From Candidatus Eiseniibacteriota bacterium (lineage in GTDB: Bacteria > Eisenbacteria > RBG-16-71-46), in NCBI GenBank assembly GCA_031370785.1, contig JANMQY010000079.1, positions 19,901 through 83,900 on the forward strand: 64,000 nt of DNA, read 5' to 3'. This document shows, piece after piece, positions 1 to 64,000 of this stretch (positions within the stretch are counted from its first letter, which is position 1; each line of letters opens with the position of its first letter). The position numbers were made by a program, and so were the translations under genes. The notes beneath the pieces were generated by a model, which was not told the origin of the DNA, did no database searches, and saw nothing but the letters and a program-made list of their open reading frames with translations.

Positions 1-1655
<1,655 letters not shown>

Positions 1656-1710
1656 GTCGTCGTTCCTGACCGGCGCCGGGATGTCTCCGGCGCCCTGGTT
1701 GGACTGTGCT

Positions 1711-2288
1711 TCAGCGGGCTCCTCGCCACGCCCAGTCGACGCCGGCGCTCACGTAGCGCCCGACAAGCACGTCGTTGGCGAGGCGGTGATAGCGAAGTGA
1801 TGCTCCGAGGGCGCCGCTGCCCATCGGTCGGCGCAGGCCGGCGGCGAGACTGAATCCGGTGGAGCCGACGCGGTTCTGGGTGACGCCGAGCCGGTCGTCT
1901 TCGACGCGGTAGTAACCCCACGTCGCGCTGCCGAACGGCTCCCATCCGCGCCGCGGCGCGGTCCGCGCGTCGAGCCGCCACGCCGCGCCGTAGGCGGCGC
2001 GGTGTCCGAGCCCGACGGTGCCGAGATCGGTTCCGTCGTTCGCATCCCTCAGCCGGCCGATTCGATTCCCGGCATCGTCCGCGAACAGGCCGAGACCGAA
2101 CGAGACGCCCTGGAGGTCGAGCGGCCACAGTGCGCCGAGCGAAAGCGACCAGCCGCCGCCGCCCAGATCTCCGGTGACCGCGAAAGAATGGCCGGCGCTT
2201 CCGGTCCATTCGGGCAGCGGCACCGCGCGCGCCATGGGAGTGCCGGCGAGCAGCAGGAGCAGCGAGGCGGATGCGATCAGTGGGCGCA

Positions 2289-2289
<1 letters not shown>
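1711..2289 (-). CDS. small outer-membrane beta-barrel-like protein (hypothetical)
   Basis: 192-aa ORF with signal peptide MRPLIASASLLLLLAGTPMARA. It is Gly/aromatic-rich with an alternating pattern (GLGLFAD, WGYYRVED, GFSLAAGL). Its ATG overlaps the gyrB stop (TGATG at 2287-2291). Confidence 0.6.
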
Positions 2290-4528
<2,239 letters not shown>

Positions 4529-4530
4529 CC

Positions 4531-5679
4531 CTATCCCGCAGCCTCGGGCAGTCGCAGCGGCATGATCAGGCACAGCTGCTCCTCCTCGGACTGCGGCAGC
4601 GCTCCTACCGGCTCGACGATTCCGGCCGCGAGCGCGGTATTGAGGCGGAACGCGACTTCCTCGGTCGGAATGCTCTTCAGGATTTCCAGCAGATAGCCTG
4701 CGTTGTAGCCGATGTCCATGTCGTCGCCCGCGTAATTCGCCTCGATCTGGTGCTCGCCCGCGCCGAGCTCGGTCGCGGACGACACACCGAGCTTGCCTGA
4801 GCGCACGGAGAAGCGCACCTGGCGCGTGATGTTGTCCGCGTGCGAGGCCACGATGTCCACGGCCTCCATCACGTCCGCGCGCCGCGCGCGAAGCTCGCGC
4901 GGGTTGTTGCGCGGGATCACCTGCTCGTAGTTCGGGTACGGTCCCTCGAGGAGCCGGGTCAGGATCTGCACGCGGTACTCCCCGACCTGGGTCGTGAAGC
5001 CGGCCTGGTTCTTTCCGGCGGCAATCTCGATCTCGACCGGGCTGGTCGCCTCCTCGGCGGTCCGGCTCACCGACTGGAGCGCCCGGCTCGGCACGATCAC
5101 GCCGTCCTTCGCCAACCCCGCGAACGAACCCTTGCGCGTGTATCGCGCGAGACGATGCCCGTCGGTGGCGACGAAGATCACCTGCTTGTCGTTGCCCTGA
5201 ATCAGCACGCCGTTGAGCTGCGGGCGCGTCTCCTCGTTCGATGCGGCATAGCCAGTGCGAGCGATCAAACGCGACAGCGCATCACCGCTCAGCGAGATCC
5301 TGGCGTCGGCCTTGAGCTCGGGAATGCGCGGAAAATCCGCGGGATCCTGAACCGGAAATTTCGACCAGCCCTTGCCGTCGCCGTACTTGACCTCGCACTG
5401 CCCGGAACCGATCGAGATCGACAGAATTCCCTTGGGCATCTTGCGCACGACGTCGTTGAAATGCCGCGCAGAAACCGCGGCGCGCCCCGGAGATTTCACG
5501 GCACTCGGAACGAGAACGGAGGTGGTCACGTCCAGGTCGGTTCCGGTCACCCGAAGGCCGTTCTTGTCGGCCTCCAGCAGCACGCAACTGAGCAGGGGCA
5601 GCGGGCTCTTGTTCGAGACCGAACCCAGCGCTCTGCCGACGGCGAACGCCAAGTCGCCCTGCTGAATGGTGAGTTCCAT
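4531..5679 (-). CDS. dnaN: DNA polymerase III beta sliding clamp
   Basis: MELTIQQGDLAFAVGRALGSVSNKSPLPLLSCVLLEADKNGLRVTGTDLDV...ATDGHRLA...MPLRL. GGGAG RBS upstream of ATG 5679. The ORF-track start 5760 adds 27 non-conserved residues. Confidence 0.95.
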   Translation of the reverse strand: MELTIQQGDLAFAVGRALGSVSNKSPLPLLSCVLLEADKNGLRVTGTDLDVTTSVLVPSAVKSPGRAAVSARHFNDVVRKMPKGILSISIGSGQCEVKYGDGKGWSKFPVQDPADFPRIPELKADARISLSGDALSRLIARTGYAASNEETRPQLNGVLIQGNDKQVIFVATDGHRLARYTRKGSFAGLAKDGVIVPSRALQSVSRTAEEATSPVEIEIAAGKNQAGFTTQVGEYRVQILTRLLEGPYPNYEQVIPRNNPRELRARRADVMEAVDIVASHADNITRQVRFSVRSGKLGVSSATELGAGEHQIEANYAGDDMDIGYNAGYLLEILKSIPTEEVAFRLNTALAAGIVEPVGALPQSEEEQLCLIMPLRLPEAAG

Positions 5680-5816
5680 ACGATCACTCCCTGACTGTTG
5701 GGAAGTCGAAGTCCCGCTGGTGTTTCCGGGAGCCGCAAAGGTGTCCGTGGAGGCATTCATTCGGGTGCCCGCATAGTAGTTTCTGGCCCTTACCCCTGCA
5801 AGCCCAGATTCACTGC

Positions 5817-5857
5817 TTCTAACCTATTGTATTTCAATAAGAAAGAAGCTAGTAACC
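5817..5857. promoter_or_regulatory. AT-rich block, candidate DNA-unwinding element of oriC
   Basis: TTCTAACCTATTGTATTTCAATAAGAAAGAAGCTAGTAACC. This is by eye the most AT-rich ~40 bp in the window. It lies in the dnaA-dnaN spacer next to DnaA-box-like 9-mers. Confidence 0.5.
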
Positions 5858-5865
5858 GTAGGGCC

Positions 5866-6028
5866 TGTGGAGTTTGTGAAAGGACCCGTATTTCGGGTCC
5901 TAAATGGGTCCTGGCTAATGGGATGGAAGTTCGTACCGAAATGTGGAGAACCTTCGCTGATTCCACATTCCGGTACGGGTCGCGCGGGAAGCTCAAAACT
6001 TTCCCCAAGCGTCCACCGGTTTTCCACA
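5866..6028. promoter_or_regulatory. DnaA-box cluster 1 (dnaA-dnaN spacer)
   Basis: TGTGGAGTT 5866-5874, TGTGGAGAA 5942-5950, GATTCCACA 5959-5967, TTTTCCACA 6020-6028. All carry the TCCACA/TGTGGA core and have 1-3 mismatches to TTATCCACA. Confidence 0.6.
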
Positions 6029-6030
6029 GC

Positions 6031-7416
6031 TCATCCGGACGCCAGCGTGGAGATCAGTCCGTTGATCTTCTCGGAGAACGGCTCGTTGCTGGCGATCAAG
6101 GTCGCGACTTTTTCGCACGCGTAGAGCACGGTCGTGTGATCGCGACCGCCGAACATGCGTCCGATCTCGACCAGGCTGAGCTCGGTGAGCTGGCGCATCA
6201 GGTACATCGCGACCTGGCGTGGCAGCACCACCGTGCGCGTACGTCGCTGCCCGCAGATCGCGTCGGTTTTCACCGCGAAGCGCTCTGCGACCGCGGTGAG
6301 GATGCGCTCCGGAGTCATCTGGTCTGGCTCCGGATTGACGTAGTGCTGCAGCACGTCGTCGGCGATCTCGAGAGAAATCTCCTGGTGCGTCAGCGAAGCC
6401 ACCGCGATCAGCCGCACCAGGCAGCCTTCCAGATCGCGAATGTTGCTGTGGATCCGATCCGCGATCAACAGGAGCACGTCTTCCGGCAGACGCACACCTT
6501 CGCCCTCGAGCTCGCAGCGGTTGCGCAGAATCGCGATCCGCGTCTCGAGGTCGGGCTGCTGGATGTCAGTGACCAGGCCCTGATTGAAGCGCGAGGTCAG
6601 CCGCTCCTCGAGCATCGGGATGTCCTTGGGAGGCTTGTCCGCGGTGACCACGACCTGCTTGCGCGCATCGCGAAGCGCGTTGAACGTGTAGAAGAACTCC
6701 TCCTGCGTGCTCTCCTTGCCGGCCAGGAACTGGATGTCATCGATCAGCAGCACGTCGACGTTCCGGTACTTGTTTCGGAACGCCAGCGTCTGGCCGTGCT
6801 GGATGGAGTAGATCATCTCGTTGGTGAACCGCTCGGCCGAGACGTAGTACACCCGGGTCTCGGGGTCGGTCGCGCGCACCGCGTGGCCGATCGCGTGGAG
6901 CAGGTGGGTCTTGCCGAGCCCGGAGCCGCCGAAGATGAAAAGAGGGTTGTAGACGTTTGCGGGATTGCCGGCCACGCCGAGGCAGGCCGCATGCGTGAAG
7001 CGGTTGCTGCTTCCCACGACGAACGATTCGAACGTGAGTCTCGGGTTGAGCTGGCTCTCGAGCCAGGCGCGCTGCGGGCGCTGGACTTCGGAAGTCGAAA
7101 CCGTGGCGGAGCGGGCCTCGAGCGATGCCGCCTCGAAGGGCACGGACTCGCGCGCGGCGAAACGGATCTCGGGCACGTCGCCGAGGATTTCTCCCAGGCA
7201 GATGCTCAGCATTGGAAGGTGGTGTTCGTGGATCCAATCCACGAAGAAGGCGTTTGGAACTTCGAGTTCGACACTGCTGGGAGAGATCTCGAGCGGGACG
7301 ATCGGCTTGAACCACGTATCGAAAGCCTGCGGGCTCGCGACTCTGCCCCGAATCGACGTGAGGACCTGCTCCCAGATCCGGCCGAGCTCCTCGGACTGCG
7401 CAGTCAAAACGGCCAT
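6031..7416 (-). CDS. dnaA: chromosomal replication initiator protein DnaA
   Basis: AAA+ Walker A GGSGLGKTHLLHAIGH, a box VII region, and a C-terminal DNA-binding domain (VVLPRQVAMYLMRQLTELSLVEIGRMFGGRDHTTVLYACEKV). The start is trimmed to ATG 7416 (MAVLTAQSEELGRIWEQVL). The ORF-track extension to 7623 is non-conserved and covers DnaA boxes. Confidence 0.97.
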   Translation of the reverse strand: MAVLTAQSEELGRIWEQVLTSIRGRVASPQAFDTWFKPIVPLEISPSSVELEVPNAFFVDWIHEHHLPMLSICLGEILGDVPEIRFAARESVPFEAASLEARSATVSTSEVQRPQRAWLESQLNPRLTFESFVVGSSNRFTHAACLGVAGNPANVYNPLFIFGGSGLGKTHLLHAIGHAVRATDPETRVYYVSAERFTNEMIYSIQHGQTLAFRNKYRNVDVLLIDDIQFLAGKESTQEEFFYTFNALRDARKQVVVTADKPPKDIPMLEERLTSRFNQGLVTDIQQPDLETRIAILRNRCELEGEGVRLPEDVLLLIADRIHSNIRDLEGCLVRLIAVASLTHQEISLEIADDVLQHYVNPEPDQMTPERILTAVAERFAVKTDAICGQRRTRTVVLPRQVAMYLMRQLTELSLVEIGRMFGGRDHTTVLYACEKVATLIASNEPFSEKINGLISTLASG

Positions 7417-7445
7417 TTCAACGGTCCTTGCTGAAAGGTCGCGAA

Positions 7446-7668
7446 CTTTCCACAGGGTTCGAGGCTGCGGGAACGCGTTTCTGCCGCGGCCCCGGGCCCG
7501 GTGGGGGAGTTCGTTGTGGAAATCGAGCGGGCGAGTTATCAACATTGAGTGGAAAGACGCCATCTGTTCACATGGCTTGTGGTTAGGTGCTGCCCTGCCT
7601 CCTCTCGTCCACACTGATTCCACAAAGCCGGCGAACGCCGTCGGCGACGGAGCTGGAAGGGCTCCACA
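7446..7668. promoter_or_regulatory. DnaA-box cluster 2 (upstream of dnaA)
   Basis: CTTTCCACA 7446-7454, TGTGGAAAT 7515-7523, TTATCAACA 7536-7544, TGTGGTTAG 7578-7586, TCGTCCACA 7605-7613, GATTCCACA 7616-7624, GGCTCCACA 7660-7668. Confidence 0.6.
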
Positions 7669-7907
7669 GGGCGCGTGGGGGCGCCGTGCAAGACATTGCT
7701 ATCAAATTGGTTGTAGGTGAGCGCCAGAACCATCTCGGAAGGCCGCAGAGAGGCCTTCTTCCAAGAGTCGAGGAGGCTAGCACCCGCCCCGGGACCCTAC
7801 AAGCCGCATTTTGGGATGGCGGCTCATGGCATAACATATTGAGAAACAGCGTCTTGCGCCTATGCCCCGGGGCTGCCCGGACGTTCACATCGGCCCTGTC
7901 CCGGCCG

Positions 7908-8549
7908 TCAGAAGGGGAGATTGACCCCGGCCGAGAATCCGACATTGTCGTTAAAGTCATCGGACAGGCGCAGTTGCAGCTCCGCCGTAAGCCGGACGTC
8001 GGGGATGGCTCGCAGCTCCGCGCCGATTCTCACCGGAACCGAGAGATCGCTGAGGTGCGTGGCTCCCGCATCGACGTTCGAGAACAGAAGCTGGAAGCCG
8101 ACGAACGGAATGACCTTCGAGCCGCCGTCGGCGCGCGGGCTGAGGCTGATCACTCCGCTCGGCCCGACGCTGAGCACGCTGTAGTTGTCGCCAGTTTCGA
8201 CTCCGATCGCGCCGCCGAATGCCAGATCGATCGGCGAGCTCGACGTTCCGTGTCGCGCCGCGATCTTGAGATCGGCGCCCAGATGAACCGTGGTGCGATT
8301 GCCGCCGACGTAGTTGATGCGATTGAGCCCGCCCTGAAAACCGAAGTCCACGTTGGGATAGAAGCTCAGCCGGAGCCCCGCGGTCAGCCCGACGACGCTG
8401 TCGCTTCCGTTCAGATGCCCGCCGAACAGATGCCCATTGACGGGAAGCGTCTCGGCGCCCACGTACTGACCCGAAACCTGGGCGTTCGCAGCGGGGGCGA
8501 TGATGACGAGTGCTCCGGTCAGCAGCACCGTTGCCAGACGATGATTCAC
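7908..8549 (-). CDS. outer-membrane beta-barrel protein (hypothetical, ~213 aa)
   Basis: GTG start preceded by a GGGAGGT RBS. Signal peptide VNHRLATVLLTGALVIIAPAANA, alternating beta-strand pattern, and a C-terminal ...GFSAGVNLPF aromatic terminus typical of OMPs. The 533-aa ORF-track model is an artefactual upstream extension. Confidence 0.7.
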   Translation of the reverse strand: MNHRLATVLLTGALVIIAPAANAQVSGQYVGAETLPVNGHLFGGHLNGSDSVVGLTAGLRLSFYPNVDFGFQGGLNRINYVGGNRTTVHLGADLKIAARHGTSSSPIDLAFGGAIGVETGDNYSVLSVGPSGVISLSPRADGGSKVIPFVGFQLLFSNVDAGATHLSDLSVPVRIGAELRAIPDVRLTAELQLRLSDDFNDNVGFSAGVNLPF

Positions 8550-8681
8550 TCTGCACCTCCCTGTGGGTTGGCTCCGGCGGGAGCTTAATCTCCTCGCGCG
8601 GGACGCACCGTCGCAAATCGCGGAAATCACGGTCAAGGAAAACTTGTCGGCCGCGCGGGCGCGTGATAGCGATGCGCGGCC

Positions 8682-9578
8682 ATGAAGCTTCTCAGTGACT
8701 TCGATGGAGTGTGGACCAATCCCGCCGCAGAGGCACGCGAGCAGGGCGAATACCTCGATGCCACGTTGCTCGAGTGGACCGCGCCCGCCGAGCGCGCTGC
8801 GACCGCCGAATGGCTGGCGCGCGCCCGCGCCGCAACCTTCGCCGAGCCGACCCGGTACGGCTGGGCACCGGGAGGGCGGATCTCGGCGTTCGCCGACGAG
8901 GACCCGTTCTCGCCGCACAGCGCCCTGCTCCACTACCTGCACCTGCACCGGGCCGACGACGCAGGCGCTGCGGCGCTGCATGCGGCGATCGAGGCGCATG
9001 GCTTCGCCAGTCTCGAAGCGTTCGGGGGGGAAGCGCACGCCAGGGGCGTGCAGCGCGCGGTGGCCGCGCGCGGTCCCGGCATCCTGCCGGCCGCGGCCGA
9101 TGCCGGCCGGCGCCTGCTCGCGCGAGGCGTCGAGATCGTAGTCGTCTCGAACTCCGGCACCGACAAGCTGGCCGCGTGGTTCGACCACGCCGGTGTGCCG
9201 CAGCGGGTGCATCCCGAGCGCGCAAAGGGAGCCCTCCGCCTGCGCGGCTCCGCGCGCAAGTTCGTGCTCGACGGTCCGGAGCGCGAGCCGGTGTTGCTCG
9301 GCGCCACCAGGGTGGACGTCGCACGGCCGTTCTACGATGCCATCCTGCGCGACGAGCGGCCGGACGCGGTGGTGGGGGACGTGTTCTCGCTGGATCTGGC
9401 GCTGCCCCTTGCGCTCCGGCGGCGCGAGCCGGCGTTCGCCGCACTGCGCCTGCTGTGGATCATCCACGACTACACGCCGGCGTGGCTGAGGCGCGAAGTC
9501 GAGCGCCACGTTCCGGAGGTCGAGCCGATCGAGGGCGGGTTTGCGGCCGTCGCGGAGAAGCTCCTCGAAGGAAAGTAG
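8682..9578 (+). CDS. HAD-superfamily hydrolase-like protein
   Basis: N-terminal MKLLSDFDGVW (DxDxV motif I), VVVSNSG (motif II) and VVGDVFSLD (motif IV-like). The specific function is not assignable. Confidence 0.5.
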   Translation: MKLLSDFDGVWTNPAAEAREQGEYLDATLLEWTAPAERAATAEWLARARAATFAEPTRYGWAPGGRISAFADEDPFSPHSALLHYLHLHRADDAGAAALHAAIEAHGFASLEAFGGEAHARGVQRAVAARGPGILPAAADAGRRLLARGVEIVVVSNSGTDKLAAWFDHAGVPQRVHPERAKGALRLRGSARKFVLDGPEREPVLLGATRVDVARPFYDAILRDERPDAVVGDVFSLDLALPLALRRREPAFAALRLLWIIHDYTPAWLRREVERHVPEVEPIEGGFAAVAEKLLEGK

Positions 9579-9591
9579 GGGAGGGACGGAC

Positions 9592-10485
9592 CTACCGCGC
9601 GGCCGACCCTCCGCCGAGATCGTAGAACGCGGAGGCCCATTCGGCGATCTCGCGAAATCCGATCCGCCGGTAGACCGCGAGCGCGGGTGCGTTGAAATCG
9701 TTCACGAACAGACACGCGTGCCGGCTGTGCTCGAACAGACGTGTACACAGCTCCGAGACTCCGCGGCGCGCAAGGCCGCGATTCCTTCGTTCGGGCGGCG
9801 TGTACACGCCCGAGATCTGCACCGCGTCCGAAGTGCGCGCACTGACGCTGGCGCGGAAGCACAGGCCATCCCCGTCGAGCCACAGCGAGGTATAGCCGTC
9901 ACGACATTCCTCCTGCACGCGACGCGCGTAGGCGGCGGCATCGGCCGTGCGCGGATCTTCCTCGAGCTCCTCCGCGCGCAGCCGTGCGCCGCTCTCGTAG
10001 ATCACGTCGTAGTCTTCGCCGTGTGCAGCGCGGAGCTCGGGCACGCGCTCGAACGACGGGAGCGCCGTCTGCGCGAGCGCCATGTAGGTCTGGGCGCGGA
10101 ACAGTCGCGGGGCGAGTCCGGCGCGACGCAGACGATCCGTGAAGTCGCCGACCACCACCCGCGGCCCGATCACCTGGAAGCGTCGCGGCATGAAGCTCAG
10201 CCGCTCGCACGCCAGATCGCTCATGCGCCGGGCGGCTTCGGGATCGCTGGTGAGCGGGAGCAGCGAGCCGGAAGGTCCGCCCATGTGGAGCAGGCCGACG
10301 AGTACGCCTCCGCGCCGGGCGGCCCAGAACTCATCGCGCACCTGGGCCAGCGAGTCCCGAAGCACGAGCGCGGTCAGGTAGACGTTCAGCACCGGATCCT
10401 GGTCGAGGTAGCCGAATACCTCGACCAGATCGCGCGGACTCAGCCGCTCGAGTGAGACCGTCTCGGTTCCCTGGTGCACGCTCAT
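9592..10485 (-). CDS. GNAT family N-acetyltransferase
   Basis: The C-terminal half carries the acetyl-CoA motif PERRNRGLARRGVSELC and ...FVNDFNAPALAVYRRIGFRE. Confidence 0.7.
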   Translation of the reverse strand: MSVHQGTETVSLERLSPRDLVEVFGYLDQDPVLNVYLTALVLRDSLAQVRDEFWAARRGGVLVGLLHMGGPSGSLLPLTSDPEAARRMSDLACERLSFMPRRFQVIGPRVVVGDFTDRLRRAGLAPRLFRAQTYMALAQTALPSFERVPELRAAHGEDYDVIYESGARLRAEELEEDPRTADAAAYARRVQEECRDGYTSLWLDGDGLCFRASVSARTSDAVQISGVYTPPERRNRGLARRGVSELCTRLFEHSRHACLFVNDFNAPALAVYRRIGFREIAEWASAFYDLGGGSAAR

Positions 10486-10578
10486 GCGAAAACCTCTCGT
10501 ACGGTCGCAGCGCCGGGCCCGGCAATGGGCATGCCGCGCGCATCCGATGTCGCATCATGGTACCCCGGGAAGAGGGGT

Positions 10579-11322
10579 TCAGACGATTCTCTCGAAGATC
10601 GAGTCCACCAGAGCGTCGAATCCCAGATCGCGCTTGTTGCGCGGGCGCTCGAGCGGGATGTCGAGGTCCGCGGCGACGCGGCCCGGGTGATGCGCCAGCA
10701 CCAGCACCCGGTCGGCCATCAACACCGCCTCCTCGATGATGTGGGTGACCATCACCACTGTGTGCACCGGAAGCGCGTGATCGGCCCACAGCGTGAGCAC
10801 CTCCTCGCGCAGGTTGGCCGAGGTCAGCGCATCGAGTCCGGCGAACGGTTCGTCCATGAACAGCAGGTCGGGTTCGACCGCGAGCGCCCGCGCCAGCCCG
10901 GCACGCTGCTTCATCCCGCCCGAGAGCTCGCTCGGGTACGCCTCCTCGTAGCCGTCGAGGCCGACCTTGTCCAGGTAGAACGCCGCACGCCGGCGCGCGT
11001 CCTCGTCCGCAAGCTCGCGCGCCTTGAGTCCGAGCTCGACGTTGGCCTGCACCGTGAGCCACGGCAGTAGCGCGAAGGACTGGAACACCATCGCTGCGCG
11101 CAGATTCACGCCCTCTACCGGCTGGCCCTGATAGAGCACGGATCCGGCCGAGGGGGGAGTGAGGCCCATCATGATGCGCAGCAGAGTGGACTTGCCGCTG
11201 CCCGACGGACCGACGATGCACACGAACTGGCCGTCCGGGATGCGCACGTGGATGTCGTCGAGCACCGGCATCACGCGCCCGCGATCGGCGAAATTCTTGT
11301 GCACGTGGTTCAGCTCGAGCAC
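10579..11322 (-). CDS. ABC transporter ATP-binding protein (NitT/TauT-like)
   Basis: Walker A GPSGSGKSTLL, signature LSGGMKQRAGLARAL and Walker B LLFMDEPFAGLD. The GTG start is 1 nt after the permease stop. Confidence 0.9.
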   Translation of the reverse strand: MLELNHVHKNFADRGRVMPVLDDIHVRIPDGQFVCIVGPSGSGKSTLLRIMMGLTPPSAGSVLYQGQPVEGVNLRAAMVFQSFALLPWLTVQANVELGLKARELADEDARRRAAFYLDKVGLDGYEEAYPSELSGGMKQRAGLARALAVEPDLLFMDEPFAGLDALTSANLREEVLTLWADHALPVHTVVMVTHIIEEAVLMADRVLVLAHHPGRVAADLDIPLERPRNKRDLGFDALVDSIFERIV

Positions 11323-11323
11323 C

Positions 11324-13018
11324 TCAGCCCTCCAGCCGGTAGCGATTGTTCACGTACCGGAACAGCCGATCCCACACCAGCCGGTTGAAGGCAACCACGG
11401 TGATCACCAGCGCGGCGAGCGACAGGAACAGCAGCGCGCGGCTACCGGTCTTGAAAGTGGCGCGATTGAGTAGCGCTCCGACCCCGAGCACCTCGTAGAC
11501 GTGTCCCCGATAGGTCACGTACTCGGAAAGGATGAGCGCGTTCCAGGTTCCGCCCCACGCCACCACGCTGCCGGTGACCAGCGACGGCATGCACGCCGGC
11601 AGGGTGAGCTTGCGATGGATCGCGGCGCGCGACAGCCCGAGCGAGCGCAGCGATTCCTTGAGATCGGTCGGAACGCGCTGCACACCGGCGAGCAGATTGA
11701 ACAGCAGGTACCACTGCATGCCGGTGAGCGCGAGCGCGACCGAGATCATCTCCATGCCTCCCAGGCGGCCGACCAGCAGCGCGACCAGCACCGGGAAGAA
11801 GGCGGTCGCCGGCAGCGATGCTCCGACCTGTGCCACCAGCGACAGCGCGCGCGCACCGCGCGGGTGGTCGCTCGCCCACAGTGTCACCGGGATGGTCCAG
11901 AGCAGCGCCAGCACGTACGCGGCGTTGATGCGCAGGAACGAGTAGAACAGTGCGAGCGGCACCGAGGAGGCCTCGGGCGGCCATGGCGGCCGGAACACCC
12001 GCACCATTGCCACCACGCCCATCATCGCCCCGAGCAGGGCGGCGGCCAGCACCGGCCAGCGCGCCACCCGCCACGCGGCGCCGAGCAGCTTCGCGATCGC
12101 GCTGACGAGGCGGTTTGCCTTTGCGAGCGGCATTCGATTCCACACCGCCCGCCCGGCGCTGCGCAGCGGCCGCAGCAGGGCGGGCAGTCCGAGATCGGGC
12201 AGGCTCAGGCGCGCCTTCTCGGTCTCTTCGACGCCGTGCGTGTCGTAGCGGAAGCGGCGCGACCACGCGCGCAGCGGCCGCCACACCAGGAATTCCATCG
12301 CGAGCACGATCAGCGTGAGCACCACGATCGCGCCGGCGGCGAGGCGCAGATTCCCGGTGGCAAAGGCCCGCGCCATGATGCTGCCCAGGCCGGGCAGCGG
12401 ATATTCGACCGGGCCGGCCACGATGATCTCGCTCGCGATCAGGAAGTACCAGCCGTTGGCCCACGACAGGATGCTGTTGTAGATCAGGGTGGGGATGCAG
12501 GCCGGCAGCAGGAGCGTTCGCCACAGCAGTATGCCGCGCACACCCAGGCTCTCGGTGGCGGCCCGCGTCTCGAGCGGAATCGTGGACAGCCCCTCGTAGA
12601 CGCCGAACGCGAGATTCCACGACTGGCTGGTGAAGAGCAGGAAGATGGAGGCGAGCTCGATTCCGAGCCGCCCGCCGCCCATGACCGTGACGAACAGGAA
12701 GATCGCGGCGGGGAAGAACCCGAGCACCGGCACCGACTGCCCCACGTCGAGCAGCGGCAGCAGAATCCGCGCCGCACGCGGACTGGTCGCGGCCTTGTAG
12801 CCCACGATCCACGCGAACACCAGCGACAGGACGTAGGAGGCGGTCATGCGCAGCAGCGACCACGCCGCGGCGGCGGGCAGCTCGCCGACCCCGGGCTCGT
12901 GCGCGACCACTCGCGCAATCGAGAGCGCGCGCGGCCCCTGCGAGAGCGTCGCGAGCGCGAGCAGGCCGGCGATCACCCCGATCGTCAGCCAGCGCGATGT
13001 CGGACGGGTTTCGGTCAT
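11324..13018 (-). CDS. ABC transporter permease, fused double BPD-type permease
   Basis: About 564 aa, highly hydrophobic, with two permease-like halves. The start is trimmed to ATG 13018 (MTETRPTSRWLTIGVIAGLL), which has a GGGGAAGG RBS. No binding-protein gene is adjacent. Confidence 0.8.
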   Translation of the reverse strand: MTETRPTSRWLTIGVIAGLLALATLSQGPRALSIARVVAHEPGVGELPAAAAWSLLRMTASYVLSLVFAWIVGYKAATSPRAARILLPLLDVGQSVPVLGFFPAAIFLFVTVMGGGRLGIELASIFLLFTSQSWNLAFGVYEGLSTIPLETRAATESLGVRGILLWRTLLLPACIPTLIYNSILSWANGWYFLIASEIIVAGPVEYPLPGLGSIMARAFATGNLRLAAGAIVVLTLIVLAMEFLVWRPLRAWSRRFRYDTHGVEETEKARLSLPDLGLPALLRPLRSAGRAVWNRMPLAKANRLVSAIAKLLGAAWRVARWPVLAAALLGAMMGVVAMVRVFRPPWPPEASSVPLALFYSFLRINAAYVLALLWTIPVTLWASDHPRGARALSLVAQVGASLPATAFFPVLVALLVGRLGGMEMISVALALTGMQWYLLFNLLAGVQRVPTDLKESLRSLGLSRAAIHRKLTLPACMPSLVTGSVVAWGGTWNALILSEYVTYRGHVYEVLGVGALLNRATFKTGSRALLFLSLAALVITVVAFNRLVWDRLFRYVNNRYRLEG

Positions 13019-13207
13019 GCGCAACCTTCCCCTCGAGGTGGAGCCCGCGCGCGGCCCCTCAAGGCTCGCGACGGGGAACTCCGCCGGCCGTGAGCGTGGA
13101 TGATTCCGCAATCTAGCGTGCGGATCGCGCGCACAACAACGTTTAATCGCGGTCCGTGAGCGATTGTCGGCCGCGCCACTTCGGCCCGCGTCCCCTGAGG
13201 CCCGCGA

Positions 13208-13237
13208 TTGACCCGGCTCTCACGGCGCGCTTAGCAT
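13208..13237 (+). promoter_or_regulatory. sigma70-like promoter candidate for phoB
   Basis: TTGACC (13208-13213), an 18-nt spacer, then TAGCAT (13232-13237). GGAGGA RBS at 13251-13256 and ATG at 13259. Confidence 0.35.
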
Positions 13238-13258
13238 CGCGATCCCATCGGAGGACGC

Positions 13259-13957
13259 ATGCACGATGTTGTGATGGTCATCGAGGACGAGAAGGAGATC
13301 CGCGATCTCATCCGCTACAACCTCGAGCGTGCGGGATTCCGGGTCGTCACGGCGCCCAATGGCGAGGAAGGGCTCGAGCGGGTGTTCGCTTCGAGACCCG
13401 ACGCGCTGGTGCTCGACCTGATGCTGCCCGGACGCAGCGGTCTCGACGTGCTGCGCGAAGTGCGCGGCGAGATCGCGACCCGTGACCTGCCGGTGGTGCT
13501 GCTCACGGCGCGCGGCGCCGAAATGGACAAGCTGCTGGGCTTCGAACACGGCGCCGACGACTACCTGACCAAGCCGTTCAGTCCGCGCGAGCTGATCGCA
13601 CGATTGCATGCCCTGCTGCGGCGCGCCCGGCCGGTGTCCGCCGAGAACGTGATCGAGATCGGGGAGCTGCGCGTGGACCCGCTCGCCCGCGAGGCGACGT
13701 TTGCGGGGCGCGCGCTCACACTCACGCCGCGCGAATTCGACCTGCTCGCCTACCTTGCGAGTCACCCGGGAAGGGTGCAGTCGCGCGAAGAGCTGCTGCG
13801 CAAGGTCTGGGGCTACGACTTCGTCGGTGAGACGCGCACGGTCGACGTGCACGTGCGCCGGCTCCGCGCCAAGATCGGCGAGAAGCATCGCGTGATCGAG
13901 ACCATGACCGGCGCCGGGTACAAGTTCGTCGGCGGGGCGAAGCGCGACTCGCGCTGA
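13259..13957 (+). CDS. phoB: OmpR/PhoB-family response regulator
   Basis: Receiver domain (VMVIEDEKEI...LVLDLMLPG...DDYLTKPFSPREL) plus a winged-helix C-terminus (LTPREFDLLAYL...TVDVHVRRLRAKI). The symbol is assigned from context with phoR, pstSCAB and phoU. Confidence 0.85.
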   Translation: MHDVVMVIEDEKEIRDLIRYNLERAGFRVVTAPNGEEGLERVFASRPDALVLDLMLPGRSGLDVLREVRGEIATRDLPVVLLTARGAEMDKLLGFEHGADDYLTKPFSPRELIARLHALLRRARPVSAENVIEIGELRVDPLAREATFAGRALTLTPREFDLLAYLASHPGRVQSREELLRKVWGYDFVGETRTVDVHVRRLRAKIGEKHRVIETMTGAGYKFVGGAKRDSR

Positions 13958-13978
13958 GCGCTGGCGAAAGAGGCGCGC

Positions 13979-15745
13979 ATGACACTGGGCCTGCGCGAGA
14001 GACTGTTCGGTGGATTCGCGCTGGTGCTGGCGGCGACCCTGGCGCTGGTCGCCCTGATGACCGCGCACGAACAGGAGCGCTGGCTGCAGGCGCGCACCCG
14101 CGAGACGCTCGAGCGCTCGGCGCGACTGGTGCTGCGCGAGATCGCACACGCTCCTGAAGCCGCGGCCGGCAACTGGCCGGCGTTCGCCGCGGAGATGGGC
14201 GATGTGCTCCAGTGCCGGGTCACCCTGATCGCGGGCGACGGTCGCGTGCTCGGCGACAGCGAGGTCGCGGCCGACCGGATCGCGGCGCTCGACAATCACT
14301 CCGGCCGCCCCGAGGTGCGCGCGGCGCTGGCTGGCCGGGTCGGCTGGGCGGTGCGCCACAGCCGGACTCTTGGGCTCGATCTCATGTACGTGGCGGTGCC
14401 CGCGGCGGCCGGCGGGCTCGGCGTGGTGCGCACCTCGGAGCCGCTGACCGTGCTCGCCGCGCTGCGCACCTCGCTCCAGCGCGCCACCATGCTGGCGCTT
14501 CTCGTCGCGCTCGCTCTCGGACTCGTGCTGGTGTACGGCGTCGCGGCCTGGCAGGCGGCGCGCGTGCGCTCGCTCCAGGCAATCGCCGCGCGCATTGGCG
14601 CTGGCGAGTCGGGCGCGCGCGCGCTGGAGCGCCCGCTCGACGAGCTGGGTCGGCTGGGGCGGACGCTGAATCAGATGGCGACCGACCTCTCGGCGCGGCT
14701 CGAGACGCTTTCGCGGGAGCGCGACGAGCGCGAGCACATCCTCGCCCACATGAGCGAAGGTGTTGCGCTGATCGACGCCGGGGGCCGGATCGTGCGCGCC
14801 AACCAGCGGCTTGCCGAGCTGCTGGATCAGACGTTCGTCGAGATCGGCCGGCCGTTCCGGGAATTCGCGCGCGTTCCCGAGCTGGCGGAAGTGCTGGAGG
14901 TCGCACGTCGCGATGGCGTGGTGGTGGAACGCGAGCTGAGGCTGTGGACGAGGGGTCTGCGCACGGTGCGCGCCAGCGCGACGCCGCTCGACGGACCCGA
15001 GGGGCGCGCGATTCTGCTCGTGCTCCACGATCTGAGCGAGGCCGAGAGGCTGAACCGCGTGCGCCAGGATTTCGTGGCGAACGTCTCGCACGAGCTGCGC
15101 ACGCCGCTCACCTCGGTGCGAGGTTACGCCGAGACGCTGCTCGACGGCGGGCTGGACGACCTCGAGCACCGTGAAGGCTTCGTGCGCATCATCCGCGATC
15201 AGACCGAGCGCCTGCAGGCGCTGGTGGACGACCTGCTTTCACTTTCCGAGCTGGAACGGCCCGGGGCCGAGCTGCGCGTTTCGCACTTCGACCTGTGGGA
15301 GCCGGTGGAGCGCCAGGTGGCGGCATTCCGGGATCGCGCGGTGCGCGCGCATCTCGCGCTGAGCGTGGAGCGGGGCCCGGCGGTCGAAGTGACCGCGGAT
15401 CGGGCCCGGCTCGAGCAGGTGGTGGCGAACCTGCTCGACAACGCCATCAAGTACACCGAGCGGGGCGGTGTGCGGGTCAGGGTCGGTGGCGACGCGCTGA
15501 GCGCGTGGTGCGAGGTCGAGGACACCGGCGCTGGGATTCCATTCGAGGATCAGGGACGCGTGTTCGAGCGGTTCTATCGCGTCGACAAGGCGCGCTCGCG
15601 GGACAAGGGTGGCACCGGGCTCGGACTTTCGATCGTGAAGCACATCGTCAGCCTGCACGGGGGAGAGGTCTCGCTCGAGAGCGCCCCGGGCAAGGGCAGT
15701 ACCTTTCGCTTCGAGATTCCGCGCCTCGCGCTCGCCGAGGACTGA
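13979..15745 (+). CDS. phoR: sensor histidine kinase, PhoR-like
   Basis: N-terminal TM segments, HAMP/PAS-like region, H-box FVANVSHELRTPLTSVRGYAETL, and an HATPase with DTGAGIP and GGTGLGLSIVKH. Confidence 0.85.
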   Translation: MTLGLRERLFGGFALVLAATLALVALMTAHEQERWLQARTRETLERSARLVLREIAHAPEAAAGNWPAFAAEMGDVLQCRVTLIAGDGRVLGDSEVAADRIAALDNHSGRPEVRAALAGRVGWAVRHSRTLGLDLMYVAVPAAAGGLGVVRTSEPLTVLAALRTSLQRATMLALLVALALGLVLVYGVAAWQAARVRSLQAIAARIGAGESGARALERPLDELGRLGRTLNQMATDLSARLETLSRERDEREHILAHMSEGVALIDAGGRIVRANQRLAELLDQTFVEIGRPFREFARVPELAEVLEVARRDGVVVERELRLWTRGLRTVRASATPLDGPEGRAILLVLHDLSEAERLNRVRQDFVANVSHELRTPLTSVRGYAETLLDGGLDDLEHREGFVRIIRDQTERLQALVDDLLSLSELERPGAELRVSHFDLWEPVERQVAAFRDRAVRAHLALSVERGPAVEVTADRARLEQVVANLLDNAIKYTERGGVRVRVGGDALSAWCEVEDTGAGIPFEDQGRVFERFYRVDKARSRDKGGTGLGLSIVKHIVSLHGGEVSLESAPGKGSTFRFEIPRLALAED

Positions 15746-15841
15746 GCCGACAGCGCGCCACGCCTGCCTCGCAGTCACTGCCATTCTCCAGCCGCGGCGC
15801 CCCTGCCCGTACTTCCGCCGCCGGCGCTTGCCCTCCTGCGT

Positions 15842-15899
15842 GAATTGCGGGGAGCCGGATCGGGTCCGGCGAACCCCTTCGGCGAGTGCCCCGCAATTC
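15842..15899. repeat. 58-nt nested palindromic element
   Basis: Perfect 11-bp outer stem GAATTGCGGGG (15842-15852) / CCCCGCAATTC (15889-15899). It encloses an inner hairpin GCCGGA-TCGGG-TCCGGC and a short CGAA-CCCC-TTCG stem. It lies about 100 nt after the phoR stop in a 454-nt non-coding gap. Confidence 0.5.
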
Positions 15900-16199
15900 C
15901 GGATCTCCGACTTGCGGATCGAACGCGGCTCCGGCGGACCGCGCCCTCGAGAACGCTTCGAACGCGCCCGAAGCCTGCGCGATTCTCGAAATACCCATGC
16001 CCGCCTAACATGCGGGCGGACATGCGGTTCGGGCCGCGCGCCACGAGCCGTGTTTCCTCTCTCAATTCGGCAATGTTAGCGTTGATGCCCCGCGGCACCC
16101 CCTGCGTGGCGTCGTTGCTCCGCGGCGGCGTGACGCGGTGCGGCATTCGCCCGCGACCTGGCACCGCCCCATCAGATACTTGAAAGCGATCAGTTCCTC

Positions 16200-16718
16200 A
16201 TGCGTCTCATCCTGTTCAGGCACGGCCCCGCGGGCAGCTCCGATGCCGCACGCTGGCCCGACGACCGCGAACGTCCGCTCTCCTCGCGCGGCGAGGAGCG
16301 TACGCACGCCGCGGCGCTCGGTCTCGGCGAGATCGAGCGCGAGATCACCCGCATCCTGACGAGTCCGCTGCGCCGTGCGCTCGGGACCGGCGCGATCCTG
16401 CGCGAGGTGCTCGACCTCGACCGTGAGCTCGAGCTTCACGCCGATCTGGCGCCCGGCGGCTCGACGCGTCGGCTGCTCGAATCGTTCGCGGAGTCCACCG
16501 ACGAAGAGAGCGTGGTTCTGGTCGGGCACGAGCCCGACCTCGGCAAGCTCGCCGGCACGCTGCTCTTTGGCGCTCCGGCGCATCTGCCGCTCAAGAAGGC
16601 GGGCGGCTGCGCCATCGGCTTCGAGGGCGCCCCGCGTGCGGGAGAAGGGCAGCTGCTGTGGTTCCTGCCCCCGCGTGCGCTTCGCCGGCTGGCGCGCAAG
16701 CAAAGGATGCACGCGTGA
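16200..16718 (+). CDS. sixA: phosphohistidine phosphatase SixA-like (histidine phosphatase superfamily)
   Basis: MRLILFRHGPAG (RHG catalytic motif), LSSRGEE and VLVGHEPDLG. Size is about 170 aa. Confidence 0.75.
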   Translation: MRLILFRHGPAGSSDAARWPDDRERPLSSRGEERTHAAALGLGEIEREITRILTSPLRRALGTGAILREVLDLDRELELHADLAPGGSTRRLLESFAESTDEESVVLVGHEPDLGKLAGTLLFGAPAHLPLKKAGGCAIGFEGAPRAGEGQLLWFLPPRALRRLARKQRMHA

Positions 16719-16723
16719 ACTCG

Positions 16724-17425
16724 ATGCCGGACACCTACGGCGCCAACCGGACGCAGTATCCCGGCCGGTTGTTCATCGTCGAAGGCATCGACGGCTCGGG
16801 CAAGAGCACGCAGCTCACCCTGCTCGCGCAGTGGCTGCGCGGCCAGGGCTACCCGGTGGTGTTCAGCGAGTGGAACTCCTCGCTGATCGTGAAGGCGACC
16901 ACCTCGCGCGCCAAGAAGCGCCGGCTGCTCACGCCGCTGACCTTCTCCCTGATCCACGCCACCGACTTCTCGGACCGGGTGGAGCGCGAGATCGTGCCCA
17001 CGCTCAAGGCGGGCGCGGTCGTGCTCGCCGACCGCTACGTGTACACCGCGTTCGCGCGCGACGTGGTGCGCGGGGTGGACCCACGCTGGGTGCGTTCGCT
17101 CTACCGGTTCGCGGTGGTGCCGACGCGCGCGTTCTACTTCCGCGTGCCGCTCGAGATCGCGCTGCGCCGCATCCTCATGTCGCGTCCCAAGCTCAAGTAC
17201 TACGAGGCGGGCATGGACCTGGGCCTGCACCCGGATCCGCGCGAGTCGTACCGCCGATTCCAGACCCGCATCCTCGACCAGTACGAGACCCTGGTCGATG
17301 AATTCGGCCTCAGCGTGATGGACGCGACCGAACCGGTCGAGATCCAGCAGCGCCGCCTGCGCCGCGAGATCCTGCCACTGCTCGCGGGGCTGCCCCGTTC
17401 GGGAGACGTCCATGCGATCCTTTGA
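16724..17425 (+). CDS. thymidylate-kinase-like P-loop kinase, paralogue 1
   Basis: RLFIVEGIDGSGKSTQL (Tmk-type Walker A) and ADRYVYTAFA (DRY motif). An alternative GTG start at 16715 overlaps the sixA stop. Confidence 0.7.
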   Translation: MPDTYGANRTQYPGRLFIVEGIDGSGKSTQLTLLAQWLRGQGYPVVFSEWNSSLIVKATTSRAKKRRLLTPLTFSLIHATDFSDRVEREIVPTLKAGAVVLADRYVYTAFARDVVRGVDPRWVRSLYRFAVVPTRAFYFRVPLEIALRRILMSRPKLKYYEAGMDLGLHPDPRESYRRFQTRILDQYETLVDEFGLSVMDATEPVEIQQRRLRREILPLLAGLPRSGDVHAIL

Positions 17426-18119
17426 GAGTTACGGCGTCCCGATTCCGGCGGTGGATCCTGCCGAGCTCACCGGCTGGCTGGTCGTGATCGAGGGGACCGA
17501 TGGAGTGGGGCGCACCACGCACGTCAATCACCTGCGCGCCCATCTCGAACGCCAGGGCTACGCCGTGGCCGAGTCCGGATTCACGCGATCCGACGTCGCG
17601 AGCCGCGGCATCCGCCGCGCCAAGCAGGGCAACACGCTCGGCTCCAACGCGTACAATCTGTTCTACGCGACCGATTTTGCGGACCGGCTCGAACGTCAGA
17701 TCATTCCCGCACTTCGCGCCGGGTTCGTCATGCTGACCGACCGATACGTCTATTCGCTCATCGCGCGCGCCATCGTGCGCGGGGCGGATCCGGACTGGAT
17801 CAAGCAGGTCTACTCGTTCTCGCTCCAGCCCGATGCGGTGTTCTACCTGCGCATCGCGGTGCCCGACCTGGTGCCGCGCATCGTTTCCAACGGCGGCTTC
17901 GACTACTGGGAGTCGGGCATGGACCTGCCCATGGGCGAGGACATCTACGACTCCTTCATCAACTATCAGAAGCGCGTGATCGAGGAGCTGGACGGGCTGT
18001 CGCGTGACTACGGATTCCAGACCATCGACGCCACCCGGCGAGAGGACGACATCGCCGAGGAGCTGGCGGCCCGCGTCTCGACTCTGCTGGAAGCCGACAT
18101 TCCTCCAGTCGTCGAGTGA
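17412..18119 (+). CDS. thymidylate-kinase-like paralogue 2 with degenerate P-loop (Lys to Arg)
   Basis: WLVVIEGTDGVGRTTHV (GxxGxGRT) and TDRYVYSLIA. It shares the unusual YYEAGMDLG / DYWESGMDLP segment with paralogue 1. GGGAGA RBS, and a 14-nt overlap with paralogue 1. Confidence 0.65.
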   Translation: MRSFESYGVPIPAVDPAELTGWLVVIEGTDGVGRTTHVNHLRAHLERQGYAVAESGFTRSDVASRGIRRAKQGNTLGSNAYNLFYATDFADRLERQIIPALRAGFVMLTDRYVYSLIARAIVRGADPDWIKQVYSFSLQPDAVFYLRIAVPDLVPRIVSNGGFDYWESGMDLPMGEDIYDSFINYQKRVIEELDGLSRDYGFQTIDATRREDDIAEELAARVSTLLEADIPPVVE

Positions 18120-19177
18120 TCGCGCTGGCTTCTGAAGACACCGGCGCTCCCGGCGCTGGCGCTCCCGACACGCCGGACGCCGACGCTCGCGAGCCGCTGG
18201 CCCTGAGGCTCCGCCGTCTCACCGAAGCGCTCCTCATTGCCGCGCGTGGGCTGCGCGCGCACGACACCGAGGCGGCGCACGATGCGCGTGTCGCCGCACG
18301 CAGGCTCGAGTCCGCGCTTTCGCTGTGGCGATCGGTGCTGCGTCACAGCCCCGCCGATCGCGCCCGCCGCGAACTGCGCCGCAAGCGTCGCGCGCTGTCC
18401 CGGGTCCGCGATCTGGAAGTCCACCTTGCCGAGCTTCGCCCGATGCTGCGCCCGCTCGCCGCGGATGATGCGCGTATTGCGCGCTGGCTCGAGCGGCTCG
18501 AGCGCCGGACGGTGCGCGCCCGCGAGGTCGCGACGCGACGGGTGAGCCCGGCGCGGGTGAGGCGCGTGCAGAAGTGGATCGAGGCTGCCGCCGAGAATGC
18601 CGCGGAGGAGACGGCGCTCGATGCGGTGCGCGAGCGGCTTGCCGGGCGCGAGAAGGAATTCCGGGAACACGCGGCGCATGCGCTCGAATCCCCCGAGCCC
18701 GCGCGGCTTCACGCCGCGAGGATCGCCGCCAAGAAGCTGCGCTACGCGCTGGAGAGCGCGCAGAGTCCCGCTATGCCGTCGGACCAGCCTCGCGACGAGG
18801 TCGCGGAACTCCGCGCGGTCCAGCGGGCGCTGGGAGATGTCCAGGACGCTTCGACGCTGACCCGGCGGCTGACCCGGCGCCTGCGTCGCTGGCACGCACG
18901 CGGTCATGCGTCGACGGCTTCACGAGTCGAGCCCCTGCTCGAGCCGCTGGCGGCGCGGAGCGCGCGGGCCGTCGAGAAGGTGCTGCCGAAGATCCGTGCG
19001 ATTCTCGAGCGGGCTTCGCGGCATGTTCCAGCACCACCCGCACCCGCCCCTTCACCAGGCGCTCGAGAAGCCCGGTCCGGCGTCGCGCCGCCCACAGCTC
19101 CAGCTGCGCCTCGCGTCGGGCGGATACAACGATCGATACGGTCGCGTCGCGTCGCACCACCCGCATCGAGCGGATGA
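18116..19177 (+). CDS. CHAD domain protein
   Basis: Repeated helical His/Arg motifs AHDARVAARRLESALSLWR and LHAARIAAKKLRYALESAQ. The GTG start overlaps the paralogue-2 stop (GTGA). The last ~50 codons are Pro/Ala/Arg low-complexity and are antisense to ppx. Confidence 0.7.
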   Translation: MIALASEDTGAPGAGAPDTPDADAREPLALRLRRLTEALLIAARGLRAHDTEAAHDARVAARRLESALSLWRSVLRHSPADRARRELRRKRRALSRVRDLEVHLAELRPMLRPLAADDARIARWLERLERRTVRAREVATRRVSPARVRRVQKWIEAAAENAAEETALDAVRERLAGREKEFREHAAHALESPEPARLHAARIAAKKLRYALESAQSPAMPSDQPRDEVAELRAVQRALGDVQDASTLTRRLTRRLRRWHARGHASTASRVEPLLEPLAARSARAVEKVLPKIRAILERASRHVPAPPAPAPSPGAREARSGVAPPTAPAAPRVGRIQRSIRSRRVAPPASSG

Positions 19178-20555
19178 GCTGATAGTGACTGCGCTCGAGG
19201 CCCTCGGCGATGCGCAGGATCGCGGAGAGCCAGAGCACGACGCGCCGCTGACTCTTGTCCAGCGCCTTGTACTCCGGGTCGCGCTTTCGCGGGCGACCTT
19301 TGCCGTGATAGCGCGTCACCAGCGCCACCTGCACGATCTCCGCGGCAGAGAGCCCGCGCAGATTTCCGTTCTTGACCACGTAGCCCGAGTGCTCGTGGTG
19401 GCCGTCGTAGCCGATCGCCGAGCCGATGTCGTGGAGCAGCGCCGCGAAGTGCAGCAGCTCGCGCGCCTCGGCATCCAGCCTGTGCCTGGAGCGCAGCGCA
19501 TCGAACAGCGTGAGCGCGAGGGTCGCGACGTGACGCGGGTGCGCCCCGTCCGCGTTGAATTTCGCGAGCAGCAGGTAGACGCTGCGCAGCCGAAGGTCGT
19601 CGACTGTCTCCAGCTTCGAGATCTCCTTCGCGTGGTAGACCAGATGGTCGGTGACCAGTCCCTCGCGCACGCCGAAGTCCGACAGCGTGATCCCGTCGAG
19701 GCCGAGCATGGAGAGCAGCTCGTGCAGAACGGTGGCCCCGGCCAGCAGGATCTCGGCGCGTGCCGCATCGATCGCCGGCAGGTGCTCGCGCTCGGTCTGA
19801 TCCATGCGCTGCAATCGCGCCACCAGACGCTCGAGCCCCTCGGCGGCGAGGAAGTGCCCGTTCAGCTGCTCCAGGGGCACGCCGGTCTGGCTCCACGCCA
19901 CGGTCTGTGCCAGTGCGTGGATCGAGCCTGACGATCCGTACGCGCGGGTGATCTTGTAGGGCTCGAGCTCGCGCAAGGCCGGGCGCAGCTTGCGCCGCAC
20001 GTGGCGGCGAAGCCGTGCGACGTCGCGGCGGGTCGGCGGATCCCTGGGGACCATCAGCTCGGTGAGGCGCAGCGCGCCGAGTGGAACGCTGGCGGCGTGT
20101 GAAAGGCGCTCGCGGTTTCCCACCACCAGCTGGGCGCTGCCGCCGCCGATGTCCACGATCAGCGCGGGCGCCTCCTCCAGCTGGAGGGCGCTCTTGACCG
20201 CGAGATAGATGAGGCGCCCCTCTTCATCTCCGGGGATGACGCGGGGCGAGATCCCGCTCGCCTCGCGCGCCGCGCTCAGGAACTCGCCGCCGTTGCGGGC
20301 CTCGCGCACCGCGGCCGTGGCGGTGCACAGGATGCGGTCCACCTGATGCCGGCGCGCGAGGCGCACGAAGCGGGTGAGCGCGTCCACGGTGCGGCGGATC
20401 GCCGCACGGCGCAGCCGTCCGGCGGCGAACGAGCCGCGACCGATCTGCACCACTTCCCGCTCGCGATCGATCACGTCGAACGAGGCACCGCCTCGCGACT
20501 GCGCGATCACCATGTGAATCGAGTTGGTGCCGATGTCGATTGCAGCGATGCGCAT
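18771..20555 (-). CDS. ppx: exopolyphosphatase / guanosine pentaphosphate phosphohydrolase with HD domain
   Basis: MRIAAIDIGTNSIHMVIA...IVDIGGGSAQLV (ASKHA fold) followed by an HD region HPRHVATLAL...LLHDIGSAI. The recognisable domains end near VVLEH (~19020). The remaining ~80 codons are a low-complexity tail antisense to the CHAD gene. Confidence 0.88.
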   Translation of the reverse strand: MRIAAIDIGTNSIHMVIAQSRGGASFDVIDREREVVQIGRGSFAAGRLRRAAIRRTVDALTRFVRLARRHQVDRILCTATAAVREARNGGEFLSAAREASGISPRVIPGDEEGRLIYLAVKSALQLEEAPALIVDIGGGSAQLVVGNRERLSHAASVPLGALRLTELMVPRDPPTRRDVARLRRHVRRKLRPALRELEPYKITRAYGSSGSIHALAQTVAWSQTGVPLEQLNGHFLAAEGLERLVARLQRMDQTEREHLPAIDAARAEILLAGATVLHELLSMLGLDGITLSDFGVREGLVTDHLVYHAKEISKLETVDDLRLRSVYLLLAKFNADGAHPRHVATLALTLFDALRSRHRLDAEARELLHFAALLHDIGSAIGYDGHHEHSGYVVKNGNLRGLSAAEIVQVALVTRYHGKGRPRKRDPEYKALDKSQRRVVLWLSAILRIAEGLERSHYQLIRSMRVVRRDATVSIVVSARREAQLELWAARRRTGLLERLVKGRVRVVLEHAAKPARESHGSSAAPSRRPARSAPPAARAGARLVKPSTHDRVRASDAGAGSAAGSASKRPGHLPAPAGPRGVPRPRREAGPTA

Positions 20556-20702
20556 CTGGTCCGGCCCTCCAAGGGGGACGCGTCCGCGGCCACCGAGTTT
20601 ACGCGTCTCGGGCGCCTTTGGCCATCACACTGCTCGACGTCCGCGCATCGTCGCCGTCCCGCCTGCCCCGGCGTCGTGCGCAGTTTCTCCGCACTTTTAT
20701 CG

Positions 20703-20742
20703 GGCGTTCACGCGTCGTAACCGCCGACGTGTTCTCTTTCGG
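20703..20742 (+). promoter_or_regulatory. phased triple direct repeat, Pho-box candidate B
   Basis: GGCGTTCACGCGTCGTAACCGCCGACGTGTTCTCTTTCGG, with CGT-initiated units at 20705, 20716 and 20728 (spacing 11 and 12 nt). Its architecture is near-identical to the element at 26791-26830 read on the minus strand. Confidence 0.45.
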
Positions 20743-20958
20743 CTCGTCGCTCCCGACCCTTGAGCTTCCCCGCCACTCGAATCCGGGAGTTCGCCCCGCG
20801 CGGCACCGCACGCATCGCGCGCTCTGCGCGCGCGCACGCCGACTGTTCGGAAGCTGGGAGGGCGCGGTCCGCGCGGCGGGACTCGACTACGCCGAGCTGG
20901 TCACGATTGCACGGCAGCGCGCCTCGCGCGCCCGCCGGCTCACCTGGCGTCGCGCGCG

Positions 20959-21651
20959 CTAAGCGCGACCGAAGTCGTCGCCGGCTTCGGTTTGCTCTTC
21001 GGCGTGGTGCTTGATCACCCGTGCCTCGGCGATGAACACCACTTCTTCGGCGATGTTGGTGGCGAGGTCGGCGACACGCTCCAGGTTGCGCGCGACCAGG
21101 ATCAGCTCCATCGCCCGGGTGATGGTGGTCGGATTCTCCACCATGAAACTGAGCAGCTCGCGGAAGACCTGATCGTTCAGACTGTCGACCACGTCGTCGG
21201 CGCGGCACAGGCGCCGCGCGCTCACGGCATCCTGGCGCACGAACGCGTCGAGCGACTCGCGCAGCATCCCGTTCGCGAGCTCGGCCATTCGCGGGATGTC
21301 CACCAGCGGCTTGAGCAGGGGCTGTCCGGCCAGCCGCATCACGCTTCCGGCGATATTCACCGCATGGTCGCCGACCCGCTCCAGGTCGTTGTTGATCTTG
21401 AGCGCGGCGGTGATGAAGCGCAGGTCGCGCGCCATCGGCTGCTGGAGCGCGAGCAGGCGCAGGCAGCGCTCGTCGATGTCGAGCTCCATGCGATCGATGA
21501 TCTTGTCGTCGGCGAAGACCTCGCGAGCCAGGGTCTCATCCAGACGGCGCAGCGCGTCGATCGACTTGAGCACGATGCTCTCGGAGTGTCCGCCCATGAG
21601 CAGCAGCTGCTGCTTGAGCTGCTCCAGCTCGCGTTCGAAATGCCTTTCCAC
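20959..21651 (-). CDS. phoU: phosphate signalling complex protein PhoU
   Basis: GTG start with a GGAGAA RBS. (V)ERHFERELEQLKQQLLLMGG...DDKIIDRMELDIDERCLRLLALQQPMARDLRFI...ARNLERVADLATNIAE, i.e. two PhoU repeats. The 481-aa ORF-track model is an artefactual extension into pstB. Confidence 0.92.
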   Translation of the reverse strand: MERHFERELEQLKQQLLLMGGHSESIVLKSIDALRRLDETLAREVFADDKIIDRMELDIDERCLRLLALQQPMARDLRFITAALKINNDLERVGDHAVNIAGSVMRLAGQPLLKPLVDIPRMAELANGMLRESLDAFVRQDAVSARRLCRADDVVDSLNDQVFRELLSFMVENPTTITRAMELILVARNLERVADLATNIAEEVVFIAEARVIKHHAEEQTEAGDDFGRA

Positions 21652-21683
21652 GTGTGTTCTCCGCCCCGGTTTGGCGCCGGCGC

Positions 21684-22547
21684 TCAGCCGAAGCGCCCGG
21701 TGATGTATTCCTCGGTGAGCTTCTGGCGCGGGCGCGTGAACAGCTCCCGCGTATTGCCCACCTCGATCAGCTCTCCCGACAGCATGAACGCGGTCCGATC
21801 CGAGATGCGCGCGGCCTGCTGCATGTTGTGGGTCACGACCACGATCGTGTAGCGCGATTTGAGATCCAGCACCAGCTCTTCGATGCGTGCGGTTGCGGTC
21901 GGGTCGAGCGCGGAGGCCGGCTCGTCCATCAGCAGGACCTCGGGCTCGACCGCGAGCGCGCGCGCGATGCACATGCGCTGCTGCTGCCCGCCCGACAGCT
22001 GGAGCGCGGAGCGGCCGAGCCGGTCGCGCACCTCGTCCCACAGCGCCGCGCGGCGCAGGCTGTTCTCGACGTGCGACTCGAGCTCGCCACGGTCGCGAAT
22101 CCCGAGCAGCCGAAGTCCGAAGGCCACGTTGTCGAAGATGCTTCGCGGAAAGGGATTGGGGCGCTGGAACACCATGCCGACGCGACGCCTGAGCTCGACC
22201 GTGTCGGTCGATGGTGCGTAGACATCGATCTCGGACACCCGGATCTCGCCCGTGACGCGCACGCTGGGAATCAGATCGTTCATCCGGTTGAATGCGCGCA
22301 GCAGCGTACTCTTGCCGCATCCCGACGGGCCGATGATCGCGGTGACCCCCCGCTCCGGAACGTCGAGGGATACCGACTTGAGCGCCTGGTGGTTTCCGTA
22401 CCACAGGTTGAAGTCGCGCGTGCAGATGCGCGGCTCCACGACGCGCCCGCTCTCGGCATCGCGCGCCGGGTCCGGGTTGCGAGGCGCGGATCCGGCGGCG
22501 ATCTCCGGAAGGATCGTCCGGATCGTGGGAGGAGCTTCCAGAGACAC
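21684..22547 (-). CDS. pstB: phosphate ABC transporter ATP-binding protein
   Basis: [71 protein letters not shown] and [13 protein letters not shown]. The GTG start is 2 nt after the pstA stop. Confidence 0.95.
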
Positions 22548-22549
22548 CC

Positions 22550-23434
22550 CTAGTTTCTCCCGGGCAATCGCCGCAAGGTCAGTCGCAGGATGCCGGACAT
22601 CAACGTGACGAGCAGGAGCAGCACGAGCGCTCCGGTCCAGGCCTGGCGGTTCCAGTCCTCGTAGGGCGCCTTGGCGTAATCGTAGATCATGACGGGAAGC
22701 GAGGCGATTGGCTGGTCCAGGCGAATCGACCAGAACCGGTTGCCGAGCGCGGTGAACAGCAGCGGCGCGGTCTCCCCGGCGGCGCGCGACAGCGCGAGCA
22801 GGCTCGCGGTCACGATGCCGGCCGAGGCCGACGGGATCACCACCGACTGGATCGCGCGCCAGCGCGGCGCTCCCAGCGCGAGCGCGGCCTCGGTGTAGGA
22901 GCGCGGCACGAGGCGCACCACTTCCTCGGTCGAGCGCACGATGGTCGGCAGCATCAGGATGGCGAGCGCGACGCCGCCAGCCAGGGCCGAGAACCGGCCC
23001 ATCGGCAGCACCACCAGCCCGTAGGCCGCGACCCCGACCACGATCGACGGCACGCCGGCGAGAACATCGGCGGTGTAGCGCACGATCATTCCCAGTCGGC
23101 CTCCGCCATACGTCGCGAGCCACACGCCGGCGCCGACTCCGACCGGCACCGCGATCAGGCCGCCGAGCCCGGTCACGATCAGCGTCCCGATGATCGCGTT
23201 GGCCATGCCGCCGCCCGGCTCTCCGACCGGCTTGGGCAGATTGAAGAAGAACGAAGGGCGAAGCGCAGGCAGACCCTTCGCGAGCAGGTGCCACACGATG
23301 AAGGCGAGCGGCAGCACCACCAGCGCGGCCGCGATCCAGCACGCCGCAAGGAGCGAGGCGTTGTGAATCAGCCGCAACCTCGAGGGGCCGCGCCCGGCCG
23401 AACGGGCCAGCGCGTCAGGCCGTGCCGGCGACAT
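22550..23434 (-). CDS. pstA: phosphate ABC transporter permease PstA
   Basis: 294 aa, polytopic, with an EAA-loop region ([22 protein letters not shown]). Position is canonical between pstC and pstB. Confidence 0.9.
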
Positions 23435-24410
23435 CGCGTCTTCCTCCGGTCGCGAGGTGGACGAGCAGGCGCGCCCCGGCGTTGACCACCAGCGTCAGCG
23501 CGAACAGCACCAGCGCCACCTCGATCAGCGCGGAAAGGTAGAGAGCGCCGGTCGCCTCGGTGAACTCGTTGGCGATCACGCTCGCCATGGTCGAGCCGGG
23601 CGCGAGCAACGAGGCCGAGATGCGATTGGTGTTCCCGATCACCATGGTCACCGCCATGGTTTCCCCGAGCGCGCGCCCGAGCGCAAGGATCACCGCGCCG
23701 AGGATTCCCGGCCTCGCGGCGTCGACCGCGACCGCGATCGCCTCGGCGCGGGTCGAGCCGAGCGCCAGCGCCGCTTCACGCAGCGAACGCGGCGTCGCGA
23801 GCAGGATCTCTCGCGAGATCGAGACCACCGTCGGCAGCACCATGATGGCGAGCACGATGCCCGCGTTGAGAACGCCGATGCCGAAGGGGGGACCCGTGAA
23901 CAGCGGCATGAACCCGAGGTGCTGGATCAGCCACGGCTCGACGGCGGTGCGCAGGACGGGCGCGAGCACGAACAGTCCCCACAGCCCGTACACGATGCTC
24001 GGGATCGAGGCGAGCAGATCGACCACGAACGCGACGGCTTCGCCGACCCGGGGCGGCGCCAGCTCGGAGAGGAACACCGCGGCCCCGATCCCGAGCGGCA
24101 CCGCGAGCAGCATCGCGATCGCCGAGGTCACCAGCGTGCCGTACACGTAGGGCAGCGCGCCGAACTTCTCCGCGACCGGATCCCAGGTGGTGGAGGTGAA
24201 GAACTGCCACCCGAAGGTGCGCAACGAGAGCTGCGCGCCCCGAGTGGACTCGAACACGATCAGCGCGGCGACCAGGAACACGAACAGGGCGCACGCGCCG
24301 AGCAGCCCCTGGTATGCGGTGTCGGCATGTGCCCAGGGCTTCGCCCGTGCGATCGGTCGGGTGAGCACCGGCAGATGGCTCGCGCCGGCCGTTCCGGTTC
24401 GGGAGGTCAC
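23415..24410 (-). CDS. pstC: phosphate ABC transporter permease PstC
   Basis: 331 aa, with FFTSTTWDPVAEKFGALPYVYGTLVTS and REAALALGSTRAEAI. It overlaps pstA by 20 nt. Confidence 0.9.
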   Translation of the reverse strand: MTSRTGTAGASHLPVLTRPIARAKPWAHADTAYQGLLGACALFVFLVAALIVFESTRGAQLSLRTFGWQFFTSTTWDPVAEKFGALPYVYGTLVTSAIAMLLAVPLGIGAAVFLSELAPPRVGEAVAFVVDLLASIPSIVYGLWGLFVLAPVLRTAVEPWLIQHLGFMPLFTGPPFGIGVLNAGIVLAIMVLPTVVSISREILLATPRSLREAALALGSTRAEAIAVAVDAARPGILGAVILALGRALGETMAVTMVIGNTNRISASLLAPGSTMASVIANEFTEATGALYLSALIEVALVLFALTLVVNAGARLLVHLATGGRRDVAGTA

Positions 24411-24426
24411 CGGCTGTCCCGGGCGC

Positions 24427-25488
24427 TCACTGCAGCACCGGCCTGCCGTTCGCGGTCAGCTTGAGCAGGTTCGCATCGTTGATCTTGATCACCGCCTCGG
24501 GCAGCCGGGCGTAGTCCAGCGCCTCGGCCATGCTCTGTCCGTCGTGCATCGCCCAGCGGATGAATTCCGCGAGCGTGCGCGCTTTCTTCCCGTCCTTCAG
24601 GTCCCTGTAGACGAGCAGATAGGTGAGCCCCGCGATGGGGTAGGCGTCCGGGCTCGCCGAGTTCACGATTGGTGCGCGTACGTCCTTCGCAAGCGCCGCC
24701 TCCGCGCCGGCGACGGCCGCGGTGGTCGAAGCCAGCGAGGGTTCGACGAACTTGCCCGCCTTGTTGCGCAGCGCCGCGATCGGAAGCTGGTTCTGCTTCG
24801 CATACGCCAGCTCCACGTAGCCGATCGCGCCCGGAGATTGCCGTATCAGGCCGGCCACGCCCTCGTTGCCCTTGCCGCCGACACCGGCCGGCCAGCTCAC
24901 CGAGGTGTTGGCGCCGACCAGCTCCTTCCACTCGGTGCTGACCGACGAGAGGTAGGTGGTGAAGATGTTCGTCGTGCCGCTGCCATCCGACCGGTGCACA
25001 GGCAGGATCGGCACCGGAGGCAGCGCGACGCCGGGGTTGGCGGCGGCGATCGCCTTGTCGTTCCACACCGTGATCCGGCCGAGAGAGATTCCGGTCAGGG
25101 CCTCGGGCGTGAGCTGGAGCCGGCCCTTGAAGTCGGGAAGGTTGTAGGCGATCGCGACCGCCCCGGCGACGGTCGGGAAATGGATGATCGGGCGCGGCAG
25201 CTCGCGGAGCCGATCGTCCGAGAGCGCCGCGTCGCTGGCCCCGAAATCGACGGTGCCGGCCTTCACCTGCTGGATGCCCGCGCCGCTGCCGATCGACTGA
25301 TAGTTGATGCCCACCCCGGTCTTCTTCTGGTACGTGTCGAACCACTTCGAGTAGATGGGATAGGGAAAGGTCGCGCCTGCCCCGGTCAGATTCTGCGCCC
25401 GCGCACAACTGGCCGGACCGAGCGCCGCCAGCGCCAGGCCGAGGAGCGCCGCGACTCCGGTCACCTGTCGCTTCAATGTGCTTCTCAT
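24427..25488 (-). CDS. pstS: phosphate-binding protein PstS
   Basis: The start is trimmed to ATG 25488 (MRSTLKRQVTGVAALLGLALAALGPASCARA signal peptide). Contains GAGATFPYPIYSKWFDTYQKKTGVGINYQSIGSGAGI and FGASDAALS. Confidence 0.93.
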   Translation of the reverse strand: MRSTLKRQVTGVAALLGLALAALGPASCARAQNLTGAGATFPYPIYSKWFDTYQKKTGVGINYQSIGSGAGIQQVKAGTVDFGASDAALSDDRLRELPRPIIHFPTVAGAVAIAYNLPDFKGRLQLTPEALTGISLGRITVWNDKAIAAANPGVALPPVPILPVHRSDGSGTTNIFTTYLSSVSTEWKELVGANTSVSWPAGVGGKGNEGVAGLIRQSPGAIGYVELAYAKQNQLPIAALRNKAGKFVEPSLASTTAAVAGAEAALAKDVRAPIVNSASPDAYPIAGLTYLLVYRDLKDGKKARTLAEFIRWAMHDGQSMAEALDYARLPEAVIKINDANLLKLTANGRPVLQ

Positions 25489-25511
25489 GGGTCTGGCCCT
25501 TTCGTTGAGTT

Positions 25512-26717
25512 TCACGACTGCGGCCTGCTGAACCGGTAGAACAGAGTGATGCGGGCCTGCAGGTCGTGGTGAGCGGGGGCGACCGCCGTGCCCTTCGCCA
25601 GATACTGAGTGGCCTCGACGTTGGGAATGACGTGGACGTCCTTGAACGGCTGCCAGTCGACACCCGCGATCCACAGCTGCGAATCCACGCGATTGCTCGC
25701 GCGACGATTTGGAATCCACTGGTCGAAGCGCGCCAGCAGCACGACCGTGGAGCTTAACGTCGCGCGGGCAAAACACGAGTACCCGCGCGGCTCCTCGGTC
25801 GGGGCCGGACCCTTTCGATTCAGCCGGTCGAGCGCCTCGAAACCGATCGCGACGCGCCTGAATTCATATCCCGCGAAGATCTTCCAGGTGGTCTGGTCGT
25901 TGTTGATCGCCGCGCTCTCGGGCTGGACCGGCTGCGCTCGGTCGAGGTTCACCCGCACGCCCTGATAGTCCGCGTACGGCTCGATGCGCAGAGCGCCCAC
26001 ACGCAGCGGCAGCGCGAAGTAGAGCTTCTTGAACCGATCGGTCTCCGGTTTCTGGCCGGTGCCATCGCCGATCGCGGCGATGTAGCCGACATGGTGATCC
26101 GGGTCGGCGAATCCCTTGAGCTCGAGGGCGAGGTCGGTCGCATTGCCGATCGAGCGGAAGTCGCCAATCGTCTTCTCGACCGCGCGGTATTGCCAGAAAT
26201 CCTCGGAGTTCTCCCACGTTGGAGTGACGATCATGCCGACGTACAGATCGGTGCGCGGCAGGACGCCCTTGGCCTGAAGGTAGGCCGAGCGCAGGGCGAC
26301 TCCGATCTTTCCGTCCGAGGTCAGGGACTTGCTGTCGGCTTCGAGTCGAAAGCGCGTGGCGAGGCGGACCGAAAGATCGTTGTCGAGCTGGAAGTAGACG
26401 CGGCGGATCTGAACGCCGTTCAATCCCTGGGTGATCGGTTTCTTTCCGTCGATGTTGGTCTGACCCAGGTCCGCGCCGTTCACGTCGTAGACGTGGCTGG
26501 GGTCACCGGAGAGATTGCCGTAGAGGTCACCGAACACCAGGCCGCTGATCCGTCCGCGCGGGAAGTCGGGGGGGGTCTGCGGAACCACGATCGCGATCGG
26601 GATCGGCGGCGGGGTCGAGGCGCTATCCGGCGAGGTCGAGCCGGTCGCGGACATCTGTGCGGAGCAGGGGACCGCAACGGTCAGCGCTGCGGCAATGAAC
26701 CAGGCGCGTCCTGTCAT
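25512..26717 (-). CDS. outer-membrane porin, putatively phosphate-selective (by context)
   Basis: The start is trimmed to ATG 26717 (AAGGAG RBS). Signal peptide MTGRAWFIAAALTVAVPCSA. About 400 aa with beta-rich composition. It sits directly upstream of pstS in the same orientation, with a Pho-box-like repeat in its promoter region. The family assignment is not verifiable by eye. Confidence 0.55.
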   Translation of the reverse strand: MTGRAWFIAAALTVAVPCSAQMSATGSTSPDSASTPPPIPIAIVVPQTPPDFPRGRISGLVFGDLYGNLSGDPSHVYDVNGADLGQTNIDGKKPITQGLNGVQIRRVYFQLDNDLSVRLATRFRLEADSKSLTSDGKIGVALRSAYLQAKGVLPRTDLYVGMIVTPTWENSEDFWQYRAVEKTIGDFRSIGNATDLALELKGFADPDHHVGYIAAIGDGTGQKPETDRFKKLYFALPLRVGALRIEPYADYQGVRVNLDRAQPVQPESAAINNDQTTWKIFAGYEFRRVAIGFEALDRLNRKGPAPTEEPRGYSCFARATLSSTVVLLARFDQWIPNRRASNRVDSQLWIAGVDWQPFKDVHVIPNVEATQYLAKGTAVAPAHHDLQARITLFYRFSRPQS

Positions 26718-26790
26718 GGCGCTCCTTTCGGGATGGAGTGTCGCTGCAACTGGAGTTTCGAGGGGTTCCACTTCGGCCGCCGCATGTCCC

Positions 26791-26830
26791 GGTAAAAGAA
26801 CACGGCGGGAGTTACGGCAGCGTTACGGCC
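26791..26830 (-). promoter_or_regulatory. phased triple direct repeat, Pho-box candidate A (promoter of porin-pst operon)
   Basis: The minus strand reads GGCCGTAACGCTGCCGTAACTCCCGCCGTGTTCTTTTACC. CGT units start at 26827, 26816 and 26804 (spacing 11 and 12 nt). The element lies 75-115 nt upstream of the porin ATG. Confidence 0.5.
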
Positions 26831-26904
26831 GGATGAAATGCATGGAACGGCCGACAAGGCGCAGGGAATTCCACGGGGAGTCCGTCTGCCAGCGCCTCAG
26901 AGCC

Positions 26905-27246
26905 TCATTCTTCGTCGGTCCGGGCGCGTTCGCGTTTCCGGCGCGCGGCAACCCGCTTGGCGGCGAGGCGCGCCTCGACCGCGGAGCGGCTCGGCCGGGT
27001 CGCGTGACGTGGCTTGGGCTTGTGGGCGCGGCGCTGGATCTCGGCCCACACCCTTTCGAGTGCGGCTTCACGGTTGCGCAGCTGCGAGCGGCTCTCGGTG
27101 GCGATGCGGGTGATTCCGGTCGGGCGATGGCGCACGCGCACGCTCGACTCGGTCTTGTTCTTCTTCTGTCCGCCCGGCCCCGACGATTTGTAGGCAACGA
27201 CATCGCAGTCGCGGGCCAGGCGCTCGAGATGTTCCGGCAACGCCAT
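26905..27246 (-). CDS. arfB: peptidyl-tRNA hydrolase ArfB-like (RF-1 domain, GGQ motif)
   Basis: 113 aa. Contains SSGPGGQKKNKTESSVRVRH, SRSQLRNREAALERV and a basic C-terminal tail RPSRSAVEARLAAKRVAARRKRERAR. Confidence 0.7.
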   Translation of the reverse strand: MALPEHLERLARDCDVVAYKSSGPGGQKKNKTESSVRVRHRPTGITRIATESRSQLRNREAALERVWAEIQRRAHKPKPRHATRPSRSAVEARLAAKRVAARRKRERARTDEE

Positions 27247-27555
27247 GGCCGCATGCTAGCGCAGGAGCGGCCGCGTTTCGCTGCCGTTTGGTGAGCGTTT
27301 ACTTCCCGCCATGCCCGGCGAATGACCTATTGCATCGAAGGTGCGAACTCGGGGATCATCGTGCGGTCGCCAAGCCGGCCCGGGTCTCACACCTCGGACC
27401 GGAGGCATGGCACGCGCGGGACGCGCGCCATCAGCCCCACAGGAAATCGAAGCGCGTCATCGTGCCATCGCAACCTGCCACGCCGGCGCGCCTCTTGGAG
27501 ATCCACCATCCCCCGTTCCTCCTGCCCCGCATCGGGCCCGGCATTCGCACGCCGC

Positions 27556-29772
27556 GTGGCCCGGATCTTCGCGATTGCCGTTTTTGGAGCACTCACGCTG
27601 TTCGGTAGCCCACGCGCGGGTAATCGCATCTGGACGGGCGTCGCGCCGCGGGCCCGGAGCATCGAGGCAATCGCGCGCGATCCTCTGAACCCTTCTCGCA
27701 TGTGGGTCGCCTCGTTCGGAGCCGGCGTGTACCGGTCGCTGGACGGGGGGGTGACCTGGAAGGCATATCGCTCGGGCCTGATCAACACCTTCGTGCGCTG
27801 TCTCGCAGTTCAGCCCCTGCATCCGGATTCGGTTCTGTGCGGCACTAACGACGGCGTGTTCCTCAGCGTGGACGGTGGCGTGACGTGGAAGGCTCTGCTC
27901 TCGACGACTCGATCGGTGCGCTCGCTCGCCATTCATCCGGTGCGGACCGGCGTCGTCTATGCGGCGCTGTACGGCGGCGGCGTCTACAAGTCGCTGAACG
28001 CGGGCGCGAGCTGGAGCGCGATCAACCTGGGCCTGGTCAACACCAACGTGCGTGACATCGCGATCTATCCGACGCGGCCCGAGACCCTGCTGGCTGCGAC
28101 CGGGACCGGCGGCGGAATTCATCGGAGCTTCAACGGTGGCTTGAGCTGGGCCCAGGTGCCGGACACTACGGCAACTCGGGGCGCGGCGGAGCAGGTGCAG
28201 TTCGACGCGCTCGACCCCTCGCGAATCTATGTCGCCGAGCTGGACCGCGGCGTGCTGCGCAGCACCGACGGCGGCACCAACTGGGGGCGCATCAACGGTG
28301 GCCTGTCGTCGTTCCGGGGACGATCGCTGGCGGTGGTGGACACGCTGCGCTGGTTCGGCACCGACGGCGCCGGCGTTTTCGTGACCTCGCTCAACGATAC
28401 GATGTGGCACCCCGTCGACATCGGGCCGACCGGCCGGGTCGTGGATGCGCTGTGGTCCTCGGCCGCGGAACCGTCCACCGCCCTCGCGGGTACTGACGGA
28501 GACGGGATGTTCCTCACTTCCGACCGCGGAGCGTCGTGGATCCCGGTAGACGGCGGCCTGATGTCCACTCAGGCGTTTTCACTCGCGGTGCGCCCATCCA
28601 CTCATGTCGTCTATGCCGGCACCGGCTTCGGCGATCAGTTCTGGCGGAGCGCGGACGTCGGCGCGTCGTGGACGCGCGCCACGCGATTGGTCACGAACAA
28701 TTCGGAACATGGTGTCGCACCGGATCCGCTGCTGGCCGGTCGAGTGTATCTGTCGGCGTATGGCTCGGGGGTGTACCGCAGTGATGACGATGGCGCGACC
28801 TGGCTGAATCCCGACAGCCTGAACGCAACGCTCACCAACCGGTTCGTCCGCCCGCTGCTGGTCTGGCCGGGCCAGAGCGAGCACCTGTTCGTCGGCACCG
28901 GCATCGGACCATTCGAGAGCACGGACGGAGGCGCGCAATGGGCTTCACGCGTCGGGAACCTGCCGGCGGGCTTCGGCGTGCACTCAATGGCGCTGGTGCC
29001 GGGGGTGCCGGCCACGTTGTATGTGGGGAACGACAGCGCCGGCGTCTACCGCTCGAACGATGGCGGCACGACCTGGAATCAAAAATCGGCCGGGCTGCTC
29101 TCGCCATTCGTTCGCGCCATCGTAGTGGACGCCGTCGATCCGCTCCGGGTATACGTCGCGACCGACTCGGGAGTATTTCGCAGCGTCGATGGGGGTAACG
29201 CGTGGGTCGCGGCGCGCGCCGGGCTCCCCGCGGGGCTGGTGGTGCGGGCGCTGGTGCAGGATCCGGCGCACGGAGCGCTATTCTGCGGCGTCTATGGAGG
29301 CGGAGTGTTCGAGAGCGTCGATGGTGCCGGCACCTGGCTGCCGGTCTTCGGGCAGCAGGGGCTCAGTGATCTGCACGTACGCGCGCTTGCGGTGGACACC
29401 GGCCAGCGCGCCCTCTATGCCGGCACCGAGAACGGTGTCGCCTCGGTGACCTTCTACGACGCCCTCGACGTGCCGCGGCCGGTTGCGGGATCCAGGCTTA
29501 GCCTTTCGGCCTCGCCCAACCCTTCGTCCGGGTCCGGACCCGAGCTGCGCTTCGCAATGGCACGTGCCGGCTCCGCGCAGCTTTCGATCTACGACACGGC
29601 CGGGCGCCGGGTGCGGGTGCTCGCCGACGCGTGGCTCGAAGCCGGGGAGCACGAGGCGCGCTGGGACGGCCGGGACGCCCGCGGCTTTCCCGCGCCGGCC
29701 GGTCTCTATTTCGCGCGGCTGGTCGTACCCGACGGAGTCCGTGTCGTGCGTCTCGCGCGCCTCATGAGGTGA
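27556..29772 (+). CDS. secreted BNR/Asp-box repeat protein with FlgD-Ig/T9SS-like C-terminal domain
   Basis: GTG 27556 gives the signal peptide (V)ARIFAIAVFGALTLFGSPRA. There are at least 12 SxDxGxTW-type repeats (SLDGGVTWKA, SVDGGVTWKAL, STDGGTNWGRI, SNDGGTTWNQK, and others). The C-terminus is LSASPNPSSGSGPELRFAMARAGSAQLSIYDTAGRRVRVL...GLYFARL. The ORF-track start 27322 adds a non-protein-like extension. Confidence 0.75.
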   Translation: MARIFAIAVFGALTLFGSPRAGNRIWTGVAPRARSIEAIARDPLNPSRMWVASFGAGVYRSLDGGVTWKAYRSGLINTFVRCLAVQPLHPDSVLCGTNDGVFLSVDGGVTWKALLSTTRSVRSLAIHPVRTGVVYAALYGGGVYKSLNAGASWSAINLGLVNTNVRDIAIYPTRPETLLAATGTGGGIHRSFNGGLSWAQVPDTTATRGAAEQVQFDALDPSRIYVAELDRGVLRSTDGGTNWGRINGGLSSFRGRSLAVVDTLRWFGTDGAGVFVTSLNDTMWHPVDIGPTGRVVDALWSSAAEPSTALAGTDGDGMFLTSDRGASWIPVDGGLMSTQAFSLAVRPSTHVVYAGTGFGDQFWRSADVGASWTRATRLVTNNSEHGVAPDPLLAGRVYLSAYGSGVYRSDDDGATWLNPDSLNATLTNRFVRPLLVWPGQSEHLFVGTGIGPFESTDGGAQWASRVGNLPAGFGVHSMALVPGVPATLYVGNDSAGVYRSNDGGTTWNQKSAGLLSPFVRAIVVDAVDPLRVYVATDSGVFRSVDGGNAWVAARAGLPAGLVVRALVQDPAHGALFCGVYGGGVFESVDGAGTWLPVFGQQGLSDLHVRALAVDTGQRALYAGTENGVASVTFYDALDVPRPVAGSRLSLSASPNPSSGSGPELRFAMARAGSAQLSIYDTAGRRVRVLADAWLEAGEHEARWDGRDARGFPAPAGLYFARLVVPDGVRVVRLARLMR

Positions 29773-30956
29773 TGCGGGGCATGCTCGTTCCGGGATTTCT
29801 GACGCTCGGCCTCGTGGCGTACGGCCTGTGGGAGTCGCGCTCCCACGCGGCCATGCTGTCCCGCATTCCGACCCGCGTCCACGTCAACGGCACGCGCGGA
29901 AAGTCCTCGGTGACCCGGCTCATCGCCGGTGGATTGCGCATGGGTGGCGTGAGGACTTTCGCCAAGACCACCGGCACCATGGCGCGCATGATTCGTCCCG
30001 ACGGCGCAGAGGTGGACGTGTATCGAGTCGGCCGGCCCAACATCATCGAGCAGACACGCATCATACGCCGCGCGGTGGAAGCGGACACCCACGCGCTGGT
30101 CGTCGAGTGCATGGCGGTCTCACCCGAGCTACAACCGCTCTCCGAGCTGCGGCTGATCCGCAGCACGGTCGGCGTCATCACTAATTGCCGCGCCGACCAC
30201 CTTGACGTGATGGGACCGACCACCGACGACGTCGCGCGGGCGCTGGCGCAGACCTGCCCGCTGCGTGGACACCTGTTCACCGCGGAGCGCGATCGCGCGT
30301 GGATCCTCGAATCGGTCGCGCGCGATCGCGGCACGGATCTGCACGTGATCGATTCTGCGGACGTCACGCCCGCCGAGATGGCGTCTTTCTCGTACATCGA
30401 GCATGCAGAGAACGTCGCGCTGGCCCTTGCGGTGTGCACGCACCTCGGGGTGTCGCGCGAGGCGGCGCTGGCGGGCATGCAGGTGGCGACTCCCGACCCG
30501 GGCGTGCTTCGCCGGTTCGTGGTTCACGTCGGGGGCAGAACGGTCGAATTCGTGAATGCGTTTGCCGCCAATGACCCGGACTCCACCCTGCTCATCTGGG
30601 AGCGCCTCGGACTCGAAGTGCCCCGCGCCGGAATCCAGCGAATCGTTCTGGCCCACTGCCGCCCCGATCGGATACAGCGCTCGGGCCAGATCGCGCAACT
30701 GGTCGCCACCCGACTGAAGTCGGATCACGTCGTGCTCTGCGGAGAGGATACCGATCTGGTGGCGTTTCACGCGGTCAAGGCGGGACTGCCGCGCGAGCGA
30801 ATCAGCAATCTCGGAGGGCGCGGCGCGGAAGCGGTGTATGAACATGTTCTCGATCTCGTGAAGGAGAAGGGCATCGTGGTCGGAATCGGCAATATCGTGG
30901 GACTGGGGGAGGAAATCGTGCTCCATTTCAGAAACCGGATGGTGCGTGGTGGTTGA
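29772..30956 (+). CDS. pgsB: poly-gamma-glutamate synthase PgsB/CapB
   Basis: MRGMLVPGFLTLGLVAYGLWE (N-terminal TM), RVHVNGTRGKSSVTRLIAGGLR (Mur-ligase-type P-loop) and VVECMAVSPELQ. The ATG overlaps the upstream stop (TGATG 29770-29774). Confidence 0.85.
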   Translation: MRGMLVPGFLTLGLVAYGLWESRSHAAMLSRIPTRVHVNGTRGKSSVTRLIAGGLRMGGVRTFAKTTGTMARMIRPDGAEVDVYRVGRPNIIEQTRIIRRAVEADTHALVVECMAVSPELQPLSELRLIRSTVGVITNCRADHLDVMGPTTDDVARALAQTCPLRGHLFTAERDRAWILESVARDRGTDLHVIDSADVTPAEMASFSYIEHAENVALALAVCTHLGVSREAALAGMQVATPDPGVLRRFVVHVGGRTVEFVNAFAANDPDSTLLIWERLGLEVPRAGIQRIVLAHCRPDRIQRSGQIAQLVATRLKSDHVVLCGEDTDLVAFHAVKAGLPRERISNLGGRGAEAVYEHVLDLVKEKGIVVGIGNIVGLGEEIVLHFRNRMVRGG

Positions 30957-31398
30957 ACAGGCGATCGGCCTCGGTCTGGTGATCAGCCTGATCTTCTCGG
31001 AGACTCTCGGACTGGCGGCCGGAGGCATGGTGGTGCCCGGATACCTCGCGCTCACCATCCACGAGCCGCTGCGCATCCTCGGCACCGTGCTGATCGCGCT
31101 GCTCACCTTCGGCGCGGTGAGGTTCCTGTCGCTCTATACGCTCATCTATGGGCGGCGACGCATCGTGGTCGCCGTGCTCATCGGATTCGTATTCGGCGCA
31201 CTGTCGCGCAACCTGCTGTTCTTCCGCTGGCACGAGACTCCCGTCGACATTCGCACCATCGGATACGTCATCCCCGGCCTGATCGCCAACTGGATGGAGC
31301 GCCAGGGCGTGCTACAGACCCTGTGCGTCATGACCACCACCGCGGTTCTGGTGCGCCTGCTGTTGATGCTGATCAACGGCGGAACCCTCATCCGATGA
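30946..31398 (+). CDS. pgsC: poly-gamma-glutamate biosynthesis membrane protein PgsC/CapC
   Basis: 150 aa, polytopic. LIFSETLGLAAGGMVVPGYLAL...YGRRRIVVAVLIG...IGYVIPGLIANWMERQG aligns by eye with Bacillus CapC. GTG start, with an 11-nt overlap with pgsB. Confidence 0.85.
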   Translation: MVVEQAIGLGLVISLIFSETLGLAAGGMVVPGYLALTIHEPLRILGTVLIALLTFGAVRFLSLYTLIYGRRRIVVAVLIGFVFGALSRNLLFFRWHETPVDIRTIGYVIPGLIANWMERQGVLQTLCVMTTTAVLVRLLLMLINGGTLIR

Positions 31399-32522
31399 GT
31401 CTGGCCCGCGCCTCCACTCCCGCCCTCGCCGCGCTTGCGCTGCTGTCGCTCGTCGTCTATGCCGTCGCCGAGCGCTCGGTGACTCCCGTGCACGCCGAGG
31501 CTTATCGCATCAAGCTCGACGCCATGCGCGTGATGCAGCGGGCGGAGCATGCGGTGCTCGAGGCCAAGCGCGCCCGCGGCATCTCGATCGATGCGAAGAA
31601 CGATCCGGTTCCCACCGGACTGATCGGCCCGCAATTCACTTTGATCACCACGGATCGCGGCGCACAGTCCGCCAAGAGTCTTGCCACGCATTCGAGTTTC
31701 GCGGCCGCCGCCGCGCAGATGATGCTGCAGGGCGGGGTTCGTCGGGGGGACCTGGTGGCGGTCGGCGTGACCGGGTCGCTTCCCGGGCTCAACGTCGCGG
31801 TGTTCTCGGCCTGTCGCGCAGTGGGCGCGGAGCCGGTCGTGATCACTTCGGCAGGAGCCTCGATGTTCGGCGCGACCGATCCCGAGATGACCTGGCTCGA
31901 CATGGAGTCGGCGATCGTCGCGCGCGGCCTGTGGCCGGACGGCTTCCGATCGATCGCTGCCTCGCTCGGTGGCGGCGGCGACGCCGGGCGCGGGCTGTCC
32001 CCGACCGGGCGCCAGCTGCTGCGCGATGCCATCGACCGCAATCATGTTCGATTCCTCGATCCACCCACCGTGTTCGAGGCGGTCCGCGAGCGCGTCGCTC
32101 TCTACGACTCGGTGGCCGCCGCCCGGGGCAGGCCGATCCGGATGTACGTCAACGTCGGAGGCGGCGTGGCGAGTCTCGGCGGCGCGCAGAATGGACGGTT
32201 GATCCCGGCCGGCCTCAGTCCGCGCCTCACCACTCGCAACTATCCGAATCGCGGCGTGATCAACGTTCTCGGCGAACGGCGCATTCCCGTGATTCATCTG
32301 CTGCAGGTGGAGAAGCTGGCACGCGAGTTCGAGATCACGGACGCCGCGGGCGAGCCGGTCAAGCCCGGCCGCGGGCTGCTGTTCGTGAAGTATCGCTACA
32401 ACCTCGCGATCGTGGCAGGGGCGGCGGTGCTGGTCCTCTTCGCCAACCTGTTCGTGCTGCGTCACGACATTCGCCAGAAGCTGCTCGGCCAGCCCCATCC
32501 GGAAAGGATTCCGCTCGCATGA
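31395..32522 (+). CDS. bitopic envelope protein in the PgsA position (not CapA-like); possibly 'poly-gamma-glutamate system protein' family
   Basis: About 375 aa. It has an N-terminal TM (ALAALALLSLVVYAV), a large soluble domain and a C-terminal TM (LAIVAGAAVLVLFANLFVL). It lacks the CapA metallophosphatase-like motifs. There are ATGA overlaps with pgsC and with the next gene. The family name is from memory and unverified. Confidence 0.5.
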   Translation: MSLARASTPALAALALLSLVVYAVAERSVTPVHAEAYRIKLDAMRVMQRAEHAVLEAKRARGISIDAKNDPVPTGLIGPQFTLITTDRGAQSAKSLATHSSFAAAAAQMMLQGGVRRGDLVAVGVTGSLPGLNVAVFSACRAVGAEPVVITSAGASMFGATDPEMTWLDMESAIVARGLWPDGFRSIAASLGGGGDAGRGLSPTGRQLLRDAIDRNHVRFLDPPTVFEAVRERVALYDSVAAARGRPIRMYVNVGGGVASLGGAQNGRLIPAGLSPRLTTRNYPNRGVINVLGERRIPVIHLLQVEKLAREFEITDAAGEPVKPGRGLLFVKYRYNLAIVAGAAVLVLFANLFVLRHDIRQKLLGQPHPERIPLA

Positions 32523-33430
32523 AGGCGTCGTACCTGTTCCTGCTCGTGTTGTTGCTCGCATCAGCTCCCGACCCGCGCTCTCCAGGCGTGCAGGCCGCGG
32601 GCTGGGTCACCATCGAGAAGCTGACGGACGCGAAACCGGTTCACGTGCTGGTGCGCGGCCAGGACCGGGTCTACTTCCGGATCACGCCCCAGAGGCCGCT
32701 CAACGTCGCAATCGATGGGCCGGTCCGCGTGCGCGTCGTGACCCGGGTCGAGCTGCGCGGCGCCGGGGACACGATCGCGACCTACAAGGTCCGCGCGGTC
32801 GAGAACGGTCGCGAGCTCGAGATTCTCGACACCGAGAGCTCCGCCGCTTCCGAGACCCGGCTGGCCGACGGCCCGGGTGTGCTCGGCAAGAGCCGGCGCA
32901 TGACGTTCGATGTGCCGGCCGGCCGCCATCGCATCCAGCTCGCGCTCGAAGGCACCGCGTCCGCGCTGGTCAGGCTGCAGCTCTCCCGTGAAAAGATCGG
33001 AGACGAGGCCATGGTCTCGCTCACCCCGACCGAAGCGCCGCGCAGCGTCTCGGTGATCGAGGGCGAGAAGACCGTGCCGTACTACAGCGTGCTCCCCGGC
33101 CAGCCGGTGCGGCTTCGCGTGATCGGACCGACGACGCTCGAGCTCATGACCCGCCTCGATTTCGACGCCACCATGCGCGGGACACAGACCTATCGAGTGC
33201 GGGTGACGGGGCGTGGAAAGGTGCTTCGTGAAGCGGAGTTCAAGACGACGAAGGCCACGACTGCCACTTACGCCAATCTGCCGGATCGCGTGCCTTCGAA
33301 ATTCGACCGCGTGGTCGTTCGTCTGGGAGGGGGCGTGCATGAGCTCGCCATCGAGCTGCTCTCGCCCGTTCGCGGGTCGGCCGAGATCCGCGCGCGCATC
33401 CCGCAACCATCCGTTGGCAACGAGGAATGA
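32519..33430 (+). CDS. secreted protein with internal ~120-aa duplication (hypothetical)
   Basis: Signal peptide MKASYLFLLVLLLASA. Two similar halves: YFRITPQRPLNVAIDGPVRVRVVTRVEL...TYKVRAVENGRE...FDVPAGRHRIQLAL versus YYSVLPGQPVRLRVIGPTTLELMTRLDF...TYRVRVTGRGKV...VRLGGGVHELAIEL. ATGA overlaps at both ends. Confidence 0.6.
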   Translation: MKASYLFLLVLLLASAPDPRSPGVQAAGWVTIEKLTDAKPVHVLVRGQDRVYFRITPQRPLNVAIDGPVRVRVVTRVELRGAGDTIATYKVRAVENGRELEILDTESSAASETRLADGPGVLGKSRRMTFDVPAGRHRIQLALEGTASALVRLQLSREKIGDEAMVSLTPTEAPRSVSVIEGEKTVPYYSVLPGQPVRLRVIGPTTLELMTRLDFDATMRGTQTYRVRVTGRGKVLREAEFKTTKATTATYANLPDRVPSKFDRVVVRLGGGVHELAIELLSPVRGSAEIRARIPQPSVGNEE

Positions 33431-34581
33431 TGGGAAACCCAGAGGTGCGCCGAAACCGCCGTCTCAGGACCGCAGCCACCGCCGTTCTCGCCGCACTCAC
33501 GCTCGGCACGGCCGACGCCGGAGCGGCGCAGAGAGTGAATCTCACACTCGGGCTCGGAGCGATCTACGACACGAACCTGCTGAAGTACTCGGCCGACCAG
33601 CGCACCCTTTTCGAGAGCGGCACTCGGCCCGACCGGTTCTCGATCCATTCGCTGGATGACCTGACGTGGAATCCGTTCGTCGCGCTCGCCTGGGATGCCG
33701 ACGCGGGGCGCGGCCGCCACCACATCCTGCGCCTTAAGAGTGAGGGGGAGTTCCACGATCGCAACCCCACCGCGGACTTCCACTCGATCAGTGCCGGCTG
33801 GCGCGAGACCTGGCGCGGCGGGCGCAGATTCTCGGTGGGATATTACGGACTGCCGCACTACTATCTGCGGCAGCTCGTCGACGAAGACTACGTGACGCCG
33901 TTTCCCGGGCTGGCGCTCCATCGTCGCGCGCAATTCGATCTGCAGATCGCCTCCACGTCGTGGGGCCAGCGCATCGCCCGGAATACCGACACCGAGCTCG
34001 CATACCAGTTCGAAAACCGGCGCTACGTGCCGGACTTTCGCGAGCGAGACTCGAAAACCCACCAGGGCGAGCTGACCTTCGGTTTCACGGGGCTGCCGGA
34101 TCGCGGCTCGATCGATGTTTCGGGAGGGTGGCGGGTGAGCAACGCGAAGGGCGTGGATGGTGACGAAGTTGCGGGCGCCCCTCCCGACGATCAGGACCTG
34201 ACCTATCACGGTCCGATCGCATCGGTGCGCGGTCGTGCCGAGCTCGGGCGAACCGCGCGCTGGCGGGTGATCGGCGATGCCGGCTACCAGTTCGGGAGCC
34301 GCACGTACGATTCGAAGGTGCCTGCCGATCGCTTCCACTTCGGGCGCCGCGATGCGCTCAATGCGGTCGAGTTCGGGCTGCGCGCCCAGTTTCGCCCTCA
34401 CCTGAGCGCCCGCGGATTCTTCCGTCACGAGTCCAACAACGCACACCACGGTGCCAACGTGGCGTCCACGACCGACCTGGGAAGCTACTCGCAGAATCAG
34501 GTCGGCCTGGTCGTGGACTGGTCGGGCGCAATCTGGCGGAGTCAGCGCGCCACGGCCGCCGAGCCGGACACGACGAATTGA
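33427..34581 (+). CDS. outer-membrane beta-barrel-like protein (hypothetical)
   Basis: Signal peptide RRLRTAATAVLAALTLGTADAGA. 384 aa, rich in alternating aromatic/Gly/Arg strands (FSVGYYGL, ELAYQFENRRY, GELTFGFTG, GDAGYQFGSRTY, GLVVDWSG). Coupled on both sides. Confidence 0.55.
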   Translation: MMGNPEVRRNRRLRTAATAVLAALTLGTADAGAAQRVNLTLGLGAIYDTNLLKYSADQRTLFESGTRPDRFSIHSLDDLTWNPFVALAWDADAGRGRHHILRLKSEGEFHDRNPTADFHSISAGWRETWRGGRRFSVGYYGLPHYYLRQLVDEDYVTPFPGLALHRRAQFDLQIASTSWGQRIARNTDTELAYQFENRRYVPDFRERDSKTHQGELTFGFTGLPDRGSIDVSGGWRVSNAKGVDGDEVAGAPPDDQDLTYHGPIASVRGRAELGRTARWRVIGDAGYQFGSRTYDSKVPADRFHFGRRDALNAVEFGLRAQFRPHLSARGFFRHESNNAHHGANVASTTDLGSYSQNQVGLVVDWSGAIWRSQRATAAEPDTTN

Positions 34582-35267
34582 TGCCTGCTCCTCGCCTCCG
34601 CCCGGGTCTGTTGCCGACATTGATCGCGGCCGCAGGGATCGCCCTGTTCGTAACGGGCTGCCATACCGCGCGCATCCTCGGGCCGCCGCCGCCGTTGCGC
34701 GCCGCGTCGGCGTCCAGCTATGCGGTGGATGTGGAGTTTGCGGAGCCGCTCGATCGCGCGAGCGCCGAAGACCCATCGCACTATGCGCTGGTCGCCGTCT
34801 CCGGTGGCGCCGCCGCGGTCATCCAGAGCGCGACCCTGGTGGACACGCTCTACGGCCGAGTCGTACAGCTCCTGATCCCGGACTGGCTCACCACCAATCC
34901 CGATACCACGGAGTTCGACCTCACCACGAGCGGCGTGATCGCGCTGGACGGGAGATCGACCGGCTCACGCACGGTGCGCTTCGCTACCGGGCTCTCCTAT
35001 CGCGCGCCGGTGCGCGCGCTGCTGGGCGCGCATTGCAGCTCGTGTCACGGGGCTTCACGCGCCGACGGAAGCTATCGCACCGACAGCGAGGCGGAGCTGG
35101 TGGGCGGCGGCAGAAATGCGACGCCCAATCTCATCGCCGGCGATCCCAACAGCCTGCTGCTGGTGAAGTGCCGGCCGGGCAACTCGATGTTCAATCGTGG
35201 CAACCTCTCCTTCCTCGACTTCGAGATCCTTCTCAACTGGGTCGTGAGTTACTCGGCGCGTTCGTAG
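34581..35267 (+). CDS. lipoprotein with Ig-like N-domain and CxxCH (planctomycete-cytochrome-c-like) C-domain
   Basis: Lipobox LFVTGC. SYAVDVEFAEPLDRASAEDPSHYALV resembles an SbsA-type Ig domain. LLGAHCSSCHGASRADGSYRTDSEAELVGGGRNATPNLIAGDPNSLLLVK...LSFLDFEILLNWV resembles a PSCyt1-type domain. The start could be TTG 34578 or ATG 34581. Confidence 0.6.
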   Translation: MPAPRLRPGLLPTLIAAAGIALFVTGCHTARILGPPPPLRAASASSYAVDVEFAEPLDRASAEDPSHYALVAVSGGAAAVIQSATLVDTLYGRVVQLLIPDWLTTNPDTTEFDLTTSGVIALDGRSTGSRTVRFATGLSYRAPVRALLGAHCSSCHGASRADGSYRTDSEAELVGGGRNATPNLIAGDPNSLLLVKCRPGNSMFNRGNLSFLDFEILLNWVVSYSARS

Positions 35268-35370
35268 CGCTTCTGCGCCGCCGTACCCACTTGTGGCCGC
35301 TTCGCGCCCGCCGTTAGACTGCCGCCGCTAAGGCCGCAGGCCCTGTCGTCACGTCCATTCCGGAGGTCTC

Positions 35371-36771
35371 ATGCTCACCGCATCCCGCGTGGCGCCGATC
35401 ATCGTGCTCGCGCTCGCGGGCGCGCTGCTCTCGGCTCCGGATGCCGTGGCGAAGAAGCGCCCCGCGCCCCGTCCGGCCGCCCCGGTGACGGCATCCTCGG
35501 CGCTCGCGCTCCGCGTGCAGCGCGTCACGCTCGGCAACGGACTCACTGTGCTGCTTCACGAGGACCACAGCGTGCCGACGGTCGCGTTCTGGCAGTGGTA
35601 TCGCGTCGGCTCGCGCAACGAGCGGCCGGGCATCACCGGGATCTCGCACTTCTTCGAACACATGATGTTCAACGGATCGAAGAACGTCCCGCCCAAGGAG
35701 TACGACCGGATCCTCGAATCGAACGGCGGCTACTCGGACGCGTTCACCGACTACGACATGACCGCGTACTTCGAGGAGATCGCATCGGACCGGCTGGGAG
35801 TCGTGCTGCGCCTCGACTCCGACCGCATGGCGGCGCTCTCGCTCCTGCCCGAGCAGCTCAAGAGCGAGATCGACGTGGTGAAGGAGGAGCGGCGGTTCCG
35901 CGTGGACGACGACATCCGGGGCATGCTCGACGAGCCGCTGTGGGCGACCGCGTTCGAGGCCTCGCCCTATCACTGGCCGGTGATCGGCTGGATGGGCGAC
36001 CTCAACCGGATCACGCGCGAAGACATGGTCGAGTACTTCCGGATTCACTACGCGCCGGACAACTGCATTCTCGCGCTGGTCGGGGATTTCGATTCGAAGG
36101 CCGCGCTCGACAGCATTCGGACGTACTTTGGCTCGATTCCGCGCCAGCCGGCGCCGCCCGAGCCGGTGGACTCGGAGCCCGAGCAGAGAGGCGCTCGCCA
36201 CCTCGAGGTGCACTATCCGGCGCAGAACGTCACGTTCCTCGCGGGTTACAAGGCGCCGGCCGCGAAGAGCGCCGATGCGCCGGTGCTCGATTTACTGCGC
36301 TCGATTCTCGGCGACGGCGAGTCGTCCCGGCTGCACCAGGCGCTGGTGTACGAGGGGCAGATGGCGATCGAGGCCTCCTGCGCGTACCAGGCCCGCATTG
36401 CTCCTGGCCTCATGGAATTCACCGTCGAGCTGAAGCCGGGCCGCAGCGCACAGGAAGGGTTGAAGGCGCTCGACTCGGTGTTGACGCACCTGTCGGACCA
36501 GGGCCCGAGCGAGCGCGAGCTCCAGAAGGCGCGCAATCAGCTCGAGGCGGCGGTGGTGCGCTCGCTCAAGACCAACAACGGCGTGGGCCAGCAGCTCGGC
36601 TACTTCGAGCACGTGTTCGGGGACTACCGCACACTGTTCCAGACCGTGGAGCGCTATCGCACGGTCAGCGCGGAGGACTGCCGGCGCGTGGCGAAGCAGG
36701 TATTCGATGCGAAGCGGCGCACGGTGGCGGTGCTCGTGCCCGACAAGGGCGCCGAGGATGCCGCACCATGA
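35371..36771 (+). CDS. M16 family zinc peptidase (active subunit)
   Basis: Signal peptide, then the HxxEH inverted zinc motif in GISHFFEHMMFNGS. Confidence 0.88.
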   Translation: MLTASRVAPIIVLALAGALLSAPDAVAKKRPAPRPAAPVTASSALALRVQRVTLGNGLTVLLHEDHSVPTVAFWQWYRVGSRNERPGITGISHFFEHMMFNGSKNVPPKEYDRILESNGGYSDAFTDYDMTAYFEEIASDRLGVVLRLDSDRMAALSLLPEQLKSEIDVVKEERRFRVDDDIRGMLDEPLWATAFEASPYHWPVIGWMGDLNRITREDMVEYFRIHYAPDNCILALVGDFDSKAALDSIRTYFGSIPRQPAPPEPVDSEPEQRGARHLEVHYPAQNVTFLAGYKAPAAKSADAPVLDLLRSILGDGESSRLHQALVYEGQMAIEASCAYQARIAPGLMEFTVELKPGRSAQEGLKALDSVLTHLSDQGPSERELQKARNQLEAAVVRSLKTNNGVGQQLGYFEHVFGDYRTLFQTVERYRTVSAEDCRRVAKQVFDAKRRTVAVLVPDKGAEDAAP

Positions 36772-38150
36772 GCGCGCGCCGGATCGGAATCGCGTTGCTG
36801 GCGGCGGGTCTGGTTCACTTCGCCCCGCCGGCGAGCGCGGCGGCGGTCGCGTTGCCGCCGGCCGTGCGCGTCACGCTCAAGAACGGGCTGGTCGTGATCG
36901 TCAGCCCCACCCACCGCCTGCCGCTGGTCGACTTTCGGCTGGTGGCCCGCGCCGGATCGAGCAGCGATCCCACGGGCAAGGAAGGCGTCGCCGGGCTCAC
37001 CGCGGATCTTCTGACCCAGGGCGCTGGAGCGCGCGGCGCTCGCCAGCTCGCCGAGGACATCGCGTTCATCGGAGGCACGCTCGAGGCGGGCGCGCTCGCC
37101 GAGCAGCTCGTGGTCACCTGCGAAGTGCTGAAGAAGGACATGGCGACCGGGCTCGAGCTGCTCCACGACGTGCTGGTCGCGCCCGCGTTTCCCGCCGAGG
37201 AGTTCGCGCGCAAGAAGGACGAGGCGCTGAGCGCGATCGTGGCCGCGCGGGATGATCCTTCGTCGGTGGCCGATCGCGCACTGCTTCCCTTCCTGCTTGG
37301 CACGGGCCCGCTCGCGCATCCGGTCTCGGGCTGGGAGAAATCGGTCGGCTCGCTCACTCGCGACGACGTCACCGCGTTCCACCGCCGGTTCTTGACGCCC
37401 GACAACGCGATCCTCGCCGTGGTCGGGGACGTGGATCCGCAGGCGATGATCGCCCTGCTCCAGCGCACCTTCGCCGACTGGAAGCCGAGCGGCCAGAAGC
37501 GGACCCTGGCCGCCGACATGCCGGCGCGCGCCGCAGGGGTGCAGCTGCGCATCGTGAGCAAGCCCGAGGTGACCCAGACCCAGATCCGGCTCGCCACGCT
37601 CGGCGTCGCGCGCAATCATCCGGACTATTTCCCGATCCAGGTCGCGAACACGATTCTCGGCGCCGGATTCACTTCGCGGCTGGTCAACGAGATCAGAGTC
37701 GTGCAGGGACTGAGCTACAGCATCTCGAGCGGCTTCACCATGTATCGCAACGCCGGCACGTTCGAGGTGAACACGTTCACCAAGAACGAGACCCTGCGCA
37801 AGACCATCGACGAGACCCTGCGCGTGATGCGCCAGTTCATCTCGCAGGGCCCCAGCGATGAGGAAGTGGCAAAGGCGAAGCGCTACCTGACCGGGCTCTA
37901 CCCGCTCGGGCTGCAGGCGCCCGACGATCTCGCGGCCGCGCTGGTCAACGTCGAGTTCTACGGGCTCGATCCGCAGTACATCGCGAACTACGACGCGAGA
38001 GTCAACGCGGTCACCCCGGACGACGTTCGCCGCGCGCTGCGCTCGTACTTCGACGTGGACAATCTCAGGATCCTCGTGGTCTCCGACCCGGCGACGGCGA
38101 AGGGCGCGCTCGAAGGGCTCGGACCCATCGAGGTGACCGCGATCCCGTGA
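36768..38150 (+). CDS. M16 family peptidase-like protein (no HxxEH, probable non-catalytic partner)
   Basis: ATGA overlap with the preceding M16 gene. Signal peptide MSARRIGIALLAAGLVHFAPPASA. The homologous position reads GVAGLTADLLTQG instead of HxxEH. Confidence 0.8.
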   Translation: MSARRIGIALLAAGLVHFAPPASAAAVALPPAVRVTLKNGLVVIVSPTHRLPLVDFRLVARAGSSSDPTGKEGVAGLTADLLTQGAGARGARQLAEDIAFIGGTLEAGALAEQLVVTCEVLKKDMATGLELLHDVLVAPAFPAEEFARKKDEALSAIVAARDDPSSVADRALLPFLLGTGPLAHPVSGWEKSVGSLTRDDVTAFHRRFLTPDNAILAVVGDVDPQAMIALLQRTFADWKPSGQKRTLAADMPARAAGVQLRIVSKPEVTQTQIRLATLGVARNHPDYFPIQVANTILGAGFTSRLVNEIRVVQGLSYSISSGFTMYRNAGTFEVNTFTKNETLRKTIDETLRVMRQFISQGPSDEEVAKAKRYLTGLYPLGLQAPDDLAAALVNVEFYGLDPQYIANYDARVNAVTPDDVRRALRSYFDVDNLRILVVSDPATAKGALEGLGPIEVTAIP

Positions 38151-39400
38151 GCGAAGCGCCCGCTTCGGACGGGTCCGGCGGGCCATCCGCGAATCCCGCG
38201 CGCGCGAAGGGCCGCGGCCCAGCGGGAGTCACCCGCAACGTCGTCGCGCTGGGTATGGTTTCCTTGCTCACCGACGTCTCGACCGAGATGATCCTGCCGG
38301 TGCTGCCGCTGTTTGTGACCGGTGTGCTGCATGCGTCGGTCACCAGCGTCGGTGTGATCGAGGGCGTGGCCGAGTGCACCGCCGCGATGCTGCGCCTCGC
38401 CTCGGGGTGGCTCTCCGACCGGATCGGCCGGCGCAAGCCATTCCTGATGTTCGGCTACGGAATCTCGACCGTGGCCAAGGGCGCGATGGCGCTGGCCGCT
38501 TCCTGGCCCGCGATCCTCGCCCTGCGCTTCGCCGATCGCGTCGGCAAGGGCCTGCGCAATCCGCCGCGCGACGCGTTGATCGCCGACTCGGTCGAGCCGC
38601 AGTATCTCGGGCGCGCGTTCGGACTCCACCGCGCCATGGACACGCTCGGCGCCGCGCTCGGGCCGCTGGTCGCCTTTGCGATGCTGCAGCGGAACCCGAC
38701 TGGATTCCGCGACATCTTCGGCTTGAGTGCGGTGCCCGCGCTGCTCTCGATCGTCGTGCTCGGCATCTTCGTGCGCGCGCCGCGCCACGTCGCACGCCGC
38801 AGTACGGGCGGGTTCCGGGGCGAGGTCAAGGCGCTGGGCGCGCCATTCATGCGCTTCCTCGCGGTGGATGCGGTCTTTCAGCTCGGCAACAGCAGCATGG
38901 CCTTCGTGCTGCTGCGCTCGCGCGACGTGGGCCTCAACGCCGGCCAGGTGGTGCTCGGCTACCTCGGCTACAACCTGGTCTATGCGCTGCTGTCGTGGCC
39001 GCTGGGCGCGCTCTCGGATCGCATCGGCCGGCGTCCGCTGCTGCTCGCCTCCTATGCGCTCTATGCAGGCGCATACGCGCTGCTCGCCTTTGGTCTGACC
39101 CGCTGGGCAGCGCTCGGCGCGCTCGCGCTGCTCGGGGTGCAGAGCGCGCTCATGGAGGGGCAGGCGCGCAGCCTGATCGCCGACTTCGTGCCGGAAGATC
39201 GGCGCGCGACGGCGTACGGCGTTTATTACACCGTGGTCGGGGCAGCCCTGCTGCCGGCGAGCGTGCTGGCCGGAGTGCTGTGGGATCGGGTCGGCGCCGC
39301 GGCGACGTTCGGGGTCGATGCCGCGCTGGCCGCTGTGGCGGCGCTCCTCTTCCTGACCGTGCTGCCCTCGCGTCACGAGCTGCGAGACCGCCATGGTTAA
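38147..39400 (+). CDS. MFS transporter
   Basis: About 12 predicted hydrophobic segments and the MFS signature-like [13 protein letters not shown]. The GTG start overlaps the M16 stop (GTGA). Confidence 0.8.
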
Positions 39401-40544
39401 GCAGCGCGAACGCATGGGCGAGCGCGAGCGCATCCGCCGCGTGACGGAACGGCTGACGCAGGGCGAGGGCGTGGTGCTGGGTCCGGGCGATGACGCCGCG
39501 CTGCTGCGCGCCCGGGCCGGCCGCGACCTTGCGGTGACCGTCGATGCGTTCGAAGAGGGACGCCACTGGCGCGCAGGCTGGATCGAGCCCGCATCGCTCG
39601 GCGCGCGCTTCGCCGCCGCAAACCTGAGCGATCTGGCGGCGATGGGCGCGGCTCCACGCTGGGCGCTGCTCTCGGTCGGGGCCAGGCCTAAGGGCGATGC
39701 GAAGCGGTGGGAGGAGATCGAGCGCGGGCTCGCGGACCTGCTCATGAGGCACGGCGCCTCGCTGGTGGGCGGCAATCTTTCTGCGACCACCGGGCCCGAG
39801 TGGATGAGCCTCACGTTGATCGGCGAGGTCGAGCGCGGCAAGGCGTGGACCCGGGCCGCAGCGCGCCCCGGCGATCTGATCGCGGTGACCGGGCATCCGG
39901 GCCGCGCCGGGGCTGCGCTGCGGTTGCTCGCCGCAGGCGGTACGCGGGTGCGTGAGCGCGCGTGGCGTCCGCTGCTCGAGGCGTGGGCCGCGCCCGAGCC
40001 GCGCGTCGCGTTCGCGCTGCGCCTGGCCGCGACCGATGCGGTGAGCGCGGCGATCGATATTTCGGATGGATTCGCGGGCGACCTCTCGCGCCTTTGCGAA
40101 GCGAGCGGGGTCGGCGCCGAGATCGACGCATGGCCGGCCGATCGGCTGCTGGCGCGTGCGGCGCGCGCGCTGGGCCTGAGCGCCGAGGCATTGCGCTTCG
40201 GGCCGAGCGATGACTACGAGCTGCTGCTCGCGGTCGAGAGCGCGCGTCGCGCGGAGTGCGAGAGTCTGGCGCACGAGATGAAGGTGCCGCTCGAGTTCGT
40301 GGGGCACCTGACCGATGCGCCGGGCATGATCCAGCGGGTGGATGGCAGAGGTAGGCGGAGTGCGCTCGAGTCAGGGGGCTACGATCACTTCGCGACGTCG
40401 ACAGGAGCGCCGCAAAAGCCGCGTCGCGCTACCGTACGGGGGTCACGCTCCGGTCCCGTCGCGCGCCGCGCAGCGACCAAGCGCAGCGGCGTGCGACGCC
40501 GAGCCTCGAGCGGCCGCGCACGCCGCAGGCGGCCTCAGCGGTAG
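39393..40544 (+). CDS. thiL: thiamine-monophosphate kinase with Arg-rich C-terminal tail
   Basis: [48 protein letters not shown] and ...GGYDHF. This is followed by about 55 basic low-complexity residues. An alternative start is ATG 39414. Confidence 0.8.
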
Positions 40545-41479
40545 AGGGCCTTGAGCCTTCCCCAGGTGCTGGTGTGCACCGGCGTCGCGCAGTTGTCGGC
40601 GGCGCCCGAGAAGTTCGGAGTCGGGTTGTCGAACCAGCGGTTCACATCGTGCACCGAGGCGCTGCCACAGAACTCGATCGAGTTCCCGACCGCAACCACC
40701 GGCACCGACTGTCCGGCCCCCCAGTATCCCGCACTCATCGCGGTCGCTTCGTTCGCGCCGCCGCCCGCGCCCCACTCGACGTAGTCGACCATCTGATCGG
40801 CCGAGGCGAGGCCGCCGGTCGCGGTAAGCGCCGGCACGTAGAGCGCGAGCGCGCCGGATGGGTCGGGCAGGTTGCCAACCGCGCTCACGAAGAAGTCGGT
40901 CGCGGTGTTGATGCCGGTCTCATTGGTGTGAATGGTCATGGTCGCGCCGGGACCGAGCGCCACGTTGCTGAACGGAATCACCGTGGCCGCGCCCGCTCCG
41001 ATGCTCAGCCGGTAACGCCCGAGGTCGCCGGCCGCGGTGCCCATGTTGGTGATCTCGATGAGATCGTGCCCGGCCGCCTCGTTGTACTGCACTTCGGTGA
41101 TGCGGAAGTCCGAAACATCGATCGCCGAGCCGTTCACGATCACGCGGCCGGCCATCAGCGGCGCGTGCGGGGTGCAGTAGTAGAGAAAGGTGCCGGTGCC
41201 GGTCACGCGCCACATGAAACCCGCGCCGCTGCCCACAAATCCGCTATCCCACCGCCCGTCGGGCGTGACGGTCAAGCTGTCCCCGGAGGTTGTCGTGTGG
41301 CTGCTCGTTGCCGCTACCCATACAATCTTGTCCCCAACGTTGGCGTTGATCGCCCTGGGGACGAAGCCCGTAACGTTGGATACGATTGTGACGCGAACCT
41401 GACCGGCGTCCGCAACGGCGGCAAATCCGAGTGTGATCGCCGCGATGGTGATCCCGACAGAAAAGTAGCGAAGCGACAT
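40535..41479 (-). CDS. secreted cupredoxin domain / lamin-tail-domain fusion protein
   Basis: Signal peptide [25 protein letters not shown]. Type-1 copper ligand pattern: ...SSHTTTS... and [12 protein letters not shown] (His, Cys, His, Met). Then an LTD-like region: [34 protein letters not shown]. Confidence 0.65.
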
Positions 41480-41542
41480 GCATCCCCCCGTGAACGCGGC
41501 CTGCGTTTCGGTAACGCCTGCTCATTCCATCCGTGGTGTTGG

Positions 41543-42562
41543 TTATTTCGCGCTGCGCCGTCCCGATCCGCGCCGCGTCCCGGCGGCACGCGAGCTGGCG
41601 CGGCTGGGAGTGCGGCCGCCCGAGGTTGCCGGGCGGGCTCTGGCGCCTGATGCGCGCGCAACGGCCCTGGCGGCGGGTTTCTTCGCACTCACCTTCGCGC
41701 GGTTCTTCGTCGCCGAAGAGCGCGCGACCCCCGCTCTGGCCTTCGAAGTCGAAGTCTTCGTGGCCGCGCTGCGCAGCACCGCAGCTTTGCTCATGCGCTC
41801 CTGCTCGGCGCGGGCCTTCACGCGTTCCTGCTGGGCGCGAACCTTAGTCAGACGCTCCTGTTCCGCGTGGAACCTCGCGAGGCGCTCCTGCCCGATCCGG
41901 ATTTTCGCGAGGCGCTCCTGCTCGGCCAGATTGCTCTTCGCCGCACGCGCGTTGGCGGCTGCCGCGCCCTTGGCGACCGCCGCGACCTCGGCCTCGCGTC
42001 TTGCGAGCGGCACCGCGGCCGGAGGCGAGAACAGGTCGAGCGTGCGCCCCACCGGCTTTGCGACCCGGGCCTCATGGTCGAGGAGCCAGCGCTTGCGCGG
42101 AAGGCCGCCGCCGTAGCCGGTCATGGAGCCGTCGGCGCCGATCACCCGGTGGCATGCCACCACGATCGCGAGCGGGTTCTGGTTGTTGGCGAGCCCGACC
42201 GCGCGAGCGGCCTGCGGCTGGCCGACCTGGCGCGCGATTTCCGCATAGCTCACGGTCTCGCCGTACGGAATCCGACGGAGGACATTCCACACCTGCATCT
42301 GGAACTCGGAACCGATGGGGTCGAGCGGGACGGTGAACTCGGTTCGATTGCCGCTGAAGTAGTCGTCGAGCTGGTCGACGTACTTCTTCAAGTTGAGCAG
42401 CGACGGCTCCCACTTCGCGTCTGGATGCTCGGCCTCGTGCGCGCCGATCATGCGCTTGAGGCTCTTGCGGTCCATGAACTCGAGATAGCGAAGCCCGCGC
42501 TCGGTGCGCGCGAGAAACAGAAGCCCCAGGGGCGAGGACATTACATGGTAGGTGAGGCGCAT
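41543..42562 (-). CDS. ogt: methylated-DNA--protein-cysteine methyltransferase (Ogt/MGMT) with ~170-aa repeat plus histone-H1-like C-terminal extension
   Basis: The N-domain is MRLTYHVMSSPLGLLFLA. The core contains FQMQVWNVLRRIPYGETVSYAEIA...NPLAIVVACHRVIGADGSMTGYGGG. The active-site Cys is retained, but the site reads ACHRV rather than the canonical PCHRV. The tail has (A/Q)QER(L/V/M)xK repeats followed by a Lys/Ala/Arg/Ser-rich sequence. Confidence 0.8.
   Translation of the reverse strand: MRLTYHVMSSPLGLLFLARTERGLRYLEFMDRKSLKRMIGAHEAEHPDAKWEPSLLNLKKYVDQLDDYFSGNRTEFTVPLDPIGSEFQMQVWNVLRRIPYGETVSYAEIARQVGQPQAARAVGLANNQNPLAIVVACHRVIGADGSMTGYGGGLPRKRWLLDHEARVAKPVGRTLDLFSPPAAVPLARREAEVAAVAKGAAAANARAAKSNLAEQERLAKIRIGQERLARFHAEQERLTKVRAQQERVKARAEQERMSKAAVLRSAATKTSTSKARAGVARSSATKNRAKVSAKKPAARAVARASGARARPATSGGRTPSRASSRAAGTRRGSGRRSAK
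41792..41926 (-). repeat. five ~30-nt tandem coding repeats (QERLxKxRxx) in the Ogt extension
   Basis: The protein reads AEQERLAKIRIG QERLARFHAE QERLTKVRAQ QERVKARAE QERMSKAA. The DNA shows the recurring CGCTCCTG(C/T)TC motif on the plus strand. Confidence 0.7.
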
Positions 42563-42635
42563 CGCGGGGAGTCTAGCCGAGGGCCGAGCGGAGTGCCAAG
42601 CGCCGCGGGCGCGCCGGATCGTGCCGACCCGGTGC

Positions 42636-43373
42636 CTAGTGGCGCCGCACCGCGCCCAGCCGAGGCAGAACGCGACCGGTACGCGCGCAGTAGCGGGTGA
42701 ATTCGTCGCCGAATCTGCGCGCGAGCAGCGCCTCTTCGGCCTCCATGCGCGCGTGCAGCGCCAGCGCCATCAGCGCCGCGCCCACTAGGCCGATCGCGCT
42801 TCCGAATGCGAGCGCCGCTCCCAGGTTGGCGAGGCCCGCGCCGAGGTAGCCGGGGTGGCGGATGCGCGCGTAGGGCTCGCCGGTCTCGAGAGCGTGTTCG
42901 CGCTGCACCGCGACGACCGGGGCGAAGCGCGGCCCCAGCCGATCCATAGCCGCGATCCGCAGCGTGAGCCCCGCGGCCGCGAGCACGACTCCCGCCCAGC
43001 GCATGGGCGCTCCGCCCGGGAGCGGAAACCAGCCCATGCGCTCGCCAAGCGCGGAGAGCGGCGGAGTCAGAAGCGGGATCAGGAACAGCGCGAGCAGCAG
43101 CATGCGCTGGCCCGGCGCGGACTCGACCACGTCCTGCGCGCGCACCGGGCGCAGGAATCCGAGCACGAGCGTGGTCACCCCCCAGATCGCGACCAGCGCG
43201 AGCGCGCGAGCGTGATGAGCCAGCGCCCCCACGCCGCCCAGTGCCAGCGCGAGCAGCGCGGCGTCGAGCGCGGTCACGATCAGCGCGGTGATCAGCGTGC
43301 GCAGTGGATGTGTGCGACGTTCTTCGGCAGGGGTCACGGGGCGCAATCTATCAAATTGGGAGCGAGGCGTCAT
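42636..43373 (-). CDS. ICMT/PEMT-family membrane methyltransferase
   Basis: Polytopic. The C-terminal segment is GPRFAPVVAVQREHALETGEPYARIRHPGYLGAGL. Confidence 0.7.
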   Translation of the reverse strand: MTPRSQFDRLRPVTPAEERRTHPLRTLITALIVTALDAALLALALGGVGALAHHARALALVAIWGVTTLVLGFLRPVRAQDVVESAPGQRMLLLALFLIPLLTPPLSALGERMGWFPLPGGAPMRWAGVVLAAAGLTLRIAAMDRLGPRFAPVVAVQREHALETGEPYARIRHPGYLGAGLANLGAALAFGSAIGLVGAALMALALHARMEAEEALLARRFGDEFTRYCARTGRVLPRLGAVRRH

Positions 43374-43425
43374 CGCGCTAGGCTCGCGCCGCCCTCAGTA
43401 GTCGCGCCCACCCCTGGAGAATGTC

Positions 43426-43680
43426 ATGCCCGGCATGCCGCCGCTTCATCCCGTCCTGGTTCACCTGGCTCGCGCGCTCGCGGGACGCGCCGGCAAGGCG
43501 ACGCCGGTCGTCTCGGGGCTCGCTCTCGCGCTCCATCTCGCGGCCGCGATCGCGGTCGGGGTCGCGGGTTTCCGCGGTGGCCGACTGGTCTTCGAGCACG
43601 GCGGCGGTGTCCGCGTGCACGACCCGCTGGTTCCGAGCGATGGGCCGCCACGAGAAGAGGGCGAGCACGAGAAGGACTGA
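43426..43680 (+). CDS. short DUF2231-like ORF (possibly truncated)
   Basis: PLHPVLVHL at the N-terminus and GGRLVFEHGGGV near the C-terminus resemble the two ends of DUF2231 membrane proteins. At 84 aa the middle appears to be missing. Confidence 0.3.
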   Translation: MPGMPPLHPVLVHLARALAGRAGKATPVVSGLALALHLAAAIAVGVAGFRGGRLVFEHGGGVRVHDPLVPSDGPPREEGEHEKD

Positions 43681-43710
43681 GCGCGCCGCGCCCGGACCCA
43701 GGGCCTCCCA

Positions 43711-44532
43711 ATGCCCGCACAACCCCCGCTCCGCCTGATGGCCGTCCTTGCGCACCCCGACGATGAGTCGCTCGGGATGGGCGGCACGTTGGCGAGGTAC
43801 GCGGCCGAAGGGGTCGAAACCTACCTCGTCACCGCGACGCGCGGGCAGAGCGGACGCTTCCGCGGGATTCCCGCGGGCGAGGGACATCCGGGCAAGGAGA
43901 AGCTGGCGCAGATCCGCGAGGCCGAGCTGCGGGCCGCCGCCGAGGCTCTCGGCGTGCGCGAGCTCGCGCTGCTCGACTACATGGACGGGGAGCTCGATCG
44001 CGCCGAGCCACGAGGAGTGATCGCGAAGATCGCGGCGCAACTGCGGCGCCATCGGCCGCAGGTCGTGCTCACCTTCCCGTCCGATGGCATCTACGGCCAT
44101 CCGGATCACATCGCGATCTCGCAGTTCACGCTGGCCGCGATCGTGGCCGCGGCCGATCCGGCGCACGCAGCGGGCGCGGAGGCGCCGCATGCGGTGTCCA
44201 AGTGCTACTTCATGGTGACGTCCGAAGCCTCCTCGAACGCCTATCAGGCGGCGTTCAAGAAGCTCGTCTCCAACGTGGACGGCGTCGAGCGGCACCTCAT
44301 TCCGTGGTCCGACTGGTCGATCACCACGGTGGTGGATACGCGCGCGTATTGGGCGACGGCGTGGCGCGCGGTCTCGTGCCACGATTCGCAGATCGCCGGC
44401 TACCAGGCGCTGAAGACGCTCGAGCCCGATCATCACGAGGCGCTGTGGAGCAGCCGGGAGTACTACCGCGTATTCAGCACCGTGAATGGCGGGCGCAAGC
44501 GCGAGACCGACCTGTTCGAGGGCCTGCGCTGA
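43711..44532 (+). CDS. PIG-L/LmbE family deacetylase
   Basis: LMAVLAHPDDESLGMGGTLA and ...GIYGHPDHIAISQ. Confidence 0.85.
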   Translation: MPAQPPLRLMAVLAHPDDESLGMGGTLARYAAEGVETYLVTATRGQSGRFRGIPAGEGHPGKEKLAQIREAELRAAAEALGVRELALLDYMDGELDRAEPRGVIAKIAAQLRRHRPQVVLTFPSDGIYGHPDHIAISQFTLAAIVAAADPAHAAGAEAPHAVSKCYFMVTSEASSNAYQAAFKKLVSNVDGVERHLIPWSDWSITTVVDTRAYWATAWRAVSCHDSQIAGYQALKTLEPDHHEALWSSREYYRVFSTVNGGRKRETDLFEGLR

Positions 44533-44759
44533 GGCGAGTCCGCACCGCGAACGAGCACGAGGCCCTGCCTCTGACGGCCAGGGCGCGCCAGGGCTTTCGA
44601 AACAGGTAGAGCGCGAAGCCCAGCGTCTCCCGGCCCCATTGCAGATATCCGTCGCGCCAGCGACGGATGCGCTTCAGCATCGCATCCCGATCCGGATCGT
44701 CGGGGTTCTCGGCCGCGAATCTCGACGTTCGCGGCGTAAAGGCGTCCGGACTCCACGCG

Positions 44760-46109
44760 CTACGGGTTCTCGAACACCAGATCGCGCCTGGTCCAGTCGA
44801 TGGTCATGCGCCATCCGCGCAGGAACGCGCCGGACAGCGCCGCATCGCGGCGCACGCCGTGTCGCCACAGCTCGCTGGAATCGATGCCGCCGGACCAGCC
44901 CGGCACCTTGTCCTTCGTGATCGGGCCGACGATCACCGCGGGCACGGTCACGCCGGTCCACGGCCGGCCGCGCAGCATCGAGCCGGCGCCGGTCACCGCG
45001 CGCGCGAGCACGCCGGCCTTGAGTCCGACCTCTTCGAACACTTCGGGTGGCGCGGCGATGCCGCATCCCGGGATGCCGCTGTCGAGCGCCATCGCCATCC
45101 GGCGCCCGCCATTCATCGTGCCGTAGACGGTCAGCTCGTTCTCGCCCCAGATCTCGAACGGAACGCGCCGCGCGTCGGCGGCCGCACCGATCGCGGCATC
45201 CACCGGACGCAGCTCGAGTCGCAGCTTGTCGTAGTCGATCGTGGGCGAGAAGTGGCGCAGCAGGTTGATCCCGATGACGCCGACCACGTGTTCACCCTGC
45301 GGATTCACCTCGACGCTCCAGCGTCCCAGCTTGAGCACGCCGGCGGGCACGTTCTCGATCTGAACGCCCTCGAGGTCGAGCCGCTGGACCATGGCGTTAC
45401 GCACTGTGACCCGATCGCCGTTCCAGAGCACCGGCTGACTCGCCGGGAGCAGCGAGAGCTTGAGCTGGCGCGCGAAGTAGTCGTCGATGAGCAGGTCGCC
45501 GGCGCCGGTTTCGACCGCCATCAGCGCGCGCTGTCCGTTGATCTTCACGCGCACCAGCGGAAGCGGGTAGGCACGCTGGAACGGCATGCTCGTCTCTTTC
45601 GCGCCCGAGATCCGATACGTGTCGCCTTCCGCGAGACGGCGCAGCATCTCGGCGTGGCCGGTCTGCCCCAGGGAATCCGCGAGCGCCGCGGCCGCGGTGA
45701 ATTCTCCGCGCCGGACACGCGCCGCCAGCAGATCGACGCCGGCGGTCGGATCTGCGTCGATGCCGCCGGCCAGCAGGCTCTCGGCCTCGGCGAGGCGATC
45801 GTTCCACAGCGCGAGCTTGCCGAGAGCGGCCTCGGCCGCATCGTCGCCGGGGTAGAGCTCGAGCACGCGCGTGAAGATCTTCCGGGCATCGGCGTAGCGG
45901 TTGAGCCGGAGCATCGCCACCCCGAGCGTGTCGAGCCGGGCGACGTTCGTGCTCTGCCCGACCGTATCGCGGAGCGCGGCACGCAGCGCGAACTGGGCGT
46001 CGCGGTAGGTGGCGTCGGGCTGGAGGAGCTCGGCATGCGCCGTGGAAATGCCGAACGCGGCGAGGGCGAGGACGAGAAGTGCAAGGGCGCGCTCCCGCGC
46101 GGCCGCCAC
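44760..46109 (-). CDS. TPR-repeat protein with two retropepsin-like aspartyl-protease domains
   Basis: The signal-like segment ALALLVLALAAFGISTAHA is followed by a TPR-like region (ADARKIFTRVLELYPGDDAAEAALGKLAL). Two protease-like domains follow: VKINGQRALMAVETGAGDLLID and MNGGRRMAMALDSGIPG. The start (GTG 46109) is uncertain. Confidence 0.55.
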   Translation of the reverse strand: MAAARERALALLVLALAAFGISTAHAELLQPDATYRDAQFALRAALRDTVGQSTNVARLDTLGVAMLRLNRYADARKIFTRVLELYPGDDAAEAALGKLALWNDRLAEAESLLAGGIDADPTAGVDLLAARVRRGEFTAAAALADSLGQTGHAEMLRRLAEGDTYRISGAKETSMPFQRAYPLPLVRVKINGQRALMAVETGAGDLLIDDYFARQLKLSLLPASQPVLWNGDRVTVRNAMVQRLDLEGVQIENVPAGVLKLGRWSVEVNPQGEHVVGVIGINLLRHFSPTIDYDKLRLELRPVDAAIGAAADARRVPFEIWGENELTVYGTMNGGRRMAMALDSGIPGCGIAAPPEVFEEVGLKAGVLARAVTGAGSMLRGRPWTGVTVPAVIVGPITKDKVPGWSGGIDSSELWRHGVRRDAALSGAFLRGWRMTIDWTRRDLVFENP

Positions 46110-46110
46110 C

Positions 46111-47310
46111 TCAGCGCTCCAGGAACTTGCGCGCGGTGCGCAGCAGCACCTCGGCTCCGAGCGCGAGGCAGGCCTCGTCGACATCGAAGCGCGGGTGATG
46201 GTGGCCCCAGTGCAGGCCACGCGACTCGTTGCGCGAGCCCACCGCGATGAAGCACCCCGGCACCTCGCTGAGGAACGCCGAGAAGTCCTCGCCGCCCATG
46301 GTGCGCACGTCGTCGAGCACGTTGGCCTCGCCGACCAGTTCGATCGCGGCCTCGCGTGCGATCGCGGTCATCGCTGGATCGTTCACGGTCGGACGGTTGT
46401 GACGCAGGTACTCGACCTCGACGCGGCAGCCGAACGCATCGGCGACCCCGCGCACGATGCGCTCGAAGCGGCCGGGCAGCTCGTTCCATACCTCGTCATC
46501 GAACACCCGGCAGGTGCCGTTCATCCACGCGATCTCGGGGATGACGTTGAATGCCGAACCCGCCCGGAGCTGGGTGACGCTCACCACCACTTCCTTGAGC
46601 GGGCTCACCTCGCGGCTCGCGATCGCCTGCAGCGCGCTGACCATGTGCGCCAGGCACAGCACCGGGTCGATGCCGAAGTGCGGCATCGCCGCGTGCGCGC
46701 CCTTGCCGCGCACGGTCACGGAGAACTCGTCCACCGCCGCCATCCACGGCCCCGGAGTGACGCCAATCTTACCGAGATCGAGGTCCTGCCATACGTGGAG
46801 CCCGAACGCGGCGTCGGGACGCGGCTTCTCGAGCGCGCCGTCGGCGATCATCGCGAGCGCGCCGCCGCCCTGCTCCTCGGCCGGCTGGAAGCACAGCCGC
46901 ACCGAGCCCTTGAGCTCCGGCGCGAGCTCGGCCAGCTTCTTCGAGATGCCGAGCAGGATCGAGGTGTGGCAGTCGTGTCCGCACGCATGCATCTTGCCCG
47001 GCGTCTGCGATCGGTATGCGGTCTCGTTCTCCTCGTGGATCGGAAGTGCGTCCATGTCGGCGCGCAGCAGCACGGTCTTGCCGGCATGTCCGCCGCGGAC
47101 GGTCGCGAGCACACCGGTCCTGCCCACCCCGGTGCGCGGCTCGAGGCCGAGGCCGCGCAGCCGATCGGCGACGATCGTCGAGGTGCGCACTTCTTCGAAC
47201 GCGATCTCAGGATGCTGATGCAGGTCGCGGCGGACGGCGATCAGTTCGTCCACGTCGGCGCGAGAGAAGCTGGTCTCGGCGTTCCTGCGGATGACGGTCT
47301 CGGCAGTCAT
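46111..47310 (-). CDS. M20 family amidohydrolase (N-acyl-amino-acid amidohydrolase / hippurate hydrolase-like)
   Basis: The start is trimmed to ATG 47310 (MTAETVIRRN). Contains LHQHPEIAFEE, LLRADMDALPI and MHACGHDCHTSILLG. Confidence 0.85.
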   Translation of the reverse strand: MTAETVIRRNAETSFSRADVDELIAVRRDLHQHPEIAFEEVRTSTIVADRLRGLGLEPRTGVGRTGVLATVRGGHAGKTVLLRADMDALPIHEENETAYRSQTPGKMHACGHDCHTSILLGISKKLAELAPELKGSVRLCFQPAEEQGGGALAMIADGALEKPRPDAAFGLHVWQDLDLGKIGVTPGPWMAAVDEFSVTVRGKGAHAAMPHFGIDPVLCLAHMVSALQAIASREVSPLKEVVVSVTQLRAGSAFNVIPEIAWMNGTCRVFDDEVWNELPGRFERIVRGVADAFGCRVEVEYLRHNRPTVNDPAMTAIAREAAIELVGEANVLDDVRTMGGEDFSAFLSEVPGCFIAVGSRNESRGLHWGHHHPRFDVDEACLALGAEVLLRTARKFLER

Positions 47311-47553
47311 GAGCGTGGCCTCGGTGTCGTTCAGTGTGGGCGCGGTGTGGCCCGGCACGCGGTCGGGCGCGCAGCGAGCGCGCATTCTACGCTTCGCCAG
47401 CCGCGCGCGCCATGCCGCAGAGGCGCTGGAGCTGGCCGCGCGGCCAGTTGAGGCGGCCGACCCGCAACTGGCCGCCATAGCGAAGCGGGCCGGAGCACTC
47501 GCCCCGGCCCGCCGCGATCCATCGGTGCGCGACCTTTCGAGGCCGCGCGCCTC

Positions 47554-49041
47554 TTACTTCTGCAGCAGCTTGCGCCTTTCGACTTCCTTCTTCAGCACGT
47601 CCTTGTTGAGCACCACGAACTCGACCCGGCGGTTCTTCGCCATGTTGAGCGCGCTGGTGTTCGGGACGAGCGGCTTGAGCTCGCCGTAGCCCTTCGCGGT
47701 GTACTGCTCGGGCTTGAGGGTCGGGAAGTTCTTGATGAGGTAATCCATCACCGATCTCGCCCGAGCCTCGCTCAGCCCCTGGTTGTAGGCGACGCTCCCG
47801 CGCGAGTCGGCGTGACCACCGATCTCGATCTTGAGCTCCGGCCACTTGGAAAGCACCGTTCCGACCACGTTCAGGACCGGATACGACTCGGGCAGGATGT
47901 CGGCCTTGGCGGTCTCGAAGTTCACGTTGTTGAGCCGGATCATGCCGGTGTCGAGCAGCTCGGTCTCTTTCTCGGTGACTTCGATCGGGCAGCCGTCGCT
48001 GTCCACCTTGAGTCCGGCCGCGGTGCCCGGGCACTTGTCGAGCCCGTCGTAAACGCCGTCGCCGTCCGAATCCATCGGGCAGCCCTTCGCGTCCACGGTC
48101 GCACCCCTGGGCGTGTCGGGGCACTGGTCCAGACCATCCAGAACGCCGTCGCCGTCCGAGTCGGTCGGGCAGCCCTTCGCGTCAACGGTTGCGCCCTTCG
48201 GCGTGTCGGCGCACTGATCCATTCCATCGAGAACGCCATCGCCGTCGGTGTCCTTCGGGCAGCCGGTCGCGTCCACGGTCGCGCCCTTGGGCGTACCGGG
48301 GCACTTGTCCAGGCCATCCAGAACGCCGTCGCCGTCCGCGTCGTGCGGGCAACCGTCGGCGTCCACCGTCGCGCCGAGCGGTGTATCCGGACACTTGTCC
48401 TTGCGGTTGGGCACACCGTCCGCATCGTCATCCTTGGGCGTGCCGCCGAAGGTGAACTGCAGGCCGGCGCCGAAGATTTCGTAGTTGAGCTTGGCGCTCT
48501 CGGGGCGCTTGTTCGGAATCCAGAGCAGGTTGCGCGCCTCGAGCCTCAGCCCGAGGTGGTCGGAAAAGCGGAACAGCCACCCACCGGCGACGTCGAAGAC
48601 GCCCTGGTCGAAGTTGTCCTTGCTCGTGTCGGGAAAGACCTTCGTGTCCTTGATCGTGGTGCGCGCCGCGCCGAAGCCGACGCTGACCCACGGTGCGCCC
48701 CACGAGCCCGGCGTCGGACTGAAGATGATGTTGCCCGTCGCGTGGATGAACGTGAGGTCGGTCTCGTTGCCACTCCCGTCCTTCGCCTTGCCCGGGGTAT
48801 AGCCGCCGGCGATTTCCAGCCCGAGGCCGTTCGACATGATGTGACCGAAGCGCAGGCCGCCGTTGACTGCATCCTTCACCGTAATGCTGTCGTTGCTGGT
48901 GGCGAACTTGCCGAACTGTTTGTCGAAGTGAGTGATCCCGCCGAAGGGTGTGAAGTAATTGCGGGATTCCCCGGCGGTCGCGCGCACGGGGGCGATCGCA
49001 AGCATGGCGAGGGCAAGGAACAGAATGACTCTGACGCGCAT
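47554..49041 (-). CDS. OmpA-family protein: N-terminal beta-barrel, thrombospondin type-3 repeats, OmpA C-terminal domain (paralogue 1)
   Basis: Signal peptide MRVRVILFLALAMLAIAPVRA. Six DxDGDGVxDxxDxCPxTPxGAxVDxxGCP units. The OmpA-like domain includes NNVNFETAKADI...GHADSRGSVAYNQGLSEARA...NRRVEFVV. AAGGAG RBS. Confidence 0.88.
   Translation of the reverse strand: MRVRVILFLALAMLAIAPVRATAGESRNYFTPFGGITHFDKQFGKFATSNDSITVKDAVNGGLRFGHIMSNGLGLEIAGGYTPGKAKDGSGNETDLTFIHATGNIIFSPTPGSWGAPWVSVGFGAARTTIKDTKVFPDTSKDNFDQGVFDVAGGWLFRFSDHLGLRLEARNLLWIPNKRPESAKLNYEIFGAGLQFTFGGTPKDDDADGVPNRKDKCPDTPLGATVDADGCPHDADGDGVLDGLDKCPGTPKGATVDATGCPKDTDGDGVLDGMDQCADTPKGATVDAKGCPTDSDGDGVLDGLDQCPDTPRGATVDAKGCPMDSDGDGVYDGLDKCPGTAAGLKVDSDGCPIEVTEKETELLDTGMIRLNNVNFETAKADILPESYPVLNVVGTVLSKWPELKIEIGGHADSRGSVAYNQGLSEARARSVMDYLIKNFPTLKPEQYTAKGYGELKPLVPNTSALNMAKNRRVEFVVLNKDVLKKEVERRKLLQK
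47863..47967. repeat. 105-nt tract 103/105 identical to 49652-49756 (between OmpA paralogues)
   Basis: Direct reading shows only two mismatches (ggtCtcgaag/ggtTtcgaag and atcatGcc/atcatTcc). A further 50-nt block is fully identical at 47594-47643 and 49383-49432. Flanking coding DNA is clearly more diverged. Confidence 0.85.
47986..48432 (-). repeat. tandem thrombospondin type-3 coding repeats (about 6 units) in paralogue 1
   Basis: Residues about 204-352: DDDADGVPNRKDKCPDTPLGATVDADGCP HDADGDGVLDGLDKCPGTPKGATVDATGCP, and further units. Confidence 0.85.
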
Positions 49042-49236
49042 GGAGCACTCCTTTAGCTAGCGATGGCGGACGTACGCCGGAACCTCGAGAGCGTGGATGC
49101 GGTGCAGGCTGTCAGTCGCGGCAAGATAACCGCTTGCCCCAGGCGCAGCAAGGACCAACGCCCGGCCCCGGCGGGACCCGCGCGGCGGCTGCCCGCGAAA
49201 ATGGCGCGGCGAGCGCCCGCGGCGCGCAAAGGCGAC

Positions 49237-49264
49237 GGGCCGGACCCTTGGAGGGGTCCGGCCC
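49237..49264 (-). terminator. hairpin terminator candidate downstream of OmpA paralogue 2
   Basis: Perfect 11-bp stem GGGCCGGACCC / GGGTCCGGCCC with a 6-nt loop, 22 nt after the stop at 49286. On the minus strand it is followed by GTCGCCTTTG, a weak U tract. Confidence 0.5.
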
Positions 49265-49285
49265 GGGCGTTCTCAAAGCCCTGCG

Positions 49286-50815
49286 CTACTTCTTCGTCGT
49301 GTCCGGCGGGGCCGGGGTGGGCGCGGGTGCGGGGACGGCCTCGCCCTTCTGGAGCAGGCGGCGCCGCTCGTTCTCGCGCTTGAGCACGTCCTTGTTGAGC
49401 ACCACGAACTCGACCCGGCGGTTCTTCGCCATTCCGAGCGCGTCGGTGTTCGGCGCGATCGGCTTGAGCTCGCCGTAGCCCCTTGCCGTGAACTGATCCG
49501 CCTTGAGGTTCGGGAAATGCTGAACCAGATAGGTCAGCACCGATGAAGCGCGCGCCTCGCTCAGCTTCTGGTTGTAAGCCACGCTCCCGCGCGAGTCGGT
49601 GTGACCGCCGATCTCGATCCTCAGCTCGGGCCACTTCGACAGCACCTGCCCGACCACGTTCAGGACCGGATACGACTCGGGCAGGATGTCGGCCTTGGCG
49701 GTTTCGAAGTTCACGTTGTTGAGCCGGATCATTCCGGTGTCGAGCAGCTCGGTCTCGCGCTCGGTGATCTCGATCGGGCAGCCGTCCTTGTCGACCCGGG
49801 CCCCGGCCGGAGTGTCCGGGCACTTGTCGATGCCGTCCGGCACGCCGTCGCCGTCCGAGTCGGTCGTGCAACCGGTCGAATCCACCTTCGCGCCCTTCGG
49901 AGTGTCCGGGCACTTGTCGATGCCGTCGAGCACGCCGTCGCCGTCCGAGTCCATCGGGCAGCCCTTCGCATCCACGGTCGCGCCCCTGGGCGTGTCGGCG
50001 CACTGGTCGATGCCGTCCCAGACGCCATCGCCGTCCGAGTCCGACGGACATCCGCTCGCATCGACGATCGCGCCCTTCGGAGTGTTCGCGCACTTGTCGA
50101 GCCCGTCGAGCACGCCATCCGCATCGCTGTCCTTCGGACAACCGGTCAAGTCCACGGTCGCGCCGAGCGGCGTGTCCGGGCACTTGTCGCGCCGATCCGG
50201 CACGCCGTCGCCGTCGGTGTCGCGCGGCTTCGCGCCCATCGCGAGCTCGATGCCCGCGCCGAACACCAGGTTGTTGTAGAGGAACTTGATCTTCGGTTCC
50301 TTCTGCATCAGCGAGACGTTGCGCGCTTCGAGCCTCAGCCCGATCGCGTCGGTGAGCCAGAAGCGCACGCCGCCGCCCAGCTCGACCGTTCCGTACGTCA
50401 ATTTGCGGCTCGGAAGGGAGCTCGACGAATTCGCGGAGTACTTGAGATTGCTGTAGCCGTAGCCTGCGAACAGGAACGGTCCGCCGTAGCGCCCCTGGAA
50501 CGGAGTCAGCATCAGGTTGCCCGAGGCGTGCCAGAAGTCCACGTCGCGCCCGCCGGTGCTGTCCTCGGTCGTCGGCGCGAAGCCGCCCGCCGCTTCGATG
50601 CCGAAGGCGCGACCGTGCCATCCGATCCGGCCGCCGGCGTAGAGCTCGTCCTTGAGCGGCAGCGTGCCGGGGAAGAACAGGTCGCCGTCGAAGATGGTGT
50701 AACCGGCGAAGGGCGTGAGCGTGAAGTACGAGCCGATGGGTTCCGCCGAGGCCGCGCGCGTCGCGAGCAGCGCAGCACAGACCACGAGGGCGAAACGAAG
50801 GCGGGCGCGGCGCAT
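49286..50815 (-). CDS. OmpA-family protein with thrombospondin type-3 repeats (paralogue 2)
   Basis: The start is trimmed to ATG 50815 (GGAGAA RBS; MRRARLRFALVVCAALLATRAASA). The architecture matches paralogue 1 with an additional Pro/Ala-rich C-terminal tail. The 932-aa ORF-track model is an artefactual extension. Confidence 0.88.
   Translation of the reverse strand: MRRARLRFALVVCAALLATRAASAEPIGSYFTLTPFAGYTIFDGDLFFPGTLPLKDELYAGGRIGWHGRAFGIEAAGGFAPTTEDSTGGRDVDFWHASGNLMLTPFQGRYGGPFLFAGYGYSNLKYSANSSSSLPSRKLTYGTVELGGGVRFWLTDAIGLRLEARNVSLMQKEPKIKFLYNNLVFGAGIELAMGAKPRDTDGDGVPDRRDKCPDTPLGATVDLTGCPKDSDADGVLDGLDKCANTPKGAIVDASGCPSDSDGDGVWDGIDQCADTPRGATVDAKGCPMDSDGDGVLDGIDKCPDTPKGAKVDSTGCTTDSDGDGVPDGIDKCPDTPAGARVDKDGCPIEITERETELLDTGMIRLNNVNFETAKADILPESYPVLNVVGQVLSKWPELRIEIGGHTDSRGSVAYNQKLSEARASSVLTYLVQHFPNLKADQFTARGYGELKPIAPNTDALGMAKNRRVEFVVLNKDVLKRENERRRLLQKGEAVPAPAPTPAPPDTTKK
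49652..49756. repeat. 105-nt tract 103/105 identical to 47863-47967
   Basis: See the partner feature at 47863-47967. Confidence 0.85.
49775..50224 (-). repeat. tandem thrombospondin type-3 coding repeats (about 6 units) in paralogue 2
   Basis: Residues about 198-347: DTDGDGVPDRRDKCPDTPLGATVDLTGCP KDSDADGVLDGLDKCANTPKGAIVDASGCP, and further units. Confidence 0.85.
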
Positions 50816-51018
50816 AGAGTTCTCCATGATTGCCAGGGTGAAACGGAGGGTGCGGTTGATGGCGCAGGAGCCCGGTCTCTCCCGTCGGACGGTTCGGAAG
50901 GCGGGACGATAGCGGCGGAGAACGGCGGAGGCAAGCTTTGCGCGCGCGAGTGCGCGTCGGCGCCGCGCGCGAGTAAGCGCCGGCCCTGCGCGCCGGGAAC
51001 GCGGCAGGCGCGCTTCGT

Positions 51019-52275
51019 CTAGAACGTGGTCTGCAGCTTGAGGAAGCCCTTGTCGTGGTGAAACGTGACCTCGTACGGCTCGTGATCGAGCTCGATGCCC
51101 TCGATCCCTTCGACGCTGACCCGGCCGAAGCGCGCGGCGAGCCCGAGGTAGGCGCGCGATTCCTTGCGCGTGCCGTAGGTGGTCCACGGGGTCGTGCCCT
51201 GCTGGTCGATCGAGATCCGGTCGACCATCGCGCCGACCCGCGCGATCCAGCCCGGCGAAAGCAGCCAGGCCAGCTCGCCATGGGTGAGGCGGTCGATGCC
51301 GCCGAACGCTCCGGGACCGATGCCCTGCCCGACGAGCTGGGTGCGCGCCTGATACATCCAGTGCACCGACGCGGAGAGCCTGGTCGTGAGCTGACGACGC
51401 AGCGTCCCCTCGGCCGACCACTGGCGGCGGTAGTCGAGCCGGTCGCCGTCCGAGAAGTCCAGCGCCCGATCGGTGCTCGAAGCCTGTTGGTTGGTGGCGC
51501 GCGTTTCCCACTCGAGCCCGAGCGCGCGCACCTCGAGCGAACCGTACGCGAACGTTCCCCACAGGTACCGCTCGTGGTTGGGCTCGGCCGGCGTGGCGCC
51601 GAACACCTTCCTTCGCGACGGCGTGAGCCAGCGTCCGCCAGCCTCGGCCCGCCACGCGGCATGGCGAGTGACCACACGCAGCTCCGGCTCGTACGGGTGC
51701 ACCAGGTAGGGCTCCGAAGCGTTGCCGACCCGCGTCTGGCGAAACGCCCACAGGTTGTTGAGCATGTCTTCGACGGTGAACGTGGCCTGCATCTGTAGCG
51801 CGGTGGTGTCGGCGCCCAGTTCCCATCTCAGCGAAAAATCCTGGCGAGATTTGTCGTACGAGGGCTGGAAGATGATCGAAGTCGTGCCCCAGCGCCTCGG
51901 GAAGGCGAACGAGAGGCCGAGGTAGTCGAACGACTCCACGTTGTCGTGCGACTGGCGCATCTCGAGCCCGAACGTGGATTTCGTGCCGAGCGCGGTGCGG
52001 AGCTTGAGATCGTTGATGAGGAACCACTGCCCGGCAGTCAGGCATCCCTGCGAGGTGCGGAATGCCTGCGGCGCATGCTCCCACTCGTCACGCCACTCGC
52101 GCGGCACGCGGGTCAGCACGTGATCCAGCAGACTCTCGTCATCTTCCTCCTGCCGCGCCACGTCGAAGCTCGAGAACTCCTCGGCGTTGGCGCCGGCGGG
52201 CGCGGGCGCGGTGGCGAGGAGCGCGCAGGCGAAGAGTGCGGCGGGAAGGCCGCGGCGGAACGCGAAGGCGATCAC
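51019..52275 (-). CDS. outer-membrane beta-barrel protein (hypothetical)
   Basis: Signal peptide (M)IAFAFRRGLPAALFACALLATAPAPAGA. 418 aa, beta-rich, with the C-terminal aromatic end ...GFLKLQTTF. The GTG start overlaps the eda stop (GTGA). Confidence 0.65.
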   Translation of the reverse strand: MIAFAFRRGLPAALFACALLATAPAPAGANAEEFSSFDVARQEEDDESLLDHVLTRVPREWRDEWEHAPQAFRTSQGCLTAGQWFLINDLKLRTALGTKSTFGLEMRQSHDNVESFDYLGLSFAFPRRWGTTSIIFQPSYDKSRQDFSLRWELGADTTALQMQATFTVEDMLNNLWAFRQTRVGNASEPYLVHPYEPELRVVTRHAAWRAEAGGRWLTPSRRKVFGATPAEPNHERYLWGTFAYGSLEVRALGLEWETRATNQQASSTDRALDFSDGDRLDYRRQWSAEGTLRRQLTTRLSASVHWMYQARTQLVGQGIGPGAFGGIDRLTHGELAWLLSPGWIARVGAMVDRISIDQQGTTPWTTYGTRKESRAYLGLAARFGRVSVEGIEGIELDHEPYEVTFHHDKGFLKLQTTF

Positions 52276-52937
52276 CCGCGCTCCCGCGCGGGCGCGGCGC
52301 CGTGGCCCGAGCGGGCGACCAGGTCGACGAACGCGCGCGCACGGCGCGTGATCTCACCGAACTCGCCACGGGCGGCGAGCACGGGATCGGCGAGCGCGCC
52401 GCCGAGTCCGACCCCGATGCAGCCCGCTTCGAGGAACAGGGCGGTGTTCGCGAGAGTCGTCCCGCCCGCGGCCAGCATCGGCAGGTCGGGCAGCGGGTCG
52501 CGAATGACGCGGATGTAGTCCGGTCCTCCCGCGACACCAACCGGGTACACCTTGACCACGTGCGCCCCGCCCTCGCGCGCGGCGAGGATCTCGGACGTGG
52601 TGTAGGCTCCGGGGCAGTACATTGCAATCGCCTCGAGGGCGACACGCGCGACTTCGCGATTGAAATTGGGAGCGACGATGAAGCGTGCACCGGCGGTGAT
52701 CGCGGCGCGCGCCTGATCGGCGGTGAGCACGGTGCCGGCGCCGACGATCGCGCCAGACAGGTCGCGCAGCGCGGCCATGACCCGCGCCGCATCGGGTACG
52801 GTGAACGTGACTTCGAGGAGCGCGATTCCGCCGCGGGCCACGGCGCGCGCCGACGCTTCGGCGGCCTCGGGCGAGGGAGCGCGGATGACGGCGAGCAGGC
52901 GCTGCTCGCGCAGCGTGACGAGGGCGGAGGGAGTCAT
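52272..52937 (-). CDS. eda: KDPG / KHG aldolase
   Basis: The start is trimmed to ATG 52937. Contains LLAVIRAPSPEAAEASARAVARGGIALLEVTFTVPDA, GAGTVL and VKVYPVGVAGGPDYIRVIRDPLPDLPMLAAGG. Confidence 0.8.
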   Translation of the reverse strand: MTPSALVTLREQRLLAVIRAPSPEAAEASARAVARGGIALLEVTFTVPDAARVMAALRDLSGAIVGAGTVLTADQARAAITAGARFIVAPNFNREVARVALEAIAMYCPGAYTTSEILAAREGGAHVVKVYPVGVAGGPDYIRVIRDPLPDLPMLAAGGTTLANTALFLEAGCIGVGLGGALADPVLAARGEFGEITRRARAFVDLVARSGHGAAPARERG

Positions 52938-53027
52938 GAGTTTGGATCCAGCCTGGGACTCTAGAAGGGGCGGAGAAATGCGGCAAGGCTGGAGTGCGCG
53001 ACCCTTTCCCGGATCGGGAGCGTCCCG

Positions 53028-55613
53028 ATGAGCGGCGCCGGCTCCCGGCGAAACCTGATCCTGCTCGTGGCCAGCGCGCTGGTGGTGCTGGTCGTCATTG
53101 CCTGGGCGGTGGTGTCCGCGGCCTTTCCGCCGGCAAAGGTGCGCGAGCTGATCGTGGCGAGGCTCTCGGCGACGCTCGACCGCGACGTGCGCATCGAGGG
53201 CGCGTCGTTCACGCTGTGGCCGCCGGTCCGGTTCGTGATGAAGCGCCCCGCGCTCGCCGAGCCGGGTGGCTTCGTGCGCGGGGAGGCGCTGCGCGCCGAA
53301 GCGCTCGATCTCGACGTCGATCCCTTCGCGCTGCTCGCGCGTCGGCTGGTCATCCGCCGGCTCGCGCTCGATCGACCGAGCGTTCACCTCGTGCTCAATC
53401 CCGACGGAACCACCAACTTCGACCGCATGACGAAGCCGTCGTCGAGCGCGAAGAAGAAGGCTTCATCGTCGGCCATGGACCTCGCGGTGAGCCAGCTGTC
53501 GCTGCGCGGTGCGCGGTTCGTGATCGACGATCTGCGGACCCGCCGGCGCACCACGTTCCAGGCGGACAGCCGGATCGCGCTCAAGATGGCGGGCGGCACG
53601 CGCATCGAGACCGATGGCCGCACCACGCTGACGGGCTTTGCGCGCGGGCCGCTGAGTGCCGCGCGCCTCGCCGATCTCGACCAGAGTCTCGCCGGCATCG
53701 TGCTCGCGGTCGAACACCGCGGTCGATGGGACGGCCCGCGCAAGCGCCTCGCCCTCGAGCGCCTCGCGCTGCGCATGGGCAAGGCCGAGGCGTCTTTCGT
53801 CGGCACGATCGACGACCCGGGGCCGCGCGCGGCCCTGGACCTCAACGGGCGCGGCTCGAATGTCGACGTGGCCGAGCTGCTGCGCGCGCTGTCGGCGGCC
53901 AGCCTGCCCGCGCTGCACGGGGTCTCGGGCTCCGGGCGCGCCGACTTCAACCTCACCGCGCGCGGCGCGCTCGGGCCCGGGCGGAGCCCGGCGCTGACCG
54001 GCGTGCTGCGCGTGCGCGACGGTGCGTTCCGCTATCCGGGATCTGCGCTCCCGGTCAGCGGCGTCGCCTTCACCGCGCGGTTCGCGCCCGACTCGCTCGG
54101 AATCGGCGACCTGGTCGCGCGGGTGGGCGATCAGCCGCTCAAGGCGGCAATGTCCATGACCCGTTTTGCCGATCCCAGGGTGCGCTTCCTGGTGGACGGG
54201 CTCGTGGATCTCGCCGCGGTCGGACCGCTGATCGCGCCTCCCGACGTGAAGCTCAGCGGACGCGCGGCGCTGCACCTGAACGGCGAGGGCCGGCTGCGGG
54301 ATCGCGGCGCGATGACGCTGAACGGGAGCTCGCGCTTTGCCGAGATCAGCATCCGGAGCCTTTCGCTGCCCAAGGTGGTCGAGCACGTCCGCGGCGACGT
54401 CACGTTCTCGGGCACGCGGGCCGTGGTGCGCGGGCTCTCGGCGAGCGCCGGGCAGTCCTCCTTCGCACTCGACGCCTCGGTGGAACGGCCGCTCGCGCTG
54501 ATGGCGAAGCCGGACTCGGTGCCTCCCGCGCTCGTGTCGTTCACGCTCAACTCGCCCTATCTCGACCTCTCCGAGCTGCTCCCGCCGGTGCCGGGCCCGA
54601 CGCTCTTGCCCAACGCGCGCGGACAGGGCCGCGTGACCATCGCCCGGCTTCGCCAGGGCAAGCTCGACGTGTCGAAGGTCAACACCACGGTGACTTTCGA
54701 TCCGCGCACGCTCACCGCTCCCGATTTCGCGCTCGAAGGCTACGGTGGCGCGGTGAGCGGCAGCGCGAAATTCGATCTCACCGACCCGGCCAATCCCGCG
54801 TTCCGGGTGAAGGCGAAGATCGACACGGTGCAGGCCGACGCGCTGCTCTCGACGTGGATCCCCGCGAAGAGCGCGCTCAGGGGCGCGCTCAGCACCACGC
54901 TCGATCTTTCGGGAGTCGGGACCAGGCCCGAGCAGATGCGCCGCACCCTCACCGCGATCGGGCAGGCGGTGGTGGCGAACGGGGAGTTCGGGCCCGCGCC
55001 CGCGCTCGATGCGATCGCGGCGCTCACGAAAATGAAGACCTTTCAGAAAATCACGTTCCGCCACCTCGACGTGCCGTTCAAGATCGAGAACGGCAGGGTC
55101 GCGATGCGTGAGATCGCACTCGATGGTCCGAGCGGCGATTGGCGGGCAAGCGGGCTGCTCGGCTTCGATGGCGCGCTCGACTACGCGGTCATGGTGCTGG
55201 TGCCGCGCGAGCAGGTCGATCAGTTGGGCTCTGGCGCGGCCCTGCTCGCGGGCGCGCTCACCGATGCGCAGGGCCGGGTGCGGCTCGCGTTCCGGGTCGG
55301 CGGCACCGCGACCTCTCCGCGCGTCTCGCTCGACGCTCAGGCGATGCGCGATGCGGCCGCCGGGCGCGTGAACCAGGTGATCGAGCAGCAGAAATCTCGC
55401 ATCGAGGAACAGCTGAGGCAGGTGCTCAACCCGCGGCCGGGCCCGAAGGACAGCGCGCGCGCCCCGAGCATGGGGTCGATCGCCGACAGCCTGAAGAAGA
55501 TCAAAGGGAGCGACGTGCTGAAGGACCTGCTCGGCATTCCGAGGAAGAAGAAGGCCGTTCCCGCCGACACGGTGGCACGCGATACCGCGGCGCGCGACAG
55601 CGCCGCGCACTGA
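53028..55613 (+). CDS. AsmA family protein
   Basis: 861 aa. It has an N-terminal TM (LILLVASALVVLVVIAWAVV), a long beta-rich periplasmic region and the typical C-terminal module (VPFKIENGRVAMREIALDGPSGDWRASG). Confidence 0.7.
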   Translation: MSGAGSRRNLILLVASALVVLVVIAWAVVSAAFPPAKVRELIVARLSATLDRDVRIEGASFTLWPPVRFVMKRPALAEPGGFVRGEALRAEALDLDVDPFALLARRLVIRRLALDRPSVHLVLNPDGTTNFDRMTKPSSSAKKKASSSAMDLAVSQLSLRGARFVIDDLRTRRRTTFQADSRIALKMAGGTRIETDGRTTLTGFARGPLSAARLADLDQSLAGIVLAVEHRGRWDGPRKRLALERLALRMGKAEASFVGTIDDPGPRAALDLNGRGSNVDVAELLRALSAASLPALHGVSGSGRADFNLTARGALGPGRSPALTGVLRVRDGAFRYPGSALPVSGVAFTARFAPDSLGIGDLVARVGDQPLKAAMSMTRFADPRVRFLVDGLVDLAAVGPLIAPPDVKLSGRAALHLNGEGRLRDRGAMTLNGSSRFAEISIRSLSLPKVVEHVRGDVTFSGTRAVVRGLSASAGQSSFALDASVERPLALMAKPDSVPPALVSFTLNSPYLDLSELLPPVPGPTLLPNARGQGRVTIARLRQGKLDVSKVNTTVTFDPRTLTAPDFALEGYGGAVSGSAKFDLTDPANPAFRVKAKIDTVQADALLSTWIPAKSALRGALSTTLDLSGVGTRPEQMRRTLTAIGQAVVANGEFGPAPALDAIAALTKMKTFQKITFRHLDVPFKIENGRVAMREIALDGPSGDWRASGLLGFDGALDYAVMVLVPREQVDQLGSGAALLAGALTDAQGRVRLAFRVGGTATSPRVSLDAQAMRDAAAGRVNQVIEQQKSRIEEQLRQVLNPRPGPKDSARAPSMGSIADSLKKIKGSDVLKDLLGIPRKKKAVPADTVARDTAARDSAAH

Positions 55614-55640
55614 ACCCGGACGCTCGCGGCGTGCGAACTT

Positions 55641-57698
55641 CTAGCTCGCTCCGACTCCCGCCATCTCCGCAACCTGGGCGCGGTCCAGCTCTTCGATCAC
55701 CACGCGCAGCAGCTCGGCGGCGGCGAGCGGAGAGCGAGTGCCATCCGCATGCCACGCGCCGTCCGGCGTGAGCCGGAACGTCGCGGGAACTCCGCCGAAA
55801 AGCCCGCGAGCGTCGTCCGCCGCTGAACCGGACATCGCGGTCGCGGCGTCTGCGCCGCCCTGGTCGAGCGTGCACAGCGCGCGGAGCCAGCCGCCCACCC
55901 GCGCCTGCGCCGCGAGGTCGCGGGCGTAGACGCGCAGGTAGGCGCTGAAGAAGGGGCCGAGCCACTCGGGACGCGCGATCGTGCCGCCCGGCTCGTCGAG
56001 CAGTCCGTACGGCGTGAACAGCTTTTCCTCCAGCGTTTCGATCAGGCACGCGGCGCGATCCGGGCTGATCAGCGTGGGCGACAGGCTCACCGCCAGCGCC
56101 TGCGCGGGGGAGAGGCCGCTCACTGGACCGTCCGGGCCGAGCGCGACATAGAGCGCGCCCTGGCGCACGTCCCACATCACATCGTGGAAATGAGTCTGGT
56201 GGTCACGCGCCCAGGCCAGATAGAACGCCCCGTTCTCGCGGTGCCCGGTGAGGCGTGCCAGCTGAGCCATTGCCACCAGCGCGTGATACCAGAGGATGTT
56301 GAGGTCGGCGCGCGCGCTCCACGAATCGCCGCCACCGGTCTCGAGAAGCCCGCTCGGGCCGACCCGGATTCCGTGCGTGCCGGCGCGGTAGAACAGCATC
56401 ACGCTTTCGAGCGGCGCGTACAGAACATCGCGCACGAAGTCGAGATCGTCGCTGCGGCGCGCGTAGACATCGGCGGCGGCGACCAGCCACAGCGCGGGCG
56501 CGGGATCGCCATAGCGCGGGGTGCCGTCCTCGGGCGCGAAGCCTTCGGGCGCGAGCCCCTCGTTCAGGTACTCGGCCGCGCCGCGCAGGATCGCTCGCGC
56601 ATCGTCGAATGCGCGCAGCGCGATCAGCGCCGGGATGGCGCGCAGCGCGGCCGCGCCAGACTCGTGCGAACCGGGAAGGGTCTCGGCGAGGCCGAGCCTT
56701 CCGGCGCGATGCACCAGGCCGGCTTCGAGCGCGCGGGCGAGCGGCGTCACCCACGGATCTCCGGGCTCGACCAGTGGCTCGCGCCTTCGCGCCGCCTCGC
56801 GGCCGTGCGCGGCGGCGGCCAGCCGCGCGGTGAAGTCCGCGCCCGCGATCGCGCTCGCCTCGAACTGGGCGAGAGTCACGCGGCGCTCGCGCTCGATCAC
56901 GCGCACGCATTCGGCGAGCGAGCGGGGCGGCGGCGTGCCGAGTCGATCCTCGGCGGCGAGCGCGCGGAACAGATCGCTCTCGCTCGAGGCGACGACGAGC
57001 AGTTCCTCGCCCGGCGCGAGCCCGCCCTCGATGTGTCCCGGAACGAAAGCGTCTTCGTACTCGGGTTCCACCCCGGGCAGCGCATCGAACGGAAGGTACA
57101 GCCTGCGCTGCCAGACCCGTGCCGGCAGGAACGCGCCGTTGTGCCACAGCGTGAGCGCCGGGTCGCCATCGGCAAATTCGATGCGCACCCGGCCCGGCAC
57201 GCCCTGCGCCGCGCCGCGCAACGCCGGATTCTCGCGCTGCACCGCGTGCGGAGCGCGGGCGGCGGTGAGCGGGCTCACCGTGAGGCGCACCGGAGGGCCT
57301 TCGATGTGACGGTAGGCGATCGCCACCGCGTGGTGGCCGTCCACCATCAGCACGGACTTCTCGATCAGGGTATCCCCGGCGCGGTACCGCCAGATGGGCC
57401 ACGGCTCGGCGTGGAACGACTCGATCAGGCGATGTCCTGCCGGGCGGGCCGCCCCGCCCGCGACCAGCGCGCTGCCCAGCTCGAAGGTTCCGACGGCGGA
57501 GAGCACGCGCTCATCGAGCCGCAGCAGCAGCGTGATCAGCTCCGAGTGAGCGCGCGTCGCGGTGAGCAGCGCGTGGGTGCGGCGCGCGTTCGCACCGGCC
57601 GCGGTGCCCGAGGCCGAGCCGCCGATTCCGTTCGAGAGCAGCCATTCGCTCGAAAGCAACGCATCGAGCGGCGAGCGGACATCCTGTCCTGGACGCAT
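55641..57698 (-). CDS. glycogen debranching enzyme (amylo-alpha-1,6-glucosidase family)
   Basis: N-terminal SEWLLSNGIGGSASGTAAGANARRTHALL and a C-terminal (alpha/alpha)6-type region (NILWYHALVAMAQLARL, TPYGLL). Confidence 0.75.
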   Translation of the reverse strand: MRPGQDVRSPLDALLSSEWLLSNGIGGSASGTAAGANARRTHALLTATRAHSELITLLLRLDERVLSAVGTFELGSALVAGGAARPAGHRLIESFHAEPWPIWRYRAGDTLIEKSVLMVDGHHAVAIAYRHIEGPPVRLTVSPLTAARAPHAVQRENPALRGAAQGVPGRVRIEFADGDPALTLWHNGAFLPARVWQRRLYLPFDALPGVEPEYEDAFVPGHIEGGLAPGEELLVVASSESDLFRALAAEDRLGTPPPRSLAECVRVIERERRVTLAQFEASAIAGADFTARLAAAAHGREAARRREPLVEPGDPWVTPLARALEAGLVHRAGRLGLAETLPGSHESGAAALRAIPALIALRAFDDARAILRGAAEYLNEGLAPEGFAPEDGTPRYGDPAPALWLVAAADVYARRSDDLDFVRDVLYAPLESVMLFYRAGTHGIRVGPSGLLETGGGDSWSARADLNILWYHALVAMAQLARLTGHRENGAFYLAWARDHQTHFHDVMWDVRQGALYVALGPDGPVSGLSPAQALAVSLSPTLISPDRAACLIETLEEKLFTPYGLLDEPGGTIARPEWLGPFFSAYLRVYARDLAAQARVGGWLRALCTLDQGGADAATAMSGSAADDARGLFGGVPATFRLTPDGAWHADGTRSPLAAAELLRVVIEELDRAQVAEMAGVGAS

Positions 57699-57747
57699 GG
57701 ACGCCTAGGATACCCGCGAACCGGCGCGGATGAAAGAACCGCGTGCG

Positions 57748-58926
57748 CTAAAGCGTCGCCGGCTTGCGCAGCACCGCGGTGAGCGGGACGAGGCTGACCC
57801 CGTCCAGACGCTTTGCGGTGGTCGCCCGTGGCAGCCACTCGAGCAGGTGCGGGGTAGCCCGCACCATGACCAGCAGCCGTCCGCGGGCGCGCGCTTCCTT
57901 GAGGGCCGCGTTCCAGGCCAGATCGAGCGCCCGGGAGCTGGTCGCGCGCGGCTCGCTGTCCATCACCGCGTCCGGCTCGTCGTAGACCACGCCCAGATCG
58001 GCGGCGAGCCGCCGGCACACCGACCCGGCCGCGGGTTGCACGTGCAGGAACGGCAGGTTGCGGCGCTTGAGCTCGCTGTAGACAGAGGTCATCACCGACA
58101 TGTCCTGCGTGGCCAGGGAACCCATCAGGTTCGCGACTGCGACCACCGGGCCCGACTGATCGAAGTCGCGGCGCAGCTGCCCGGTGATGCGTGCGTCGCT
58201 CATGGTGACCAGCACCGTGCCCGCGCCGGGATTGACCTGCGGGTAGTTGATCGGCTCGAGCGGCAGGTGCATGACCACCTCCCGGTCGCGGCGATGCGCC
58301 TCGCGGAACAGCTCGACGCTGTGCTTCATGCCCGGCGCGAGCGCGACTGCGAACGGCACGGGCAGCTGGAACGCCCTGGCCTCCGCCGCGTCGTCCCCGA
58401 ATCCGTAGAGCAGCAGCGCCAGCTTCGCGGGCTCGCGCGGCGCTTCGCCCTCGACCAGCGGCGCGCGCACCAGCGTGACCGAATGCGTGGCCCGGTTCGG
58501 CAGTCCGACCAGCAGCGTCACCAGCGTCTCGCCGTGCTCCCCGCTTTTTTCGCGACCGGAGAGAACCGCCCCGCCCTGTTCCTCGACCCGGCGGCTGATC
58601 GCATAGTTGGCCTGGATGAGCGAAGCCTCGGGCCTGAGCCCGACCCGCCAGCGCACCGCGGCGCGGCCGCTCCCGGCAACACTCTCGTGCACGCTGTCCG
58701 CACTCACTCCGGCCGCCGCCAGACCGGCGCGGATCTCACGGCCCACGATCTGGGTGACCCGCGCCGGATCCCCGATTCCGAAGCGCGCGATCAGCAGGAT
58801 CCGGCCCGTATCCGAGCGCGACAGCTTCCATGCCTCGCCGGCGAGAAAGACGACGAGAGCGGCGGCCGCGAGCAGAATCACGGTGCGCAGTGAGAACCAG
58901 GCGGATTTCGATTTGCGTTTGGGCAT
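57748..58926 (-). CDS. divergent polysaccharide deacetylase (YibQ family)
   Basis: N-terminal TM, then LALLLYGFGD, EVVMHLPLEPINYP and ANLMGS, typical of YibQ-like proteins. Confidence 0.7.
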   Translation of the reverse strand: MPKRKSKSAWFSLRTVILLAAAALVVFLAGEAWKLSRSDTGRILLIARFGIGDPARVTQIVGREIRAGLAAAGVSADSVHESVAGSGRAAVRWRVGLRPEASLIQANYAISRRVEEQGGAVLSGREKSGEHGETLVTLLVGLPNRATHSVTLVRAPLVEGEAPREPAKLALLLYGFGDDAAEARAFQLPVPFAVALAPGMKHSVELFREAHRRDREVVMHLPLEPINYPQVNPGAGTVLVTMSDARITGQLRRDFDQSGPVVAVANLMGSLATQDMSVMTSVYSELKRRNLPFLHVQPAAGSVCRRLAADLGVVYDEPDAVMDSEPRATSSRALDLAWNAALKEARARGRLLVMVRATPHLLEWLPRATTAKRLDGVSLVPLTAVLRKPATL

Positions 58927-59064
58927 AGGGTTCGCGGGCGCGGCGCAGGTTACGGAGCGACGCGAGTTTCGTCAACGGGTCACGTGGCAGCGGACAATAC
59001 GCGGCATGATGTAGCGTCGGCAGTTCAGATCAGGCGGTTCGCCCGCCCGACTCTTTGCACTTCA

Positions 59065-59093
59065 CTGACACGCCTTCGCAAGTACGGTGTCAG
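59065..59093. promoter_or_regulatory. 7-bp perfect inverted repeat, operator candidate upstream of the Cys/His-repeat gene
   Basis: CTGACAC (59065-59071), a 15-nt spacer, then GTGTCAG (59087-59093). It lies about 80-105 nt upstream of ATG 59171. Confidence 0.3.
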
Positions 59094-59170
59094 CCTCTTT
59101 CCCGGCAGCGCCGATATTCCCCTTGAGACGCCCATGCCGGGCGCCGCTCATGCTCCCTGGGAGGTGCGAC

Positions 59171-59953
59171 ATGAAGTATTCGCGACTCGTGTGGTCCGCG
59201 CTCGCTCTGTGGGCGATCGCCGGAGTGACAACGCTGGCCTACGCCTGCGATCAGCACAAGGACGCTTCCGCCGCTTCCGCCGCTTCGGCTTCGAATCCCC
59301 TGATGTTGACCGCGAACGACGCCACGCATTGCACCGCCGCCCAGATCGCGGCCTGCAAGGCCGCAGGCGCCTCGATGGATCACTGCGCCAAGGGCGCGAA
59401 GGCTTCGAACGCTTCGACCGCCTCGATGGATCACTGCGCCAAGGGCGCGAAAGCTTCGGGCGCCTCCACCGCCTCGATGGACAACTGTGCGAAAGGCGCG
59501 AGCGCGATGACCGCCGGCGCATCGCCAACCTGTGGCGGACAGGGCATGACCCGGGTCGCGGCCCGCGGTATCCACCCCGACTGTGACGCGTGCAAGGACA
59601 TGGGGCTCTGCGAGCAGGAGATCGTTGCCGCGGGCGGTCGCGCGCAGATCGTGCCGCTCAAGAACGGCGTGATGTACGTCTACACCGCCGGAACCGCCGC
59701 GGGTATCCGCGCGGTGCAGGCCGCGGTCACTCACCGCAGCGAGCGCATGACGGCGATTTCCAATGCCGCCGTCAACTCCCACCTGTGCAGCGACTGCAAG
59801 GCGATGCGCGGGGCGATCGCGAGCGGCAAGCTCAATCGCGAAGTGGTGAGCATCGAGGGAGGCTGCCTGACGCTCGTGACCTCGAACGATCCCGCCATCG
59901 TCGCCCGACTGCACGCCATGGCCGGCGAGGTCGAGAAGCACACGAAGAGCTGA
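59171..59953 (+). CDS. secreted Cys/His-rich protein with tandem MDHCAKGAKAS repeats (hypothetical)
   Basis: GGGAGGTG RBS. Signal peptide MKYSRLVWSALALWAIAGVTTLAYA. Contains 13 Cys. Three ASMD(H/N)CAKGA units are followed by CxxC-type pairs (PDCDAC, CSDC). Confidence 0.7.
   Translation: MKYSRLVWSALALWAIAGVTTLAYACDQHKDASAASAASASNPLMLTANDATHCTAAQIAACKAAGASMDHCAKGAKASNASTASMDHCAKGAKASGASTASMDNCAKGASAMTAGASPTCGGQGMTRVAARGIHPDCDACKDMGLCEQEIVAAGGRAQIVPLKNGVMYVYTAGTAAGIRAVQAAVTHRSERMTAISNAAVNSHLCSDCKAMRGAIASGKLNREVVSIEGGCLTLVTSNDPAIVARLHAMAGEVEKHTKS
59369..59512 (+). repeat. about 2.8 copies of a 51-nt tandem coding repeat
   Basis: Units begin at 59369, 59420 and 59471 (GCCTCGATGGATCACTGCGCCAAGGGCGCGAA...). 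The first two copies differ at only a few positions. Confidence 0.85.
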
Positions 59954-59968
59954 ATGCGCGGGTGCGCC

Positions 59969-60000
59969 AGAGGGGCCGGTCCAGGCGGACCGGCCCCTCT
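59969..60000 (+). terminator. strong hairpin after the Cys/His-repeat gene
   Basis: Perfect 14-bp stem AGAGGGGCCGGTCC / GGACCGGCCCCTCT with loop AGGC, 16 nt after the stop. There is no clear U tract. Confidence 0.5.
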
Positions 60001-60042
60001 GCGTTGCCCGGCGCGCGCCCAAGGGGCTAGGCTTCACCTCTC

Positions 60043-61620
60043 ATGACGGTCTCGAGATTCAGTCGCAGGGTACTCATCATCATCGGGCTCGGCGTGGCGC
60101 TCCCCGCGCTGCTGCTGGCCTTCATCGGTATCTCGCTGACCCTGCGCATCGGCCGCGCGGTCGAAGACTCCACGATCCGCTACAACTCGTACATGGCGCA
60201 GCAGGTGGCCGAGGCGTTCGAGCTCGAGCTGCTCGCGCACCTGCGCCTTTCGATTGCGCTGGCCGAGAACGCCTCCCAGCGTGGCGAAGACGCGGCCGGC
60301 GTCCGCCGCGCGCTCGAGGCGGGCTCCAACGAGTTCGGACCAGCGCACGTGGTCTCGATCAACGAACTCTCGCAATTCGCGCTGCGCGTGATGGAATCCG
60401 AGCCGGTCGTGTACGGCGAGCGCGCCGACGGCCGCTGGTTCGCCGGGATCATGCTGCACAACGCGAGCGGTGAGCTCACCGGCGCGGGCGGCTGGTGGTT
60501 CGATCCGGGCGTGTTCCTGCGCCAGCATCTCGAATCGGTGGTGCAGGACCGGCTGCCCTCGAACCCGCGCATGTACGGCGGCTTCGAGTCCACGCGCCGC
60601 CTCAGCATCGAGCTGCTCGACTCGACCGGCACGCGGATCGCCGCGGTGCGCGAGCCCTACAATCGCAGCGAGGGACGCAGCTCGCGGCTGGAGGCTCCGT
60701 TCGAGGGCTACCAGGTGCGGGTCGGGGTCACCTCGAGCGCACCGGCGGTATGGACCCAGCGCTTCGTGCTGCTCGAGGTGGCCTTCATCGGGCTCATGGG
60801 CCTGGTGATCCTGCTGGCCACGATCTTCGGACTGCGCTACACGGTACGTCAGCTCGAGCTGGCCCAGCTCAAGTCCGGGTTCGTCTCCAATGTGACCCAC
60901 GAGCTCAAGACTCCGATCGCGCTCATCCGGCTGGCGGTCGAAACCCTCGAAATGGGCCGATTCCGCTCTCCGGAAGAGGGCCAGAAGTTCCTGCAGACCA
61001 TTGCCCGCGAGGCCGACCGGCTCTCCCAGCTGGTCGATAACATCCTCGATTTCGCCCGTTTGGAGTCGGGTCGGGCCACTTTCCGCCTGGAGGTGCTCGA
61101 TCCGGGGGAAGTCATCCGCGAGACCCTCGAAACTTTCCGGCCGCGTCTGGACGCCGAGGGGTTTAAAGTCGAGGTGGAGATTCCCGAACAGCTTCCGGCG
61201 ATTCGGGCTGACGGACGGGCCCTCAGTCACGCGCTCCTCAACCTGCTCGACAACGCGGTCAAATATTCGCGCCAGAGGCGCGAAATACGAATCTCGGCCG
61301 GGGCGCGCGATGGAGAGGTGCGCATCTCGGTCGCAGACCGGGGCATCGGCATCGCCCCCGGAGATCAGGAGAAGGTGTTCGACAAGTTCGTTCGGCTCGA
61401 GACCGGACTGGTGCACGACACAAAGGGCGCCGGACTCGGGCTGTCGCTGGTCAATCAGATCGTCCGCGCACATGGCGGGCGTGTCGAGCTGGTGAGCACG
61501 CCCGGAGAGGGCAGCACGTTCACACTGGTGTTGCCGATCGCGGAGGAAGAATGGACCGCGAGCTCGGGCCCGGCAGCGCCGGAGGCTCAGCACTCGCCGC
61601 GGGCCCGTACCGGATCGTGA
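60043..61620 (+). CDS. sensor histidine kinase
   Basis: Two TM segments flank a ~200-aa periplasmic domain. H-box FVSNVTHELKTPIALIRLAVETL. The HATPase region has DRGIGIAPGDQEKVFDKF and GAGLGLSLVNQIV. Confidence 0.88.
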   Translation: MTVSRFSRRVLIIIGLGVALPALLLAFIGISLTLRIGRAVEDSTIRYNSYMAQQVAEAFELELLAHLRLSIALAENASQRGEDAAGVRRALEAGSNEFGPAHVVSINELSQFALRVMESEPVVYGERADGRWFAGIMLHNASGELTGAGGWWFDPGVFLRQHLESVVQDRLPSNPRMYGGFESTRRLSIELLDSTGTRIAAVREPYNRSEGRSSRLEAPFEGYQVRVGVTSSAPAVWTQRFVLLEVAFIGLMGLVILLATIFGLRYTVRQLELAQLKSGFVSNVTHELKTPIALIRLAVETLEMGRFRSPEEGQKFLQTIAREADRLSQLVDNILDFARLESGRATFRLEVLDPGEVIRETLETFRPRLDAEGFKVEVEIPEQLPAIRADGRALSHALLNLLDNAVKYSRQRREIRISAGARDGEVRISVADRGIGIAPGDQEKVFDKFVRLETGLVHDTKGAGLGLSLVNQIVRAHGGRVELVSTPGEGSTFTLVLPIAEEEWTASSGPAAPEAQHSPRARTGS

Positions 61621-61639
61621 ACCATCGGAGAGGAACGTC

Positions 61640-62341
61640 ATGACTGAGCCGCATCGGGTGCTGATCGTTGAAGACGAGGAGGGGCTGCTCGACGGACTGG
61701 CCCACAACTTCCGCTTCGAGGGCTACGAGGTGCTCACGGCGCGCAACGGCGCCGAGGGACTGAAGCTCGCGCTCAAGCAGAAGCCGGACGTGGTCGTGCT
61801 CGACATCATGCTGCCCGAGAAGGACGGCTTCACCGTGCTGAAGGAGCTGCGTCAGCGCCATCGCGACATCCCGGTGCTGGTGATGACCGCGCGCAACTTC
61901 GAGGCCGACGTGCTCAAAGGCTTCGACCTCGGCGCAGACGACTACGTGACCAAGCCGTTCGGCATCAAGGAGCTGATGGCGCGGGTCAAGCGCCTGATCC
62001 AGCGTGGCCCTTCAGGAGCGCCTGGGCCGGCGACCACGACATACAAGTTCGGAGACGTCGAAGTGCGCTTCGAGCCGCGCGAGGTGCTGAAGGTCGGCAA
62101 GCCGGTCGCGCTCTCGTACAAGGAGTTCGAGCTGCTCAAGTACCTGATCGAGCACCGCGGGCGCACCGTCTCCCGCGAGGAGCTGCTCGAGGAGATCTGG
62201 GACGTGGACGAGGAGCTGGGCATCACCACGCGTACCGTGGACACCCACGTCTCGAACCTGCGCAGCAAGCTCGGCGCCGGATTCGCGCAGCCGTTCATCG
62301 TCGCGGTTCACAAGGTCGGGTACAAGTTCGTCGAGCCGTGA
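61640..62341 (+). CDS. OmpR-family response regulator
   Basis: RVLIVEDEEGL, VVVLDIMLPEKDG, ADDYVTKPFGIKEL and the winged helix LSYKEFELLKYL...TVDTHVSNLRSKL. Confidence 0.9.
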   Translation: MTEPHRVLIVEDEEGLLDGLAHNFRFEGYEVLTARNGAEGLKLALKQKPDVVVLDIMLPEKDGFTVLKELRQRHRDIPVLVMTARNFEADVLKGFDLGADDYVTKPFGIKELMARVKRLIQRGPSGAPGPATTTYKFGDVEVRFEPREVLKVGKPVALSYKEFELLKYLIEHRGRTVSREELLEEIWDVDEELGITTRTVDTHVSNLRSKLGAGFAQPFIVAVHKVGYKFVEP

Positions 62342-62611
62342 GCTAGAGGCGGGACGCCGAGTCGCGGCGAGGCGGATCGAAGATTTTTCTTGACGCCCTT
62401 CTTGACTCCGACTTCGCGCGACCCGAGGCCCGTGTGCGAACCGCGCGCCTGCGCGCACGCCGTGGGCGCTGGCGAGATCAGACGGCCGAGTCACGAAATT
62501 TCTCGTCGCAGCTGGCGCATCGCGCGCAGCGCGCATGCACGGAAGCCGCAAAGCCTCGTGATATGAAGTGACGGTTGCCCCCGCGATGTGTCTTCTTCGC
62601 GGAGTCCCGTC

Positions 62612-63942
62612 ATGAAGTCCTACTCGTTGTCGCATCTCGATGATCGCGCCCTGCTGCGCGACCTGGCCACGCTCGTCTCGCAGGATCGCGCCACGACTGC
62701 CGCGCTCCTGGCTCACCTCGGCGAGGTGGACGAGCGCCGGCTCTACGTGCCGGCGGCGTACCCCTCGATGTACCTCTACTGCGTGAAAGAGCTGCGCATG
62801 TCTGAGGATGTGGCGTACAAGCGCATCCGTGCTGCGCGAACGGCGCGGCAGCACCCGGCAATCTTCCCCGCGCTCGCGGACGGTCGCCTGAACCTGACGG
62901 CGGTGCTGCTCCTGACGCCCTGCCTGACTCCGGAGACGCCGAAGGAGACGGCGGACCAGCTGCTGGCTGCGGCCGCGCACAAGTCCAACGCCGAGATCGA
63001 GCTGCTGCTCGCCGAGCGCTTCCCGCAACCGGATGTACCGACTCTCGTGCAGCCCATCGGGGCGCCGATGGCCACGGGCGAACTGGCCGGGCCCGTTGAG
63101 TCGCCCTCGCTCGAACTGGCCGTGCGGCCAGTTGGAGGCCTTGCCTTGCAACGGGTTCCAGTATCGGCTGCTTCATCCGCCCCACCACTCGTTCCGGAAC
63201 GAGTTGATCATCCGTCGCGCGCGAAGCTCGCACCTCTCTCGCCCGGCCGGTACGCGCTGCAGGTCACCGTGGATCAGGAGACCCAGGACCAGCTCCGCTA
63301 CGCACAGGCGCTGCTCGGTCATGCGGTGCCTTCGGGCGACGTCGCGACAGTGCTCAAGCGGGCGCTCGACTCGCTGGTCCAGGAGCTCGAGAAGCGCAAG
63401 TTCGCCAGGTGTGCCCGCTCGCGTCCGCGGCGCAGCTCGGCGAACAGCCGGTACGTCCCCGCCGAGATCCGGCGCAGCCAGTGCACGTTCGTCAGCGAGG
63501 ACGGAAGACGATGCGAGGCGCGCAGCCGACTGGAGTTCGATCACGTGGCCCGGTCGCGCGTGGTGGGCAGACGACGGCGGATCGGATGCGGCTGCGGTGC
63601 CGGGCGCACAACCAGTACACGGCCGAGTGCACATTCGGCGCCGGATTCATGCGCGAGAAGCGTCAGAGCAGGACGGGGCCGGCGCGCGAGCGTGCCCAGG
63701 CGCGTGTGCAGAAGCGAGCGCAAGCGCAGAATCAGTCGCAGCCTGTAGCCACGGCGACAGAAGCGAGTCAGGCGGACGTGATTGCCTGTCTTCACGAGCT
63801 CCGGTTCAGCGCCCAGGAAGCGCGCCGAGGAGCCGCGCTCTGCGCGGACATCCCCGACGCTCCGCTCGAGCAACGAGTGCGCGTCGCGCTGCGGAGCCTC
63901 GCTCCGAACTGCGTGCGCCGGCCCGCGCCCGTGGCTTCATGA
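62612..63942 (+). pseudogene. HNH endonuclease family gene disrupted by a frameshift near 63548-63552
   Basis: Frame 1 reads MKSYSLSHLDDRALLRDLATLVSQDRATTAALLAHLGEVDERRLY...CTFVSEDGRRCEARSRLEFDHVA and then degenerates. The continuation PVARGGQTTADRMRLRCRAHNQYTAECTFGAGFMREKR...ACLHELRFSAQEARRGA...RVRVALRSLAP lies in another frame (ORF 63409..63942). One missing base in the GGCCCGG run would restore HV.PVARGG. Confidence 0.7.
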
Positions 63943-64000
63943 TAGCGCCGGGCTGCTAGCGGGCACCGATCAGTCGTCCCATGCAAACATGAACGGACGG

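Follow-up and report, generated by a model that had tools for sequence, protein, structure and literature searches.

Why would a bacterial phosphate cluster carry two adjacent genes that resemble thymidylate kinases? The question arises in a 64,000-nucleotide stretch of DNA (here called the window), in which sixA, two paralogues related to thymidylate kinase (Tmk) and a CHAD gene form an overlapping chain. An earlier note on this DNA proposed that the paralogues are a heteromeric pair, one active kinase and one pseudo-kinase, that acts on nucleotides in polyphosphate (polyP) or Pho metabolism and is probably not the housekeeping dTMP kinase. It left the module unassigned. In fact an orthologous archaeal pair has already been described and named polyphosphate kinase 3 (PPK3), so the module very probably has its explanation already.

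PPK3 is a heteromeric polyphosphate kinase formed by Saci_2019 and Saci_2020 of Sulfolobus acidocaldarius; it was named in a 2024 preprint and then in a 2026 paper (Hofmann et al., J Biol Chem 2026, PMC12995831). The catalytic subunit, cPPK3 (Saci_2019), uses ATP to make polyP and, in reverse, polyP and ADP to make ATP; it has no dTMP kinase activity. The ATP-making direction is kinetically favoured, and the preferred acceptor is ADP, not AMP. [quoted passage not shown] It also gave the SixA, CHAD, PPX and Pst neighbourhoods of bacterial homologues and described PPK3 as occurring in archaea and 'a few bacteria' (PMC12995831).

We conclude, with a probability of roughly 85%, that the locus encodes a bacterial PPK3 made of two Tmk-derived subunits, paralogue 1 being catalytic and paralogue 2 regulatory. 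For this locus the analysis itself establishes homology, the type of each subunit, the conservation of motifs, the gene order and how far that order is conserved. The polyP kinase activity, the absence of dTMP kinase activity and the stoichiometry are carried over from the characterised archaeal orthologues and would have to hold across 49% (c) and 28% (r) identity. Very probably, then, the pair is a new bacterial member of PPK3 with a predicted function.

The four genes lie on the plus strand. The first, sixA (16200..16718), encodes a SixA-family histidine phosphatase (TIGR00249 of NCBIfam at 86.2 bits, where the cutoff is 74.5; Pfam His_Phos_1) with an RHG motif at residues 7-9. Its TGA stop (16716-16718) forms a GTGA overlap with the in-frame GTG at 16715 that opens cPPK3 (16715..17425). 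This GTG, 7 nt behind an AAGGA at 16703-16707, gives a protein of 236 residues and is the start chosen by public gene callers (P0001, L082); the alternative is an ATG at 16724. The cPPK3 stop (17423-17425) lies within rPPK3 (17412..18119), whose ATG at 17412 follows a GGGAG by 6 nt. The rPPK3 stop (18117-18119) overlaps the GTG at 18116 of the CHAD gene (18116..19177), again as GTGA. The CHAD product, of a family associated with polyP granules (Pfam CHAD, 109 bits, residues 32-252), has a low-complexity tail rich in proline and alanine. The overlaps are 4, 14 and 4 nt, and all three junctions described in the earlier note are present. The arrangement and its motifs go well beyond what would be expected by chance. 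Pfam places both middle genes in Thymidylate_kin. No third Tmk-like open reading frame lies within the 64-kb window, and its scanned open reading frames contain no PPK1 or PPK2 domain. A genome with PPK3 is expected to hold a canonical dTMP kinase at another site and usually to lack PPK1 and PPK2.

The flanks are devoted to phosphate. Upstream on the same strand, a phoB-type response regulator (13259..13957; Pfam Response_reg and Trans_reg_C) stands immediately 5' of a phoR-type sensor histidine kinase (13979..15745; HAMP-PAS-HisKA-HATPase by Pfam). On the minus strand lie ppx (18771..20555), a long-form exopolyphosphatase with Ppx-GppA and domain III/HD matches (Pfam and NCBIfam); phoU (20959..21660, start approximate), read from an open reading frame at 20959-22404 with two PhoU domains; and pstB, pstA (22550-23434), pstC (23415-24410) and pstS (about 24427-25488), which together span 21684..25488 and were identified from translations and, for pstS, PBP_like_2. 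The pstSCAB genes encode a high-affinity phosphate ABC transporter. The ppx and CHAD genes are convergent and their reading frames share 407 nt; the last 82 residues of Ppx are not conserved, its homology to relatives stopping at about residue 512, near nt 19019. Because the operon follows phoBR and converges on pstSCAB-phoU-ppx, this 13-kb block may be read as one unit for phosphate uptake and for the storage and release of polyP, probably under Pho control. Several related loci (L013, L018, L048, L070, L079) likewise have phoB/phoR next to the c and r genes, and tblastn recognised homologues of pstA, pstB, pstC and phoU in related loci.

The presumed promoter region of the operon is the 454-nt spacer between phoR and sixA (15746..16199). 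It holds a perfect 11-nt inverted repeat (15842-15852 / 15889-15899), which we rejected as a structured RNA or riboswitch; it folds no better than shuffled sequences (z=-0.07), and Rfam has no match anywhere in the window. No Pho box was identified in the spacer: the direct repeat ACATGCGG at 16008/16020 was considered as one and set aside, as it occurs once and a single match is at chance level. Scans for sigma-70 promoters and terminators stayed at background and support no regulatory site, and DnaA boxes are not enriched near dnaA. Two metatranscriptome runs that share words with the locus gave only cross-matches of 30-45 nt from other organisms, which say nothing about its transcription.

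What identifies paralogue 1 as the catalytic subunit? It is 49% identical to STK_15430 of Sulfolobus tokodaii (PDB 2plr/5h70; E=3.7e-56), and its matches to canonical Tmk structures are all at 1e-15 or weaker. Its translation contains VEGIDGSGKST, LADRYVYT and YYEAGMDLG. Among 81 c-type sequences GSGKST and DRY are invariant or nearly so, as are eight basic residues: K64, R85, R112, R116, R149, R154, K158 and R213. All eight positions are basic in Saci_2019 and STK_15430 as well, the latter having Lys at 154. In the HMMER alignment to Thermus thermophilus Tmk, the canonical FSADR falls on an invariant IHATD of the c-type, so the Phe and Arg of canonical Tmk are not kept. The segment E161/G163/D165 is present in at least 80 of the 81 sequences, and its r-type counterpart E167/G169/D171 in 79 of 80 r-type sequences; HMMER alignments to most of the best-matching canonical Tmk structures end before this segment, near residue 150. 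Judged by its conservation in both subunits, this E-x-G-x-D segment of the LID is a signature of the PPK3 family. It covers YYEAGMDLG and DYWESGMDLP, which the earlier note did not associate with housekeeping Tmk. All the motifs on which that note relied (GIDGSGKST, GTDGVGRTT, DRY and these two segments) are found in the translations.

Paralogue 2 is related to its neighbour (39% identical over 189 residues, E=2e-48) and to STK_15430 (E=3.7e-35), and carries IEGTDGVGRTT, LTDRYVYS and DYWESGMDLP. Its AlphaFold2 model is confident (pLDDT 87.7) and keeps the Tmk fold; its best PDB matches are structures of ST1543, with target-normalised TM scores of 0.89-0.90. We built c- and r-type HMMs from 80 bacterial and thaumarchaeal pairs. 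The typing of the window proteins is not an independent test, because both were in the alignments; the scores are 362.5 (c) against 221.1 (r) bits for cPPK3, and 340.4 (r) against 190.1 (c) bits for rPPK3. With the same HMMs Saci_2019 comes out as c-type (270 bits for c, 195 for r) and Saci_2020 as r-type (134 bits for r, 93 for c).

The pair and its surroundings are conserved. The 80 best genome loci represent Nitrososphaerota and about 14 phyla of bacteria; exactly one c-type and one r-type gene occur in 79 of them, and the two are directly adjacent in 76. Forty-seven loci extend 4 kb or more in both directions; within 4 kb, ppx is found in 31 of these, CHAD in 22 and sixA in 21, with any of the three in 34 and all three in 14. 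Linkage of ppx, CHAD and sixA to the PPK3 pair is frequent, not universal. The earlier note had named a lack of conservation of the tandem with CHAD and ppx as an objection to its reading; with the tandem and the link both conserved, that objection fails. Fusions point in the same direction. One natural protein joins c and r in a single chain (P0363), and three others (P0383, P0407, P0410) join a c-type domain, a degenerate r-type domain and Ppx-GppA domain III/HD. Such fusions, and the translational coupling of the two genes, lend indirect support to a c-r heteromer.

How, then, is the regulatory subunit disabled, if it is disabled at all? The published ground does not apply here: the window rPPK3 has DRY. 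The arginine is R111, and at least 79 of 80 r-type sequences retain the D110-R111-Y112 triplet; in a broader set of 86 diverse r-type domains the DRX arginine is kept in 81. Since Saci_2020 has DGY, loss of this arginine is specific to the Sulfolobus type of rPPK3 and is no defining feature of the family. What is widespread among r-type subunits, as read from the alignments, is replacement of the Walker-A lysine by arginine or cysteine (R in 67 of the 86 domains, C in 9), which goes beyond the published account. We predict that the window rPPK3 is inactive in transfer. With DRY intact, the case for inactivity rests solely on the lysine-to-arginine change (R34) and on the absence of basic LID residues: R154 and K158, invariant in cPPK3, are not conserved in rPPK3, where position 160 is variable and D164 is found in 68 of 80 sequences.

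A different reading is that rPPK3 is functional, binding a ligand (ATP/ADP or the polyP end) or even being weakly catalytic, and that it sets the direction or rate of cPPK3; the arginine P-loop would then be an adaptation, not decay. Walker-A lysine-to-arginine variants of P-loop NTPases often still bind nucleotides. The r-type P-loop is strongly constrained across the 80 sequences, which span about 14 bacterial phyla and Nitrososphaerota (G28, D30, G33 and R34 in all, T36 in 78), and the conserved DRY and the confident Tmk-fold model also favour this reading. Against it stand the LID positions just described and the finding that Saci_2020 alone lacks PPK and dTMP kinase activity and yields only trace ADP (PMC12995831). 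We regard it as possible, though on balance doubtful. Equally speculative is its wider form, in which bacterial and thaumarchaeal rPPK3 would have been conserved as a ligand sensor and would not be a pseudo-kinase in decay; it would bind ATP/ADP or a polyP end without turnover, and so gate the storage and release of phosphate and energy by cPPK3. The loss of the DRX arginine would then be a peculiarity of Sulfolobales. PPK3 would be a major polyP kinase of bacteria in soil and sediment, many Acidobacteriota and Chloroflexota among them, instead of an archaeal enzyme with only a few bacterial occurrences.

Could both proteins simply be dTMP kinases, housekeeping or duplicated, that lie in a phosphate cluster by chance? 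Their Pfam Thymidylate_kin matches (71.8 and 69.2 bits, cutoff 27) suggest as much, JGI and NCBI label the homologues 'dTMP kinase' or 'thymidylate kinase', and both the deposition and the published study of STK_15430 call it a dTMP kinase. That study, however, followed only ADP formation, and Saci_2019 and Saci_2020 have no dTMP kinase activity (PMC12995831). Neither window protein reaches the TIGR00041 equivalog cutoff of 83.25 bits (cPPK3 73.9, rPPK3 71.0), both are far nearer to cPPK3 than to any canonical Tmk, and we dropped canonical Tmk as an identity on these two grounds. Loss of the Phe and Arg of FSADR, absence of the Walker-A lysine from paralogue 2, and conservation of c/r pairing in a polyP gene context also speak against dTMP kinase, which we consider very improbable. 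Canonical Tmk (EC 2.7.4.9; TIGR00041, PF02223) shares with PPK3 the fold, the P-loop/DRY/LID architecture and the PF02223 match; PPK3 differs in its apparently replaced dTMP-site motifs, its E-x-G-x-D LID segment and its c/r pairing in a polyP context. Least probable of all, and dropped, is a PPK2-like polyP:NMP/NDP phosphotransferase: PPK2 and PPK3 are both P-loop kinases with analogous reactions, and the fused relative P0383 has a marginal PPK2 match that covers 44 residues around its P-loop and, at 22.2 bits, falls just under the cutoff of 22.3. But neither window protein matches PF03976 at E<=0.01, each of the 50 best Foldseek hits to the rPPK3 model is a Tmk structure and none a PPK2, and the published comparison with Francisella tularensis PPK2 gave a higher RMSD and swapped ADP and polyP sites (PMC12995831).

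The PPK3 reading suggests the following mechanism. By homology to Saci_2019 and STK_15430, cPPK3, with its intact GSGKST, DRY and basic LID, would bind ATP or ADP at the usual Tmk nucleotide site, and the end of the polyP chain would sit where Tmk holds dTMP. The reaction would be ATP + polyP(n) <-> ADP + polyP(n+1). The translationally coupled rPPK3, predicted to be without catalytic transfer (Walker Lys to Arg, LID Arg without a conserved counterpart, LID Lys to Asp), would assemble with cPPK3, as in the alpha2beta2 complex of Sulfolobus, and make it more active. The histidine phosphatase SixA and the polyP-granule binder CHAD would be co-translated with the pair; their roles, and the Pho regulation, are inferred. 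Most of the earlier proposal fits this picture. An active/pseudo-kinase pair in polyP or Pho metabolism agrees with the published biochemistry of the archaeal orthologues (PMC12995831), by analogy with which it would apply here, and the doubt about a housekeeping dTMP kinase was justified. On the substrates it needs correcting: the second one would be polyP itself, not (d)NMPs. PPK2, which the earlier note cited for its Tmk-like P-loop fold, is no model for the pair, which is Tmk-derived.

PPK3 was defined between 2024 and 2026 from one archaeal enzyme. Many uncultured bacteria carry the two-subunit form, among them Eisenbacteria, Acidobacteriota, Chloroflexota, Planctomycetota, Nitrospirota, Verrucomicrobiota and members of other groups. 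It often lies inside a Pho/pst cluster, and its public annotation still reads 'dTMP kinase'. Correcting this label alters inference of which environmental bacteria make or use polyP, and touches phosphorus cycling, enhanced phosphorus removal and ATP-regeneration biocatalysis. The housekeeping tmk of such genomes should be sought elsewhere, and the conserved lysine-to-arginine P-loop of the regulatory subunit is a concrete handle on control of the enzyme.

How close is the window pair to known systems? Like SaPPK3, it consists of two adjacent, translationally coupled, Tmk-derived paralogues, one c-type and one r-type, with sixA, CHAD and ppx as partners. The cPPK3 motifs GIDGSGKS, LTPLTFSLIHATDF, DRY and EAGxD are common to the window, SaPPK3 and STK_15430. 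The last (ST1543; PDB 2plr, 4nzy, 4rzx, 5h70) provides structures of a cPPK3 homologue, and these give the best superposition for the rPPK3 model. Instead of a thermoacidophilic archaeon, the window comes from a bacterium that is probably a member of Candidatus Eisenbacteria living in freshwater sediment, and unlike SaPPK3 the window locus sits inside a phoBR/pst cluster. The published Sulfolobus order is sixA-ppx-c-r-CHAD (PMC12995831), as we re-read it in the S. acidocaldarius locus (L081; sixA 3292-3768, CHAD 6243-6863 after rPPK3), whereas the window has sixA-c-r-CHAD with a convergent ppx behind pstSCAB-phoU. With domain III/HD, its long-form Ppx has 594 residues, against 411 in S. acidocaldarius. 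The two rPPK3 proteins are only 28% identical and their lesions are opposite: GVGRTT with DRY in the window, SSGKTT with DGY in Saci_2020.

A more distant parallel is the two-domain class II PPK2 of Pseudomonas aeruginosa (PA3455), whose N-terminal domain is inactive and whose C-terminal domain is active. As noted in the discussion of PMC12995831, both systems join an active P-loop module to a degenerate paralogue that serves oligomerisation and activation. Class II PPK2 belongs to another P-loop kinase family, however, and the PPK3 modules of the window are separate polypeptides without a PF03976 match.

Four same-strand genes form an overlapping chain, as the earlier note had claimed and as the ORF listing and the sequence bear out. 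The first is sixA (16200-16718, +; NCBIfam SixA 86.2 bits against a cutoff of 74.5), whose TGA stop occupies 16716-16718. It is followed by the first of two thymidylate kinase (Tmk)-like paralogues (+; Pfam Thymidylate_kin), which runs to 17425 from either GTG 16715 or ATG 16724. The GTG lies in a GTGA overlap with sixA, with AAGGA 7 nt before it; public gene callers choose this start, giving 236 aa. Paralogue 2 (17412-18119, +; also Pfam Thymidylate_kin) overlaps paralogue 1 by 14 nt, and its ATG is preceded by GGGAG, 6 nt upstream. CHAD (Pfam CHAD) spans 18116-19177 (+), its GTG in a GTGA overlap with paralogue 2. sixA and CHAD are co-translated with the pair. The translations contain all the motifs reported previously: paralogue 1 carries GIDGSGKST and the segment YYEAGMDLG, paralogue 2 carries GTDGVGRTT and the segment DYWESGMDLP, and both have DRY. 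Aligned with each other, the two proteins share 39% identity (E=2e-48).

An operon of the order sixA-ppx-saci_2019-saci_2020-CHAD in S. acidocaldarius encodes PPK3, a two-subunit polyphosphate (polyP) kinase (Hofmann et al., J Biol Chem 2026, PMC12995831; preprint 10.1101/2024.08.28.610084). The catalytic subunit, cPPK3 (Saci_2019), synthesizes polyP from ATP. [quoted passage not shown] The authors ascribe the inactivity of rPPK3 to replacement of the DRX arginine. STK_15430 (ST1543), a cPPK3 homologue of known crystal structure from Sulfurisphaera tokodaii, owed its former dTMP kinase label to ADP formation only. Bacterial homologues with SixA, CHAD, PPX and Pst as neighbours are also known (PMC12995831).

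Paralogue 1 matches STK_15430 with E=3.7e-56 and paralogue 2 does so with E=3.7e-35. In an alignment, paralogue 1, Saci_2019 and STK_15430 have GIDGSGKS, LTPLTFSLIHATDF, DRY and EAGxD in common. A scan of 185,579 species genomes gave at least 600 matches, of which the best 80 loci were analysed; HMMs for the c-type and r-type were built from the pairs at these loci. Saci_2019 scores higher with the c-type HMM (270 versus 195 bits), Saci_2020 with the r-type HMM (134 versus 93 bits). Since the archaeal proteins fall on either side in this way, the c/r split is older than the bacterial-archaeal spread. The window proteins, both included in the HMM-building alignments, are assigned to c and r with large score differences. 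The module was earlier called unassigned; the STK_15430 match and the work of Hofmann et al. (PMC12995831) overturn that view, because the orthologous S. acidocaldarius pair has been characterised. By homology with the archaeal orthologues, from which its activity is carried over, the locus very probably encodes a bacterial PPK3. The notion of an active kinase paired with a pseudo-kinase is supported, and was already established for the family through those orthologues (PMC12995831).

How might the regulatory subunit be disabled? The Walker-A position is Arg in all 80 genome-derived r-type sequences; these also share G28, D30 and G33 without exception, and at least 79 of them retain D110-R111-Y112. 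A wider sample, 86 varied r-type domains taken from cluster representatives at 50% identity, shows Arg 67 times, Cys 9 times, Lys 5 times and another residue 5 times, with the DRX Arg retained in 81. The Lys-to-Arg P-loop first noted in paralogue 2 is therefore a family-wide signature of rPPK3. On this sequence evidence, the defining lesion of rPPK3 would be the Walker-A K-to-R replacement and not loss of the DRX arginine. A second difference lies in the LID: cPPK3 has basic residues at R154 (81/81) and K158 (79/81), and rPPK3 has no conserved basic counterpart, position 160 being variable and position 164 Asp in 68 of 80. Because the altered P-loop is itself strictly conserved, rPPK3 could still bind a phosphate ligand. 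One variant of the main model would have rPPK3 sense a ligand or show weak activity of its own; it is on balance doubtful but deserves to be kept in mind. The nine domains with Cys at the Walker-A position (G-x-G-C-[ST]-T; for example P0395, P0403, P0409, P0459, P0467, P0486, P0499 and P0500) keep DRY, with NRY in P0403, and may form a distinct rPPK3 subclade.

That the pair is instead the housekeeping Tmk is very improbable. Neither protein reaches the cutoff of the NCBIfam equivalog model for dTMP kinase (83.25 bits), paralogue 1 scoring 73.9 and paralogue 2 71.0. Every canonical Tmk structure matches paralogue 1 at 1e-15 or weaker. For an AF2 model of paralogue 2 (pLDDT 87.7), the best superposition is with ST1543 (target-normalised TM 0.89-0.90, E ~1e-17), and canonical Tmks come behind it at E ~1e-11. 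Neither Saci_2019 nor Saci_2020 has dTMP kinase activity, which resides in Saci_0893 (PMC12995831). A PPK2-like enzyme is less probable still: the top 50 structural matches of the rPPK3 model include no PPK2.

The PPK3 assignment extends to many lineages. The best 80 loci have 53-77% identity to the window cPPK3 (75-77% within Eisenbacteria) and come from Eisenbacteria, Acidobacteriota, Chloroflexota, Planctomycetota, Verrucomicrobiota, Nitrospirota, Bacteroidota, Actinomycetota, Armatimonadota, Desulfobacterota, Binatia, Dormibacterota, Omnitrophota and Zipacnadia, and from the archaeal Nitrososphaerota. The bacterial spread of the family is far wider than the 'a few' of the published description. 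In 79 of these loci there is a single gene of each type, c and r, and r directly follows c in 76. Three planctomycete loci (L040, L051 and L052) have the order r-(CHAD)-ppx-c, with c and r ~2.5 kb apart and ppx between them, plus CHAD in L040. The only one with a c-type but no r-type gene, L061, is a 5.9 kb Thermoproteota MAG contig with 1.7 kb of downstream sequence. The pair often has ppx, CHAD or sixA nearby: in the 47 of these 80 loci whose flanks reach at least 4 kb in each direction, a ppx gene is found inside that distance in 31, CHAD in 22 and sixA in 21, at least one of the three in 34 and all three in 14.

Natural fusions lend independent support to the c-r partnership and the polyP link. 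P0363 (460 aa) joins a c-type to an r-type domain. P0383, P0407 and P0410 (650-696 aa) bring together c-type and degenerate r-type domains with a Ppx-GppA domain III/HD; in effect, they would be single-chain PPK3s with the C-terminal HD domain of Ppx/GppA-type enzymes. In a separate group (P0472, P0493 and P0504), a Tmk-like domain is joined to DUF2252 or APH domains.

phoB (13259-13957, +) and phoR (13979-15745, +) lie upstream of the operon on the same strand; pstS, pstC, pstA, pstB, phoU and ppx (~25488 down to 18771, -) converge on CHAD. In six-frame ORFs of the window, the HMM scan gave no Tmk-like gene beyond the two paralogues, and Pfam searches of its plausible ORFs revealed neither a PPK1 nor a PPK2 domain. 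The placement of the operon suggests Pho control; sequence scans of the window identified no Pho box or promoter for the operon region, and two metatranscriptome runs gave no transcript evidence. The phoR-sixA spacer (15746-16199) is unusually long at 454 nt. It contains a perfect 11-nt inverted repeat (15842-15852/15889-15899) and a direct repeat, ACATGCGG, at 16008 and 16020 that is absent elsewhere in the window; it has no Rfam match and folds no better than shuffles.

The long-form ppx ORF (20555-18771, -; Pfam/NCBIfam) is convergent with CHAD and overlaps it by 407 nt (18771-19177). Homology is conserved up to about residue 290 of CHAD (nt ~18986) and residue ~512 of Ppx (nt ~19019), so that only non-conserved, low-complexity Pro/Ala/Arg-rich C-terminal tails are antisense; in L001, the closest relative among the matches listed, the two ORFs do not overlap. 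A 436-aa ORF without a Pfam match (25515-26822, -) stops ~25 nt short of pstS, on the same strand; its product may be a phosphate porin or some other protein of the Pho regulon. No more than ~8 kb separates the PPK3/Pho cluster from a probable replication-origin region (dnaA, dnaN, gyrB and gyrA, 1-7698, -, by Pfam scan). DnaA-box matches at 5942, 6020, 7536 and 9454 are not above chance. Elsewhere, 29502-31395 (+) and 47557-51000 (-) hold Mur-ligase-like (CapB-type) and CapC capsule-biosynthesis genes, which suggest poly-gamma-glutamate synthesis, and two neighbouring OmpA/thrombospondin-type-3-repeat outer-membrane paralogues.

In the mechanism we propose, the cPPK3 P-loop would bind ATP or ADP, the site that once held dTMP would take the end of the polyP chain, and phosphate would be transferred reversibly; this chemistry comes from published work on the orthologues, and the homology was computed here. 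rPPK3 would oligomerise with cPPK3 and activate it; as it lacks the Walker-A Lys and the LID basic residues, it is predicted to do no catalysis itself. CHAD would be located at polyP granules, Ppx would hydrolyse polyP, and the SixA-type phosphatase is a putative partner.

JGI and NCBI records give the name 'dTMP kinase' or 'thymidylate kinase' to thousands of PPK3 subunits of the c- and r-types, and NCBIfam release 20 has no PPK3-specific model. To the published account the present analysis adds a wide bacterial spread under these labels, and the K-to-R replacement as the probable defining lesion of rPPK3. In the latter respect Saci_2020 and the window rPPK3 are opposites: Saci_2020 has DGY at the DRX motif and retains the Walker-A lysine (SSGKTT), whereas the window rPPK3 has DRY intact and the Walker-A Lys replaced by Arg.

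Follow-up and report, generated by a model that had tools for sequence, protein, structure and literature searches.

A seven-gene run on the forward strand (27556-35267) of the window, the whole 64 kb stretch of DNA that was analysed, from an uncultured bacterium that is probably a member of Candidatus Eisenbacteria, probably encodes both a synthase for poly-gamma-glutamate (PGA) and a dedicated apparatus that would export or anchor the polymer across the envelope of a diderm. The locus appears to be a variant of a known system; this functional reading is drawn from sequences and structure models. The genes are as follows.

g1, 27556..29772, + strand: secreted beta-propeller with BNR/Asp-box repeats (Sortilin-Vps10-like) and a C-terminal FlgD-Ig / T9SS-tail-like domain.
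pgsB, 29772..30956, + strand: catalytic subunit of the PGA synthase; an amide ligase of the Mur-ligase type, anchored in the membrane by its N-terminus.
pgsC, 30946..31398, + strand: polytopic membrane subunit of the synthase.
g4, 31395..32522, + strand: bitopic TIGR04332 'poly-gamma-glutamate system protein'.
g5, 32519..33430, + strand: secreted 303-aa protein predicted to form two homologous jelly-roll (CBM-like) beta-sandwich domains.
g6, 33427..34581, + strand: 384-aa protein predicted to be an outer-membrane beta-barrel of 14 strands, whose extracellular loops are long and conserved and whose lumen is charged.
g7, 34581..35267, + strand: lipoprotein whose C-terminal part carries a PSCyt1-like mono-haem cytochrome-c motif (CSSCH).

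Six overlaps tie these genes together, as originally predicted, and each junction can be read in the sequence. The g1 stop and the pgsB ATG share one base within TGATG (29770-29774). The pgsB stop TGA (30954-30956) lies inside pgsC, giving an 11-nt overlap if pgsC starts at GTG 30946 and an 8-nt overlap if it starts at GTG 30949; homologous loci have the 8-nt form, and the later start yields a PgsC of 149 aa, as in homologues. ATGA joins pgsC to g4 (31395-31398), g4 to g5 (32519-32522) and g5 to g6 (33427-33430), while g6 and g7 meet at TGATG (34579-34583), with TTG 34578 as an alternative g7 start. GC3 is 0.80-0.87 across all seven frames.

Judged by profile scores, the identities of PgsB and PgsC are unambiguous, and the original prediction had recognised both. 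PgsB scores 431.5 bits against TIGR04012 (cutoff 222.7), matches PF08245 (Mur_ligase_M) and carries the P-loop motif NGTRGKSSVTRL. PgsC scores 127.7 bits against TIGR04011 (cutoff 96.45) and 123 bits against PF14102, with four hydrophobic segments and both expected motifs, VVPGYL and VIPGLIANW.

The order pgsB-pgsC-g4-g5-g6 is kept in 31 species-level genomes, MAGs mostly labelled Candidatus Eisenbacteria, and in metagenome contigs besides; the count takes in related loci with enough sequence, and every such locus has the core. Gene overlaps of 4 or 8 nt are conserved in homologous loci. The core also recurs in distant lineages that range from 38 to 71% GC. One locus of 38% GC (L040) runs g1-like, pgsB, pgsC, g4, g5, g6 and then a PF05908 PGA hydrolase gene, a Delongbacteria contig (L042) runs pgsB, pgsC, g4, g5, g6-like, and two contigs of 44-47% GC (L036, L038) carry g5 followed by g6. 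In nearly all loci g6 lies either 3' of g5 or 5' of pgsB. The barrel gene stands upstream of pgsB, with its overlap with pgsB retained, in L020 and L028, and about 5 kb upstream in L039; near two distant loci (L041, L043) it was not found. Across more than 30 independent loci and distant lineages, the gene order is confirmed to be conserved beyond chance. The flanks of the loci hold nothing else that is conserved, including any ABC or other inner-membrane importer. Three separate loci have a PF05908 gamma-PGA hydrolase gene as a neighbour: L014, L040 and L002, the last of which is also represented by a near-duplicate contig, L003. These neighbours support PGA as the product; L040 also contains a GGT fragment.

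The outermost genes behave differently from the rest. In 12 related loci that also have g7, a g1 homologue immediately precedes pgsB, as it does in two further loci (L004, L007) that are cut off on the downstream side. A g1-like gene occupies the same position in the distant L040; its 1139-aa product scores 317 bits and matches Por_Secre_tail weakly. The g7 gene is found only in loci with g1 and is absent from the five-gene loci and from all distant lineages sampled. The earlier view of a single seven-gene unit was therefore abandoned: since g7 is not core and co-occurs only with g1, the operon is better described, from the distribution of its genes, as a five-gene core, pgsB-pgsC-g4-g5-g6, plus an optional accessory pair, g1 and g7, which occur together or are both missing. 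The start of g1 is uncertain, as GTG 27556 falls right before a signal-peptide-like helix at the hydrophobic N-terminus and the frame is open back to ATG 27322. Its product matches PF15902 (101 bits), PF02012 and, at residues 670-718, PF13860 (34.9 bits); the match to TIGR04183 Por_Secre_tail (16.1 bits) is below the cutoff of 23. The proposal that g7 is a lipoprotein with CxxCH agrees with conservation: the lipobox (VTGC) Cys and CxxCH are invariant in 17/17 aligned homologues, conservation extends to YRTD and P..SM, and the PF07635 score of 20.8 bits falls just below the cutoff of 22.

Classical partners of the synthase were sought throughout the window. Pfam scans of the seven proteins and about 50 further ORFs across the whole 64 kb found no match to PF09587 (PGA_cap/CapA), PF01019 (GGT/CapD) or PF05908 (PGA hydrolase), in line with the original prediction for PgsA/CapA and CapD/GGT, and a tblastn search of the window with a PF05908 protein was also negative. 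PgsE is too small for a model search; inside the operon, the overlaps leave no space for such a small ORF. OmpA-type barrel proteins and an AsmA-family protein are encoded elsewhere in the window and were counted as a sign of two membranes.

The third core gene, g4, had been described as bitopic and uncharacterised. The first part stands, because hydropathy predicts two helices (residues 6-24 and 337-355) bounding a basic domain of about 310 aa that is probably periplasmic. The second does not, since g4 scores 270.6 bits against the curated family TIGR04332 (cutoff 100). Among 524 homologues, the best 120 are 67-100% identical, and the motifs TTDRG, GxTGSxPG, SSMFGAxDP, GGGxDxGRGLSPxG and NVGGGxASLGG are strongly conserved. 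That 31395..32522 might be an ordinary CapA/PgsA was considered and ruled out: PF09587 does not match, and a comparison with a PGA_cap protein by hhalign yields a probability of 0.1%. On this sequence evidence, g4 fills the place of PgsA with no homology to it.

Secretion and internal duplication of g5, both predicted originally, are borne out. The protein begins with a signal helix of the cleavable type and has neither lipobox nor barrel, suggesting that it is periplasmic and not surface-exposed, and hhalign shows that one half is homologous to the other, at a probability of 98.4% (E 5e-15). The AlphaFold2 model (pLDDT 89.8) resembles tandem CBM22 (4xup, E 1e-6), CBM51 and BcsB (E 4e-4 to 9e-4) in Foldseek, while the sequence has no match in Pfam, NCBIfam or PDB. 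A profile search matched 786 representative clusters. Three of these, from diverged lineages, are fused to TIGR04332, with a three-helix topology predicted to place both domains in the periplasm. The g4-g5 fusions, and a barrel gene that has relocated yet stayed in the operon, argue for a functional unit. Both g4 (mean net charge +12) and g5 (+7, mean pI 9.6) are basic, as expected for polyanion binding, and g5 is proposed to be a periplasmic polymer-binding or guiding subunit.

A signal helix and a confident AlphaFold2 model with 14 strands (pLDDT 91, pTM 0.85) likewise uphold g6 as a beta-barrel, which is proposed to be an outer-membrane channel or anchor. Its sequence has no Pfam or PDB match, although PF13505 weakly matches 6/64 homologues. 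Foldseek relates g6 to OmpG, CymA, FadL and PgaA at a generic barrel level only; structural matches of g5 and g6 generally remain at the level of the fold (TM 0.2-0.6). Extracellular loop 1, which is conserved, and loop 5, which is rich in Asp, are distinctive. By a crude strand analysis, the lumen has 11 conserved basic and 8 conserved acidic residues; a pore for a polyanion would be expected to be clearly positive, and the mixed charge counts against a channel. Pfam and NCBIfam contain no model for g5 or g6, and no description of either was found in the literature.

These features suggest a route for the polymer. In the PgsB and PgsC families, an ATP-dependent amide ligase and its polytopic partner polymerise glutamate. 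By that precedent, PgsB at the cytoplasmic face and PgsC would make the chain and thread it through the inner membrane. The two-helix anchor g4, replacing PgsA, would then receive the chain through the basic domain of about 310 residues that it is predicted to expose to the periplasm; g5, which is joined to g4 in some lineages and would otherwise be free in the periplasm, would bind and guide the polyanion, and the g6 barrel would release it or keep it at the surface. The four proteins then regarded as unknowns had been predicted to be syntenic with pgsBC and to form an inner-to-outer-membrane module; synteny and predicted location support both ideas for g4, g5 and g6, and g7 drops out of each. 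If this is correct, g4, g5 and g6 look like the missing exit route for PGA in two-membrane bacteria. Release of PGA into the culture supernatant has been reported for E. coli expressing Bacillus pgsBCA with no dedicated outer-membrane protein (PMC7490850), and a dedicated channel may therefore not be strictly needed.

Other readings of g5 and g6 must be weighed against this one. The two might give rise to a capsule by anchoring PGA, or the end of its chain, at the outer membrane, with the chain leaving by another way. Such an arrangement would stand in for anchoring by CapD, which attaches the capsule of Bacillus anthracis to peptidoglycan, and would have a parallel in Wzi, a barrel lectin that retains the E. 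coli K30 capsule. The absence of CapD/GGT matches in the window, the polymer-binding look of the CBM-like folds, and a barrel whose extracellular loops are long and conserved and whose lumen is not clearly electropositive all suit it. Nevertheless, the predicted periplasmic location of g5 and its tethering to the inner membrane in the fusions speak more for a guide in the periplasm than for an anchor at the surface, and the anchoring scheme seems unlikely. Uptake or recycling, in which a porin and a periplasmic binder import glutamate or PGA fragments for the synthase or for nutrition, would accord with the substrate channels among the nearest folds of g6 and with the hydrolase genes beside some loci. 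It is very unlikely, given that no inner-membrane importer is conserved alongside and that an assembly line would better explain both the g5-g4 fusion and the strict coupling of translation to pgsBC.

PgsBC and the TIGR04332 protein might instead make another gamma-linked product or decorate an envelope component, with g5 and g6 as target or handlers; something of this kind has been suspected for Francisella capBCA. Francisella capBCA is needed for virulence, yet its product has not been identified, it is not the recognised capsule, and no PGA capsule has been linked to capBCA (PMC4688374). The very strong conservation of g4 and its enzyme-like, glycine-rich motifs could also mean catalysis rather than passive transport. 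PgsB and PgsC score well above their equivalog cutoffs, however, and hydrolase genes lie beside three independent loci, one of which has a GGT fragment as well, making a different product improbable. That the downstream genes are unrelated neighbours merely co-transcribed with pgsBC is hardly credible in view of synteny across lineages of 38-71% GC, the moved but retained barrel gene, fusion of g4 and g5 in three lineages, and flanks otherwise devoid of conserved genes. Dedicated export or anchoring of PGA remains the preferred account.

Comparison with known systems places the locus among several precedents. The g6 model shares strand number and barrel shape with the 14-stranded monomeric channels OmpG, CymA and FadL (target-normalised TM 0.55-0.62), but identity is 6-12% and its first and Asp-rich fifth loops are distinctive. 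Operons for cellulose (BcsA/B/C), PNAG (PgaABCD) and alginate (Alg8/44/K/E) likewise combine a polymerase-translocase of the inner membrane, a periplasmic polymer binder and a barrel of the outer membrane, and weak fold matches connect g5 to BcsB and g6 to the PgaA barrel (4y25). Here the putative product is a polyamide, GT2 synthase, c-di-GMP receptor and TPR scaffold are lacking, and the barrel has 14 strands against 16-18; the resemblance is one of analogy, with no sequence homology.

Bacillus PgsBCA(E) and B. anthracis CapBCADE are closer. Curated equivalog models indicate orthologous PgsB and PgsC, and the order likewise starts pgsB-pgsC, with a third gene for a protein that is anchored in the membrane and has a domain outside the cytoplasm; in E. 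coli, PgsA is oriented towards the periplasm (PMC7490850). The present operon differs in lacking PgsA/CapA, PgsE and CapD, in having the unrelated TIGR04332 protein as its third gene product, and in g5 and g6, which are without counterpart in monoderms. Francisella tularensis, a diderm, has capB, capC and a 'CapA' (FTT0805-0807) annotated 'poly-gamma-glutamate system protein', the TIGR04332 product name, a link made by product name only (PMC5362203). That locus is described as having three genes and no periplasmic or outer-membrane partner, in contrast to the one presented here. Because its 'CapA' carries this product name, a diderm locus that has PgsBC but no PgsA is not without precedent.

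Seven plus-strand ORFs, read directly in the sequence, fill 27556-35267 in a window of about 68% GC, and the GC3 of all seven operon frames lies at 0.80-0.87. The core consists of pgsB, pgsC, g4, g5 and g6, flanked by an accessory pair (g1 and g7).

Genes of the operon
27556-29772, +, g1
29772-30956, +, pgsB
30946-31398, +, pgsC
31395-32522, +, g4
32519-33430, +, g5
33427-34581, +, g6
34581-35267, +, g7

Junctions between the operon genes
29770-29774, +, g1/pgsB, TGATG common to both genes
30954-30956, +, stop codon of pgsB at the pgsB/pgsC junction, an overlap of 11 nt with GTG at 30946 and of 8 nt with GTG at 30949
31395, 32519 and 33427, +, ATGA overlaps of pgsC/g4, g4/g5 and g5/g6
34579-34583, +, g6/g7, TGATG common to both genes

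Each of the six overlaps was read in the sequence exactly as originally described, and the pgsB/pgsC overlap takes the 8-nt form in homologous loci. Because all six junctions overlap, there is no space between the operon genes for a small ORF of the PgsE/CapE type (~50-60 aa). In a scan of 26800-35600, nothing resembled a promoter, and sites resembling terminators were fewer than in shuffled sequences. The sole match of an Rfam scan of 26500-35700 is at chance level, so the operon has no riboswitch upstream of it. Two minus-strand ORFs antisense to g4 and g5 (31146-32606 and 32561-33463; GC3 0.70-0.73), chosen by a simple GC3 caller, are high-GC artefacts; homology supports the plus strand, so g4 and g5 are the real genes.

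The two synthase proteins are recognisable, as had been claimed from their motifs, which were found, and both exceed the cutoffs of curated models. PgsB scores 431.5 bits against TIGR04012 (cutoff 222.7) over nearly the full length of the profile (positions 5-379 of 380), matches PF08245 and carries the Mur-ligase P-loop NGTRGKSS. PgsC scores 127.7 bits against TIGR04011 (cutoff 96.45) and 123 bits against PF14102 (CapC), and its four hydrophobic segments describe a small polytopic membrane protein. A Pfam scan of the seven operon proteins (E<=0.01) and ~50 other ORFs spanning the whole window (mostly E<=1e-4, some E<=0.01) found no metallophosphatase-fold PgsA/CapA (PF09587, PGA_cap) and no CapD/gamma-glutamyltranspeptidase (PF01019), in agreement with the original observation, and no PF05908 hydrolase. 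In E. coli, PgsB sits on the cytoplasmic side, whereas PgsA is in the periplasm (PMC7490850).

The product of g4, which lies directly 3' of pgsC in the window and in all related loci, had been described as uncharacterised. It belongs instead to the NCBIfam family TIGR04332, "poly-gamma-glutamate system protein" (270.6 bits, cutoff 100; profile positions 3-300 of 307). TIGR04332 is an already known family. To judge from the product name, which Francisella tularensis capA shares (PMC5362203), it seems to correspond to the "CapA" encoded by capBCA loci in Gram-negative bacteria. The g4 family is basic (mean net charge +12) and very highly conserved: its alignment columns average 76% identity, and its motifs are rich in glycine. 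Hydrophobic helices occupy residues 6-24 and 337-355 of g4. The possibility that 31395-32522 encodes an ordinary or diverged CapA/PgsA was checked and ruled out: the protein has no PF09587 match, and hhalign gives a probability of 0.1% against the PGA_cap protein of L041, a homologous locus. The L041 protein (328-3378, minus strand; 1016 aa, PKD and PGA_cap domains) is a divergent neighbour of pgsB-pgsC-g4-g5, so CapA-type and TIGR04332-type proteins can co-occur in one locus. A PDB sequence-profile search returned no solved-structure relative of g4; its only apparent matches fell on the His/T7 expression tag carried by unrelated entries. The g4 motif ASLGGGGDxGRG weakly resembles a thrombin-site/T7-tag leader, and tag sequences contaminate PDB sequence searches.

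In the AlphaFold2 model of g5 (pLDDT 89.8), two beta-sandwich domains come after a signal helix. The internal duplication originally proposed for this protein is borne out by the homology of its two halves (hhalign 98.4%, E 5e-15). Foldseek relates the model to tandem carbohydrate-binding modules (CBM22, CBM51) and, more weakly, to BcsB, the periplasmic cellulose-synthase subunit; a PDB sequence-profile search gave no real match. Mature g5 is basic, with a mean pI of 9.6. Searched against 1.84 billion representative proteins, its profile recovers 786 clusters (at 50% identity) with an E<=1e-3 threshold, of which 391 reach E<=1e-10; most share only 20-32% identity with the g5 of the window. Among representative proteins, P0308, P0404 and P0450 (672-693 aa), from three diverged lineages, are fusions of TIGR04332 with g5, and two homologous loci encode such fusions.

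Genes fusing TIGR04332 (g4) with g5
L039, 10001-12052
L043, 4890-6971

The fusion proteins keep both g4 helices, and the former g5 signal peptide becomes a third membrane helix, an arrangement that would leave both domains periplasmic. These natural fusions are good evidence that g4 and g5 act together, and they point to physical contact between the two.

Structure prediction identifies g6 as an outer-membrane beta-barrel protein, giving substance to its earlier description as a beta-barrel-like protein with a signal peptide. The AlphaFold2 model (pLDDT 91, pTM 0.85) has a signal helix and 14 strands whose faces alternate between polar and hydrophobic, with short periplasmic turns (2-5 residues) and long external loops. 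Foldseek returned 207 matches at E<=0.001, and all 50 of the 50 listed are outer-membrane barrels, including OmpG, CymA, FadL and PgaA, to which the similarity is generic only. PF13505 matches weakly and in some g6 homologues only, and no real match emerged from a PDB sequence-profile search. Relatives from other lineages end in an aromatic C-terminal residue. A crude count of lumen-facing positions (11 conserved basic versus 8 conserved acidic) does not support an electropositive pore; the lumen is charged, not clearly positive.

Homologues of g6, g5 and g4 fall into 64, 196 and 524 clusters, respectively, from metagenomes and MAGs, and most of the few named ones are Candidatus Eisenbacteria. 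A scan with the g5 alignment, taking one genome per species, gave 31 loci, about two-thirds labelled Candidatus Eisenbacteria. When all seven proteins were searched by tblastn against 35 loci, the five-gene core was found wherever the contig was long enough, and the most distant g6 homologues have pgsB-pgsC-g4-g5-g6 with identical overlaps in their contexts. Synteny with pgsBC, set as a check for g4, g5, g6 and g7 alike, stands for the first three; g7 is not part of the core and is missing together with g1 from six loci with flanks on both sides. The two accessories are jointly present in 13 loci, the window included, with no discordant case. Nothing else in the flanks of related loci is conserved beyond the cluster genes. 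In two loci (L020 and L028), no barrel gene follows g5; instead, a diverged relative of g6, at 22-25% identity, is encoded upstream of pgsB, with which it overlaps. Scanning metagenomes with a narrow alignment of distant g5 homologues yielded just three contigs, all short.

Gene content of distant loci
L036 and L038, GC 44-47%: g5, then a g6-like gene
L039, GC 69%: pgsB, pgsC and the g4::g5 fusion, with a g6-like gene ~5 kb upstream
L040, GC 38%: g1-like gene (317 bits, weak Por_Secre_tail match), pgsB, pgsC, g4, g5, g6-like gene, PF05908 hydrolase, GGT fragment
L041, GC 65%: pgsBC, with g4 and g5 unfused; no barrel found nearby
L042 (Delongbacteria contig), GC 71%: pgsB, pgsC, g4, g5 and a g6-like gene (73.8 bits, widened model)
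L043, GC 70%: pgsBC, with g4::g5 fused; no barrel found nearby

Genes for gamma-PGA hydrolase (PF05908, phage PghP family) directly beside the cluster
L002, 11159-11773
L003 (a near-duplicate contig of L002), 5565-6179
L014, 4098-4676
L040, 10067-10702

Because contexts from distant lineages carry the core genes, the core is old and widespread rather than the quirk of one lineage. A near-identical cluster also occurs in several MAGs whose labels read Acidobacteriota, Dormiibacterota, Hyphomicrobiales, Chloroflexota or Omnitrophota. The cluster proteins of these MAGs are as close to those of the window as the Eisenbacteria ones are, which could reflect mis-binning, mislabelling or recent transfer.

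The accessory g1 encodes a propeller of the BNR/Sortilin type, and the FlgD-Ig domain at its C-terminus looks similar to the tail of type IX secretion substrates. Residues 670-718 match PF13860 (FlgD_ig, related to the T9SS tail) at 34.9 bits (cutoff 27), the score against TIGR04183 (T9SS C-terminal sorting) is 16.1 bits, below the cutoff of 23, and the distant homologue in L040 matches PF18962 weakly. A match to NF045728 ("F510_1955 glycosylhydrolase"), a model of 246 positions, clears the cutoff only when six repeat matches are added together, and is treated as a generic BNR-propeller signal, not a functional assignment. In g7, the lipobox Cys, an invariant CxxCH and a downstream Met (P..SM) are conserved across 17 homologues, and the protein scores 20.8 bits against PF07635 (PSCyt1), just under the gathering cutoff of 22.

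The remainder of the window encodes OmpA-type barrel and AsmA-family proteins, which indicates that the organism has a diderm envelope with an outer membrane. Two tandem OmpA-family genes (47557-49041 and the minus-strand ORF 49289-52084, whose domain matches lie in its 3' part, at ~49.4-50.8 kb) combine an N-terminal OMP beta-barrel with thrombospondin type 3 repeats, and the AsmA-family gene occupies 53028-55610. The region shortly before the operon, 13259-26771, is a phosphate-regulon neighbourhood (a PhoB/PhoR-like pair of response regulator and histidine kinase, Ppx/GppA, PhoU and PstA/PstC/PstS) in which no pstB was identified. Within these coordinates, at 16658-18116, two adjacent ORFs each match thymidylate kinase (PF02223). 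The neighbourhood also includes a 419-aa signal-peptide protein of porin-like appearance without a Pfam match (25515-26771). An ArfB-like gene (RF-1 domain) follows at 26908-27246, and the same porin-like and ArfB-like genes lie upstream of the cluster in L004. Consecutive minus-strand genes at 3-7623 are gyrA (partial), gyrB, dnaN and dnaA, an arrangement that probably places the window beside the chromosomal replication origin. DnaA-box-like 9-mers (5942, 6020, 7536 and 9454) are no more numerous than expected by chance, their number being reached by 13 of 100 shuffles, and the ORFs of 7700-9600 all lack a Pfam match. A minus-strand gene at 40538-41479 joins a plastocyanin/azurin-type copper-binding domain and a lamin-tail domain in one protein.

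Comparative genomics and structure prediction, the basis of the proposal, suggest that the operon probably encodes an apparatus that exports or anchors poly-gamma-glutamate (PGA). An assembly line is the most economical reading. PgsBC would make the chain and move it across the membrane, both of which are established for Bacillus; g4 would take the place of PgsA at the periplasmic face, g5 would bind the polyanion in the periplasm, and g6 would let the chain through the outer membrane or attach it there. Lesser weight is given to three other readings. The apparatus might serve in anchoring only, with attachment as the sole part played at the outer membrane, or it might work in uptake. The PgsBC-type enzymes might also make a different product, as is suspected for Francisella capBCA, with which no PGA capsule is associated (PMC4688374). 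Within the assembly line, we propose more tentatively, and with slightly less than even confidence, that g4, g5 and g6 form an undescribed, dedicated trans-envelope conduit for "synthase-dependent" secretion of a non-sugar anionic polypeptide. Such a conduit, widespread in Eisenbacteria, Delongbacteria and other diderms to judge from the 786 g5 clusters, might be the missing outer-membrane export route for PGA.

PGA is a capsule and virulence material as well as an industrial biopolymer, and the PgsBCA model of its synthesis derives from the single-membrane Bacillus. We know of no explanation so far for the third gene of diderm capBC-type loci, such as Francisella CapA. PGA loci in diderms are themselves already known, capBC-type loci being common in diderm phyla (PMC5542703), and a 2024 review still gives no route for PGA export across the outer membrane (PMC10897055). 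No account of g5, of g6 or of a path for PGA through the outer membrane turned up in the literature searched, and Pfam and NCBIfam offer no model for either family. The locus provides concrete candidate parts for the steps in the periplasm and at the outer membrane, making an open question on PGA export directly testable. It could also help in engineering Gram-negative hosts to produce PGA and in taking a fresh look at the capBCA loci of pathogens.

Among known systems, the CapsuleFinder model for PGA is without an outer-membrane component. The Bcs, Pga and Alg polysaccharide systems have a similar layout but no homologous parts in this operon. Whereas Bcs, Pga, Alg and Pel combine a synthase of the GT2 family with a periplasmic scaffold that contains TPRs and a porin of 16-18 strands, the Pfam scan found neither a glycosyltransferase nor a TPR domain in the operon, and the predicted g6 barrel has 14 strands. 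By analogy, then, the operon would work like the synthase-dependent exopolysaccharide systems while not being a member of them.
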